A stretch of 49,382 nucleotides of DNA from Candidatus Buchananbacteria bacterium CG10_big_fil_rev_8_21_14_0_10_33_19. Lineage in GTDB: Bacteria > Patescibacteriota > Patescibacteriia > 2-01-FULL-39-33. Made by a program: the position numbers and the translations under genes. This document shows, piece by piece, positions 1 to 49,382 of the stretch. The notes below the pieces were generated by a model that saw nothing but the letters and a program-made list of their open reading frames with translations, did no database searches and had not been told where the DNA came from. The DNA is taken from contig PEZY01000002.1 of the NCBI GenBank assembly GCA_002773855.1, positions 1-49,382 of the forward strand, written 5' to 3'. Position 1 is the stretch's first letter. Every line of letters begins with the position of its first letter.

Positions 1-378
<378 letters not shown>

Positions 379-512
379 ACAAGAATTGGATTATAATCTG
401 AGATTTTTACCAAGCTATTTTTATCTAAATTAAGATAAATATTTAGCTTGGTGATAATTTCAATTGTACAAATTGTCTTTTTTATGATATAATAAGTCTG
501 AATTTGAATTCA

Positions 513-628
513 GAGTCTGGGTGCTTCTAGCGAAGAAGTCACACCTGTTCCCATCTCGAACACAGAAGTTAAGATCTTCAGCGCCGATGATACTCTTCAT
601 TGGGGAAAGTAGGTCAGCGCCCGGACTC
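513..628 (+). rRNA. rrf: 5S rRNA
   Basis: About 116 nt. Helix I pairs GAGTCTGGGTGC with GCGCCCGGACTC. Conserved CCCATCTCGAACACAGAAGTTAAG and GCGCCGATGATACT segments are present. Confidence 0.9.
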
Positions 629-742
629 TGCATTCAAAGGAATGCTTGTACCTTTTAAAAAACTAGTTTTGATAGTTAATTAGTCCTTTTTTTTATATTG
701 GACACCAAGTAATTTATAATTGTCATAACTAGTTGACCAATA

Positions 743-894
743 TTTGTTTCTGAGGAAAGCAAAACGCGACTCCCAATGGGATAAGTCTAAACCGTCATTT
801 ACGGGGTTATGGATGCCACAAAGGCGTCCCAAGTAAGAACATAAGTTCTGAAGACAGGTGAATTACTATTCATCTAAGACTAAGCGGAAACAAA
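743..894 (+). ncRNA. Unclassified structured RNA domain between 5S rRNA and the operon terminator
   Basis: A 10-bp closing stem (743-752 / 885-894) encloses five local hairpins (771-781, 792-804, 811-829, 836-849, 859-872). It is more GC-rich than its flanks and has no ORF. The RNA class was not recognised. Confidence 0.35.
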
Positions 895-906
895 CACAAT
901 TTATTT

Positions 907-939
907 AGACGTTCTCAAAGGAGAGCGTCTTTTCTTTTT
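907..939 (+). terminator. Intrinsic terminator
   Basis: A 10-bp hairpin AGACGTTCTC-AAAG-GAGAGCGTCT is followed by TTTCTTTTT. Confidence 0.7.
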
Positions 940-947
940 GTTTTAAA

Positions 948-976
948 TTGACATAAGCCATATTATAAGCTAATAT
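948..976 (+). promoter_or_regulatory. Sigma70-type promoter
   Basis: TTGACA (948-953), 17-nt spacer, TAATAT (971-976). Confidence 0.5.
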
Positions 977-1016
977 GACAACGAATAGCACTTTATCAAC
1001 CAAAGGAGTTAATATA

Positions 1017-1184
1017 ATGGCTCTAATTACAACTTGTTCAAAGTGTGGACGCAATAAATTAATTGATACAAAAAATATCCATCCATTAAGTCGTATATGC
1101 TATGATTGTGCCCGTAAAAAATCAGATATTAAAAAGCCAACAAACACAGATAATAAACCTGACTTAAATAAAAGGAGATTTTAA
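1017..1184 (+). CDS. Small zinc-ribbon protein (CSKC...CYDC), paralogous to the N-terminus of the next ORF
   Basis: SD AAAGGAG lies upstream of ATG 1017. The longer ORF-track start at 975 sits inside the -10 hexamer, so it was not used. Two CxxC pairs. Confidence 0.55.
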   Translation: MALITTCSKCGRNKLIDTKNIHPLSRICYDCARKKSDIKKPTNTDNKPDLNKRRF

Positions 1185-1185
1185 T

Positions 1186-1572
1186 ATGGCTCTTCTTAAA
1201 GTATGTACTATTTGTCAACGTGAAAAAATTATCGATACTCATTGTAGTCAACAAGGCCTTGTTTGTTTTGATTGTTTTGATAATAATCCTCAACTTAATC
1301 ACCAACCAGATTGTCGAGTTGAAATAAAAAAAAGAATCGAAAGAAATAAAACTCTTGATAATATTCATACTCAACTCGAAGAAAAAATAAAGATAGCCAA
1401 TCAATCCAGAGCAAATATTGAATCTTTAATAGTAGTTCTTCATAATATTGACCCATGTCCAGTATGCAAAGCAATTAATTTTACTAAATGCCAAGCCTGC
1501 TTTGGTCATGGCTACAATCAACGCCCAACTCTGGAACAATTAAGTGAAGTAATGCCAGAAACCAGATACTAA
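1186..1572 (+). CDS. Zinc-ribbon protein with a C-terminal DnaJ-type CxxCxGxG finger
   Basis: SD AAAAGGAG. The N-terminus MALLKVCTICQREKIIDTHC..CFDC parallels the previous ORF. The C-terminus carries CPVC..CQACFGHG. Confidence 0.6.
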   Translation: MALLKVCTICQREKIIDTHCSQQGLVCFDCFDNNPQLNHQPDCRVEIKKRIERNKTLDNIHTQLEEKIKIANQSRANIESLIVVLHNIDPCPVCKAINFTKCQACFGHGYNQRPTLEQLSEVMPETRY

Positions 1573-1576
1573 CTAA

Positions 1577-1601
1577 AAGCGATTAACTAATCGCTTTTTT
1601 T
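1577..1601 (+). terminator. Intrinsic terminator
   Basis: Hairpin AAGCGAT/ATCGCTT followed by a T-run. Confidence 0.6.
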
Positions 1602-1629
1602 ATTTGTTAAAATTTGTTAAGCTAATCTC

Positions 1630-2205
1630 ATGACTAAAGAAAAAAAATTAGAAAAATTAAATAAAGAATGGTCTCAAAAAATAAAATCACCACTACTTAA
1701 AACTTGTAATCAAATAGTAGTGGGTGATGGCAATCCTAATGCAGACATTATTATAATCGGCGAAGCCCCTGGCAAAAAAGAAGATGAATCTGGTCAGCCG
1801 TTTGTTGGAGCCGCTGGGAAATTTTTAGATCAAATGTTAGACAACATTAATTTAAAACGTGATAATATCTACATCACCAATATTGTTAAATGTCGACCAC
1901 CCAACAACCGTGACCCCCTGCCACAAGAAAAAGAAGGGTTTTGGCCATGGTTACTAGATGAAATTAATTTAATTAAACCAAAATTGATTATTACCTTAGG
2001 CAGACATTCTTTATCAAATTTTATAGAAAACCCAATCATATCGCAGGTTCATGGCACTATTGTAGACAAAAATATCCCTAAAATAGGCGCCATTAAAATC
2101 TATGCTCTGTATCATCCAGCCGCTGCGCTATATAATGGTAGTATGCGTGAAACTCTGATTAAAGATTTCAAAAAAATACCAAAAATATTAAAATCAATCG
2201 ACTAA
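1630..2205 (+). CDS. Uracil-DNA glycosylase, family 4
   Basis: Motif GEAPGKKEDESGQPFVGAAGKFLD and C-terminal HPAAALY. Confidence 0.9.
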   Translation: MTKEKKLEKLNKEWSQKIKSPLLKTCNQIVVGDGNPNADIIIIGEAPGKKEDESGQPFVGAAGKFLDQMLDNINLKRDNIYITNIVKCRPPNNRDPLPQEKEGFWPWLLDEINLIKPKLIITLGRHSLSNFIENPIISQVHGTIVDKNIPKIGAIKIYALYHPAAALYNGSMRETLIKDFKKIPKILKSID

Positions 2206-2230
2206 AATATAACTATAATATTTTTCCAAA

Positions 2231-2268
2231 AACAAAACCCCTCTCCGGAGATAGGGGCTTTATTTTTT
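2231..2268. terminator. Bidirectional intrinsic terminator
   Basis: Hairpin CCCCTCTCCGGAGATAGGGG flanked by an A-run and a T-run, between convergent genes. Confidence 0.6.
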
Positions 2269-2278
2269 AAGAAAAATT

Positions 2279-2407
<129 letters not shown>

Positions 2408-2548
2408 GTGTGTTTCACCTCCTTTCAAAATGAGAATTATATTTTGAAATAACCAAATTAATTACTTCAAACTATGTTTATTATACCACAAAAAAAAACT
2501 GTCAACAATACTTGTCCACAGTTTTTTTAAAAAAAATCTTAAACAAAT

Positions 2549-2947
2549 TTATTTTTTAAAATTAAATTTATAATTAATTTTTTTATCTTCTAAATATTTT
2601 TTAAAATCATCCGCTGTTTTAAAATAAATTTTTTCAGCCGGAGAATTATTATATCGCACGCAATCAGTTTGTTTATAGTCTCGACAAATCTTTGGGCGAT
2701 CATCATATATAGTACAAAGCTTTGTTTTTTGATCTAATTTTGAACAAGGGGTCATAAATTCGACATACCAATCATTATCGTGGTCCACAAAAACATTAAC
2801 ATTTTCATGTAATAGTTGCCAAATAATATTATCATAATCAGTTTTATTAGTTGGCTTATCTATGCCAACAGCTATATACCGACAACACAAATCACAGTTA
2901 TCACATAACCTTAAATTTTTTAAATTTTCTTTTTTTTCCTCCGACAT
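2549..2947 (-). CDS. YkgJ-family cysteine-cluster (CxxCxxCC) protein
   Basis: CDNCDLCCRY near the N-terminus plus downstream conserved Cys residues. Confidence 0.8.
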   Translation of the reverse strand: MSEEKKENLKNLRLCDNCDLCCRYIAVGIDKPTNKTDYDNIIWQLLHENVNVFVDHDNDWYVEFMTPCSKLDQKTKLCTIYDDRPKICRDYKQTDCVRYNNSPAEKIYFKTADDFKKYLEDKKINYKFNFKK

Positions 2948-2977
2948 ATTTTATTATGTATAATTTATAAATAAAAA

Positions 2978-3011
2978 ATCCGCTAATATTTTAAGAAGCG
3001 GATATTTTTTT
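2978..3011. terminator. Hairpin with T-runs on both strands
   Basis: ATCCGCT...AGCGGAT stem, with A/T runs on each side. Confidence 0.5.
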
Positions 3012-3590
3012 CAAAAAAGAAGTTTAAATCTTTCAACTCCACCGTCTATTGTTTCCACTACCTATCATAATTTAACTAGACTTTTTTTTAGAATAATCAG
3101 GCACGACACTCTGAGGTCAAAGAATTATTAAATTATTAATTCTAATATTAGAATCACTACTATGTATAACATAGTATATTCCAGCCTCAACTACAACCAA
3201 ATGAAAGTGGAAATATGGAACAATAATAAATAAAGATTTAGATTTTCCAATATCATGATAATTATTTACAAATCAATTTTGATTTTAATAATCTTCTTGA
3301 TCATAAATAAATAAGTCATGAAAAGAGTTATTAGTTATCTCTTTATAAAAAACAGTATGATACTTTTCCTATTGTCCACCTAAGAAGATATCACAATCCA
3401 CTTCCTTTATTTCATTAGGACTTAAACAATTCATACAAAGAAAAAAACTGGAATAATTATTATACTTAATTTAACATCCAAAATAATTTCAGATATTATT
3501 ACCTCCTGTTTTCTTTCTTTGTTATATTTTAATGTTCAAATCACTTTTAAATTTATCATTGATACAATCCAAAGTCAACTTAAAATAATT

Positions 3591-3626
3591 AAAATAAAAA
3601 ACACCTATTTAAAATAGGTGTTTTTT
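3591..3626. terminator. Terminator after tRNA-Ala (minus strand), bidirectional shape
   Basis: A 9-bp stem ACACCTATT/AATAGGTGT flanked by an A-run and a T-run. Confidence 0.6.
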
Positions 3627-3633
3627 ATAACTG

Positions 3634-3707
3634 TGGACCCAAGGGGATTCGAACTCCTGACCTCCTCGGTGCAAGCGAGGCGCTCTAGCCAGCTGAGCTA
3701 TGGGCCC
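3634..3707 (-). tRNA. tRNA-Ala (UGC)
   Basis: Cloverleaf folds. Anticodon loop CTTGCAC. G3:U70 Ala identity pair present. No encoded CCA. Confidence 0.95.
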
Positions 3708-3712
3708 ATATT

Positions 3713-3961
3713 TTAACCTAGTGCTCCAAATAATGGTTTTAATATTGATAAGGCTACTCCTTGAATTAAACCAGTCATTACCATAATAGAAATAATAATT
3801 ACCAAAATTCCTATTGACTGATAAGCAGTCGATCCTCGACCGTAACCAAATATTTTTTCTGACCATTTTGGTTCACCAATAGCTTCTACAAATTTAGCCG
3901 GTTTCCAAACCATTAAACAACCAACTAACAATCCAAATAAACCTAAAAAAAACATCGCCAT
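3713..3961 (-). CDS. Small two-TM membrane protein, hypothetical
   Basis: An 82-aa ORF with hydrophobic N- and C-terminal segments, wedged between tRNA-Val and tRNA-Ala. No obvious SD. Confidence 0.55.
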   Translation of the reverse strand: MAMFFLGLFGLLVGCLMVWKPAKFVEAIGEPKWSEKIFGYGRGSTAYQSIGILVIIISIMVMTGLIQGVALSILKPLFGALG

Positions 3962-3984
3962 GGGATTAACTTTATTTTTTTATG

Positions 3985-4058
3985 TGCACGCTGAGGGATT
4001 CGAACCCCCGACCCCCTCGGTGTAAACGAGATGCTCTAACCAACTGAGCTAAGCGTGC
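3985..4058 (-). tRNA. tRNA-Val (UAC)
   Basis: Cloverleaf folds. Anticodon loop TTTACAC. No encoded CCA. Confidence 0.95.
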
Positions 4059-4065
4059 TTATTAG

Positions 4066-4147
4066 TGCCCAGAGCGGGACTTGAACCCGCACCCTCTTGC
4101 GAGGCCAGCCCCTCAAGCTGGTGTGTATGCCATTCCACCACCTGGGC
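4066..4147 (-). tRNA. tRNA-Leu (GAG)
   Basis: Class II tRNA with a long variable arm. Anticodon loop TTGAGGG. No encoded CCA. Confidence 0.9.
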
Positions 4148-4173
4148 CCACTTCTGCACTAAGTATATTATAT

Positions 4174-4530
4174 TTAAGAAACCTTTTTCTTATCTTTTAA
4201 TTTTTTCTTATAATTTGGCAAGAAATTTAATTTTGCTCTTCTAACCTTGGCAGCTCTAACAAATTCCATCTTAGCAATATTGGGTGAATAAATAGGAAAA
4301 ATCTTTTCTACACCAATACCACCAGCTGCTACTTTTCTGACAGTGATAGTAGCGTTTTTTTGTTTACCACCTTTGTGAGCTAAAATAATTCCTTCAAAAA
4401 TCTGAATTCTTTCTTTTTCCTCACCTTTAACATTTTTTTCTTTGATTTTTTGATGTACCTTAATGGTAACACCAGATTGTATTTTTGGTAAAATCTCTTC
4501 TAACCAATTATTTGTGTCTTTTTCAGCCAT
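4174..4530 (-). CDS. rplS: Ribosomal protein L19
   Basis: MAEKDTNNWLEE...IQIFEGIILAHKGG...TVRKV..GIGVEKIFPIYSPNI. The start was moved to the internal ATG at 4530, because the 36 upstream codons of the ORF-track call overlap the promoter/leader. Confidence 0.9.
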   Translation of the reverse strand: MAEKDTNNWLEEILPKIQSGVTIKVHQKIKEKNVKGEEKERIQIFEGIILAHKGGKQKNATITVRKVAAGGIGVEKIFPIYSPNIAKMEFVRAAKVRRAKLNFLPNYKKKLKDKKKVS

Positions 4531-4569
4531 ATTTTTGTTTTGTCTATAATATTTTGATATTTTTGTTAT

Positions 4570-4646
4570 AAAAACTTGGCATATTTTAGCCAAGACTTTA
4601 ATCACAATTACTAGATAATAGTAGCTAATTTTGACCAAAAAGTCAA
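4570..4646 (-). promoter_or_regulatory. rplS promoter plus leader hairpin
   Basis: Minus strand TTGACT (4646-4641), 17-nt spacer, TACTAT (4623-4618). The leader contains CTTGGC-TAAAATAT-GCCAAG followed by TTTTT (4594-4570). Confidence 0.4.
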
Positions 4647-4662
4647 GTCTAGTCTAGTCTAC

Positions 4663-4750
4663 TGGTGCCCAGGGCGGGACTCGAACCCGCACGGAGTATT
4701 AATCCAAAGGATTTTAAGTCCTTCGTGTCTACCAGTTCCACCACCTGGGC
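4663..4750 (-). tRNA. tRNA-Leu (UAA)
   Basis: Class II tRNA. Anticodon loop CTTAAAA. 3' CCA is encoded. Confidence 0.9.
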
Positions 4751-4914
4751 TTAATTATAACATCTCGGCATAGCCTCAATCAAAAAACTGACGCCCAGTC
4801 GGTGCCGGAGCGATTTTTTATCGCTCGTTGAATACTTCTTTAGATCGTATCCAACCCACCTGGACCAATTATTTTTAACAAAACCCTGAGACTAAATAAA
4901 GTTCAGGGTAATAT

Positions 4915-4991
4915 TGGAGCGGCGAACCGGATTCGAACCGGCGACCTCTTCCTTGGCAAGGAAGCGTTCTAGCCAACTGAACTACCGCCGC
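4915..4991 (-). tRNA. tRNA-Gly (GCC)
   Basis: Cloverleaf folds. Anticodon loop TTGCCAA. 3' CCA is encoded. Confidence 0.95.
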
Positions 4992-5046
4992 AAATTACTG
5001 ACTTAGTATAGCATGTAATAATTAAATTGTAAAGAATCGATCATTA

Positions 5047-6084
5047 TCAAGAAAAATAACCAATTATCTGGTCTATTTTCCTAAAAATAGCCATTTCATT
5101 CTTATTTTTATACTTTAATAAATTTTTTCTAAATTCCGGAATACGGTCTATAAACAATTCTATATCCTTTTTATTAATCTTATTCATCTCTAATCCATAG
5201 CCCATATCTTCCAAATATCTAGCATTAATAATTTGTTCTGTTTGTTTTTTTATGGGCATAGTTAAATATGGTTTTTTCAAATACAAAGCTTCAGATATCA
5301 AACTAAGACCAGCAGTGCCTATTATGGCCTGACAATTAGCTAAATATTTCAACCATTCATGTGAACTATAGTCTTTAAATATAATATTACCATCAACACC
5401 TTTTTGATTAGAACCAAAAACTACAAATTTATAATCTACTAAATGTAATGTTTTTATTAATTCAGTAAAATTTGAATTTTGATAAACCAGAATATAATTT
5501 TCAGCTTGAGGAATTAATTTTTTAATTTCTTGCCTAACAATTGGCGGAAATAAAAATGTATCTTTTCGACGAAGCGGAGTTTCAAAAAAAGTAGTGACTA
5601 AATAATATTTAGCTCCCCAAACCATAGATTTTATAACCAACTTATCAGCTAACAAATCCTTGCGATATTTAGCATTAATTTTTAATTTAGTATTTGTTAA
5701 TTGGTGCTGATTATCCAGTGATATAAGTGGCACTCTTTGTAATTTGGCCAATATTGCTGTTAACGGCTCGAAATCGGTTATTACAATGTCTGGATCAAAT
5801 GATCTAAACTTATCTAATATTTTGTTCCAATATTTTGATTGTTTGGCTACTTGATAAGCATTTTTATAAATTGTACGCCAATAAACCAACTTATTATTCT
5901 TATATTCTAAGCCCAATCCTGGCACCTCATAAACATCAAAATCTTCATCTAAAAAAAATAAAGCTTGACCATAAGTAAAAACCAAGACTTGATGTCCCTT
6001 ACTAACTAGATATTGTAATACCTCTCGACTTCTGGTGGAGTGGCCAAAACCTTGACCAGACACACCATAAATTATTTTTGCCAT
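5047..6084 (-). CDS. Glycosyltransferase, MurG/GT28-like fold (MJ1255-type)
   Basis: N-terminal GVSGQGFGHSTRS glycine-rich loop. 345 aa. Confidence 0.75.
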   Translation of the reverse strand: MAKIIYGVSGQGFGHSTRSREVLQYLVSKGHQVLVFTYGQALFFLDEDFDVYEVPGLGLEYKNNKLVYWRTIYKNAYQVAKQSKYWNKILDKFRSFDPDIVITDFEPLTAILAKLQRVPLISLDNQHQLTNTKLKINAKYRKDLLADKLVIKSMVWGAKYYLVTTFFETPLRRKDTFLFPPIVRQEIKKLIPQAENYILVYQNSNFTELIKTLHLVDYKFVVFGSNQKGVDGNIIFKDYSSHEWLKYLANCQAIIGTAGLSLISEALYLKKPYLTMPIKKQTEQIINARYLEDMGYGLEMNKINKKDIELFIDRIPEFRKNLLKYKNKNEMAIFRKIDQIIGYFS

Positions 6085-6210
6085 AAATTAATAATAACAC
6101 ATAAACTCCATTTATATTATATCTGATCTTGCATAATAACAAGTTATATTATATTATTTATTTTAAGTTTAATTAGCACATTTACATAAAAACCAAGAGG
6201 AGTAATAGCA

Positions 6211-6387
6211 ATGAAAACATTAAAAGCCTTTTTAATACTAATAGCTGCTATTCTTTCTATATTGTCTTTATATTTTACATACGCACAAAATATTAATTTA
6301 AGCTTATTATTAGCTTCGATGGAGTTACCATTTCTTTGGGCATACATATTCATTGACACTATTAACACTAAAAACAATAACCACTAA
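6211..6387 (+). CDS. 58-aa small membrane protein, hypothetical
   Basis: SD AGAGGAG lies upstream of ATG 6211. The N-terminus is hydrophobic. It is immediately followed by a terminator (6379-6404). This is preferred over the antisense 77-aa ORF-track call. Confidence 0.4.
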   Translation: MKTLKAFLILIAAILSILSLYFTYAQNINLSLLLASMELPFLWAYIFIDTINTKNNNH

Positions 6388-6440
6388 AAACTAGTGGTTT
6401 TTTATTTGTCAGATTACCCAGCAAGTGATAATATTACCCC

Positions 6441-7469
6441 ATGGAAAATGAAGAAAAAAATCTAACCTCTGCCAAAGAAGAAAGCGGTGACAATTTAATA
6501 GATGTCACTCTTAGGCCCCAAAGACTAGATGAATACATTGGTCAAGAAACAGCTAAAGATAACTTAAAAATATTTATCGAAGCAGCTAAAGCCAGAAACG
6601 AGTCGCTGGAACATGTTTTAATTTTTGGCCCACCAGGATTAGGTAAAACTACCTTGGCTCATATTATTGCCAATGAAATGGGCAGTAATATAAAAGTAAC
6701 TTCTGGCCCAGCTATCGAAAAAACCGGGGATTTAGCGGCTATTTTAACCAATCTTTCTGATGGCGACGTTTTATTTATCGATGAAATTCATCGTATGAAT
6801 AAAACTATTGAAGAAATTCTTTATCCGGCCATGGAAGATTATGCTCTTGATATTATAATTGGCAAAGGCCCTTCAGCTAGAACTCTTAGATTGGATTTAC
6901 CAAAATTTACTATCATTGGCGCCACGACCAAAGTTAGTGGTTTATCTTCGCCACTACGAGATCGTTTTGGTAATATTTTTAGGCTAAATTTTTATTCACC
7001 AGCTGAAATTGAACAGATAGTTAATCGAGCCGCTAAAATATTAAACACCGAAATAGACAGTCATTCCCTGCAAGAAATAGCTAAAAGATCTAGACAAACA
7101 CCCAGAATTGCCAACAGACTATTAAAGCGAGTCAGGGACTTCGCCCAAGTTAAAAAAAATGGTAAAATAGATCAAGAAATTGCCAATGAAGCTTTAAATA
7201 TGTTAGAAATTGATAATTTTGGCCTAGACAATATTGATAGACAATTTCTAAATGCTTTAATTAATAAATTTTCTGGTGGCCCAACTGGCTTAAACACTCT
7301 AGCTTCTTCACTATCAGAAGAAATGGATACTATCGAAGATGTGATTGAACCATTTCTACTACAAATTGGATTTATTAACAGAACCCCTCGCGGCCGAATA
7401 GCTACCGAATCAGCTTATCGACACCTAAATATAGAACCACCAACTAATTTACAAGATAAATTAATATAA
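6441..7469 (+). CDS. ruvB: Holliday junction branch-migration helicase RuvB
   Basis: [12 protein letters not shown], Walker [10 protein letters not shown], Walker B LFIDEIHR. Confidence 0.95.
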
Positions 7470-7473
7470 TTTA

Positions 7474-7728
7474 ATGATTACAATTTCAGTATTTTATTAT
7501 TTATATCTACTTATAATGTTATTTTTTGCAATCTATAGCTTTTTTAATATTTATCATCTAATAAGATTTGGTTTTGCTAGTTTAATCAATGTTCTGATTA
7601 TTACTACCTATATTGCCATAACTACAATTCTAATTATTTATTCTTTATCTTTATTATCACAAATAGATTGGACTATACCAATAATTAATCTAGATATGAA
7701 TTCTTTTAATACAAGTCTTAATATTTAA
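7474..7728 (+). CDS. Hypothetical membrane protein
   Basis: An 84-aa hydrophobic ORF tightly spaced between ruvB and the next gene. Confidence 0.5.
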   Translation: MITISVFYYLYLLIMLFFAIYSFFNIYHLIRFGFASLINVLIITTYIAITTILIIYSLSLLSQIDWTIPIINLDMNSFNTSLNI

Positions 7729-7730
7729 CC

Positions 7731-8270
7731 ATGATTTCTAAACATCAAATCCCCAATCAACATGCTGGCGAAGAAATTATTTTTCATATTAGAAGACATT
7801 GGTTTATTTTTTTTAAAATTTTTTTATTCTTTGTGTTATTATCACTGGTTCCAGTGGCTTTATACTATTTAATTAATCAAAATATGCCCATTCTTTTGGA
7901 CGGAAATATAAGCTACCCATTGATTTTAATTCTATTTCTAACATACTACCTAATACTTTTAATTGCCTTATTTACCGCTTGGACCGAAACATATTTAGAC
8001 GTCTGGACAATTACTACAGATAGAATAATTAGTCGTGAACAGAATGGCTTATTTAATCGAGTAGTTTCTGAATTAGATTTAAGAAGAGTTCAAGATGTAA
8101 CTGCTGAACAAAAAGGATTTTTTCCAACTATTTTTTATTATGGTGATGTTTATATTCAATCAGCTGGTGAAAAAGAAAGATTTGTATTTGAACAAATACC
8201 ACAACCCTACAAAATTGCCAAAATCATTCAACAATTAGATGAAAAAGCCAAAAAAAACTCCCTTAAATAA
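7731..8270 (+). CDS. Membrane protein with a bacterial PH (YdbT-like) domain
   Basis: Two N-terminal TM segments, then LDVWTITTDRII...DLRRVQDV...GDVYIQSAG. Confidence 0.65.
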   Translation: MISKHQIPNQHAGEEIIFHIRRHWFIFFKIFLFFVLLSLVPVALYYLINQNMPILLDGNISYPLILILFLTYYLILLIALFTAWTETYLDVWTITTDRIISREQNGLFNRVVSELDLRRVQDVTAEQKGFFPTIFYYGDVYIQSAGEKERFVFEQIPQPYKIAKIIQQLDEKAKKNSLK

Positions 8271-9258
8271 GTTTGATTACAAATTGCCAGAAAACTTAAT
8301 CGGCCAAGAACTAATCAGACCGCGAGACCAGGCGCGGTTATTAATTTTAGATAAAATTAATGGTCAAATAAGCCATAAAAAATTCTATAATATTACTGAA
8401 TATTTAAATTCTGGAGATGTTTTAGTTTTAAACAACTCTAAAGTTATCCCGGCTAGATTAATTGGCAAAAAAGAAACTGGCGGTAGAATAGAAATTTTTC
8501 TCTTAAATAAATATGACTCAAAATACTGGCGAGTTTTAATCGGTGGTAAAATTGAAATTGGTATGTCTGTATATTTTTCCAAAAATGTCGTTGCTACAAT
8601 TATCAAAAAATATGATGAAAAATCATGGCTAGTCAAATTTAATACTAATGATAAAAACATACTATCACTTGGCGAAGTGCCACTGCCACCATACATTAAA
8701 AAAAAGTCAAAATTAGGTGATTATCAAACGGTTTATGCTAAATCTATTGGCTCAGTCGCGGCGCCAACAGCTGGATTACATTTTACAAAAAAACTAATTA
8801 ATCAATTAAAAAGGCGGGGTGTAAAAATAGAATATATCACTCTTCATGTTAGTATGGGCACATTTTTACCAGTGACCAGTAAATATATTCAAGATCATAA
8901 AATACACAGTGAATTTGCAACTATTAATAAAAAAACCGCCGAAGTTATTAATAAAACTAAAAAAAATAATAAAAAAATAATTGCTGTAGGCACTACTAGT
9001 GCCAGAACATTAGAATCTTTTTCTAACAAGAATAATCAAGTAGAGGCTGGTAGCAAATGGGTAGATATCTTTATTTATCCTGGCTATAAATTTAAAGTAG
9101 TTGATTCATTAATTACCAATTTTCACTTACCAAAATCAACACTACTAATGCTAGTATCCGCTTTATCTACTTATAAAAATATCAATCTAGCTTACAAAAC
9201 AGCCATCACCAAAAAATATAAATTCTTCAGTTTTGGTGATGCTATGTTTATAAAATAA
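8239..9258 (+). CDS. queA: S-adenosylmethionine:tRNA ribosyltransferase-isomerase
   Basis: FDYKLPENLIGQELIRPRDQARLLIL, AAPTAGLHFT, GTTSARTLES. Confidence 0.9.
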   Translation: MKKPKKTPLNKFDYKLPENLIGQELIRPRDQARLLILDKINGQISHKKFYNITEYLNSGDVLVLNNSKVIPARLIGKKETGGRIEIFLLNKYDSKYWRVLIGGKIEIGMSVYFSKNVVATIIKKYDEKSWLVKFNTNDKNILSLGEVPLPPYIKKKSKLGDYQTVYAKSIGSVAAPTAGLHFTKKLINQLKRRGVKIEYITLHVSMGTFLPVTSKYIQDHKIHSEFATINKKTAEVINKTKKNNKKIIAVGTTSARTLESFSNKNNQVEAGSKWVDIFIYPGYKFKVVDSLITNFHLPKSTLLMLVSALSTYKNINLAYKTAITKKYKFFSFGDAMFIK

Positions 9259-9345
9259 AAGCATCAACTAAAAAATATAAAATTTATATTAATTTATAAT
9301 TGATGTATAATATAAAAATACTAAATACCTAAATCGTAAAATAAA

Positions 9346-10239
9346 ATGAACTGGCTAATTATTACTGTATTTGCCTATTTTTTAAATGCAATTGCTGTGG
9401 TTATAGATAAATTTTTATTGTCTAAGAGAATTTCCAATCCAGCAGTCTATGCTATTTTTATCTCAACTTTGAGCTTGTTATCTTTAATATTGATTCCTTT
9501 TGGTTTTCATTTATATTCACCGGGCCAAATTCTTATCGCTCTAATGGCTGGGGTAATTTTTACTTTTGCTTTATTTTACATGTTTAAAGCTTTGGGCCAA
9601 AATGAAGCTTCCAGCATTACTCCATTTATGGGTGGGCTACAGCCAATTTTTGTTTTTATATTGGCTTTAATGTTTTTGAATGAAAAATTAACATTACAGC
9701 AAATAATTGCCTTCGGGGTAATTATTATGGGTACGGTCTTAATTTCCTGGCAAAAAAGTTCTAAGACTAACAAAAAATCCGCCTATCTTTTTGCTATTAT
9801 TTCTACCTTATTATTTGCGGCTTCTTATACGATTAATAAATATTCATTTGTTAATCAAGATTTCATCTCGGGTTTTGTTTGGACTAGAATAGGTGCTTTT
9901 TTAGGAGCTCTAATACTGCTATTGTCCGCCAAAAATAGATACGACATTAAATCAGAACTAAAACAACCAAAAAAACAAACAGGCAGTTTATTTATTGTTG
10001 GCCAAGTAGCTGGAGCCTTGAGCTTTATATTAATCAATTACACTATTTCTATTTCTAGTAGCGTAGCTTTAGTTAATTCTTTACAGGGATTGCAATACAT
10101 ATTTTTATTGATAATAGTATTTTCCTTATCTTGGAAATTTCCCAAACTACTAGAAGAGAAATTAACCTGGCCAGTGATAACCAAAAAAATTATAGCTACT
10201 ATTTTAATTATTGGTGGTTTATTTATTTTATTTATATAA
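9346..10239 (+). CDS. EamA/DMT-type multi-pass membrane protein
   Basis: About 10 predicted TM helices arranged as two repeats. 297 aa. Confidence 0.65.
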   Translation: MNWLIITVFAYFLNAIAVVIDKFLLSKRISNPAVYAIFISTLSLLSLILIPFGFHLYSPGQILIALMAGVIFTFALFYMFKALGQNEASSITPFMGGLQPIFVFILALMFLNEKLTLQQIIAFGVIIMGTVLISWQKSSKTNKKSAYLFAIISTLLFAASYTINKYSFVNQDFISGFVWTRIGAFLGALILLLSAKNRYDIKSELKQPKKQTGSLFIVGQVAGALSFILINYTISISSSVALVNSLQGLQYIFLLIIVFSLSWKFPKLLEEKLTWPVITKKIIATILIIGGLFILFI

Positions 10240-10243
10240 CAGA

Positions 10244-11245
10244 ATGAAAAAATCAAAAATTAAATTATCATTAGCAATAATCTTAATTCTATTTATTTTA
10301 TATTGTCTATCTTTTTTATTAAACTTTTCAAAAGACAATATTAAATGGGGTGTAACTTTTTCTGCTAAATATGCCCAGAGTGAATTAGGCTTAAACTGGC
10401 AAGAAACATATCTAGCGATATTAGATGATTTAAAGGTTAATAATATTAGATTATCAGCATACTGGGATGAGATAGAGGCAAATAGAGATGTTTATAATTT
10501 TGAATCATTGGACTGGCAAATAAAAGAAGCTGACAACCGCCACGTAAATATTATATTGGCTGTTGGTCGCAGATTACCAAGATGGCCAGAGTGTCATGAT
10601 CCTAGTTGGCTAATAAATTTATCACCAGAAGAAACCAGTCAAGAACAACTAGAACTAGTGGACTTAGTAGTTAAAAGATACAAAAATATACCTAGTATCA
10701 CTACTTGGCAAATTGAAAATGAGCCATATCTTGGCACTTTTGGGTTATGTCCAAAATTAGACGAAAAAACATTTAAACAGGAGATTGCCATAACCAGAGA
10801 AATAAGCCCAAAGCCAGTTTTAATTACTGACAGCGGTGAATTAAATTTTTGGATTATGGCTGCTAGAACCGGTGCTGATATTGTAGGCAGTACCTTATAT
10901 CGAGCTGTTTATAATGAAAAAATTGGTTATATTAAATATCATATTCCACCAGTTTTTTATTTTGCCAAAGCTAGTTTTATCAAAACAATATTTAAAACAA
11001 AAAGCGTCATTAATGCCGAATTACAGACTGAAGCTTGGCATACTGAAAAAAAAGATTTATCTCAAATGACAATAGAAGAATCCAGTAAATCAATGGATGT
11101 AAATCAATTTAAAAGTAATATTACTTTTGCTCAAAAAGCTGGCTTTGACGATATTTATCTGTGGGGAGTTGAGTGGTGGTATTTTTTAAAGGTAAAGCAT
11201 GGTAACAGTGATATCTGGGATGAAGCCAAAAAGATTTGGCAATAA
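10244..11245 (+). CDS. Secreted or anchored glycoside hydrolase, clan GH-A TIM barrel (GH5/GH42-like)
   Basis: Signal anchor MKKSKIKLSLAIILILF. YWDEIEANRDVYNF..LDWQI and the catalytic-type WQIENEP motif. ATG 10244 was chosen over the upstream TTG. Confidence 0.6.
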   Translation: MKKSKIKLSLAIILILFILYCLSFLLNFSKDNIKWGVTFSAKYAQSELGLNWQETYLAILDDLKVNNIRLSAYWDEIEANRDVYNFESLDWQIKEADNRHVNIILAVGRRLPRWPECHDPSWLINLSPEETSQEQLELVDLVVKRYKNIPSITTWQIENEPYLGTFGLCPKLDEKTFKQEIAITREISPKPVLITDSGELNFWIMAARTGADIVGSTLYRAVYNEKIGYIKYHIPPVFYFAKASFIKTIFKTKSVINAELQTEAWHTEKKDLSQMTIEESSKSMDVNQFKSNITFAQKAGFDDIYLWGVEWWYFLKVKHGNSDIWDEAKKIWQ

Positions 11246-11281
11246 CATAAAAATAAAAAATCCCGTTAGCCTTAACGGGAT

Positions 11282-11752
11282 TTATTGTTCATTTTCTTTT
11301 TGACGTCTATCTTTTTTAATTTCTTCTATCAGATTATCAATATTAATTGGTTCGGTGATTGGATCTTTTATTTCTTCAGCGGAATCACTGTCTTCAATAT
11401 CTTTATTTGATATTATTTGATCGATATTATCGCCAATTTTTTTTGAAAAATTAATTAGCACACTTTTTATACTTAATGTCACATCTTTACCAAAAACCAA
11501 GACTGAACCATAAATTACTGTCGCATCATTAAATTTTATAAAAAAAACATAATTACAAAAAAAATTATCTAGAGGGGTAACATTAATAAACACTTTCACA
11601 AAAGCTAATGGTAAGTTAACCATTTGATCTTTGAATGCTTGATTAATCTCCTCAATTTGAGATAGTTTTAATTTTTTAAAATCATAAATCTTAATAAGTA
11701 ATTCATTATTACTTCTGTCAATTAATTCTATTCGTTGACACGGAACAATCAT
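11282..11752 (-). CDS. Hypothetical protein with an acidic C-terminus
   Basis: The start was set at the internal ATG 11752, which is preceded by SD GAGGAG. No family was recognised. Confidence 0.5.
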   Translation of the reverse strand: MIVPCQRIELIDRSNNELLIKIYDFKKLKLSQIEEINQAFKDQMVNLPLAFVKVFINVTPLDNFFCNYVFFIKFNDATVIYGSVLVFGKDVTLSIKSVLINFSKKIGDNIDQIISNKDIEDSDSAEEIKDPITEPINIDNLIEEIKKDRRQKENEQ

Positions 11753-11873
11753 AGCTAGGTCTCCTCTGGGTTTAAATTTAAATGAACTAGTTTGTATAAT
11801 ATGATATTTTAAAGAAAAAGGCAATTGAAAATATAAACCATAAATGTTAGTCTTAAACTATTAAAATAAAATC

Positions 11874-13292
11874 ATGTCATTGATATCAAAAATTGCCAAA
11901 AACACATTATACCAAGCTTTTAGTAAGTTTTTTGGAGCTATTATTGGTTTATTAACCGTCGGTTTAATGACCAGATATTTGGGTCAAACTGGTTATGGTT
12001 ATTACACCACTATTATTGCTTTTTTACAATTTTTTGGTGTTTTAGCTGATTTTGGATTGCAGATGACTACTACTAAGATATTGTCAGAGCCAAATTCTGA
12101 CAACAGCCAGATATTCGGTAATATATTTACTCTGAGAATTATATCATCTATTTTTTTTCTTGGTTCTTCGGTTTTAATAGTTTGGTTAATACCATACCCG
12201 CTTCTAATTAAACAAGGAATAACTATTGCTAGTTTATCTTTCTTTTTTATCTCCTTACAGTCAATATTTATTAGCATATTCCAAAAAAATATAGCTATGG
12301 CTAAAGTCGCCTTAGCTGAAATTTTAACTCGTAGTATTGCCTTAGTTGGTATTTGGCTAGCTATTTATCAAAATCTAGGCTTGCTTTGGATAATTATTTC
12401 TATAGTTATTAGCAATATAGTTAGTTTTGGGATTTTATTCTTCTCTTCATTTAAATATTTTAGATTTAAACCAGAAATTAATTTAACTATCTGGAAAAAA
12501 ATCTGGTCTCTAGCTTGGCCACTGGCTTTAACAATTGCCTTAACCTTAATTTACTTCAGAGCAGATACCGTGATCCTATCCCTACTTAGACCACAAAATG
12601 AAGTCGGTATTTATGGTGCCACCTATAAAGTACTTGAAGTGCTAGTTCAATTTCCTTATTTATTTTTAGGCTTAATCTTACCACTGCTAAGTAACTTTTT
12701 TATCAGTAATAGAAAAATGTTTGGACTAGTAATTCAAAAAGGTTTTGATTTCTTAATTATTTTGGTAGCACCTATGGTATTTTCTATTTTCTTTCTAGGT
12801 GAAAAAATAATGGTTTTTATTGCTGGTCCGGAATTTATAATTTCTGGTGCGCTTCTTAAGATATTAATTTTTGCCGTCGCCTTGATTTATATTGGAGCTC
12901 TTTTTGGTTATGCTGTTGTCGCTGCTAACTTACAAAAAAAGATGATAAAATTCTATCTAATCGATGCGGTTATTTCGCTGATTTTGTATTTCATATTTAT
13001 TCCTATTTTTTCTTACTGGGCAGCAGCTTATATTACCATTTTAACTGAACTTATTATTACTGGTTCTTCTTATTATATTCTAAAAAAATATACCCACATT
13101 AAAATTAACAGCCAAATAATTTATAAAGCAATTTTAGCTAGCCTAATTATGTCTTTATTTATATTTATTTCCATTAATCAAGGTCTGGCTACTATTATAA
13201 TTATTGGTCTGTTAACTTATTTTTGGTCTCTTTATATGTTAAAAGGTTTTTCTAAAAACATGATCTTAGAAATAATTAATCCTCTTAAATAA
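11874..13292 (+). CDS. Wzx-like (MOP superfamily) polysaccharide/lipid-linked oligosaccharide flippase
   Basis: 472 aa with about 12-14 TM helices. The N-terminus (KNTLYQAFSKFFGAIIGLL) is typical of the family. Confidence 0.75.
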   Translation: MSLISKIAKNTLYQAFSKFFGAIIGLLTVGLMTRYLGQTGYGYYTTIIAFLQFFGVLADFGLQMTTTKILSEPNSDNSQIFGNIFTLRIISSIFFLGSSVLIVWLIPYPLLIKQGITIASLSFFFISLQSIFISIFQKNIAMAKVALAEILTRSIALVGIWLAIYQNLGLLWIIISIVISNIVSFGILFFSSFKYFRFKPEINLTIWKKIWSLAWPLALTIALTLIYFRADTVILSLLRPQNEVGIYGATYKVLEVLVQFPYLFLGLILPLLSNFFISNRKMFGLVIQKGFDFLIILVAPMVFSIFFLGEKIMVFIAGPEFIISGALLKILIFAVALIYIGALFGYAVVAANLQKKMIKFYLIDAVISLILYFIFIPIFSYWAAAYITILTELIITGSSYYILKKYTHIKINSQIIYKAILASLIMSLFIFISINQGLATIIIIGLLTYFWSLYMLKGFSKNMILEIINPLK

Positions 13293-13298
13293 CTAATC

Positions 13299-14585
13299 AT
13301 GACTCCTTTAATTATTATATTTTGTTTTTTATTTTATTTTTTAACATCTAAAAAACAAAAACTATCTATTTACTTGATAGCAGCCTTGCTACCAAGCTAT
13401 TTAATTAGATTTACTGTGTTTAATATCCCTTTCACGGTACTAGAAATAATGATTTTAATTAGTTTTTTGGTTTTTCTAATTAAATTTAAATTGTCTTGGT
13501 GGAAAAATTTTAAAACTAATACTTTTTTTGGGCCACTAATGGCTATATCAATTTTTTCCAGTATTTCTATATTCACTTCACCAAATTTTCTATCAGCCGC
13601 TGGTATCTGGAAAGCTTATTTTTTAGAGCCAATATTATTTTACATCATATTTATTAATATAATTAAAACCAAAAGCGATTTAAAAAATATTTTTTGGGCG
13701 CTTGGAATATCTGCTCTATACTTAAGTATAATTGCCTTTTGGCAATATTTTAGCGGTTGGAATGTTCCGCTCGCTTTTTTAAAAGCAGACGGCTCTGTTG
13801 ATCGAGTCGTATCTATTTTTGGCTATCCCAATGCTCTTGGTTTATACCTCAGCCCTATTATTATTTTATTTACTGGTTTTTTATGGTGGTCAAAAGATAA
13901 AAAATTATTTCAGGTTTTAAAAATTATCATAATCTTATTGAGCTTTATCACTATTATATTAGCCCAATCTGAGGCTGCTATTTTATCAGTTTTGGGAATT
14001 TGGTTTTTGTGGGGCTTAATTAATAAAAAAACTCGCTATTATTTTTTTGGTTTAATAACTATAGCTATTTTAAGTTTTATTTTCATACCCGCAATTCATA
14101 ATTATTTAATTGAAAAAATATTATTACAAGATTATTCTGGTTTTATTAGACGCCTAATCTGGAGTGAGAGCTGGCATATGTTAAAAGATAACTGGTTTTG
14201 GGGAGCTGGACTAGCTGGCTACCAAACCAAAATAGCAGCATACCATTTACCAACATTTGAAATATTTTTATATCCTCATAATTTCATTTTAAACTTTTGG
14301 AGTGAATTAGGTATTTTAGGCTTACTGTCTTTTATTTGGTTATTTATTAAGTTTATTGTTAATAATATAACTAGTTACTGGACAAATAACCATAATCTGC
14401 TAAATTTAACCATGTTAATGATTATCATTCAATTACTAATTCATGGCTTAGTAGACGCACCCTACTTAAAAAATGATTTATCGATACTGTTTTGGCTAAT
14501 CATTGGTATTTATACTATTAACAAAAATATTAACTACGATGGGATGGCTGAGTTGGTTGAAGGCCCCGCTCTCGCCCGGGGATAA
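13299..14585 (+). CDS. O-antigen ligase / Wzy_C-like membrane protein
   Basis: Multi-TM protein with a periplasmic-loop region (SEAAILS...RRLIWSESW..GAGLAGY). The last ~16 codons are read from the orphan tRNA-Ser half. Confidence 0.7.
   Translation: MTPLIIIFCFLFYFLTSKKQKLSIYLIAALLPSYLIRFTVFNIPFTVLEIMILISFLVFLIKFKLSWWKNFKTNTFFGPLMAISIFSSISIFTSPNFLSAAGIWKAYFLEPILFYIIFINIIKTKSDLKNIFWALGISALYLSIIAFWQYFSGWNVPLAFLKADGSVDRVVSIFGYPNALGLYLSPIIILFTGFLWWSKDKKLFQVLKIIIILLSFITIILAQSEAAILSVLGIWFLWGLINKKTRYYFFGLITIAILSFIFIPAIHNYLIEKILLQDYSGFIRRLIWSESWHMLKDNWFWGAGLAGYQTKIAAYHLPTFEIFLYPHNFILNFWSELGILGLLSFIWLFIKFIVNNITSYWTNNHNLLNLTMLMIIIQLLIHGLVDAPYLKNDLSILFWLIIGIYTINKNINYDGMAELVEGPALARG
14538..14574 (+). repeat. 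Orphan copy of the tRNA-Ser(CGA) 5' half (direct repeat, 37/37 identical to 14919-14955)
   Basis: GATGGGATGGCTGAGTTGGTTGAAGGCCCCGCTCTCG occurs twice. This copy has no matching 3' half. Confidence 0.9.
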
Positions 14586-14955
14586 ACCCCGGGCGTCGGG
14601 GGTTCATCCCCCGACGAAAAGACTTATGCAAAGACTTACATTATGTTTTATGTTTATATTCTACAACTTAAAAATAATCGTTTATACGTTGGCTTTACAT
14701 TGGATCTAAAAAGAAGATACAAACAACACCTCAGCCAGGGAGTAAAATCAACTGCTAGATTATTGCCTCTCAAATTAATACATTATGAATGCTATATCTT
14801 AGAAGAAGATGCTAGAAGACGAGAAAAGTTTTTAAAAACAAGTGATGGACGATTTTTTCTAAATAGACAAATATCAAGTTATTTAAAAAAGATAGGTAGA
14901 TACAAAAAAATATACAATGATGGGATGGCTGAGTTGGTTGAAGGCCCCGCTCTCG
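14575..14955 (+). mobile_element. Putative 381-bp GIY-YIG mini-cassette inserted in the tRNA-Ser anticodon loop
   Basis: Bounded by the 37-nt direct repeat. It starts with two GC-rich hairpins (14573-14595, 14595-14615), carries a GIY-YIG ORF, and ends with the tRNA 5'-half copy. Confidence 0.4.
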
Positions 14956-14966
14956 AAAAGCGGTAA
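14643..14966 (+). CDS. GIY-YIG nuclease family protein (YhbQ/UPF0213-like size)
   Basis: FYVYILQLKNNRLYVGFTLDLKRRYKQH...ARRREKFLK. The 3' end of the ORF runs into the tRNA-Ser gene. Confidence 0.75.
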   Translation: MFYVYILQLKNNRLYVGFTLDLKRRYKQHLSQGVKSTARLLPLKLIHYECYILEEDARRREKFLKTSDGRFFLNRQISSYLKKIGRYKKIYNDGMAELVEGPALEKR

Positions 14967-15009
14967 GGGTTTACGCCCTTCGAGAGTTCGAATCTCTCTC
15001 CCATCGCCA
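14919..15009 (+). tRNA. tRNA-Ser (CGA)
   Basis: Full class II cloverleaf: acceptor GATGGGA/TCCCATC, anticodon loop CTCGAAA, long variable arm, T-arm GAGAG-TTCGAAT-CTCTC, encoded CCA. Confidence 0.9.
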
Positions 15010-15012
15010 AAT

Positions 15013-15040
15013 AAAAAAACTGCTAATTAGCAGTTTTTTT
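15013..15040 (+). terminator. Intrinsic terminator after tRNA-Ser
   Basis: Palindrome ACTGCTAATTAGCAGT followed by T7. Confidence 0.6.
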
Positions 15041-15087
15041 ATTTTGTTATTTTGTAGTATAATATAGTCATATCAATAATCAACTGT

Positions 15088-16464
15088 ATGATTAAATTTA
15101 ATAAGAAATATTTCAATTTTTTGAACTTATTTTTAATTTTTGTATTTCTACTCACTGCTGGTTTTGGCTGTAAAAATCCAGGAGCTGACGTTCAAGAAAA
15201 ACTTAAACCAATCGAAATAAATTATTGGCGAGTGTTTGATAACCAAGATTCTTTTGAAAATATTATTACTCAATATAAATTGATTCATCCTAACATAAAT
15301 ATCATTTATCGTAAATTTAGAATAGAAGAATATGAACAAGCTCTACTTGAAGCCTTAGCTGAAGATCGTGGTCCAGATATATTTAGTATTAATGAAGCTG
15401 ACCTCAGAAAATACCAAACCAAACTAGAACCAATGCCAGTTGAAATTACTATGGCCTATCAATATACTAAAGGCACTATTAAAAAAGAAATTGTCTACGA
15501 ACTAAAAACTACCAAAAGCCTTTCTCTTCGAGAATTAAAAGCTAATTTTGCGGATACTGTTTATAATGATGTGGTTTTAGACGGTCAAATTTACGGTTTA
15601 CCTTTAAGCTTAGAAACTTTGGTTATGTTTTACAATAAAGACATACTAAACAAAGCTGGTATTGCTCAAGCACCAAAAAATTGGAAAGATTTTCAGGAAG
15701 CGGTACAGAAATCTACTAAATTTGATAGTACCGGTAAAATAATTCAATCAGGAACAGCTCTTGGCACTGGCGACAACATTGAAAGAAGTTTTGATATTAT
15801 ATCCATCCTTATGATGCAAAATGGAGCAATTATGACTGATAATAATAATTATGCTACTTTTTCTAATTCTACTGGTGATAAATATTTCCCTGGCATAGAA
15901 GCTATTAAATTTTATTTAGACTTTGCCTCACCAGTAAAAAGTGTTTATTCTTGGAATACTGATATGTCCAATTCATTTGAATCATTTTTAAGTGGTAAAA
16001 CTGCTTTTATGTTTGGCTATAATTACCATTTACCAAGCATTAGGTCTAGGGCACCGAAGTTAAATTTGGGCATTGCTCCAATTCCACAAATCAACCAAGA
16101 CAACCCAATTAACTATGCTAATTATTGGATTGAAGGGGTCTCTAAAAAATCAGAACACCAAAACGAAGCCTGGGATTTTGTTTTATTTGCTACCAACAAA
16201 GACAATATTAAGTCATACTTAGAAACCACCAAAAGGCCAACAGCCCTTAAAGAGTTACTTAGCTCACAAACTGATGATGAAGACCTTTACCCAACATCCA
16301 TTCAAACCCTAACTGCTACAAATTGGTACCAAGGCAAAAACCAAGCGGCTACCGAAGAAGCTCTTAAGAATATGATTGAAGCCCTACCAAATGCCTTATC
16401 TGATCGTGATTTTTCTGACATTATTAAAAACACTATAACCAAAATTAATCAAACAATCCAATGA
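15088..16464 (+). CDS. Extracellular solute-binding lipoprotein (ABC family-1 sugar-binding type)
   Basis: Lipobox LLTAGFGC. Body typical of carbohydrate-type binding proteins (YGLPLSLETLVMFYNKDIL, NWKDF). No permease or ATPase gene is present anywhere in the window. Confidence 0.8.
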   Translation: MIKFNKKYFNFLNLFLIFVFLLTAGFGCKNPGADVQEKLKPIEINYWRVFDNQDSFENIITQYKLIHPNINIIYRKFRIEEYEQALLEALAEDRGPDIFSINEADLRKYQTKLEPMPVEITMAYQYTKGTIKKEIVYELKTTKSLSLRELKANFADTVYNDVVLDGQIYGLPLSLETLVMFYNKDILNKAGIAQAPKNWKDFQEAVQKSTKFDSTGKIIQSGTALGTGDNIERSFDIISILMMQNGAIMTDNNNYATFSNSTGDKYFPGIEAIKFYLDFASPVKSVYSWNTDMSNSFESFLSGKTAFMFGYNYHLPSIRSRAPKLNLGIAPIPQINQDNPINYANYWIEGVSKKSEHQNEAWDFVLFATNKDNIKSYLETTKRPTALKELLSSQTDDEDLYPTSIQTLTATNWYQGKNQAATEEALKNMIEALPNALSDRDFSDIIKNTITKINQTIQ

Positions 16465-16895
16465 GATTTAAAAAAACCTTAAGTCTATTTTTAATTATAA
16501 TATCTTTATTTTTAGTAGTACCTAATGTTTCTGCTATTTCTCTAGTACCAGAAAGTTGTTATGCTCTTGATGATGAAGGAATTAGTCTAGGCTGTAGTTT
16601 ATGTGATTTTATAACATTATTTATTAATGCGGCTGATATTTTAGTTGGCTTAAGTGGTACATTTTCTATTTTAATGTTTGTTTATGGTGGCATAGTTATA
16701 ATTACTGCTTATGGCAATGATTCTAGAATAAAGTGGGGTAAAGACATTATAACTGCCACTGTGGTGGGTGTTTTTATTGTTTTATTTGCTTGGGTAATAA
16801 TTAATTTAGTTATTGGCGCTTTATTTGGTACTGGTAATTCAGTACTATCAAATTGGTATAATGTTAGTGGGGTCTGTAGTCAAAACAAGAATTAA
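16461..16895 (+). CDS. Divergent pilin-like small membrane protein (paralog 1)
   Basis: ATGA overlap with the stop codon of the binding-protein gene. Signal peptide, Cys-rich exposed segment, then a TM-loop-TM core (FVYGGIVIITAYGNDSRIKWGKDIITA). Confidence 0.6.
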   Translation: MRFKKTLSLFLIIISLFLVVPNVSAISLVPESCYALDDEGISLGCSLCDFITLFINAADILVGLSGTFSILMFVYGGIVIITAYGNDSRIKWGKDIITATVVGVFIVLFAWVIINLVIGALFGTGNSVLSNWYNVSGVCSQNKN

Positions 16896-17034
16896 AACAT
16901 AGACTTACATACCATTAAGAATATTATTTACCAAGAACTGTAACTATTTAGACAACTAGCTTAAACACCTATAAATTGTTATAATAATAATACATTTAAT
17001 TAATAAATATCCTAAAAAGAAAGGGGGTGAAAAA

Positions 17035-17415
17035 ATGAATAAATTAACACTAAAGAAGGTTTCTGTTGGCCTATTAACAGTAATGATGTTGTCAATTTTT
17101 GCTTTACCAGTATTAGTTTCAGCTCAAGAACTTAATTTGGGACTTGAAAACGCTGCTGGCATTGGTTTGGGACAGAAAGATTTGAAAGAAAGCATTAATT
17201 CTATTATTCAAATTATTTTAAGTTTCTTAGGAATTCTAGCTGTAATTATTATCCTGTGGGGTGGTTTCATTTGGATGACCGCTGCTGGTGATGAGGGTAA
17301 AGTTGATAAAGCTAAAAAACTTATTATTTCTGGTATTGTCGGTATAGTTATTATTTTATCAGCCTACATTATCGCTAACTTTGTTATTACTCAAGTTGGT
17401 GGACAATTAGTCTAA
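17035..17415 (+). CDS. T4SS-pilin-like (VirB2/TrbC-type hairpin) protein, paralog 2
   Basis: Strong SD AAAGGGGGTG. Signal peptide ending VSAQ. Core WGGFIWMTAAGDEGKVDKAKK between two TM helices. Confidence 0.7.
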   Translation: MNKLTLKKVSVGLLTVMMLSIFALPVLVSAQELNLGLENAAGIGLGQKDLKESINSIIQIILSFLGILAVIIILWGGFIWMTAAGDEGKVDKAKKLIISGIVGIVIILSAYIIANFVITQVGGQLV

Positions 17416-17434
17416 ATATTTAGTTATAGTATTA

Positions 17435-17462
17435 AGTTAACGGGGATTAATCCCCGTTAACT
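17435..17462 (+). promoter_or_regulatory. 12-bp GC-cored hairpin between paralogs 2 and 3 (no T-tract)
   Basis: AGTTAACGGGGA-TTAA-TCCCCGTTAACT. Confidence 0.4.
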
Positions 17463-17476
17463 ACTATATTTACCTT

Positions 17477-17833
17477 ATGAAAAAATCAATCAAAAAATTA
17501 TTAGGAATAATATCTTTAGTTTTGCTGACTTGGCCAAGTATATCTAGTGCCCAATTAACAAATCTAAAAGGAGCTACCCCAGAATTACTGCAGGGTGGTA
17601 GCATCTATAGCATTATCGGTACTATTATCCAAACACTACTTGGTTTTGTTGGAGTTCTATTTATAGTTTTGGTAATCTATGGTGGTTTTACCTGGATGAC
17701 TGCTGGTGGTGATAGTGGTAAAGTTCAAAAAGCTAAGGATACTATTATAAAAGCGACAATTGGTATAGTCATAATTATGGCTTCATACGCTATAGTCTAT
17801 ACTATAATCAATCAAATAACTTTAGAAAGTTAA
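17477..17833 (+). CDS. T4SS-pilin-like protein, paralog 3
   Basis: Signal peptide ending SSAQ. Core YGGFTWMTAGGDSGKVQKAKD. Confidence 0.7.
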   Translation: MKKSIKKLLGIISLVLLTWPSISSAQLTNLKGATPELLQGGSIYSIIGTIIQTLLGFVGVLFIVLVIYGGFTWMTAGGDSGKVQKAKDTIIKATIGIVIIMASYAIVYTIINQITLES

Positions 17834-17864
17834 AAAAATAAATTAATAATTAATAAACAAAAAG

Positions 17865-18263
17865 ATGAAAAAACTAGCTAAAATGGTTCTTAGCTCATTA
17901 ATTCTAACCATGATATTTGCCACTGTATTGTCTGTATCGCCGGCTAATGTTTCAGCAGCTGTTTGGGATGATGGACTGACAAATTTTACCTCTGGAGCAA
18001 CTGACCTACCTAATGGTACTACTGACTTAAAAGCCGCTATTGGCGAGGTAATTCAAATATTTTTAGGCTTTTTAGGTATTCTTGCAGTAGTTTTAATTAT
18101 ATATGCTGGTTTCTTGTGGATGACTGCTGGTGGTGATAGTGGCAAAGTAGATAAAGCTAAAGATTACATTAAAAATGCGGTTATTGGTATTGTTATAATT
18201 TTAGCCGCCTACATTATTACTAGTTTCGTCTTGGAACAAGTAAATAATACATTAGGTATCTAA
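17865..18263 (+). CDS. T4SS-pilin-like protein, paralog 4
   Basis: Signal peptide ending VSAA. Core YAGFLWMTAGGDSGKVDKAKDYIKNAVIG. Confidence 0.7.
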   Translation: MKKLAKMVLSSLILTMIFATVLSVSPANVSAAVWDDGLTNFTSGATDLPNGTTDLKAAIGEVIQIFLGFLGILAVVLIIYAGFLWMTAGGDSGKVDKAKDYIKNAVIGIVIILAAYIITSFVLEQVNNTLGI

Positions 18264-18284
18264 TAGATCACAAAAAATATAAAA

Positions 18285-18315
18285 AACATCTCGGTTTGTC
18301 TGGGGATGTTTTTTG
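18285..18315 (+). terminator. Intrinsic terminator after paralog 4
   Basis: An 8-bp stem AACATCTC/GGGGATGTT followed by a T-run. Confidence 0.55.
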
Positions 18316-18326
18316 ATTTATTTAAT

Positions 18327-18355
18327 TTGTAAACTACAGTTAAATAAATTATAAT
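18327..18355 (+). promoter_or_regulatory. Promoter for paralog 5
   Basis: TTGTAA (18327-18332), 17-nt spacer, TATAAT (18350-18355). Confidence 0.45.
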
Positions 18356-18388
18356 TAAAATATATTAATCAAATACTATAAACTCATT

Positions 18389-18781
18389 ATGAAAAAAACT
18401 GCCAAAATAATTTTTAGCCTTGTTGTTTTAGTTACCGTTTTCTCGGTAGCTATAATGCCTCAAGCCAGAGCCAATGTTTTACTAGACGGTTTAACTAAAA
18501 CTGTCGAGGGCACCGATCTTAGCAATGGCACAACCGGTATTAATTTACCAATAGTAATTGGAAAAATTATTCAAATCTTTTTAAGCTTTTTAGGTGTTAT
18601 TGCTGTAATCATAATTATTTACGCTGGCTTCCTCTGGATGACTGCTGGTGGTGATAGCGGCAAAATTGAAAAGGCTAAAAGTTATATCAAAAATGCGGTC
18701 ATTGGTGTAGTGATAATTTTAACTTCTTATATTATTACTAGTTATGTTATAGAACAAGTTAGTAAAACCATAAAAGCTTAA
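18389..18781 (+). CDS. T4SS-pilin-like protein, paralog 5
   Basis: Signal peptide ending ARAN. Core YAGFLWMTAGGDSGKIEKAKSYIKNAVIG. Closest to paralog 4. Confidence 0.7.
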   Translation: MKKTAKIIFSLVVLVTVFSVAIMPQARANVLLDGLTKTVEGTDLSNGTTGINLPIVIGKIIQIFLSFLGVIAVIIIIYAGFLWMTAGGDSGKIEKAKSYIKNAVIGVVIILTSYIITSYVIEQVSKTIKA

Positions 18782-18798
18782 ATTCTAGTAAAAATAAA

Positions 18799-18830
18799 AC
18801 TCCCAGTTACTGGTAACTGGGAGTTGTTTT
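18799..18830. terminator. Bidirectional terminator
   Basis: An 11-bp stem ACTCCCAGTTA/TAACTGGGAGT with flanking A/T runs, between convergent genes. Confidence 0.65.
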
Positions 18831-18841
18831 AATTGGGGGGG

Positions 18842-19447
18842 TCAATGAATATCAACTCCATCCAAGCGGATATTAAAATCATAAATCTTATCACCAGTTT
18901 TCATTCGTCTGGAAGTATCCAAGGTGTCGTGGCCAATTAATTGACCACTTTCAGCATTATACACAATAACATCATACTTACCTTGAGGCACTAGAAGCTC
19001 TTGCTCCTCCCCAGGCCCAAAAGTGTAGGCCGACCCTAAGCCTCTAATTATAACTCTAATTGGATATTCAAAGGGATTATACAGCCGGCCAAAACCACCA
19101 TTCTGACCAGCTAAAGCTGGTACTTGACCACCAATACCAATCGCTCCACTACCACGCCCCCAGAAGCTGTTATTTTCGCTGATAGCGATCATGGCTTCTT
19201 TAGCATCGGTTCGAGCCTCGGGATTTTGAATATCACCCAAAGCCAAAGCTGCCGCATGACCATCAGCACCTTTATTAGCCGTCTGTGATGGGTCCACCTT
19301 TTGAGACGGATCATACATTGGCACTTTATTGCCGGTCCAGAGACCACTTTGTATACCAACAGGTGTCATTGTAGTAGCACAACCGGAAATTAACATTATT
19401 TCAAAAATAACCACTAAAATCAGTAAAAAATTGGTGTATTTTTTCAT
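18842..19447 (-). CDS. Lipoprotein, hypothetical
   Basis: Lipobox MLISGC. Gly-rich middle region. No family was recognised. Clearly higher GC than the neighbouring genes. Confidence 0.65.
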   Translation of the reverse strand: MKKYTNFLLILVVIFEIMLISGCATTMTPVGIQSGLWTGNKVPMYDPSQKVDPSQTANKGADGHAAALALGDIQNPEARTDAKEAMIAISENNSFWGRGSGAIGIGGQVPALAGQNGGFGRLYNPFEYPIRVIIRGLGSAYTFGPGEEQELLVPQGKYDVIVYNAESGQLIGHDTLDTSRRMKTGDKIYDFNIRLDGVDIH

Positions 19448-19530
19448 GGTATTCTCCTTTTTATTTTCGTTGAGAGCTATTTTTAATGTTCAAATACACC
19501 TAGACAATATCATTTTTTTTGAATTTTGTC

Positions 19531-19572
19531 AATAAAAAGAGGCTTATTTTTACATTTTCGTAAAATAAGCCT
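19531..19572 (-). terminator. Terminator after the GT2 gene
   Basis: An 11-bp stem AGGCTTATTTT/AAAATAAGCCT followed by a T-run on the minus strand. It overlaps the -35 box (TTGACA, 19532-19527) of the lipoprotein promoter. Confidence 0.55.
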
Positions 19573-19589
19573 AATCAATGACTTATATT

Positions 19590-20306
19590 TTACCTTAGCA
19601 ACCTTACTTTAAGTAAAATAGATTGTTTTAGATAATTTAACGATGTAGAAAAAATATTAACCTTACTTTGACGGTTATTATTATCAACTGCAGACCAAAT
19701 AACCGGTATTTCTAATATTTTAAAACCTTGTTTATTAGCTAAAACCAATAACTCTGTGTCCCAAAAAAATTCCTGATTTTCAATTTCTGACAATAAACTA
19801 TCCCGTACATTTCTAGTTACTACTTTAAAGCCACAGGGAAAATCATTAATTTTTAATAAAAAAAGAATCTTAAAGAACCAGCGATAGCACTGAGAAATAA
19901 ATTTACGTTGCCAGGATCTAGTAACCTGTGATTGTTTATGAAATCTTGAACCAATTACTAAATCCAGTCCGGATTTAATTTGCTTAATTGCTATTATTAG
20001 AGCTGATAAATCAGTAGCTAAATCGGCATCCATAAAGCAATATAAATCAGCATCGTATTTAGACCAAGCTGAAGCAATAGCTAAACCCTTGCCTTTTTGA
20101 CCAATAAACAAATGCTCGACATTAGAATAACTAAGCGATAAATTATCAGCTATTTGACCAGTTTTATCAGTAGAATTATTATTAGCAATAACAATTACAA
20201 ATTGATCATTAACTAAGTTATTAAAACAAAAATCTATTATTTTTTTTACACTATCAGTCAAAATAAATTCTTCGTTATAAGCCGGTAAAGCTATTAATAT
20301 TTTCAT
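19590..20306 (-). CDS. GT2 glycosyltransferase, polyprenyl-phosphate sugar synthase-like (DPM1/ArnC type)
   Basis: MKILIALPAYNEE..., DADL motif, 238 aa. Confidence 0.8.
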   Translation of the reverse strand: MKILIALPAYNEEFILTDSVKKIIDFCFNNLVNDQFVIVIANNNSTDKTGQIADNLSLSYSNVEHLFIGQKGKGLAIASAWSKYDADLYCFMDADLATDLSALIIAIKQIKSGLDLVIGSRFHKQSQVTRSWQRKFISQCYRWFFKILFLLKINDFPCGFKVVTRNVRDSLLSEIENQEFFWDTELLVLANKQGFKILEIPVIWSAVDNNNRQSKVNIFSTSLNYLKQSILLKVRLLR

Positions 20307-20335
20307 TTAAAGACTCCAGTTTGTTAATAATTAAT

Positions 20336-21988
20336 TTATAAAACCATATAGATAACCGCTTCATTATCTGAATATACTTTATCAAAATAAAAATTATTAT
20401 CCAAATTACTGATCATTTCTTTATGATCAGTGGTCGCCAAAATATATTTGGCTTTAAAATTATTTTTAATAATATTATATAAATTATCTGATAGTTGACC
20501 ACGGGTAATTTCTGACCATTGATAATAAAGATCTTTATTATATAAATACATAAAGGTTGGGTCGAGTCCTACAATATAATAATTTTTACTATTATGATAA
20601 AACAAGATCGGAAATTCATCCCAATCACTGTGAAAAACTATATCACCTTCTTCACTATTATTTATTAAATATTGTGAAGCTGATTTTAAGTAATTAAAAT
20701 TAAAACCATTATCTAAACTGCTTTTAGCATGATAAGGCATAATATAAAAAAGTGAAGAAATAATAACTACTAAAAAAAATATTAATAAAATTTTAACATA
20801 TAAATTATGAAAAAAAACTTTCTTGATTATTTTTTTAAATTCTTTTAAATCATTTTTAATTTCTAAAATATACATTGACTGGCTAAAAGTCATGGCTGAA
20901 AAAATAATTGCAAATGGTGCTAAATATTCAATATTTCTTCGAGATTTAATAGTGGCTAAAATAAAAGCTAAAAATAAAGCCAACGAATATTTGGCCACAA
21001 TATTAAATTTTTGATGATAATTTAAAAATAAAATCAAAGCCACAAAACTTAAAGAAAAAGATAAGCTATTATTTATAAAAAAATCACTCACTTTATACGG
21101 ATACCATTCAGCACCAACACCGATAATTGATTGGTAATTAACAAAAGCAATTTTAATAATATGAATGTAGTAAAATTCTAAATTTTTTGGAAAATAAGGA
21201 TTTATAATTAAACCCAAAACCAAACCAATTAAAACACTAAATAATAGTTTTATATTATTAGAATTAAAAATATTTTTTAAAAAAGTAATAATAAATAAAT
21301 TAATTTTATCCAATAAATCTGTTTTTTTAAATTTTAAATTAATAATATTGCTTAACCAATGATTGTGTATTTTTAAAAAAGCCAAATCTAAACTTTCTAC
21401 AAACACATAAAGTGAGGCAATAATAAACATTAAAAACCAACCACCATAAGACCAGACATACAAAAAAGATAGTAAAATCAACCAATAATATCGCCTTTGA
21501 GTGATTAAATAAAAACCTAAAAATAAAATTATCAAAGATAATGGCTGAGCTTTAATTAAACTCATTCTAAAAATAAAAGATTCAATAAATAATAAAAAAA
21601 CAATATACCAAAAAGCCCCATTAATTTTAAACTTCAAAAATAACCAATATAAAATTAACAAGGCTATTGAGACCAGTATTATGTGTCCAATTTTGGCACC
21701 TACTAATGGTGGTAACAATTTTACAAAAGGAACTAAGTAAATATGATATAACAAATGGTGATCAATATAACCGGAATTTAAAGTGGTAAATTGTAAATAA
21801 GGAAAATCCCTAACTATCCCATGTTCACTAATTAACTGCGCCACTTTTGTATGATAAAAAGAATCTGGATCAGAAAAAGTTGGGGCATACTCTAACCAAG
21901 AAAAAAAAGTAAAACATATTAAAAAAAGCAACAGACCAGCTATTGCTTTATTGTCAGTTAACCAATTATTAATTTTTGTAAAAAACAT
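20336..21988 (-). CDS. Large multi-pass GT-C-type membrane glycosyltransferase (ArnT/PMT/STT3-like)
   Basis: 550 aa with more than 10 TM helices. The acidic loop motif FSDPDSFYH follows TM1. It has a soluble C-terminal domain and is adjacent to the GT2 synthase. Confidence 0.6.
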   Translation of the reverse strand: MFFTKINNWLTDNKAIAGLLLFLICFTFFSWLEYAPTFSDPDSFYHTKVAQLISEHGIVRDFPYLQFTTLNSGYIDHHLLYHIYLVPFVKLLPPLVGAKIGHIILVSIALLILYWLFLKFKINGAFWYIVFLLFIESFIFRMSLIKAQPLSLIILFLGFYLITQRRYYWLILLSFLYVWSYGGWFLMFIIASLYVFVESLDLAFLKIHNHWLSNIINLKFKKTDLLDKINLFIITFLKNIFNSNNIKLLFSVLIGLVLGLIINPYFPKNLEFYYIHIIKIAFVNYQSIIGVGAEWYPYKVSDFFINNSLSFSLSFVALILFLNYHQKFNIVAKYSLALFLAFILATIKSRRNIEYLAPFAIIFSAMTFSQSMYILEIKNDLKEFKKIIKKVFFHNLYVKILLIFFLVVIISSLFYIMPYHAKSSLDNGFNFNYLKSASQYLINNSEEGDIVFHSDWDEFPILFYHNSKNYYIVGLDPTFMYLYNKDLYYQWSEITRGQLSDNLYNIIKNNFKAKYILATTDHKEMISNLDNNFYFDKVYSDNEAVIYMVL

Positions 21989-21995
21989 GTTTAAT

Positions 21996-23066
21996 TTATT
22001 TGGCTAATTCTTTCTTAAAAAAATCAACATAAGGAATGGCTGTTGGATTTTGACCATTTAAAATGGTTAAATAATAACTAGTCCATGAACCTAAAAGTAA
22101 TATTTCTAAAGCAGTTAATAATTTACTATCGCTATTAATAGAGTAATCTATGAATTTTATTTTTTGATTTTTTAAAACTTTTTCAGTCACATAAAATCTT
22201 TTTTTAATTATATCTGAATATAAATTAGAATTAAAAAATAAAAATTTTATTTTGGAAGTAATTAAATTTGGTAATTTTAAACCCTCAAGCAAATGATGAT
22301 TTAATTCTGGTATTGAATAATATTGGGCTAAATTTTTAGCACTTTCATTTATTTGATTATTTAATATATGAATATTAGCTGTTAAAAAATCAGCTGATAC
22401 TAGTATTGGTAATTGATCTTGTAATTCTAGGGCTAATTTTTTAGCAAAATTATTACTACTATTTATTTCTGGTAAAAAACTTTGATTTAATATAGACAAA
22501 TATTCACAAGATTGTTTAATATCTTGGTTATTAATCTTAATTAATTTTAATTTACTAAATAATGCTAGTATTGCTCCTAATTGCAAGCCAATGGCATATC
22601 TTGGTTGATTTGATGGATTATAATCTGTATTTATTTGATAAAAAGGAATTTTATTTTTCTTAGCTATAGAAATTATTTTACCACCACTAGCAAAACAAAA
22701 AACCTTAGCTTTTTTAGAAATTGCTTCTTTTAAACAATTAACTATTTCTTCGGTATTTCCAGAATAACTAGAAATAATTACTAATGTTTTATTATTTACA
22801 AATTCTGGTAAGTTATAGTTTCTAACTAAAATATAAGGAATTTTTATATCTGTATTATAAATACTCCTAATTAATTCCGTGGCCAAATTAGAACCGCCCA
22901 TGCCACAAACTACTAGATTTTGAAAGTTATTATAATTTTTTAACGCCTTTATTTTCGACATTTCATCCCAAGATTGATTAATTTGATCCGGTAAAAATGA
23001 TATAGTATCAGCTACCTTTGATTTATTATATCTTTTAAGTGTTTTTAGATCATCTAATATTTTCAT
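21996..23066 (-). CDS. Bifunctional phosphoglucose/phosphomannose isomerase (SIS domains)
   Basis: CGMGGSNLA, SYSGNTEE, PELNHHLLEG. Confidence 0.8.
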   Translation of the reverse strand: MKILDDLKTLKRYNKSKVADTISFLPDQINQSWDEMSKIKALKNYNNFQNLVVCGMGGSNLATELIRSIYNTDIKIPYILVRNYNLPEFVNNKTLVIISSYSGNTEEIVNCLKEAISKKAKVFCFASGGKIISIAKKNKIPFYQINTDYNPSNQPRYAIGLQLGAILALFSKLKLIKINNQDIKQSCEYLSILNQSFLPEINSSNNFAKKLALELQDQLPILVSADFLTANIHILNNQINESAKNLAQYYSIPELNHHLLEGLKLPNLITSKIKFLFFNSNLYSDIIKKRFYVTEKVLKNQKIKFIDYSINSDSKLLTALEILLLGSWTSYYLTILNGQNPTAIPYVDFFKKELAK

Positions 23067-23201
23067 AGATATTAATTATAATAATTATCTTAATAAGATT
23101 ATTTTAATTCTAACAGATTTAAGATAATTATACCATTGATTTTTATGTCTATATATGGCATAATCCAGATAGATTATTTCACAAATAGTTAATTTTATTT
23201 T

Positions 23202-23936
23202 ATGTCAGGACACAGTAAATGGGCGAAAGTCCATAGACAAAAATCAGTCGCCGATTCTAAAAAAGGTGCTGTTTTTACCAAACTAGGAAACTTAATAACT
23301 ATTGCCGCCAAAGAGGGTGGCGGTGATACTGAAAATAATTTTAAATTAAGATTGGCTGTAGAAAAGGCTCGAGCAGCTAACATGCCAAAAGATAATATTG
23401 AAAGAGCTATTAAAAGAGGTGCTGGTACTGGTGATGGTAAAAATGTCCTAGAAGAAATAACCTACGAAGTCTTTGGTCCAAACAATAGTCTTTTTATAAT
23501 AGAGACTATTACCGACAACAAAAATAGAACGGTATCTGATTTAAAAACAGTTTTAAGTAAAAATAATGGCCAATTAGGTGGCCCTAATAGCGTAATTTGG
23601 CAATTTGAAAGAAAGGGTATAATTTTAATCGACAATAGTCAAATATTCAATATTAATACGGAGGACTTGGAATTAAATTTAATAGATGCTGGGGCAGAAG
23701 ATATTAAAAAAAGTGATGACGGACTAGAAATAATCACTGCTAGTGATAAATTACAAGAAGTGGAGAAAAACATCAAAAAATTAAACATTGAAATTAATGA
23801 ATCATTATTGGGTTTTAAACCAAAAGATGAATTAAATATAATCGATCAAGACGCTCAAGATAAAATTGAAAAACTATATAACACCATAGATGATCTTGAT
23901 GATGTTAATAATATTTATACTAATGCCAACTGGTAA
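23202..23936 (+). CDS. yebC: YebC/PmpR family DNA-binding regulator
   Basis: MSGHSKWAKVHRQK..., KLRLAVEKARAANMPKDNIERAI. Confidence 0.9.
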   Translation: MSGHSKWAKVHRQKSVADSKKGAVFTKLGNLITIAAKEGGGDTENNFKLRLAVEKARAANMPKDNIERAIKRGAGTGDGKNVLEEITYEVFGPNNSLFIIETITDNKNRTVSDLKTVLSKNNGQLGGPNSVIWQFERKGIILIDNSQIFNINTEDLELNLIDAGAEDIKKSDDGLEIITASDKLQEVEKNIKKLNIEINESLLGFKPKDELNIIDQDAQDKIEKLYNTIDDLDDVNNIYTNANW

Positions 23937-24414
23937 AAAATTAACAATTTTAGGAATAGACCCAGGCATTGCTGATACTGGTTATGGTGTAATAATCTTT
24001 GAGAACAATAAAATTATTCCAATTGACTATGGCTCAATAACTACTGATAAAAAAATAATTCTAGCTAAAAGATTAGAAAAATTAGAAACTGATCTTAAAA
24101 AAATTATAAAAAAATATCAACCAGATATTATAGGTATTGAACAGTTATTTTTTTGTAACAACGCCAAAACAATTATAAGTGTTGGTCAAGCTAGGGGAGT
24201 TATAATGTTAACAGCTGCTAAAAATAATATCCACATCAAAGAATTTACACCATTACAAGTCAAACAAGGAGTAACTGGTTATGGTAAGGCTGATAAAAAA
24301 CAAATCCAACAAATGATTAAAATTATATTGGGTTTAAATGAAATACCAAAGCCGGATGATGCCGCTGATGCTTTAGCCATTGCTATTTGCGCTATAAATA
24401 CTAATATATTTTAA
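23923..24414 (+). CDS. ruvC: Crossover junction endodeoxyribonuclease RuvC
   Basis: ILGIDPGIADTGYGVI, IEQLFF, DDAADALAIAIC. ATG 23923 overlaps the end of yebC. Confidence 0.9.
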   Translation: MPTGKKLTILGIDPGIADTGYGVIIFENNKIIPIDYGSITTDKKIILAKRLEKLETDLKKIIKKYQPDIIGIEQLFFCNNAKTIISVGQARGVIMLTAAKNNIHIKEFTPLQVKQGVTGYGKADKKQIQQMIKIILGLNEIPKPDDAADALAIAICAINTNIF

Positions 24415-24418
24415 AAAA

Positions 24419-25201
24419 ATGAATTCTTTAAAGCCTATAGTATCTGTCTTAATACCGGTTTACAATTGTGAAAAATATTTAAAGGAAGCTGTAAATTCTG
24501 TTTTAAATCAAACTTATCAAAATTTTGAAATCATTATTATAAATGATGCCTCTACTGACAAAAGCCAAAAAATTGCTGAAAAATTTGTAAATCAAGATAA
24601 GCGAATTAAATTAATTAATCATAAAAAAAATAAATTTCGCTCTGGAGCTTTAAATTCCGGACTTAAAATATCTACTGGATCATATATTTCATTTTTAGAC
24701 GCTGATGACTATTATCACCACGATAAATTAAAAAAACAAATTATTTTTTTAGAAAAAAATAAAAAAATAGATATGGTTTATAGTAATTTTAATTATATAA
24801 ATCTAAAAAAAGAAATAATATTTAGAGAAGCAATTGATTTTAAAATTAATCCTAAAAAAATATTAATAACTGCCTCAAAAAATAAAGATGTAAAAAATTT
24901 TCCCAGTTATAAAATATTATGTCACAACAATAATTGTCGTATTATTCCAAGTTGCTCACCATTAATTAGAAAAAAAGTCTTTAAAAATATTAAATTTGAT
25001 GAAAAATTAGTTACCTCACAAGATTATGATTTATGGTTTCAAATAATTGGTCATAATTTTAAAATAGCTAAATTACCTATTATATCTTATTACTATCGAC
25101 ATCATCCCAATCAAATTAGTACTAGTAAAAACAAAGAGAAGCGTAAAAAATCACATAAAAGAATTATTAAAAAGCTTATTACTGGAGTATATTTTAAATA
25201 A
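24419..25201 (+). CDS. GT2 glycosyltransferase
   Basis: VSVLIPVYNCEKYLKEAVNSVLNQTYQNFEIIIINDASTD, LDADD. Confidence 0.85.
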   Translation: MNSLKPIVSVLIPVYNCEKYLKEAVNSVLNQTYQNFEIIIINDASTDKSQKIAEKFVNQDKRIKLINHKKNKFRSGALNSGLKISTGSYISFLDADDYYHHDKLKKQIIFLEKNKKIDMVYSNFNYINLKKEIIFREAIDFKINPKKILITASKNKDVKNFPSYKILCHNNNCRIIPSCSPLIRKKVFKNIKFDEKLVTSQDYDLWFQIIGHNFKIAKLPIISYYYRHHPNQISTSKNKEKRKKSHKRIIKKLITGVYFK

Positions 25202-26143
25202 ATGAAAAAGCCAAAAATACTTTTAATTCCTAATATTCCTAATTGGGCTTTTGATAACCAAGCAAAACAACTTAAAAAAAGATTATCAAAATATTATAAT
25301 ATTGATATTAAATATCATAGTGATTTTAAAAAAATCACAAAAAATAATTTAGAAGAGTATAAATGTATTTTTGTATTTTTTTGGCCAGCTTTAAATACAA
25401 TTTTAAAATACTTAACACCTGAAACAGCTAAACAAAAATTAATTACTGGAATTTTTAGTTATAATAGTTGGAAAGGTAAAAAAAATTTAGCAAAAAAACA
25501 ATTTAATAAGTGTCGTGGTATTATTATTAACAACAAAAAAATAGTAAATCTATTTAAATCAAAAGAAAACAAGTATGAAATATTTTATATGCCTAAATCA
25601 GTTGATAGTGAAATATTTTATCCCCAAAAAAACAAACCAACAAAAAATAAAACTAATAAATTAATTATTGGCTGGGCTGGAAATCCAGATCATGTTGATC
25701 GTAATTATAAAGGTTATTGGAATATATTATTACCTGTTTACAAAAAAAATACAGATTGGTTAGAATTAAAAACTGCTTTTAATAAAGATAATTTTATTCC
25801 TCACCATAAAATGAATGACTTTTATAATTCTATTGATGTTTTAATTTGTGTTAGTAAAGCAGAAACTGGACCAAATACAGTTTTAGAAGCTGGTGCCTGC
25901 AAGGTGGCTATTATATCCACTAAAGTAGGTATTGTCGAAGAAATTATAAAAGATAATTATAATGGATTAATTATTAATCGCAATCAAAAATCATTAGAAG
26001 AAAGTTTAAAAAAATTATATAATAATAAAAAATTAAAAAATAAATTAGCTAATAACTTATATAATAAAATTATAAAAGATCATACTTTCAAAAAAAACAT
26101 AAAATCATATCATGGATTATTTAAATATATTATTAAACAATAG
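25202..26143 (+). CDS. GT1/GT4-like glycosyltransferase (C-terminal Rossmann half recognisable)
   Basis: ETGPNTVLEAGACKVAIISTKVGIVEEIIKDNYNGLII. Confidence 0.65.
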   Translation: MKKPKILLIPNIPNWAFDNQAKQLKKRLSKYYNIDIKYHSDFKKITKNNLEEYKCIFVFFWPALNTILKYLTPETAKQKLITGIFSYNSWKGKKNLAKKQFNKCRGIIINNKKIVNLFKSKENKYEIFYMPKSVDSEIFYPQKNKPTKNKTNKLIIGWAGNPDHVDRNYKGYWNILLPVYKKNTDWLELKTAFNKDNFIPHHKMNDFYNSIDVLICVSKAETGPNTVLEAGACKVAIISTKVGIVEEIIKDNYNGLIINRNQKSLEESLKKLYNNKKLKNKLANNLYNKIIKDHTFKKNIKSYHGLFKYIIKQ

Positions 26144-26148
26144 CACTT

Positions 26149-27210
26149 ATGAAAATTGCTCAATTAGTTTCTGGAATTTATTCAGTATCAGATAAATCTA
26201 GTCATGCTATTTATTCACATGTAGCTTGGCTTTGTAATGGCTTAACAGATAAAAAACATCAAGTAGAATTGTTTGCCTCTGGTGATTCTAAAACAAAAGC
26301 CAAATTAAATAGTGTTTATCTAAAATCATTTAATAAAACAAAATTAAACGAAAATTTAATAAAATATTATACATTTTTATTAAATTCTAATTGTTATAGT
26401 AAGGCTAATAATTTTGATATTATTCATTCTCATTTTACTATTGTTAATTTATTTTTTACCAAATTAACAAGCACGCCAAGTATTCAGTCTATTCACAGTC
26501 CTATTACTAATGATCAAAAAGAAATATTAAAACATTTTAAATCAAATCGTTTTATTTCTTTTTCTTTAGCTCAAAGAAAATCAATGCCTGAATTAAATTG
26601 GATTGCCAATATTTATCATGGTGTTGATATGGATATTTTTTCCTATAATTCAAAACCTAAGGATTATTTTCTTTATTTAGGTAGAATTACTAAAGAAAAA
26701 GGTGTACATTATGCTATAGAAGCTGCTAAGGCTGCTAAAGTGCCTTTAATTTTAGCTGGTAGAAGTTATTCTAATGAGGGTTATTGGCACGAAAAAATAG
26801 AAAAACAAATAGACGGAAAAAACATAAAATATGTTGGTGAATTAAATTTTAAAGATAAAATAGAATATATTAGAAACGCCAAAGCTTTAATATTTCCAAC
26901 TCAATATACTTATGAGGTTTTTGGTTATGTAATGATTGAAGCTATGGCTTGTGGTACACCGGTTATTGGTTGGAAAAATGGATCTGTTCCAGAAATAATA
27001 TCTGATAAAAAAACTGGCTATGTTGTTAATAGTATTAATGAAATGATCCAAGCTATTAAAGATATAAATAAAATAAAAAGAGAGGATGTTAGAAAAAGAG
27101 CTGAAAGATATTTTAGTATTAAAAAAATGGTTTCTGGTTATGAAAAAATATATAAAAGAATTATTGATGAAAATAAAATAAACCAAGATAAAAAAAATAA
27201 TAGATTATAA
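26149..27210 (+). CDS. GT4 glycosyltransferase
   Basis: FLYLGRITKEKGV..., EVFGYVMIEAMACGTPVIGWKNGSVPEIISDKKTGYVV. Confidence 0.85.
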   Translation: MKIAQLVSGIYSVSDKSSHAIYSHVAWLCNGLTDKKHQVELFASGDSKTKAKLNSVYLKSFNKTKLNENLIKYYTFLLNSNCYSKANNFDIIHSHFTIVNLFFTKLTSTPSIQSIHSPITNDQKEILKHFKSNRFISFSLAQRKSMPELNWIANIYHGVDMDIFSYNSKPKDYFLYLGRITKEKGVHYAIEAAKAAKVPLILAGRSYSNEGYWHEKIEKQIDGKNIKYVGELNFKDKIEYIRNAKALIFPTQYTYEVFGYVMIEAMACGTPVIGWKNGSVPEIISDKKTGYVVNSINEMIQAIKDINKIKREDVRKRAERYFSIKKMVSGYEKIYKRIIDENKINQDKKNNRL

Positions 27211-27252
27211 TTTTATATATAATTTATTATTATTAAAAAATATTATCCAAAT

Positions 27253-29844
27253 ATGTCTATACCTCAACTTTCTAAAAAAATAAAATCATCACAAGATTGG
27301 AGAAATCCAACTTATATTAGAGGTGGTGGTTATCAACATCAAAAATCATCAAATAATTTTTCAGTTTCTTCTAAATACAAAAAACCAAAAAATCAAAAAT
27401 GGCTTAGGAAGTTGTTAGGCGTATTAATTCCTATTAGTATTTTTTTATTTTTAATTGGCGGTATATTTATATTAGGTTCATTTGCTTGGATATCTAAAGA
27501 TTTACCAAATCCAGATGGAATTATTAATAGATCAGTTACTGTTAGTACTAAAATATATGATCGAAAAGGAGAAACTGTTTTATATGATATTCATGGTAAT
27601 ATTAAAAGAACATTAATCCAATTAGAGGAAATTCCACCACATGTTATAAATGCTACTTTAACTGCTGAAGATAGAAATTTTTATACTCATAAAGGTTTTA
27701 GTATAACTGGTATTTTAAGATCTGTTATTAAAAATATTTTTACTGGTAGTAAAGTTGGTGGCTCTACTTTAACTCAGCAATTTGTTAAAAATGCTATTTT
27801 AACTAATGAAAAAACTTATACTAGAAAATTAAAAGAAGTATTAATATCTTATCGATTAGAAAAAAGCTTTACTAAAGATCAGATATTAAATATGTATTTT
27901 AATGAAATACCTTATGGTTCAGTGATTTATGGTATAGAAGCTGCATCTCAATCATTTTTTGGAAAACCAGCTAAAGATTTAACAATAGCTGAAGGAGCTA
28001 TAATTGCCGCTATTCCTCAAGCCCCGACATTTTACTCTCCTTATGGTAATAACAAGGATAAATTAATAATCAGACAAAGATATATATTAGATTCAATGTC
28101 TGAACTTGGTTATATAACTAAAGATCAAGTTGAACAAGCTAAAAATGAAAAAATAATTTTTAAACCATTACAAGAATCAATTATTGCTCCTCATTTTGTA
28201 ATGTATGTTAAAGAATTATTATCAGAAGAATATGGTGAAGAATTTATTAATCAAGAAGGTTTAAAAGTTTATACCACTTTAGATCTAGATAAACAAAGAA
28301 TTGCCGAAGAAGCAATAAAACAAGGGGTTGAAACCAACAGTGTTAAATATGGTTTTACTAATTCATCATTAGTTGCTTTAGATCCAAAAACTGGTCAAAT
28401 TATAGCTATGGTTGGCTCAGCTGATTATTTTAATAATGATATTGATGGTCAAGTAAATGTCTCTTTAAGACCTAGACAACCAGGATCATCATTTAAACCA
28501 ATTGTTTATACAGCAGCTTTTACAAAAGGTTATACTCCAAATACAATTTTATATGATGTAGTTACTAATTTTGATACTACTGGTAATAAAAAATATGAAC
28601 CTCATAATTATGATTTAAAAGAAAATGGTCCAGTTACTCTTAAAAAAGCCTTACAAGGTTCTTTAAATATACCAGCAGTTAAGATAACTTATTTAACTGG
28701 TTTAGAAAATGTTTTAGACTTAGCTGATGATTTAGGTTACACCACATTAAGTAACAGAGATCGATTTGGATTATCATTAGTTTTAGGTGGAGGTGAAGTT
28801 AAATTATTAGAACACGTTGGTGCTTATAGTGTTTTTGCTCAAGAAGGCTTAAAACATAATATAACTCCTATTTTAAAAATAGAAGATAAAAATGGTAAAG
28901 TTTTATTTGAATACAAAGATAAGAAAAAAGAAGTTTTAGATCCAGAATACGCTAGATTAATAAGTAGTGTTTTATCAGATGATGAAGCTAGAACTTATGT
29001 TTTTGGTGCTGGTAGTAAATTAACTTTACCTGGACGTCCTGTAGCCGCTAAAACTGGTACTACAAATGATTATCGTGATGCTTGGACTATTGGCTATACT
29101 CCTAATTTAGTAGCTGGTGTTTGGGTAGGTAATAATAATAATACTGAAATGAAAAAAGGCGCTGATGGTTCGATTATTGCTGCTCCTATTTGGAATTATT
29201 TTATGAAAGAATCATTAAAAGATACTACTCCAGAAAATTTCAATACTCCAAAAGAAATAATTACTAATAAAGCTGTTTTAGATGGTCAAGAAACTGCTGA
29301 AACTGTTATAAAAATTGATATTATGTCTAATAAATTAGCCACTCAATACACTCCAGAATCAACAATAAAAGAAATTAATACAAAAGAAATTCACAATATT
29401 TTATATTATATAAATAAAGACGATCCTAGAGGTGTAAAACCAGATAATCCAGAAGATGATCCTCAATTTAAAAACTGGGAAGATGCTGTAATTAGATGGG
29501 CTACAGAACAAGGTTTTGATTTAAATCAAAATATAGAAATACCAACTGAATACGATAATATTCATTTAGAAGAAGACCAACCAAAATTAATAATTATCTC
29601 ACCAACACCTGGTCAAATTATAAATAATAATGAATTAAAAATTGATATAACTGGATCAACTAAAAGAGGTATTAAAAAAGTAGAATATTATATTGATAAT
29701 AATTTAATATTAACTAAAAATGATATCAGTGATACAAATTTAAATATTTCTAATATAGTTAGTGGTACTCATATATTATTAATTAAAATAAAGGATGATT
29801 TAGAAAATACCGATATTAAATCAGTTAGTATAAATAAACTTTAA
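27253..29844 (+). CDS. Class A penicillin-binding protein (transglycosylase/transpeptidase) with a C-terminal Ig-like extension
   Basis: EDRNFYTHKGF, GGSTLTQQ, SSFKP (SxxK), KTGTT. Confidence 0.9.
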   Translation: MSIPQLSKKIKSSQDWRNPTYIRGGGYQHQKSSNNFSVSSKYKKPKNQKWLRKLLGVLIPISIFLFLIGGIFILGSFAWISKDLPNPDGIINRSVTVSTKIYDRKGETVLYDIHGNIKRTLIQLEEIPPHVINATLTAEDRNFYTHKGFSITGILRSVIKNIFTGSKVGGSTLTQQFVKNAILTNEKTYTRKLKEVLISYRLEKSFTKDQILNMYFNEIPYGSVIYGIEAASQSFFGKPAKDLTIAEGAIIAAIPQAPTFYSPYGNNKDKLIIRQRYILDSMSELGYITKDQVEQAKNEKIIFKPLQESIIAPHFVMYVKELLSEEYGEEFINQEGLKVYTTLDLDKQRIAEEAIKQGVETNSVKYGFTNSSLVALDPKTGQIIAMVGSADYFNNDIDGQVNVSLRPRQPGSSFKPIVYTAAFTKGYTPNTILYDVVTNFDTTGNKKYEPHNYDLKENGPVTLKKALQGSLNIPAVKITYLTGLENVLDLADDLGYTTLSNRDRFGLSLVLGGGEVKLLEHVGAYSVFAQEGLKHNITPILKIEDKNGKVLFEYKDKKKEVLDPEYARLISSVLSDDEARTYVFGAGSKLTLPGRPVAAKTGTTNDYRDAWTIGYTPNLVAGVWVGNNNNTEMKKGADGSIIAAPIWNYFMKESLKDTTPENFNTPKEIITNKAVLDGQETAETVIKIDIMSNKLATQYTPESTIKEINTKEIHNILYYINKDDPRGVKPDNPEDDPQFKNWEDAVIRWATEQGFDLNQNIEIPTEYDNIHLEEDQPKLIIISPTPGQIINNNELKIDITGSTKRGIKKVEYYIDNNLILTKNDISDTNLNISNIVSGTHILLIKIKDDLENTDIKSVSINKL

Positions 29845-29943
29845 CATCTAAGACATTTAACTATGATTAATTACTTCTCTGGAGCTCAAAATTAGCTTGA
29901 GAGTAGAATATCTACTTGATCTTATAACTTATAACAAATAAAT

Positions 29944-29972
29944 AAAAAAATCGCTTACAAGGCGATTTTTTT
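29944..29972. terminator. Bidirectional terminator
   Basis: ATCGC-TTACAAG-GCGAT flanked by an A-run and a T-run, between the convergent PBP and dnaN genes. Confidence 0.55.
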
Positions 29973-29984
29973 ATTTATTATGGT

Positions 29985-31115
29985 TTATTGTTTTATTGGC
30001 ATAATTATATATATATAATTATCAGACTCTTCTGGTTTTAATACACAAGGACTATTGTTATTATTTATTTCTAAGATAACATTATTTGATGAAATATTTT
30101 GTAAGCCATCTAATAAATATTTAAAATTTAAAATCATATTATTATCATCACCAGTTATATTTGACTCTAATTTTGAAATATTTTCACCAGTTTGTGATGA
30201 TGAAGAAGTAATAGTTATTTCTTTTTCTTTAGTATTTAAATCAAGTTTAACATCATTTATACCATTTTTAGTAAATAAACTTGAAGTTTTAACTACTTTT
30301 ATTAAATCTTTAGTATTTAAACTAGCTAAAGTTTTATATTCAGATGGTATTATTTGAGTATAATCAGGATATTGACCTTCAATTAATCTAGAAACTAAAT
30401 CAATACCATTGTAAGAGAACATAATTTGATTATCAGATAAATAAATCTCAATATTTTCTATAGCCTCTAAAGAGATATTATCTTTAAATATACCTAAAAT
30501 TCTAGAAACTTCGTTTAAAGTCTTAACTGGTACAATTATTTTCCTTTCATTAGTGTTCTTATTATCAGTTAATTTTATTTTTTTTTCAGCTAGGCGGTAA
30601 CTATCAGTAGCAGTTAATATAATATTATTTGAATCTAATCCCATAAAAACTCCAGATATTTCTGGTCGAGCCTCTGAATTAGCTACCGCAAATACTACTT
30701 CAGAAATAGCTTGTTTAAAATCTTTAGCTGATACAATATAAGGGTTGGTTTTTTCTATTTTAGGAATTAATGGAAATTCTATAGATGATTGACCTTTAAT
30801 TTTAGTTTTTTGTTTTTCACAAATTATCTTTAAACTATCATCTTCTAATTCTAAGTCTACTCTTTCTTTAGGTAGATAAGAAACATAATCACTAAATAAT
30901 TTAGCATCTACACTGTATTCACCTTCTTTTTCTACTTTACTTCTAATTTGTATAGTTACACCTATTTCTAGATTAGTAGTTGCTAAAGTTAAAAGTTTAT
31001 CTTCAACTTTAATTAAGATATTAGATAAAATTGGTAGATTAGAATTTTTATAAGCTATATGACTAACAACCATTAAACCTTGATTTAAGTTTTCTTGAGT
31101 ACAGGATATTTTCAT
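29985..31115 (-). CDS. dnaN: DNA polymerase III beta sliding clamp
   Basis: MKISCTQENLNQGL..., 376 aa, located directly downstream of dnaA. Confidence 0.9.
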   Translation of the reverse strand: MKISCTQENLNQGLMVVSHIAYKNSNLPILSNILIKVEDKLLTLATTNLEIGVTIQIRSKVEKEGEYSVDAKLFSDYVSYLPKERVDLELEDDSLKIICEKQKTKIKGQSSIEFPLIPKIEKTNPYIVSAKDFKQAISEVVFAVANSEARPEISGVFMGLDSNNIILTATDSYRLAEKKIKLTDNKNTNERKIIVPVKTLNEVSRILGIFKDNISLEAIENIEIYLSDNQIMFSYNGIDLVSRLIEGQYPDYTQIIPSEYKTLASLNTKDLIKVVKTSSLFTKNGINDVKLDLNTKEKEITITSSSSQTGENISKLESNITGDDNNMILNFKYLLDGLQNISSNNVILEINNNNSPCVLKPEESDNYIYIIMPIKQ

Positions 31116-31406
31116 ATGTATATATTATATTAATAATAATTATATATTTAATATATAAATAATAATACTAATAATAAGGGGGGTGAATAAGTGTATAAAG
31201 TAATAAAGAGCTGTTTTTGTTTTAAAAATAGGCTATATATAAAAAATAAAATGGGTATAACTTATTAATTAAATCTAGTTTTCGTGTTGATAAATTTTTA
31301 AACTAACTTATGATAATAGTTATTAAGGTTTATTTATTAGTTATCAACTGTATATTTACAACCTTAAAATTAAATTATCAAGATTTAAATAATCTTTATA
31401 AACAGT
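31116..31406. other. dnaA-dnaN intergenic region: candidate oriC module (AT-only tract plus DnaA-box-like 9-mers)
   Basis: 31119-31177 is A/T only except for a single C. Box-like sites: TGTTGATAA (31285-31293, 8/9 on the complement), TTATCAACT (31341), TTATCAAGA (31375), TTATAAACA (31396). Confidence 0.45.
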
Positions 31407-32825
31407 TTATCCATTAGTATAAAGCTTTTGTTTTAAAACATTTATATCTTGTCTTAATTTATCGTCGGTTTTTAGATTTCTAATAATTTTATCATAAGCA
31501 TGAATTACAGTAGTATGATCACGTCCACCAATTTCATTACCAATAGTTGGATAAGAAGCTCTCATTTCTTCTCTCATTAGATACATAATAATTTGACGTG
31601 GTTCAGCTAAATTTTTTTTACGACAAGGACCAATAATATCAGCTATTTCAATATCAAAGTATTCAGCTACGGTATTAATAATATATTTTGGAGTTAATGG
31701 TTTTTTTTGAGAATCAGTGATTATTGATGAAGTTATTTGTTTAATTTCATCTAAATCTAATATTTTGTTTCGTAGTTGACTATGAGCGGTTATTTTATTA
31801 ATAGCACCTTCTAATTCTCTAATATTATTATGAATAACACTAGCTAAATATTCAATAACATCAGAATTTAAGTTAAAATCTTTTTCTTTTAATTTGGTTT
31901 CAATAATAGCTATTTTAGTTTCTAAATCAGGAATTGATACATCAGCAATTACCCCCCATTCAAATCTAGATACTAAACGATGTTCTAAGGCCGAGATAGC
32001 CTTAGGTGGTCTATCAGATGATATAACCACCTGTTTGTTGTTTTGGTGTAATTCATTAAAAGTATGAAAAAAAGCTTCTTGAGTTTGTTCTTTGCCGGAT
32101 ATAAATTGAATATCATCGATTAATAAAACATCAATAGACCTGTATTTTTTAGTAAAATCATCAGCTTTTCCGCTTCTAATGGCAGTGATATAGTCATTAG
32201 TGAATTTTTCACAAGAAACATATAAAATTTTCGTATTTTGATTGTCAATTAATATTTTATTACCAATTGCTTGTAATAAATGGGTTTTTCCAAGTCCAAC
32301 GCCACCGTATATAAATAAAGGATTATAGGATTTTCCTGGATTTTTAGCGACAGCTAAAGACGCAGCATGAGCTAATTCATTATTTTTACCAACAATAAAA
32401 CTAGAAAAAACGTATTTTGGATTTAAACTAAAACCCTCTATTTTAATATTGTTATTAATATTTAATGGTGTTTTTTGTTGTTCATTGGTAGAATTTTCAG
32501 CAATAATTGGATCAGAATGATTTTCAAATTCAGTACTTTCAGTTATTTTTGGTGTATTTACTACTTTTTGTTGGTTAATTGCTTCAATTTTATATTCAAT
32601 AAATTTAATTTTATTATCAGATACACTTTTTAAAGCTTTAAGTATATTGGTATGGTATTTTTTTTCTAACCATTCTTTTGTAAAACCATTTGGTACAGAA
32701 ATAACTACTTTTTCACCTTCAATTAAAGAAATGCCGGTATTTTTAAACCAAGTTGTAAAATTAGCTTTAGATAATGATAATTCTAATTCACCTAAGGCCG
32801 ATTGCCATAATTGTTGAGAATTCAT
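31407..32825 (-). CDS. dnaA: Chromosomal replication initiator DnaA
   Basis: Walker A GGVGLGKTHLL, LLIDDIQF, C-terminal DNA-binding HTTVIHA. Confidence 0.95.
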   Translation of the reverse strand: MNSQQLWQSALGELELSLSKANFTTWFKNTGISLIEGEKVVISVPNGFTKEWLEKKYHTNILKALKSVSDNKIKFIEYKIEAINQQKVVNTPKITESTEFENHSDPIIAENSTNEQQKTPLNINNNIKIEGFSLNPKYVFSSFIVGKNNELAHAASLAVAKNPGKSYNPLFIYGGVGLGKTHLLQAIGNKILIDNQNTKILYVSCEKFTNDYITAIRSGKADDFTKKYRSIDVLLIDDIQFISGKEQTQEAFFHTFNELHQNNKQVVISSDRPPKAISALEHRLVSRFEWGVIADVSIPDLETKIAIIETKLKEKDFNLNSDVIEYLASVIHNNIRELEGAINKITAHSQLRNKILDLDEIKQITSSIITDSQKKPLTPKYIINTVAEYFDIEIADIIGPCRKKNLAEPRQIIMYLMREEMRASYPTIGNEIGGRDHTTVIHAYDKIIRNLKTDDKLRQDINVLKQKLYTNG

Positions 32826-33101
32826 GGGAAAAATATTTTATTTTGTTTAAATTTAGCTAAAATATATTTTATTACCTAAATATAAATAATTATAAAAAGA
32901 TTAATAGGGGTTAAAATAATTCGTTTTAATCTTAACACAACTTATTAAAATAGAAAATAGTCCACAGTTTTACTAACTATGTTTATAAACTGTTTATATC
33001 TTTTAAATTAAGCTTTAAATTTAATTTATTAATTAATTGACTAATTAGGTTTAAAGTGTTACTATTTTCACTAGTTGTTATTAACTTTAATTAATATTGA
33101 A
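32826..33101. other. dnaA-rpmH divergent intergenic region with weaker DnaA-box-like sites
   Basis: TAGTCCACA (32958-32966) and tandem TGTTTATAA / TGTTTATAT (32980-32999). Confidence 0.35.
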
Positions 33102-33239
33102 ATGCCAAAAAGAACATTCCAGCCTAAGGTTAAAAAAAGAGCCAGAAAACAAGGATTTCGTAAAAAAATGCAGACACCTACTGGCCGTAGAGTTTTAAAA
33201 AGCCGAAGAGCTAAAGGTAGAAAAAAATTAACAGCTTAG
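33102..33239 (+). CDS. rpmH: Ribosomal protein L34
   Basis: [45 protein letters not shown]. Missed by the ORF track because it is under 60 aa. Confidence 0.9.
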
Positions 33240-33267
33240 TCTTTATTTCTCTAAAATAAGCTAATTT

Positions 33268-33606
33268 ATGCTTATCAGAAAATATCGTTTAACAAAAAGA
33301 AACGATTTTCAATCTATATTTAAAACTGGTTATAAAAACTTTAATAAATTTTTTAGTCTTAGATATAAATTAAATAATTTAGAAAATTCCAGAATTGCTG
33401 TAGTGGTTTCTAATAAGGTGGCTAAAAAAGCTACTGATAGAAATAGAATAAAAAGACAAGTAAGAAGTATTATTTCTGATTTTTTACCTAATTTTAAACA
33501 AAATTTTGACGTAATTATTAATATTTTATCTCCAAGTTTAAATCAGGAATATAATATTATTCAAGAAGAATTATCTAAAATTTTAAAAAAAAGTAATATT
33601 TTATAA
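33268..33606 (+). CDS. rnpA: RNase P protein component
   Basis: The position after rpmH, the size (112 aa) and the basic RNR-type segment [12 protein letters not shown] all fit. Confidence 0.85.
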
Positions 33607-33863
33607 TGACAATAAAATTGAGTTATTATATCCGTTTTTTTGTTTTAAAGTTGATTAAAATATATCAAAAAACTTTATCTTTTGATCATGGAATAATGAA
33701 AGTGTTTTTTCCCCATGGTTATTGTAAATATCACCCCACTTGTTCAGAATATGGCTATCAAGCGATAGAAAAATATGGAGTAGTTAAGGGTGGTTTGATG
33801 TCTTTTTGGCGAATATTGCGTTGCAATCCATTTTCTAAAGGTGGAAATAATCCAGTAAAGTAA
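33606..33863 (+). CDS. yidD: Membrane protein insertion efficiency factor YidD
   Basis: [19 protein letters not shown]...RILRCNPF. Confidence 0.9.
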
Positions 33864-33885
33864 TTTAAAAATAAATTTAAAAATA

Positions 33886-34686
33886 ATGGGCCAATTATTC
33901 CATATCGCTTTATACCAACCAATTCTTAATTTTTTAGTTTTAGTTTATAATTTTACCCCAGGTCATGATATTGGTTTGGCTATTATAATAATGACAGTAA
34001 TTATTAAATTACTGTTATATCCATTTTCTTTAAAATCAATTAAATCACAAAAAGCTTTACAAGATATCCAACCAAAAATAGAAGCTTTAAAAGTAAAATA
34101 TAAGGATCAAAAAGATAAATTAGCTCAAGAGATGATGGTATTGTATAAAAATGAAAAGGTTAGTCCTTTTTCATCTTGTTTACCATTATTAATTCAGTTA
34201 CCGTTTTTAATTGCTGTTTTTGAAGTTTTTAGATCTGGCTTATCTACTAATAGTTTAGAAGTTTTATACCCATTTGTTTATAATCCAGGTAGTTTAAATC
34301 CAATAACCTTAGGTTTATTTGATTTATCAAAACCACAAATCACTTTAGCTATATTAGCTGGCTTAGCTCAATTTTGGCAAGTTAAAATGTTAAATACTAA
34401 AAAACCAGAAGTTAAAACTGAAGGGTCAAAAGATGAGAGTATGATGGTAATTATGAATAAGCAAATGATGTTTATGATGCCAATTATGACAGTGTTTATC
34501 GGTGCTAGTCTACCAGGCGGTTTAAGTCTTTATTGGTTTATAACCACCCTTATAACTGCTCTTATGCAATTATTTGCTTTTAGACATAAAAAAGAATTAC
34601 TAGTAGAGGTAATTGATAAAAATAATTACAATAGTGATAATATAGTAGAAGGAGAAATTATAAACGAGGTAAAAGAAATTAAATAG
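33886..34686 (+). CDS. yidC: YidC/Oxa1 family membrane insertase (short form)
   Basis: Conserved order rnpA-yidD-yidC. GLAIIIMTVIIKLLLYPFS, MMPIM, SLYWFITTL. Confidence 0.9.
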   Translation: MGQLFHIALYQPILNFLVLVYNFTPGHDIGLAIIIMTVIIKLLLYPFSLKSIKSQKALQDIQPKIEALKVKYKDQKDKLAQEMMVLYKNEKVSPFSSCLPLLIQLPFLIAVFEVFRSGLSTNSLEVLYPFVYNPGSLNPITLGLFDLSKPQITLAILAGLAQFWQVKMLNTKKPEVKTEGSKDESMMVIMNKQMMFMMPIMTVFIGASLPGGLSLYWFITTLITALMQLFAFRHKKELLVEVIDKNNYNSDNIVEGEIINEVKEIK

Positions 34687-34761
34687 TTTTGAAAAAATTG
34701 GATAATTGTCCAATTTTTTTATAACAAAAAAAAGATACTAATTACTTAGTATCTTTATATA

Positions 34762-34953
34762 TTATTCATCGGAAACAATAATTACTTTAGAATTTATTTC
34801 GGTTACACTATCTTTATCTTCAATAATAATAGTGATTCTACTACGATTGTCGAGTAAGCACTTAGGACAAATTCTATTTTTATCTTCGATTGGTTCTAAA
34901 TGTTTATAGCAATAATCAATTTTTTTATCCCAGTCCAAACACTCTATTATCAT
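34762..34953 (-). CDS. 63-aa hypothetical protein with four Cys (possible zinc ribbon)
   Basis: SD GGAG 8 nt upstream. C5, C15 and CPKC. Last gene of a three-ORF minus-strand unit. Confidence 0.5.
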   Translation of the reverse strand: MIIECLDWDKKIDYCYKHLEPIEDKNRICPKCLLDNRSRITIIIEDKDSVTEINSKVIIVSDE

Positions 34954-34970
34954 GTTTTAATCTCCGTGGT

Positions 34971-35063
34971 TTAATTAAAAATAATTACAATATTATAAAC
35001 CACATAAATAAGTAGTAAAATGGTTAAGCAACCAATAAAAAAATCTTTCTTTTTGTGTTTCAT
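34971..35063 (-). CDS. 30-aa single-TM peptide (MKHKKKDFFIGCLTILLLIYVVYNIVIIFN)
   Basis: SD GGAGAT upstream of the ATG (complement of 35061-35063). Basic N-terminus followed by a TM helix. Not in the ORF track. Confidence 0.4.
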   Translation of the reverse strand: MKHKKKDFFIGCLTILLLIYVVYNIVIIFN

Positions 35064-35088
35064 TTTTTATATCTCCATGGTAAAAAAT

Positions 35089-35280
35089 TTAGTGAAAATT
35101 ACCAAGATAAGCAAAAGGTCTAAATCCGGGCTGGGTCATTGATCGATGATCAATTAGTTTTAAAAGATCAGGGTTATTAGTTTTGGCATTATTAATATAA
35201 TCTTCAATATCAGGCACTAATAACTGCATTAATTCCCAATTAGTACAATCAGATAATTCTTTTGTTTTGGTATTGGACAT
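35089..35280 (-). CDS. 63-aa hypothetical protein
   Basis: SD AAAGGAGAT upstream. No family was recognised. Confidence 0.5.
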   Translation of the reverse strand: MSNTKTKELSDCTNWELMQLLVPDIEDYINNAKTNNPDLLKLIDHRSMTQPGFRPFAYLGNFH

Positions 35281-35374
35281 TTTATATCTCCTTTGTGAAA
35301 GAACTAATAGTAAAAAATTAACATTTTATATTATTTGTGTCAATAGTAGTAATACTGTAAATAATAAATTTTTT

Positions 35375-35383
35375 TGCTATAAT
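35375..35383 (+). promoter_or_regulatory. Extended -10 promoter (TGcTATAAT) 6 nt upstream of ATG 35390
   Basis: TGCTATAAT at 35375-35383. The spacing implies a leaderless or near-leaderless mRNA. Confidence 0.4.
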
Positions 35384-35389
35384 ATAGAT

Positions 35390-35659
35390 ATGATTTTAAC
35401 AAGTGATCAATTAATTGGCTTAAAAGTAGTGACTAAAAGTGGCCAGATTTTGGGTAAAATTAAAGATTTTGAATTTAATACTGAAAATTCAAAAATTACT
35501 AAGTATATTGTTGTTAGTAATGATTTGGTTAAAAAAATAACTGCTAAAAATTTAGTGATTTCAATTAATCAAATAATAGAAATAACTATTAAAAAAATGA
35601 TTGTTGATGATAATGTAGTTATAGACGTTGATAGGGTAAATCAAGTAGTTATTGCTTAA
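35390..35659 (+). CDS. PRC-barrel domain protein (YlmC/YmxH-like)
   Basis: MILTSDQLIGLKVVTKSGQILGKIKDFEFNTENSKITKYIVV. The start was moved to the internal ATG 35390 because the longer ORF-track start precedes the -10 box. Confidence 0.7.
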   Translation: MILTSDQLIGLKVVTKSGQILGKIKDFEFNTENSKITKYIVVSNDLVKKITAKNLVISINQIIEITIKKMIVDDNVVIDVDRVNQVVIA

Positions 35660-35710
35660 TGTAAACAAAAAAACACCTTTAAATATAAAAGTGTTTTTTT
35701 TGTTTATTAA

Positions 35711-36451
35711 TTAGAAGTAGCGTTTTTTGCCAACGATAATTTTTATTTTTTTAGGTTCTACACTAACATCAGCTGGAGTTTTGATTATCTTTTTTTCATC
35801 ACTTAGAAATATTGGTATAGTTTTATCACCAGTAATTCTAATGTTTTTATTTCTAAAGAAACTCATAGTTGCTTGGTTTTTACGAAATATCTTTTTTTGA
35901 ATACTTTCAATAAAAATTTCTAATTTACCATCACTAGGATCACTGGCTATATTGTAGTAATTATTTAAATTACTAATATAAATAATATTATTATTTTCTT
36001 GAAGGTTGATAAAATAATTTTTATCACACTCTAAAGTGATGTTTTTGCCACCAATTTCTAATGATGTTAGAAAATAATAATTATTTATTTTGCCCAAATC
36101 TAACTTTTTAATGATTCTAGAAGATATGATATCACAAGCAGCGTCTTCTAATGGAATGCCAAGCAGTTTAGCAATATTGTTATTTGGACCAATTGGAATT
36201 ATGCCAATAATTACGTTAAATTCAGCTATTAAATTAATTACCTGTCCAATTGTCTTGTCATCGCCAACTACAATTATAGTTTTAACCCCTCTTTTAATCT
36301 CTTCAGTTAAAACTTGGTTAATATTTTTTAAGAAAGATAAACGATTTATTTTCCCGTTTATACCAAGATCAGTTAATCTAGTTTCGATTCTGGCAATAAT
36401 GTTATTATATTTTTTATCATTAAATTTTGAATCATATAAGTAATAATACAT
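35711..36451 (-). CDS. Diacylglycerol/lipid kinase family protein (DAGK catalytic domain fold)
   Basis: TIIVVGDDKTIGQVINLI sits at the position of the GGDGT loop (degenerate here). 246 aa. Confidence 0.65.
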   Translation of the reverse strand: MYYYLYDSKFNDKKYNNIIARIETRLTDLGINGKINRLSFLKNINQVLTEEIKRGVKTIIVVGDDKTIGQVINLIAEFNVIIGIIPIGPNNNIAKLLGIPLEDAACDIISSRIIKKLDLGKINNYYFLTSLEIGGKNITLECDKNYFINLQENNNIIYISNLNNYYNIASDPSDGKLEIFIESIQKKIFRKNQATMSFFRNKNIRITGDKTIPIFLSDEKKIIKTPADVSVEPKKIKIIVGKKRYF

Positions 36452-36469
36452 AAAAAATTAAAATGATAG

Positions 36470-36922
36470 TTATTTTTTCTTAGAACCTATTTTGTTTTCA
36501 GTTGTTATTTCTGCAATTTCTTTGGATTTTAAATCTATTTTGCCTTGTTTGGAAAAATCAGGTTTAATTGATTTTTCCTTGGTGGTACCCATTTGACATT
36601 TACCATTTAAAACTGAGCCAGCAGCTATAATTAGAGTACCAACCTTAATATCACCAAATATTTTGGCCGTAGAGGTTAATTCTAGACGGTCACTAATTTT
36701 TAAATTACCTTGTATTTCACCAGAAATTAAGGCATTTTCGGCTGAAATATTGGCAAATATTCTAGATTTTGGACCAACTTTTAAGTTTCTTGAAGTTTTA
36801 ATAGTTCCACAAATCATACCTTCGACTATCACATTGCCTTCAGTTACAAAATCCCCTTCAACCTTTACAGAAGGGCCAATAACTGTTTCTGTTTCATTGG
36901 TTTCAGGTGTTTCTTTAAACAT
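36470..36922 (-). CDS. Bactofilin
   Basis: Beta-helical repeat pattern: VIGPSVKVEGDFVTEGNVIVEGMICGTIKTSRNLKVGPKSRIFANISAENALISGEIQGNL. Confidence 0.85.
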   Translation of the reverse strand: MFKETPETNETETVIGPSVKVEGDFVTEGNVIVEGMICGTIKTSRNLKVGPKSRIFANISAENALISGEIQGNLKISDRLELTSTAKIFGDIKVGTLIIAAGSVLNGKCQMGTTKEKSIKPDFSKQGKIDLKSKEIAEITTENKIGSKKK

Positions 36923-36955
36923 AAATTTGATTTATTAGTTGTAATATTTATACTC

Positions 36956-37007
36956 ATTTTAACCCATATTTGAGACTCTTGTCAAAAATTAATAAATATG
37001 TTATATT
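36956..37007. promoter_or_regulatory. Back-to-back promoters with overlapping -35 boxes (bactofilin on the minus strand, rpsT on the plus strand)
   Basis: Plus strand: TTGTCA (36979-36984), 17-nt spacer, TATATT (37002-37007). Minus strand: TTGACA (36985-36980), 18-nt spacer, TAAAAT (36961-36956). Confidence 0.4.
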
Positions 37008-37105
37008 TCTAGTTGTTAGAAGAGTAAATAGACATTTGATGTGTGTCTCTCCGTTTCAAATATAATTACCTTCCACATTAAAATATTTAATTTAAACTAA
37101 GTTAT

Positions 37106-37369
37106 ATGCCAATTAAAAAATCAGCTATTAAGGCTTTAAGGCAAACCAAAACTAGAACTTTGCGCAATCTTAAAGTAAAAAGAAATGTTAAAGACCTAGT
37201 TAAGCAATCAAATAAATTAATTGAAGCTAAAGAAGCTACTGCAGTTGAAAAAGTAAAAGTCGCAATTAAATCAATTGATAAAGCTGTACAGAAAAAGATT
37301 TTGAAAAAAAATACTGGAGCCAGAAAAAAATCTCGTTTAATGAAAAAATTAAACAAAGTAGCAAAGTAA
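37106..37369 (+). CDS. rpsT: Ribosomal protein S20
   Basis: MPIKKSAIKALRQTKTRTLRNLKVKRNVK... Confidence 0.9.
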   Translation: MPIKKSAIKALRQTKTRTLRNLKVKRNVKDLVKQSNKLIEAKEATAVEKVKVAIKSIDKAVQKKILKKNTGARKKSRLMKKLNKVAK

Positions 37370-37380
37370 TATTATTTTTA

Positions 37381-37410
37381 AAACAACCCCAAATTTTGGG
37401 GTTGTTTTTT
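37381..37410. terminator. Bidirectional terminator
   Basis: AAACAACCCC-AAATTTT-GGGGTTGTTT between the convergent rpsT and holA genes. Confidence 0.7.
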
Positions 37411-37430
37411 GTTATTTATTTTAAATATTC

Positions 37431-38387
37431 TTAACAATTTTTAGTTATAAATAAATCTAATAATAATTCTGGATTTTTTTCACCACTTTTAATTTGTTTT
37501 TCTAGATCTAATATCTCATTAATTATTTTAATTAAACTACTAGCTGTAAAGTTATTACCTTGGTTTTTTACTTTACTAAAAACAAAAGGGTGAATTTTTA
37601 AATTTGTAGCACTAGCGGTTTCTGATTTGGTTTTAAGGATCAATTTAAACTGCCTGTTGATCATCGAGACAATCATTAAAGGGTGGGTGCCAAAGTTTAA
37701 TTGGTTGGTTATTAATTTTAGGGCATTTTTTTTGTCTTTATTACCCAATGTATCTACTAAGGCAAATATATTATCATCAAAATTACTAGTTATATGGGTT
37801 TTAATGTCGGCAGTATTTATATTTTCGTTTAGCTTGTAGGCTGATAATTTTGCTAGTTCATTGGTAATTTGAAATAAATCATTACCAATCCTAATAGTTA
37901 ATTCTCTAATGGCCGAGTCCTCAATTTTAATATTGTGATTAATAGTATATTTTTTTATCCAATTTTCTAATTCTCTACCTTTTATTAAATTAAATTCCCA
38001 AGTATATTCTAATTTTGATAAATATTTAAATAATTCATTAGTTAAGTTTAGTTTATTTTTTTTATCGACTTTGTTTTTTTCACTATCAATAAAATCTATA
38101 AAACAAATAATATTATCAATTCTAGTAGTATTTTCTTTTAGAAAATTAACAATTTCTTTACCAAGTTTTTTATCACCAAGGCTATTTTTGATAATAACCA
38201 TTTTTTTATCACCTAAAAATGGTGTAGTTAAAGTTTCTTGGTATAATTGATTTAAATCTAATTTTTCACCATCTAAATCAACCACGTTTAAACCGGATTT
38301 ATCTCGTTTTTGAATAAAACCTTCTTTAAGTTCTTTTAATTTTTGATTAACCAAATAATGGTCAGTACCCAGTATTGTAAAAATCAT
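37431..38387 (-). CDS. holA: DNA polymerase III delta subunit
   Basis: 318 aa. N-terminus typical of the family (ILGTDHYLVNQKL). Located directly downstream of polA. Confidence 0.7.
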   Translation of the reverse strand: MIFTILGTDHYLVNQKLKELKEGFIQKRDKSGLNVVDLDGEKLDLNQLYQETLTTPFLGDKKMVIIKNSLGDKKLGKEIVNFLKENTTRIDNIICFIDFIDSEKNKVDKKNKLNLTNELFKYLSKLEYTWEFNLIKGRELENWIKKYTINHNIKIEDSAIRELTIRIGNDLFQITNELAKLSAYKLNENINTADIKTHITSNFDDNIFALVDTLGNKDKKNALKLITNQLNFGTHPLMIVSMINRQFKLILKTKSETASATNLKIHPFVFSKVKNQGNNFTASSLIKIINEILDLEKQIKSGEKNPELLLDLFITKNC

Positions 38388-38390
38388 TTT

Positions 38391-41141
38391 TTAATTATCG
38401 TATTTTTCGGTTGTGCCCCAATTTTTACCAATTTTAATTTCAGTCTCAATTGGTACCCTGAGTTTATATATGTTATTCATGGTATTTTTAATAAACTTAC
38501 TTACTTTGTCTAAATCCTCATCTTTAACTTCAAATACCAACTCATCATGAACCTGTAAGACCATTTTAGTCTCCGGTGAAATTTTTGGCAATTCTTTGTA
38601 AATAGCAATCATCGCTAATTTAATTATATCGGCTTGAGTCCCTTGTATTGGCATATTAACAGCCATTCGTTCAGCTTGAGACCGCATTTGTGGAATACTG
38701 GAATTTATTTCTGGTAGGTATCGACGACGACCATAAAGTGTTTCGACATAACCTTTTTCTTTAGCAATAACCACAGTTTCTTCTAACCATTTTTTAACCT
38801 CTTTGAAGGTATTAAAATATTTAGAGATAAAATTTTTAGCGTCGTTATGAGAAATACCAGTTCTAGTAGCTAAGCCCCAGGCTCCCATACCATAAAGTAC
38901 CCCAAAATTTATTTCTTTGGCGGTACGACGTATTTCTTTTGTTACTTCTTCTGGTTTTAGATTGTTAATTAAGGCCGCTGTCATAGTATGAATATCACCA
39001 CCAGATAGAAATATATTCATCATTTCTCGATCATTAGCTAAGGAGGCAATAATACGCAACTCCATTTGAGAATAATCAGCTTTAAGGATTTTAAAACCCG
39101 GCTCAGCAATAAAAGCCCGTCTTATTTTTTGACCACGTTTAGTTCTAATTGGGATATTTTGTAGATTCGGGTTTGATGACGATAATCGGCCAGTAGCGGC
39201 TACTGTTTGATTAAAACTAGTATGAACTCGATTATCTTTTTGATTTATTAATTTTGGCAGAGCATCTAAATAAGTACTTTTTAACTTAGCTAATTCTCTA
39301 AATTCTAAAATCATATCAATAACTTTGTGTTGACCTTTTAATTTTTCTAATTCACCAGCCGCTGTGGAAATCCCAGTTTTAGTTTTTGAAATACCAATCG
39401 TTGATATTTTTAATTTATCAAATAATATTTCCTTAAGCTGTAATGGTGAAGATATATTAAATTCGCTACCAACAGCTTTAAATATTTTTTTCTCTAATAT
39501 TTTTAAATCATAATCTGTTTCTTTGGCTAATTCAGTTAATAATTTTAAATCTAGGTTTACGCCATTTTTTTCAATATCAGCTAGCACTTCAATTAGAGGC
39601 ATTTCTAATTCTTCAAATAAGCCAAACATACCTTCATCGTCTAGATCTTTTTTTAATTTTTGGTAAATTTGATAGGTCATATCAGCATCTTCACAGGAAT
39701 ACCAAGACAATTTTTCTACCGGTACATCAGCCATGCTAATTTGATTTTTACCAGTACCAATTAAATCTTCTATTGGCTGCATTTGATAACCTAGTTCAGT
39801 AAAAGCTACTGTGTCTAAATTGTGTTGGCGATTACCAGGATTTAATAAATAAGAAGCGATCATAGTATCAAAATATAAGCCATTTATTTTAAAACCATTT
39901 TGTTCTAAAATTTCTAAATCATATTTTATATTATGGCCAATTTTTTTAATGTCTTTATTTTTAAAAATTGGGATTAATTCTTTTTTAATTTGGTTTAGTG
40001 ATTGAATTGGTAAGTAAAAGGCTGTGTTTTTCTGCCAAGAAAAGCTAACACCTAATAACTCAGCCATAAAAGCATCAACTGATGTCGTTTCGGTGTCAAA
40101 ACAAAATTCACTTTGTTTTTTAAGTTCGGTTAAAAAAATATTAAGCTTTTTGGTATCAGTGATTAATTGATATTTTTGATCTTGGTTGGTTTTATTTTGT
40201 TTAATGTCTTGGTTAAATAAACTTTCTTGACCACCTTTAATTTGAAAATCAGAATCTAATACTGATAATTGGGTCATTAATCTTTTAAAATTAAGATCTT
40301 GAAAAAGTTTAATTATTTTAGATTTATCAAAGCCACCAAGTTTACAGTCTTCCAATTTAAATTTAATTGGCACGTCAACAATAATTGTGGCCAATTTTTG
40401 TGACATAAAAGCATCTTTTTTATATTCCATTAATAATTTTTTGTTGCGCTCACTAATTTTATTGGAATTTAAATTTTTGTATAAATTATCCAAATTTTTA
40501 AATTCATTTAATAAATTAATAGCACCTTTTTGACCAATGCCACGAACTCCAGGAATATTATCAGAAGGATCACCACGTAACGCTTTATAGTCTATTAGTT
40601 GGTTTGGTTTTAAGCCTTCAAATTTTTCTTCAATTAATTTTTCGTTGTATAAAATAGTTTCGCCCAGCCCCTTATGAGGTGAAAAAACCATAGTGTTACT
40701 ATCAATTAACTGAAATGTGTCTTGATCACCAGTAATAATAATAGTATCGATGTCTGGTCGATCAACGCTTTTAAGGTGAGAAATTGTGCCGATTAAATCG
40801 TCAGCTTCAAAGCCTGGTTTTTCAAAAATTGGAATATTAAAAACTGCTAAAACATCTTTAATAATAGGTATTTGATTATATAGTTCATCTGGCTGTTTAA
40901 CTCGGCCAGCTTTATATTCTGCAAATTCTTCATGTCTAAAGGTTTTGCCTTTTAAATCAAAAGTGGCCACTATATAATCTGGCTTTAAGTCCTTTAGAGC
41001 TTTAAGTAGGATAGCGGTAAAACCATAAACCGCATTAACAATCGCTCCATCTTTAGTGGTTAGTGGTGGAATAGCGTGAAACGCTCTGTGAACCAAAGCG
41101 TTACCGTCTATAACAGCTAGTTTTTGTTTTTCGAATTTCAT
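38391..41141 (-). CDS. polA: DNA polymerase I
   Basis: 5' nuclease N-terminus (VIDGNALVHRAFHA), 3'-5' exonuclease region (FDTETTS), polymerase motifs DYSQMELRI and QVHDELVFE. Confidence 0.95.
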   Translation of the reverse strand: MKFEKQKLAVIDGNALVHRAFHAIPPLTTKDGAIVNAVYGFTAILLKALKDLKPDYIVATFDLKGKTFRHEEFAEYKAGRVKQPDELYNQIPIIKDVLAVFNIPIFEKPGFEADDLIGTISHLKSVDRPDIDTIIITGDQDTFQLIDSNTMVFSPHKGLGETILYNEKLIEEKFEGLKPNQLIDYKALRGDPSDNIPGVRGIGQKGAINLLNEFKNLDNLYKNLNSNKISERNKKLLMEYKKDAFMSQKLATIIVDVPIKFKLEDCKLGGFDKSKIIKLFQDLNFKRLMTQLSVLDSDFQIKGGQESLFNQDIKQNKTNQDQKYQLITDTKKLNIFLTELKKQSEFCFDTETTSVDAFMAELLGVSFSWQKNTAFYLPIQSLNQIKKELIPIFKNKDIKKIGHNIKYDLEILEQNGFKINGLYFDTMIASYLLNPGNRQHNLDTVAFTELGYQMQPIEDLIGTGKNQISMADVPVEKLSWYSCEDADMTYQIYQKLKKDLDDEGMFGLFEELEMPLIEVLADIEKNGVNLDLKLLTELAKETDYDLKILEKKIFKAVGSEFNISSPLQLKEILFDKLKISTIGISKTKTGISTAAGELEKLKGQHKVIDMILEFRELAKLKSTYLDALPKLINQKDNRVHTSFNQTVAATGRLSSSNPNLQNIPIRTKRGQKIRRAFIAEPGFKILKADYSQMELRIIASLANDREMMNIFLSGGDIHTMTAALINNLKPEEVTKEIRRTAKEINFGVLYGMGAWGLATRTGISHNDAKNFISKYFNTFKEVKKWLEETVVIAKEKGYVETLYGRRRYLPEINSSIPQMRSQAERMAVNMPIQGTQADIIKLAMIAIYKELPKISPETKMVLQVHDELVFEVKDEDLDKVSKFIKNTMNNIYKLRVPIETEIKIGKNWGTTEKYDN

Positions 41142-41199
41142 AGGGGTAGTATAGCATTTTAAAAAGAGTCATGAAATAGTGTTTATTAATTAATAAATA

Positions 41200-41228
41200 T
41201 TGACATTTTATTAAAAAAAATGTAAATT
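41200..41228 (+). promoter_or_regulatory. Sigma70-type promoter
   Basis: TTGACA (41200-41205), 17-nt spacer, TAAATT (41223-41228). Confidence 0.45.
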
Positions 41229-41277
41229 AAACAAAACTTTTTGGTACTTTAAAATCTAACCAAGAGAGGATGTAGTC

Positions 41278-42435
41278 ATGTTATTGGGTATAATGGGTGA
41301 TACTCACAATGTTGATTCTTCTATAGTTAAAAAAGTAGCTCAAGATCTAAAAAAACGCGGAGCTGAAATAATTATTCACACTGGTGATATTGAAGCTCAA
41401 CATTTAGATGTAAATCTTTTTTGTGGTTTGCCAGTTGTTTGTGTTTTAACAGAAATGCAACAGTTTGATCGAGATTTTACTTTTCCGCCACACGGCTGGA
41501 TGTTTACCAGACCAGGTGACAGTGTAATTAATAGAAGTGACCGAGATCAGCAAATTTTAGAAGATAGAATTGTCAGTAAATTAGCTGTGGCTAATCGCAT
41601 TGTAAACTTAGGTGAAGTTGTAATTTATGCTGGGCATAAACGCTCTATTGATACTTTAATGAACAGTGCTAAATTTAGTGAATTTATTAAATTATTAAAT
41701 GATACCTTTGATGGTGTGCGCTTTGTGTTTACTGGTCATACCCACCATCAATTTTTAATTCAAACTACAAACTGTTTTTGGATTAATCCAGGGGCAGTTA
41801 CTCCATCTTTTTTTGATCACGAATATGCACTAGTAGATACTATTAAAAATGAAGTAGTGTTTACTAGATTATCACCGACAATTTCTGATACTAAACCACA
41901 AACCATTGGCATTATTTCTAATACTGGTAATATTTCGGATCGAGATAATCAATTTTGGCAACAATTAGCCATTGAATTTCATGAAAGAGATGTTTCTATT
42001 GTAATTATTGATGGTGGCTTTAGAGCCAGTGATATTGGTAGGCCAGAATTAGTTGATTTTCAAGTGTTTTATGATCTATTACCTTCAACTAAAGATAATT
42101 CAAATAAGCCAGATAATTGGCATTTAATTCCCAATGATAATCCAGTTTTAGAAATTTGCAGACATCAATTTTTAATTCAGCATAAATTAGGCTTTGATTT
42201 AGCTGGTAAAACAGAAGTGGATATGGTGAAGTGCATTTACGCTGAAACCAAAAAATATCAGCATATTGATATTGTGGTCTGTGGTGGAATCCATGATGCC
42301 TTATTTGATGAACAACAAGAGGTGATGATTATTAATCCTGGTGACGCTAGAAATCATCGAAAATTTGTCACTGTTTGTTTTCCTCGTTGTGAAATAACTT
42401 ATTCATCTGTGCGGTTAGGCAGCAATCAAATATAA
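41278..42435 (+). CDS. Tandem YfcE-like metallophosphoesterase; the second half is degenerate
   Basis: First half: GIMGDTHN, IIHTGDI, GHTHHQF. Second half, at the equivalent positions: GIISNTGN, VIIDGG, CGGIHDALF. Confidence 0.75.
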   Translation: MLLGIMGDTHNVDSSIVKKVAQDLKKRGAEIIIHTGDIEAQHLDVNLFCGLPVVCVLTEMQQFDRDFTFPPHGWMFTRPGDSVINRSDRDQQILEDRIVSKLAVANRIVNLGEVVIYAGHKRSIDTLMNSAKFSEFIKLLNDTFDGVRFVFTGHTHHQFLIQTTNCFWINPGAVTPSFFDHEYALVDTIKNEVVFTRLSPTISDTKPQTIGIISNTGNISDRDNQFWQQLAIEFHERDVSIVIIDGGFRASDIGRPELVDFQVFYDLLPSTKDNSNKPDNWHLIPNDNPVLEICRHQFLIQHKLGFDLAGKTEVDMVKCIYAETKKYQHIDIVVCGGIHDALFDEQQEVMIINPGDARNHRKFVTVCFPRCEITYSSVRLGSNQI

Positions 42436-42470
42436 AAAATACCCCAGTGTATATAAACACTGGGGTTTTT
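42435..42470. terminator. Bidirectional terminator
   Basis: A 10-bp stem ACCCCAGTGT/ACACTGGGGT with flanking A/T runs. Confidence 0.7.
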
Positions 42471-42473
42471 GAT

Positions 42474-42881
42474 TTAGTTATTGTGGTCATATCTCTGACA
42501 AACTTCCTTGGCTGCAAAGGTTTTTAGATTGACCATTGTCCAAATTGGAGACTGATTGTCCAAAACAAGTTCGGGTTTAGAATTGTTAAATCTTTTAATA
42601 TAAAACCAGTATTCTTTAATTTCATCACCAGTTTCATTATTGTAAGAAATATTTATTTTAGCAATTATGGTCCCGGTAATTATTCCAGATTCTAAAATAT
42701 TTGGATCTGAATCAATATTTTCAATTTTATTTAAATCAATACTGGTATTGTCGATTTGATTATTATTTTTATTATCATTAATAGCGTGCTTTACCTGAGG
42801 AATAACTATGGAAATGATTATGGCCGTAATAGCTATAACAACCATTATATCAACCAAACTAAAACCTTTACGCCTGTTCAT
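42474..42881 (-). CDS. Type IV pilin/pseudopilin-like protein (prepilin N-terminal motif)
   Basis: MNRRKG|FSLVDIMVVIAITAIII. Class III signal with Asp at the +5 position instead of Glu. Its promoter is TTGACA, 17-nt spacer, TAATCT (42954-42926, minus strand). Confidence 0.7.
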   Translation of the reverse strand: MNRRKGFSLVDIMVVIAITAIIISIVIPQVKHAINDNKNNNQIDNTSIDLNKIENIDSDPNILESGIITGTIIAKINISYNNETGDEIKEYWFYIKRFNNSKPELVLDNQSPIWTMVNLKTFAAKEVCQRYDHNN

Positions 42882-43033
42882 GTGTGATCTCCCTTTTTTG
42901 ATTGAAAAGTACTAATTAATGTTTAAGATTATCAATAAATATGGTCTTTGTCAATCCTAGATTTTTTTGTTAAAATTAAAACAAATAATAAAGCTATAGT
43001 TGCTTTTGTTTTTTTGATTAAAATAGTAAAAAC

Positions 43034-46000
43034 ATGTATTTACAAAGAATAGAATTACAGGGCTTTAAATCTTTTGCTAATAAGACTATTTTAGAATTTC
43101 CAGCACCAGCCTTAAATAAAAAATCTTCTAATCAAGACATAAAAAATGTTTGTGGGATTACTGCCATAGTTGGCCCTAATGGTTCTGGTAAGTCTAATGT
43201 GGTGGATGCGGTGCGCTGGGTGTTAGGTGAACAAAGTTTAAAGTTATTACGTGGTAAAAAATCAACTGATATTATATTTTCTGGCTCAGCTAAGAAAACT
43301 CAAATGGGCTTAGCTGAAGTGTCTTTGTATTTAAATAACGAAGATAATTTAGCGCCAATTGATTATAGTGAAATAGTAATTACTCGTAAATTATATCGTG
43401 ATGGAGAAAGTGAATATTTATTAAACAAAAATTCAGTGCGTTTGTTTGATATTATTATGTTGCTGGCTAAAGCCAATTTTGGACAAAATACCTATAGTAT
43501 TATTGGTCAGGGCATGGTAGATAAAATTGTTAATTATTCTAGTCAAGAAAGAAAAGAATTTTTTGATGAAGCAACTGGCGTTAAGCAATTTCAAATAAAA
43601 CGCGATCGCTCAGTTAATAAGCTTAAAAAATCTAGAGAAAACTTAGCCCAGGCTCAGACTCTGATAAATGAATTAGAACCACATCTTAAAATGTTGACCA
43701 GACAGGTAAATAGATTACGTAAACGACAAGAAATAGAAGTGGAATTAAAAGAGGCTTGGGAAAAATATTATGGTAAGCAGTGGTTAGAATTAGATGATTC
43801 TTACAAAGAATTAATAATTTCTGTGACCTCTTATGATAAAAATAAATTAAAATTAGAACAAGAAATTGAAATTTTACAGGATAAGTTAAATATTTTAAGT
43901 GAAGAGAATAGTCGCAGTGAAGAGTTTGACAAATTACAAAAAGAATACAATAAATTAACAGAAGATAAAAATAATATCTTAAAAGATCTAACGGTAACTA
44001 GTGGTAAATTAGATTTAGAATATTCTAAGGTCGGTAAACAAAATTTATCTTGGTTAGAGGGTAGAAAAAATGAATTAAAAAAAAGATTATTGGAAATCAA
44101 TGAGGAATTGGATAGTTATAAATTAAAAATAAATATTAAAAAGAAAGATTTATCTGAATTAGAATCTAATATAAACAAGATAAATAATGAATTAACAGTT
44201 TCTCAAAATAATTTACAAATCATCCAAGAAGAACTTTATAAAACCAGAGGTAGTGAAAAAAATAATTATTTTCTAGAATCTATTAAATCTGTTTTAAGAC
44301 AAAAGAATAATATTTCTGGTATTTATGGTACTGTTGGTGAAATTGGCAAAATAGATAAAAAATATGAAACTGCCTTAGCCACAGCAGTAGGTAGTAGGAT
44401 TTGGGGTATAATTGTAGAATCTGATGAGGTGGCAGTTAAATGTATTAATTATCTGAAAGCGAACAAGCTATCATCCTTAACTTTTTTCCCTTTAAATAAA
44501 ATTAAGAGCTACCCCATTGATATGTATAGTGACAACCATTCTGGTTCTTTGGGCATGGCCATTGATTTAATAAGCTATGCTGATAAATTTGAAAAGGTTT
44601 TTCAGCATATTTTAGGTGATACTTTGGTAGTACAAAATGCCGAAGACGCTAGAAACATTGGTATCGGTAGTCGTCGCATGGTTACTTTGGATGGCGATAT
44701 GTTTGAAAAAACCGGTGTCATGAGAGGTGGCTATAGGCGACAAGGTTCAGTAACTTGGACTGTTTTAGTAGATAATAAATTAATCACTCAAGAAGAAAGA
44801 ATTAAAGAATTTGCTAATCTGAAATCGGATATTGAAAGTAAACATAGAGTTCGTGATAATATTATTTCTCAAATGAATGATTTACGAGTAGAAATTAGAT
44901 TAAGCGAAGATAAAATTAACAATTTAAATATTGAATTATCTGCTTTTAAAAAAGAACAAGATAAAATAGATGGTGATATAAAAGAAAGTAGCTTAACCCC
45001 AGAAGAAAGGAATAAATTTTCTGATGAATTAATAACTCAAAAAAATAAATTAGAAAAAGACAGTTTAGACATAGAAAAACAAGTATTAACCGCTAGAAAA
45101 AAAATAGATCAATTTAATTCTGCAGAAGAAGAAAAAAAGAAAGAAGTTTTCTCATTACAACAGAATATGCATTTACAACAAATAGATTTAAATAATGTAG
45201 TTAATTTATTAAATGAAGTTAGAATAAAATTAGCCAAGGTGGAAACTAAAAAAGAAGATTTGTTTTTGACCATGAGACAAGATTTAGGTGATGACTATCG
45301 GCCAAAAACCAATATTGATTTTACAGATATTGATTTATTGGAATTGGAAAATATTATTAATAAATGTAAAAAACAATTGGAATTAATCGGTGGTACTGAT
45401 CCAGAAGTAGAGAAAGAGTATATTGAAGTTCAAGAAAGATTTGATTTTCTGTCTTCACAGAGTATTGATTTGGATAAAGCCATTGGTGATTTAGAGAAGG
45501 TGGTAGTGGAGTTGGATAAAATAATTAAAAAACAATTTGAAGGTGAATTTAAAAAAATTAATGCAGATTTTTCTAGATTCTTTAAAAAGTTATTTGATGG
45601 CGGAGCTGCTAAATTAGTTTTAGTACAAAAAGATTTAACTGAAGCTGAACAGATTAAAGAGGAGATAGAACATATGGAATTAACTGATCAAATAGTAGAG
45701 ATTAATAACCCAGAAAAAACAGAAATACACATAGAAGATAGGTCATTCTTAGCCAATATGGGTATTGATATTGAAGCTTGCCCACCTGGTAAAAAAATCA
45801 AAAATATTAATGTGTTATCTGGTGGTGAAAAAACTATGACTGCTTTGGCGCTAGTTTGTTCCATTATTTCCAATAATCCGTCGCCATTTATTTTGTTTGA
45901 TGAGGTGGACGCGGCTCTAGACGAAGAAAACTCTAGGAAATTTAGTGATATTATTGAAGAATTATCACATAAGACTCAATTTATTACTATTACTCATAAT

Positions 46001-46114
46001 CGAGCTATTATGTCTCGAGCCGACGTGCTCTATGGTGTAACTATGCAGGGTGATGGTGTGTCTCGTATTTTAAGTTTAAAATTAGAACAGGCTGAAAAAA
46101 TAGTTAAGAGTTAA
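43034..46114 (+). CDS. smc: SMC chromosome segregation ATPase
   Basis: Walker A GPNGSGKSN, long coiled coils, hinge region, signature LSGGEKTMTALAL, Walker B ILFDEVDAALD. Confidence 0.95.
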   Translation: MYLQRIELQGFKSFANKTILEFPAPALNKKSSNQDIKNVCGITAIVGPNGSGKSNVVDAVRWVLGEQSLKLLRGKKSTDIIFSGSAKKTQMGLAEVSLYLNNEDNLAPIDYSEIVITRKLYRDGESEYLLNKNSVRLFDIIMLLAKANFGQNTYSIIGQGMVDKIVNYSSQERKEFFDEATGVKQFQIKRDRSVNKLKKSRENLAQAQTLINELEPHLKMLTRQVNRLRKRQEIEVELKEAWEKYYGKQWLELDDSYKELIISVTSYDKNKLKLEQEIEILQDKLNILSEENSRSEEFDKLQKEYNKLTEDKNNILKDLTVTSGKLDLEYSKVGKQNLSWLEGRKNELKKRLLEINEELDSYKLKINIKKKDLSELESNINKINNELTVSQNNLQIIQEELYKTRGSEKNNYFLESIKSVLRQKNNISGIYGTVGEIGKIDKKYETALATAVGSRIWGIIVESDEVAVKCINYLKANKLSSLTFFPLNKIKSYPIDMYSDNHSGSLGMAIDLISYADKFEKVFQHILGDTLVVQNAEDARNIGIGSRRMVTLDGDMFEKTGVMRGGYRRQGSVTWTVLVDNKLITQEERIKEFANLKSDIESKHRVRDNIISQMNDLRVEIRLSEDKINNLNIELSAFKKEQDKIDGDIKESSLTPEERNKFSDELITQKNKLEKDSLDIEKQVLTARKKIDQFNSAEEEKKKEVFSLQQNMHLQQIDLNNVVNLLNEVRIKLAKVETKKEDLFLTMRQDLGDDYRPKTNIDFTDIDLLELENIINKCKKQLELIGGTDPEVEKEYIEVQERFDFLSSQSIDLDKAIGDLEKVVVELDKIIKKQFEGEFKKINADFSRFFKKLFDGGAAKLVLVQKDLTEAEQIKEEIEHMELTDQIVEINNPEKTEIHIEDRSFLANMGIDIEACPPGKKIKNINVLSGGEKTMTALALVCSIISNNPSPFILFDEVDAALDEENSRKFSDIIEELSHKTQFITITHNRAIMSRADVLYGVTMQGDGVSRILSLKLEQAEKIVKS

Positions 46115-46119
46115 TATAT

Positions 46120-46148
46120 TTGACATATTGTCTTTTTTCTGCTAAATT
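46120..46148 (+). promoter_or_regulatory. rpsP promoter
   Basis: TTGACA (46120-46125), 17-nt spacer, TAAATT (46143-46148). Confidence 0.5.
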
Positions 46149-46254
46149 AAGCCTACACCGTCATGTGCTCAATTAATAATAATAAGTCTTCAAATTTAGT
46201 GCTAGACACTAGAAATTAAGAGATGATATTAATTGAATAATAATATAAAAATAC

Positions 46255-46707
46255 ATGTTATCAATAAGATTTGTCAGAATTGGCAAAAAGAAATACCCAA
46301 TTTATAGAATTGTGGTAATGGAAAAAGGTAAGAACCCAAAAAGTTCTTATTTAGAAAATCTAGGTACTTATAATCCTCACACTAAGGAGAATACCGTAAA
46401 AAAAGACCGCGCAAAATATTGGTTAGATAAAGGTGCTGGTTTGACTGCTACGGTTCATAACTTGTTTGCCGGTCAAGGCATAATTAAAGATGATAAAATT
46501 AGAGCCTCTAAATCAAAACCAGGTAAAAAGAAACAAAAAGAAATTGATTTAAAGAAAGCTGAAGAAGAAGCAGCTAAAAAAGCAGCAGAGGCTGAAAAAG
46601 CAGCCGCTGAAGAAGCAGCAAAAGTAGCTGCAGAGACTCCAACAGAAACTACTCCAGAAGTTGAAACTACAGAAGAAAAACCAACTGAAGAAGTAAAAGT
46701 TGAATAA
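46255..46707 (+). CDS. rpsP: Ribosomal protein S16 with an Ala/Glu/Lys-rich C-terminal extension
   Basis: MLSIRFVRIGKKKYPIYRIVV...GTYNPHT...YWLDKGA. The tail reads AEEEAAKKAAEAEKAAAEEAAK. Confidence 0.9.
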   Translation: MLSIRFVRIGKKKYPIYRIVVMEKGKNPKSSYLENLGTYNPHTKENTVKKDRAKYWLDKGAGLTATVHNLFAGQGIIKDDKIRASKSKPGKKKQKEIDLKKAEEEAAKKAAEAEKAAAEEAAKVAAETPTETTPEVETTEEKPTEEVKVE

Positions 46708-46723
46708 AATCCTTTATATAAAG

Positions 46724-46748
46724 ACAGTCATAAAAGTGACTGTTTTTA
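46724..46748 (+). terminator. Intrinsic terminator after rpsP
   Basis: ACAGTCA-TAAAAG-TGACTGT followed by TTTT. Confidence 0.65.
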
Positions 46749-46750
46749 TA

Positions 46751-46779
46751 TTGACAAAAGACCTGTCATTTACTATAAT
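46751..46779 (+). promoter_or_regulatory. Consensus promoter of the KH-protein gene
   Basis: TTGACA (46751-46756), 17-nt spacer, TATAAT (46774-46779), followed by a ~92-nt structured leader. Confidence 0.6.
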
Positions 46780-46878
46780 GATTATAGTCCTATTAGTCTG
46801 AAAGGGACTGAAAAAGTTGCACTTAGGTCCGCAACTTGTGAAAGACTAATATTTAAAAAATAAAGAGTAAAGAAAGCT

Positions 46879-47220
46879 ATGGCTCAGGAACAAGACGCAC
46901 AATTCGTAGAAGCAATCGTTAAAGAGATTGTTGCTAATCCTGGTGACGTGAAAGTTGACAGGACTGTTGATGAGAGAGGTGTTTTATTAACTTTAACAGT
47001 TAATCCTTCTGATATCGGTTATGTAATCGGTAAACAAGGTCAAACAGCAAGAGCAATTAGAACTTTGACCAAAATTATTGGTGCTAAGAACAATGCTCGA
47101 GTTAATCTAAAAATCAATGAACCAGAGGGTTCAGAGAGAAGACCAAGAAGAGATGATTCTCATTCTCATTCTCCAGAACAGTCTATGGATACTGATGTAG
47201 TAGGTGATTTAGAAATATAA
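46879..47220 (+). CDS. KH-domain RNA-binding protein (YlqC/UPF0109) with a charged C-terminal tail
   Basis: VKEIVANPGDVKVD...IGYVIGKQGQTARAIRTL (GxxG KH loop). Confidence 0.85.
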   Translation: MAQEQDAQFVEAIVKEIVANPGDVKVDRTVDERGVLLTLTVNPSDIGYVIGKQGQTARAIRTLTKIIGAKNNARVNLKINEPEGSERRPRRDDSHSHSPEQSMDTDVVGDLEI

Positions 47221-47248
47221 ATTCCTAAATAGCTTTATACTATAACAG

Positions 47249-47283
47249 AAGCTCTGCCAATTAGGTGGGGCTTTTGTTTTTTT
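47249..47283 (+). terminator. Intrinsic terminator after the KH gene
   Basis: AAGCTCTGC...GTGGGGCTT stem (includes G-U pairs) followed by a long T-run. Confidence 0.55.
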
Positions 47284-47287
47284 GTAA

Positions 47288-47315
47288 TTGACAAAAAAGG
47301 TTATCATGGTACTAT
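47288..47315 (+). promoter_or_regulatory. Promoter with an extended -10
   Basis: TTGACA (47288-47293), 16-nt spacer ending in TGg, TACTAT (47310-47315). Confidence 0.45.
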
Positions 47316-47349
47316 ATTGATAGTTCTTTGTAACCGAGGAGTATATACC

Positions 47350-47565
47350 ATGATTATTACCAGACATAAGATAGAAATTGAAAGTGGACCTGCTTGTTTG
47401 CTGGTTTATTATGTAAATAAAGGTGACCAGAAGATTGAGGTTGGTCGTACTTTTTGGAGCGATTTGTTTAGTGTTTTAGGAGCAGTAAATGAATATGAAA
47501 ATGGTTTATTAGCAGCTCTTAAATTTGCTTTTGGTGAAACCGAGACCATAATAATGTCAGAGTAA
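47350..47565 (+). CDS. 71-aa hypothetical protein occupying the usual rimM position
   Basis: SD GAGGAG lies upstream of ATG 47350. The longer TTG start at 47317 abuts the -10 box, so it was not used. No RimM motifs. It has its own terminator at 47571-47593. Confidence 0.5.
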   Translation: MIITRHKIEIESGPACLLVYYVNKGDQKIEVGRTFWSDLFSVLGAVNEYENGLLAALKFAFGETETIIMSE

Positions 47566-47570
47566 TCTAG

Positions 47571-47593
47571 GCCAGTAATAAACTGGCTTTTTT
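47571..47593 (+). terminator. Intrinsic terminator
   Basis: GCCAGT-AATAA-ACTGGC followed by T6. Confidence 0.65.
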
Positions 47594-47618
47594 ATTTAAA
47601 AACTCTTATTATTAAATT

Positions 47619-48281
47619 ATGAAACAATTTGATGTTATTACAATTTTTCCTCATATTTTAGATTCTTATATTAATGAGTCATTGTTTTTGCGGGCTCAAA
47701 AAAATAAAGTTTTAAAAATAAAAACCCATTATTTAAGACAGTGGACTAAAGACAGACATCAAACTGTCGACGACAAACCATATGGTGGTGGTGTCGGTTT
47801 GGTGTTTAAAGCCGATATAATTATGAAAGCCCTAGCTAGTATTAAAAGACAGAAAAAAAGCCGAGTGATTTTGACTGCGGCTAATGGTAAAACTTTTAAT
47901 CAAAAAACAGCTCAACGATTATCTAAATATGATCAATTAATTTTTGTTTGCCCTCGGTATGAAGGCGTAGATGCACGGGTAGAAAAAATGGTTGATGAGA
48001 AAATATCTATAGGTGATTACATTTTAACTGGTGGTGAATTACCAGCTATGGTAATTATGGATGCGGTGTCTAGGCATTATCCAACTTTTGTTGGCAAACA
48101 GGAATCAGTGCAAGATGAATCTTTTTCTAAAGACAATTATTTAGAATATCCGCAATACACTAGGCCGGAAGAAGTTAAGTATCAAGGTAAAAAGTTGAAA
48201 GTTCCAAGTGTTCTTTTGTCTGGTAATCACGCCAAGATAAAAGAATGGAGAGTCAAGAAGTCTAAATCACAGAATACATAA
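47619..48281 (+). CDS. trmD: tRNA (guanine37-N1)-methyltransferase
   Basis: FDVITIFPHIL..., DDKPYGGGVGLV, GRYEGVDARV-type motif (CPRYEGVDARV), LTGGELPAMV. Confidence 0.9.
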   Translation: MKQFDVITIFPHILDSYINESLFLRAQKNKVLKIKTHYLRQWTKDRHQTVDDKPYGGGVGLVFKADIIMKALASIKRQKKSRVILTAANGKTFNQKTAQRLSKYDQLIFVCPRYEGVDARVEKMVDEKISIGDYILTGGELPAMVIMDAVSRHYPTFVGKQESVQDESFSKDNYLEYPQYTRPEEVKYQGKKLKVPSVLLSGNHAKIKEWRVKKSKSQNT

Positions 48282-48348
48282 TGTATAACTTAAAACGTAT
48301 AGCAATATTATGCGTTTTTTTATGTTTATTTTTTAATTGTAAAAATAT

Positions 48349-48385
48349 TATAAAAATTGCTAAAATAAGCTAAATTTGTATTATT
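48349..48385 (+). repeat. 37-nt module, copy 1 (35/37 identical to 48787-48823)
   Basis: TATAAAAATTGCTAAAATAAGCTAAATTTGTATTATT, located 25 nt upstream of a -35 box. Confidence 0.85.
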
Positions 48386-48410
48386 TACATTTGTAATATA
48401 ATCATAACAC

Positions 48411-48439
48411 TTGACAAAATATCAATGATGTGATATACT
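48411..48439 (+). promoter_or_regulatory. Promoter driving the unclassified RNA
   Basis: TTGACA (48411-48416), 17-nt spacer, TATACT (48434-48439). Confidence 0.55.
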
Positions 48440-48445
48440 AGCTTT

Positions 48446-48698
48446 GTTAGGTACACGGATGTTGAGAGAAGTAGTCGACGCTTCGAAGACAACACACCAT
48501 AAAAAGTGTACCATAGCTATGTAGTCGACCTTCCAGGTAAAGAAATCTCCATCTCCTGGAAAAGACTAAGAAGGCTTGGAGAATAACACAAGAGAAGCTC
48601 ACCCACTCTTGGTTAGGCCGCTCGGTTGGGACAAATCAGTTCCCGATCGATTAAAGCCTGGGTGGCCTCGTTCTGCAGAACGAGGCTTTATTTTTTTT
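48446..48698 (+). ncRNA. Unclassified ~250-nt structured RNA with its own promoter and terminator
   Basis: No SD-led ORF. Local GC is about 40-50% against about 15-20% in the flanks. Hairpins: 48450-48512, 48531-48561, 48590-48610, 48623-48649. Terminator at 48665-48698. The 5' end is inferred from the -10 position. Confidence 0.45.
48665..48698 (+). terminator. Strong intrinsic terminator
   Basis: GCCTCGTTCTGCAGAACGAGGC followed by TTTATTTTTTTT. Confidence 0.8.
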
Positions 48699-48786
48699 GT
48701 TAAAGATTATATAAAAGACTTGTGTATATAGTGTGAATTAGTTTTATAAAAAATCTTTTAAAATTAGTTAAAATTTAAAAAACTTG

Positions 48787-48823
48787 TATAAAAATTACTA
48801 AAATAAGCTAAATTTATATTATT
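48787..48823 (+). repeat. 37-nt module, copy 2
   Basis: TATAAAAATTACTAAAATAAGCTAAATTTATATTATT, located 33 nt upstream of a -35 box. Confidence 0.85.
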
Positions 48824-48856
48824 CTTTAATTTTAGCCAAATAACTTTAATTAACTA

Positions 48857-48885
48857 TTGACAAGACTAGTAAAATAGAATATAAT
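48857..48885 (+). promoter_or_regulatory. Consensus promoter, probably the rRNA operon promoter
   Basis: TTGACA (48857-48862), 17-nt spacer, TATAAT (48880-48885). A ~420-nt structured leader precedes the 16S. Confidence 0.55.
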
Positions 48886-49302
48886 TATTAAGCAAAGATC
48901 AAGTGAACCGACCCCACCCTAAAGGGTGTGGCATCAGGGCGGTTCAAATGAAAGGAGTCGGCTCCGCTCGACAATAATTTTCTCATACTGGCCTTCATAT
49001 CAAAGATATTCGGCCAACAACATTATAAAAATAAACCCTTCTCCACATAAACATTAAAATCTGTTTTTTAAAGAGAAAAAACAGTGGTATCTAAGAGATT
49101 CATCGGTTACAAATCGATGGTTCGAAAAATTGGATCCCTCTGTTTTTTCTTTTCTCTGAAATACGAAAAATAATAATGTGAAAAGAAAAGTAAATTGACA
49201 ATTGAAAAGCAATTTAAACAATGTGAGCCCAAAATCAATTTTTTATTTCCGATTTATCGGAAAGCAACATAACGGTTAGCATCTGGCCGTAATCTAGATG
49301 CA

Positions 49303-49382
<80 letters not shown>

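Follow-up and report, generated by a model that had tools for sequence, protein, structure and literature searches.

In the stretch of DNA analysed here (the window; 49,382 nucleotides from Candidatus Buchananbacteria bacterium CG10_big_fil_rev_8_21_14_0_10_33_19), a small GIY-YIG nuclease gene is located between an orphan 5' part of tRNA-Ser(CGA) and the complete gene for the same tRNA, behind a gene of the Wzy_C family (Table 1). An earlier note had described the duplicated 5' half, the restriction of the complete tRNA to the second copy, the nuclease ORF between the copies, the running of both ORFs into their own tRNA half and the lack of an integrase, and our analysis bears out each of these points. 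The repeat GATGGGATGGCTGAGTTGGTTGAAGGCCCCGCTCTCG is present as two direct copies, at 14538-14574 and 14919-14955; sequence reading and a repeat finder give 37/37 identity and an offset of 381 nt, and a pattern search returned two exact matches against 0 expected from 100 shuffles. ARAGORN and Rfam find one tRNA-Ser(cga), at 14919-15009 (51.4 bits), and the rest of the tRNA is missing after copy 1. The Wzy_C gene has no stop codon of its own; its frame continues through the orphan tRNA half and hairpin 1, and the GIY-YIG frame likewise runs into the second copy (both ..DGMAELVEGPAL..).

Table 1. Features at the tRNA-Ser(CGA) locus, in window coordinates.
Feature	Position	Strand	Remark
Wzy_C (O-antigen ligase-like) gene	13299..14585	+	PF04932, E 3e-16
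Orphan 5' part of tRNA-Ser(CGA), position 1 to C34-G35	14538..14574	+	37/37 identical to 14919-14955
Palindrome hp1, CGCCCGGGG ATAAA CCCCGGGCG	14573..14595		First CG is C34-G35 of the tRNA
Palindrome hp2, CGTCGGGGG TTCAT CCCCCGACG	14594..14616		Central CG common to hp1 and hp2
b', AAAAG, 5-nt tRNA continuation past the palindromes (A36-A38 and start of 3' anticodon stem)	14617..14621	+	
AT-rich short spacer or 5' UTR	14622..14642	+	
GIY-YIG nuclease ORF, 107 codons	14643..14966	+	PF01541
Complete tRNA-Ser(CGA), CCA encoded	14919..15009	+	Sole tRNA-Ser(CGA) within the window
Terminator-like hairpin, then T run	15009..15044	+	Position conserved in L089

The orphan occupies the ancestral start of the tRNA, right behind Wzy_C, and the sequence upstream of it is orthologous to what flanks the intact tRNA in a close syntenic relative (L089). 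In relatives, the b' segment tracks the sequence of whichever loop is affected, anticodon loop or T-loop (AAAAC/G.. or AATCC..). Only 68 nt separate the orphan from the GIY-YIG ORF, and no promoter-like site was found in this interval; orphan, hairpins, ORF and tRNA form a putative unit closed by the terminator-like hairpin. The ORF and Pfam content of the flanks reveals no recombinase or integrase near the locus, whose neighbours are Polysacc_synt, Wzy_C, SBP and pilins. Since the tRNA is the sole Rfam match in 14450-15100, both at the gathering threshold and at E<=1, the locus has neither an intron or ribozyme nor a known leader. Other readings of the repeat and hairpins were rejected. A 54-nt extension of the repeat is not a duplicated flank, as the additional 17 nt belong to the AT-rich 3' terminus of the ORF and have homologues in the ORF ends of relatives. 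Copy 1 and the hairpins do not fold as a tRNA or as a mimic of a T-arm or variable arm, because the 3' acceptor strand is absent and the hairpin loops have 4-5 nt, and a hammerhead-like reading of hairpin-hairpin-GAAA, judged by eye, misses the CUGANGA core.

A feature overlooked in the first reading is the twin GC-rich palindrome at 14573-14616. Its two palindromes have 9-bp stems and lie immediately 3' of copy 1, on the C34-G35 dinucleotide exactly at the junction, and the loop of hp2 is approximately the reverse complement of that of hp1. The pair has one copy in the 49-kb window, where about one single hairpin is found by chance per shuffle; on the scale of the window it is not a dispersed repeat like the REP/MITE-type palindromes, which have many copies per genome. 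Some relatives have several pairs, every one inside tRNA-derived DNA. By a scan with fixed loop motifs, which under-counts variant hairpins (e.g. Cloacimonadota clade, L027), 50 pairs are located exactly at a dinucleotide in the anticodon loop (CT/CG/AAAA), the T-loop (GGTT/CG/AATCC) or the D-loop. In the palindrome alignments 99.8-100% of the cells pair (100% in the type-A alignment), with a slight bias toward pairing in the inner pairs counted, as the scan needs at least three stem pairs; compensatory changes are seen in 11/16 and 8/16 stem pairs of two alignments, the latter being type A. There are hardly any G-U pairs, and the two palindromes read much the same on either strand; both points argue against a purely RNA role for the hairpins. 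How such strictly Watson-Crick, fast-changing DNA palindromes are maintained is a separate puzzle.

The nuclease ORF matches PF01541 over residues 1-67 (50.7 bits, cut-off 22.6; E 2.3e-13). Its conserved core of ~90 codons reaches to ~14912; the stop codon of the relatives is lost, and the last 16 codons (14919-14966) lie in the tRNA. Since homologues are mostly 85-95 aa long and the tRNA-encoded tail (residues 95-107) is predicted to be disordered, we regard this tail as read-through. Y15, G17, R25, H29 and E61 do not vary among 37 relatives, and Y3 and Y5 hardly do; by analogy with I-TevI, we take these to be the catalytic residues. Purifying selection on the ORF is strong (dN/dS 0.06 against the cassette of L001; range 0.06-0.16), and from the invariant residues and these ratios we infer that the enzyme is probably active. 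The structure model, a confident one (pLDDT 85; core >90), has a three-stranded sheet and helices in an alpha/beta GIY-YIG fold, for which the top matches are 1zg2, 1ywl, Slx1 (6seh) and I-TevI (1ln0), with modest TM-scores of 0.37-0.54. The nearest solved relatives in sequence are the UPF0213 proteins 1zg2 (E 4e-13) and 1ywl (E 1e-9), with Slx1 next. The Seg-type build of a GIY-YIG domain with a C-terminal DNA-binding region (200+ aa) is not found, as the core has ~90 aa and the tail is read-through. The protein is the catalytic domain alone, without a DNA-binding domain; in this it is unlike known homing enzymes, which counts against a homing reading.

The empty site that the earlier note had predicted is found in L089. 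This locus is syntenic with the window on both sides, with Wzy_C (68% identical), an uninterrupted tRNA-Ser(CGA) and an SBP orthologue (76% identical), and its Wzy_C abuts the tRNA, with the same overlap with the intact tRNA as in the window. As L089 lacks the cassette at the syntenic site, the anticodon loop in the window has received an insertion of 381 bp, and the borders of this insertion are exact. Wzy_C is followed by the tRNA in the same order in L090, L091 and L092. Presence in the window and absence in L089 at one exact site is a species-to-species comparison; no empty allele within the species was found among the matches listed (three contigs, via the neighbouring SBP protein), which counts against a homing reading. 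At the same locus in L001 there is also a cassette, and its synonymous sites are near saturation against those of the window (pS 0.65), which would also fit long vertical residence at the locus and counts against a homing reading. In both lineages the orphan is 37/37 identical to the live tRNA, though the lineages differ at 3 positions.

The cassette belongs to a large tRNA-linked family. In a survey of 80 species-level relatives (GTDB loci), a same-strand tRNA lies within 100 nt after the ORF in 49 of the 76 loci evaluable by having enough downstream sequence, against 0.0036 expected per locus. Fourteen anticodon types are represented among the linked tRNAs, Ser(CGA) being the commonest. The earlier note had suggested a search for copies beside other tRNA halves, and the great majority of homologous GIY-YIG genes do lie by a tRNA gene, as a rule with part of a tRNA repeated at their side. 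In most loci this copy lies upstream; ~15 copies are 100% identical to the adjacent tRNA, and most are split by the palindrome pair, within the anticodon loop, the T-loop or the D-loop. A mirror layout, tRNA-ORF-GGTTCG-hairpins-3' remnant, is seen in L019, L023, L042 and L057. The anticodon-loop insertion with a duplicated 5' half, as proposed earlier, holds for the window and is one of several types in the family, next to T-loop and D-loop sites and to mirror layouts in which the 3' part is duplicated. In L009, L038, L052 and L057 the orphan 5' part and the downstream 3' remnant match each other and not the live tRNA; that orphan and complete tRNA differ suggests that the cassette brought a whole replacement tRNA. 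The nucleotides past the palindromes follow the live tRNA in L008, L052 and L058, so that the junction lies at the dinucleotide. Tandem arrays are present (L061, L032, L033, L011), as are degenerate orphans beside intact ORFs (L007, L005, L040). Site preference differs by protein clade, and the distribution is patchy across phyla. As the basal relatives in the protein tree are without tRNA and without palindromes, the tRNA-linked clades appear to be a specialised subgroup. No recombinase was found near the related loci shown. For this family, 2.9 million viral contigs yielded only 3 matches, phage records none and plasmids almost none, and this near absence counts against a homing reading.

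We argue that the cassette is probably a mobile and selfish element of the homing type, for which T-arm-like loops in tRNA genes are the target and which retains an intact tRNA or brings one along. It consists of the twin palindrome, the gene of a ~90-aa nuclease-only GIY-YIG protein and tRNA sequence, and has entered the window's single tRNA-Ser(CGA) gene at C34-G35 of the anticodon loop, leaving the resident 5' part as an orphan joined to the palindromes. Since the complete tRNA directly follows the nuclease gene, the essential tRNA is kept, and the unit is probably transcribed from upstream, ending at the terminator of the tRNA. The nuclease would recognise T-arm-like hairpin-loop DNA, namely TTCGAAT in T-loops and the look-alike CTCGAAA in the anticodon loop of tRNA-Ser(CGA); indirectly in keeping with such a target, the junctions always fall on one dinucleotide of loops that resemble the T-arm. 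It would cut in a staggered way around the central dinucleotide and leave a 2-nt 3' overhang, as GIY-YIG enzymes typically do. A tRNA gene without cassette, once broken, could then be repaired from, or joined to, a cassette-bearing copy, with the conserved tRNA sequence as a portable homology arm, and the twin palindrome may act at the DNA level as the end or recognition module of the cassette. Repeated cutting and repair is proposed to account for the tandem arrays and for the identity of orphans to live tRNAs; the arrays in relatives, in particular, suggest re-cutting. We would like to point out that, beside the gene, the cassette allele retains an intact tRNA whose loops again read CTCGAAA and TTCGAAT. 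As this tRNA is presumably cleavable, the usual self-immunity of homing elements is missing here, which counts against a homing reading.

It is possible, and we suggest it tentatively, that the cassettes represent a distinct, undescribed class of mobile elements, with an Slx1-like nuclease-only GIY-YIG protein, T-arm-like hairpin targets, palindrome ends and a carried tRNA. The twin palindrome would then form the end of the element itself and be cleaved to an overhang of 2 nt like that of the target, so that the cassette could enter a break by direct joining in addition to being copied during repair. The carried tRNA gene or part would render the invasion of an essential single-copy gene harmless, and conserved tRNA sequence would be a universal homology arm across species. 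If this were true, it would give a branch of the UPF0213 family its first biological role.

Several observations would suit a domesticated host module, in which a small GIY-YIG protein has a cellular role in tRNAs or tRNA genes (repair, processing or quality control) and is co-transcribed with the tRNA, while the orphan half and hairpins form a functional leader, e.g. an mRNA-end stabiliser or a processing signal. These are the strong purifying selection on the ORF, the occupation of the same locus in two old lineages, the orphan held identical to the live tRNA in both despite their 3 differences, the interval without promoter together with one terminator behind the tRNA, and the position of the hairpins, which mark the 5' end of the mRNA in one layout and its 3' end in the mirror one. 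We nevertheless consider the module and its leader together unlikely. The close syntenic relative L089 does without the cassette, the patchy spread across phyla and 14 anticodon types speaks for invasion rather than conserved function, remnants of replaced tRNAs, tandem arrays and degenerate orphans beside intact ORFs are hard to reconcile with a host function, and the scarcity of G-U pairs and the strand symmetry speak against a purely RNA role of the hairpins.

We are more doubtful still that the two palindromes are a miniature mobile element in their own right, with tRNA loops as target, the GIY-YIG gene as a passenger or neighbour and the duplication made by recombination or slippage. Single hairpins do occur in D-loops or other orphan positions (L053, L054, L055, L080), and L007 has solitary hairpin units without an ORF. 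Moreover, hairpins seem to swap between cassettes, since mixed A/B hairpin pairs exist and L001 and L002 differ at 7/23 nt in hp1 while their ORFs are ~99% identical. Against such independence, the pair lies 15-40 nt from the ORF in ~50 loci, is unique in the window and is never found outside tRNA-derived sequence, and hairpin type tracks protein clade.

A relic, be it of a decayed group I intron and its homing gene or of a lost integrase that left its att site duplicated, is very improbable: group I introns do occur in bacterial tRNA anticodon loops and the NCBIfam 'group I intron endonuclease' model gives a weak sub-threshold match (19 bits, cut-off 56), but Rfam intron or ribozyme matches are absent even at E<=1, the 68-nt interval is short, the live tRNA is uninterrupted, the duplicated part is the 5' and not the 3' one, and no recombinase lies near the window locus or the related loci shown. 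Assemblers can produce short exact repeats, but that the 37-nt repeat is such an artefact is hardly conceivable, since window 14400-15100 (701 nt) is 100% identical in contigs of three independent assemblies (ERZ27293358, ERZ27293360 and JGI 3300004210), which excludes misassembly, and the same architecture recurs with lineage-specific sequence in dozens of unrelated MAGs.

The cassette is apparently a widespread and undescribed selfish element beside tRNA genes in many bacterial species; no published description of its architecture was found in the freely accessible literature. If our preferred reading of a homing-type cassette is correct, free-standing nuclease genes that parasitise tRNA genes would extend beyond T4-like phages and be common in cellular genomes, especially those of ultra-small Patescibacteria, in which each tRNA gene is typically single-copy. 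It would account for one source of the partial tRNA genes that confuse annotation, and would offer a testable function for a widespread ~90-aa GIY-YIG protein family of unknown role. Further gains would be a nuclease of very small size whose DNA target is structured and well defined, and an example from nature of an element that makes good the harm it does, since it brings along or restores the gene that it breaks.

The closest precedent is SegB of T4, a phage protein of ~220 aa with a DNA-binding part. We know of no description of partial tRNA duplications or junction palindromes at SegB loci. SegB is a free-standing GIY-YIG homing endonuclease in a tRNA gene cluster; its recognition sequence is GGTTCRANTCC, a T-arm motif, and its cuts have 2-nt 3' overhangs (PMC2330249; PMC13096335). 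It spreads with neighbouring tRNA genes and has been linked to segmental amplification (PMC13096335), which would parallel the tandem arrays of the cassette. The analogy drawn in the earlier note fits: an intron-less GIY-YIG gene lies among or adjoining tRNA genes, and the junctions here, with their duplicated dinucleotide, are in T-loops or a T-loop-like anticodon loop. Unlike SegB, the protein here is cellular, has ~90 aa and the catalytic domain only, and belongs to the UPF0213/Slx1-like branch.

Within that branch, UPF0213/YhbQ-type proteins (1zg2, 1ywl) are the best sequence and fold match, with the same size and a single domain; the literature searched reports neither a function nor a tRNA-gene linkage for them. 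Slx1 enzymes cut branched or structured DNA, and by analogy such cutting would suit hairpin or cruciform substrates.

Integrase-mediated islands in tRNA genes (classes attributed to Williams 2002; examples in PMC9897764) resemble the cassette in that they too enter tRNA genes, frequently at the anticodon loop or T-loop, that tRNA sequence is directly repeated on both sides of the inserted DNA and that the tRNA is made whole again. Such islands span kilobases, encode a recombinase of the tyrosine or serine type and have the 3' part duplicated, whereas the window cassette has 381 bp, a single GIY-YIG ORF and no recombinase, and duplicates the 5' part. The earlier note had called the locus the mirror image of such islands; in other clades, the mirror layout does have the 3' part duplicated. 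Bacterial tRNA anticodon loops are also home to group I introns that carry homing endonuclease genes (PMC3984707). These introns share the target and have a nuclease gene as cargo; they differ from the cassette in having a ribozyme, and in the cassette the function of the tRNA is kept by duplication rather than by splicing.

The 37-mer GATGGGATGGCTGAGTTGGTTGAAGGCCCCGCTCTCG occurs twice in the window, as found by reading of the sequence, a repeat finder and a pattern search; no third copy was found there with up to three mismatches allowed, and none is expected by chance. Misassembly was ruled out by the 701 nt spanning the locus, which are 100% identical across three independent assemblies. 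The claims of the earlier note that a tRNA half is duplicated, that the second copy belongs to the one complete tRNA-Ser(CGA) and that the intervening ORF is of the GIY-YIG type are all borne out. Since homologues are mostly 85-95 aa long and disorder is predicted for the final 13 residues of the window protein, the ORF tail inside the tRNA is read-through after loss of the stop of its relatives.

Features of the window discussed in the text (+ strand coordinates)
Feature	Position	Description
3' end of 23S rRNA, and 5S	1-625	+ strand
Wzy_C (O-antigen ligase-like gene)	13299-14585	No stop ahead of the tRNA; runs ~50 nt into it
37-mer, first copy (orphan)	14538-14574	
Palindrome hp1	14573-14595	9-bp stem, GC-rich, directly after first tRNA copy
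Palindrome hp2	14594-14616	9-bp stem, GC-rich
GIY-YIG ORF	14643-14966	Pfam domain, E 2.3e-13
37-mer, second copy	14919-14955	
tRNA-Ser(CGA)	14919-15009	Single call, ARAGORN and Rfam
T4SS-pilin/TrbC-like genes	16461-18781	Five tandem paralogues, downstream of the SBP gene
Low-GC stretch	~20000-36000	GC 23-26%, vs ~29-33% elsewhere
5' start of 16S rRNA	49304-49382	+ strand

That the cassette is an insertion came from the metagenome contig L089, whose neighbourhood is orthologous on both sides (Wzy_C 68%, SBP gene 76% identity). There, an uninterrupted tRNA-Ser(CGA) abuts Wzy_C and is followed by the same terminator region as in the window, which is the empty site that had been predicted. In three further relatives (L090, L091, L092), the tRNA also comes directly after Wzy_C. 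Compared with L089, the anticodon loop in the window holds 381 extra bases, and the orphan half sits at the ancestral tRNA position beside Wzy_C. No empty allele was seen among the three same-species contigs listed, all of which are occupied. Wzy_C of L089 (2989-4275) likewise reads ~50 nt into the tRNA, so this gene overlap is older than the insertion; in the related loci L001, L090 and L092 the Wzy_C stop precedes the tRNA.

The follow-up also found the twin palindromes hp1 and hp2, missed in the first reading and unique within the 49-kb window. They have a central CG in common and two further CGs at their outer bounds, the first of which is C34-G35 of the tRNA itself, and the pair is followed by five more tRNA-derived nucleotides, AAAAG. 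In alignments of the pairs (29 of type B, 9 of type A), base pairing holds in 99.8-100% of cells, G-U pairs are nearly missing, and both-sided changes occur at 11/16 and 8/16 stem pairs, respectively. The hp2 loop is the reverse complement of the hp1 loop (exact in most type-B pairs, near-exact in the window), so the pair is alike on both strands. Such Watson-Crick pairing and strand symmetry suggest a structure formed at the DNA level, or a site bound by a dimer, both of which they would fit better than an RNA hairpin. The loops are T-loop-like, being TCGNAT in type B and GTT-AATC, the T-arm minus its CG, in type A. Between L001 (2942-2964) and L002 (1123-1145), two cassettes with ~99% identical ORFs and identical orphan halves, hp1 differs at 7/23 nt, with three compensatory pair changes and one loop change, a pattern that would require one arm to have been copied from the other, or entire hairpins to have been exchanged.

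The closest homologues (L001, L003, L004, L005) each lie directly upstream of a tRNA-Ser(CGA), and the first three have their own lineage-specific tRNA 5' half and a palindrome pair with compensatory changes. A survey in which each species was represented by a single genome yielded 307 relatives, and 80 of them were examined. Of the 76 loci among these that had enough sequence, 49 have a tRNA on the same strand beginning within 100 nt past the ORF, against 0.0036 per locus expected from surrounding DNA. The linked tRNAs comprise 14 anticodon types, Ser(CGA) being the commonest. Most examined loci have a partial tRNA copy upstream of the ORF, ~15 of them 100% identical to the adjacent tRNA. Each of 50 palindrome pairs lies at a dinucleotide of a tRNA loop (anticodon loop CT/CG/AAAA, T-loop GGTT/CG/AATCC, or D-loop in one clade), usually with 4-9 further tRNA nucleotides after it. 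The anticodon loop of tRNA-Ser(CGA) has TCGAA in common with the T-loop, which may explain why this tRNA is the favoured host of anticodon-loop cassettes. In L014, with the T-loop TTCAAAT, the dinucleotides flanking the palindromes read CA..TG..CA; the junction dinucleotide is thus derived from the target and forms pairs inside the stems. The kind of site and the kind of hairpin both track protein clades. One basal clade has neither tRNA nor palindromes; its ORFs (L064, L067, L068; each 2440-2900) are flanked by ~20-nt inverted repeats (for example CCCGGTAGTGAGACTTTG ... CAAAGCTCTACTACCGGG), a different architecture inside the same protein family.

Several loci bear on the history of the cassettes. 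In L009, L038 and L052, the acceptor 5' strand of the orphan complements a downstream 3' remnant and not the live tRNA, indicating that an older resident tRNA brackets a cassette that carried its own; in L057, an old tRNA-Asn is split with the new tRNA in between. The nucleotides following the palindromes match the live tRNA and not the orphan in L008, L052 and L058, so the junction lies precisely on the dinucleotide. A mirror layout (tRNA, ORF, GGTTCG, hairpin, 3' remnant) is found in L019, L023, L042 and L057, tandem arrays of partial tRNA, hairpin and ORF in L061, L032, L033 and L011, and two loci from one MAG in two cases (L012 with L034; L011 with L023). The layouts, replaced residents, arrays and clade-specific sites point to invasion rather than housekeeping.

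Further remnants and repeats were observed in related loci. Downstream of the live tRNA, L052 (2854-3060), L014 (2882-3075) and L030 (2894-3008) have runs of several tRNA 3' ends, some with a hairpin in front, which look like graveyards of successive replacements. L007 has a degenerate orphan and palindromes upstream of its ORF, and, downstream of the tRNA, two isolated GCACTCG-palindrome pair-AAATGCGG units that lack an ORF (2886-2929, 3071-3114). The orphan D-loop of L005 (2880-2925) holds an extra ~29 nt of small GC hairpins (CACCCTGCGGGTG, CCGCCTTTGGCGG), similar ones recurring at 3395-3415, which suggests that short hairpin repeats of another type exist in this genome.

The invariant residues of the protein agree with the GIY-YIG catalytic set, and the AlphaFold model is confident across residues 1-94. 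Among solved structures, the uncharacterised UPF0213 proteins 1zg2 and 1ywl match it best, with Slx1 and the I-TevI catalytic domain next. Between the window and L001, dN/dS is 0.06 and synonymous sites approach saturation. The orphan matches the live tRNA at 37/37 positions in both lineages, which differ from each other at three positions; given their old divergence, it is not a passively decaying relic. To judge from these comparisons, it must be kept matched by gene conversion, repeated re-homing or selection.

Elsewhere in the window, the 23S/5S and 16S rRNA genes at its two ends are either unlinked or form two loci ~48.7 kb apart. The T4SS-pilin/TrbC-like paralogues encode proteins of 118-144 aa with a signal peptide and a GGDxGKxxKAK motif, and the low-GC stretch could be a compositionally distinct segment.

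The literature searched yielded integrase-type tRNA fragments, group I introns and SegB, and no description of a small GIY-YIG cassette from cells in which part of a tRNA is duplicated and palindromes mark the junction; the earlier note had likewise matched it to no described element. Phage and plasmid collections contain almost no members of the family. We file the cassette as a variant of the free-standing homing-nuclease kind; that it is a distinct class of element is less probable, yet a real prospect. We argue that the nuclease could recognise T-arm-like loops in tRNA genes and cut around the central dinucleotide. The break would then be joined to a copy that carries the cassette, or be repaired with such a copy as template, with homology supplied by the tRNA sequence and an intact tRNA kept or brought in by the cassette. 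One weak point is that the occupied allele retains an intact and presumably cleavable tRNA; unlike homing elements, it has no evident immunity. The scarcity of the family in phage and plasmid collections and the lack of an empty allele among the contigs of the species listed also count against the mechanism, as does the make-up of the protein. In contrast to Seg-type nucleases, the window protein lacks their DNA-binding region, and no other DNA-binding domain was found in it. A precedent for such a mechanism is T4 SegB, which recognises the T-arm target GGTTCRANTCC and leaves 2-nt 3' overhangs.
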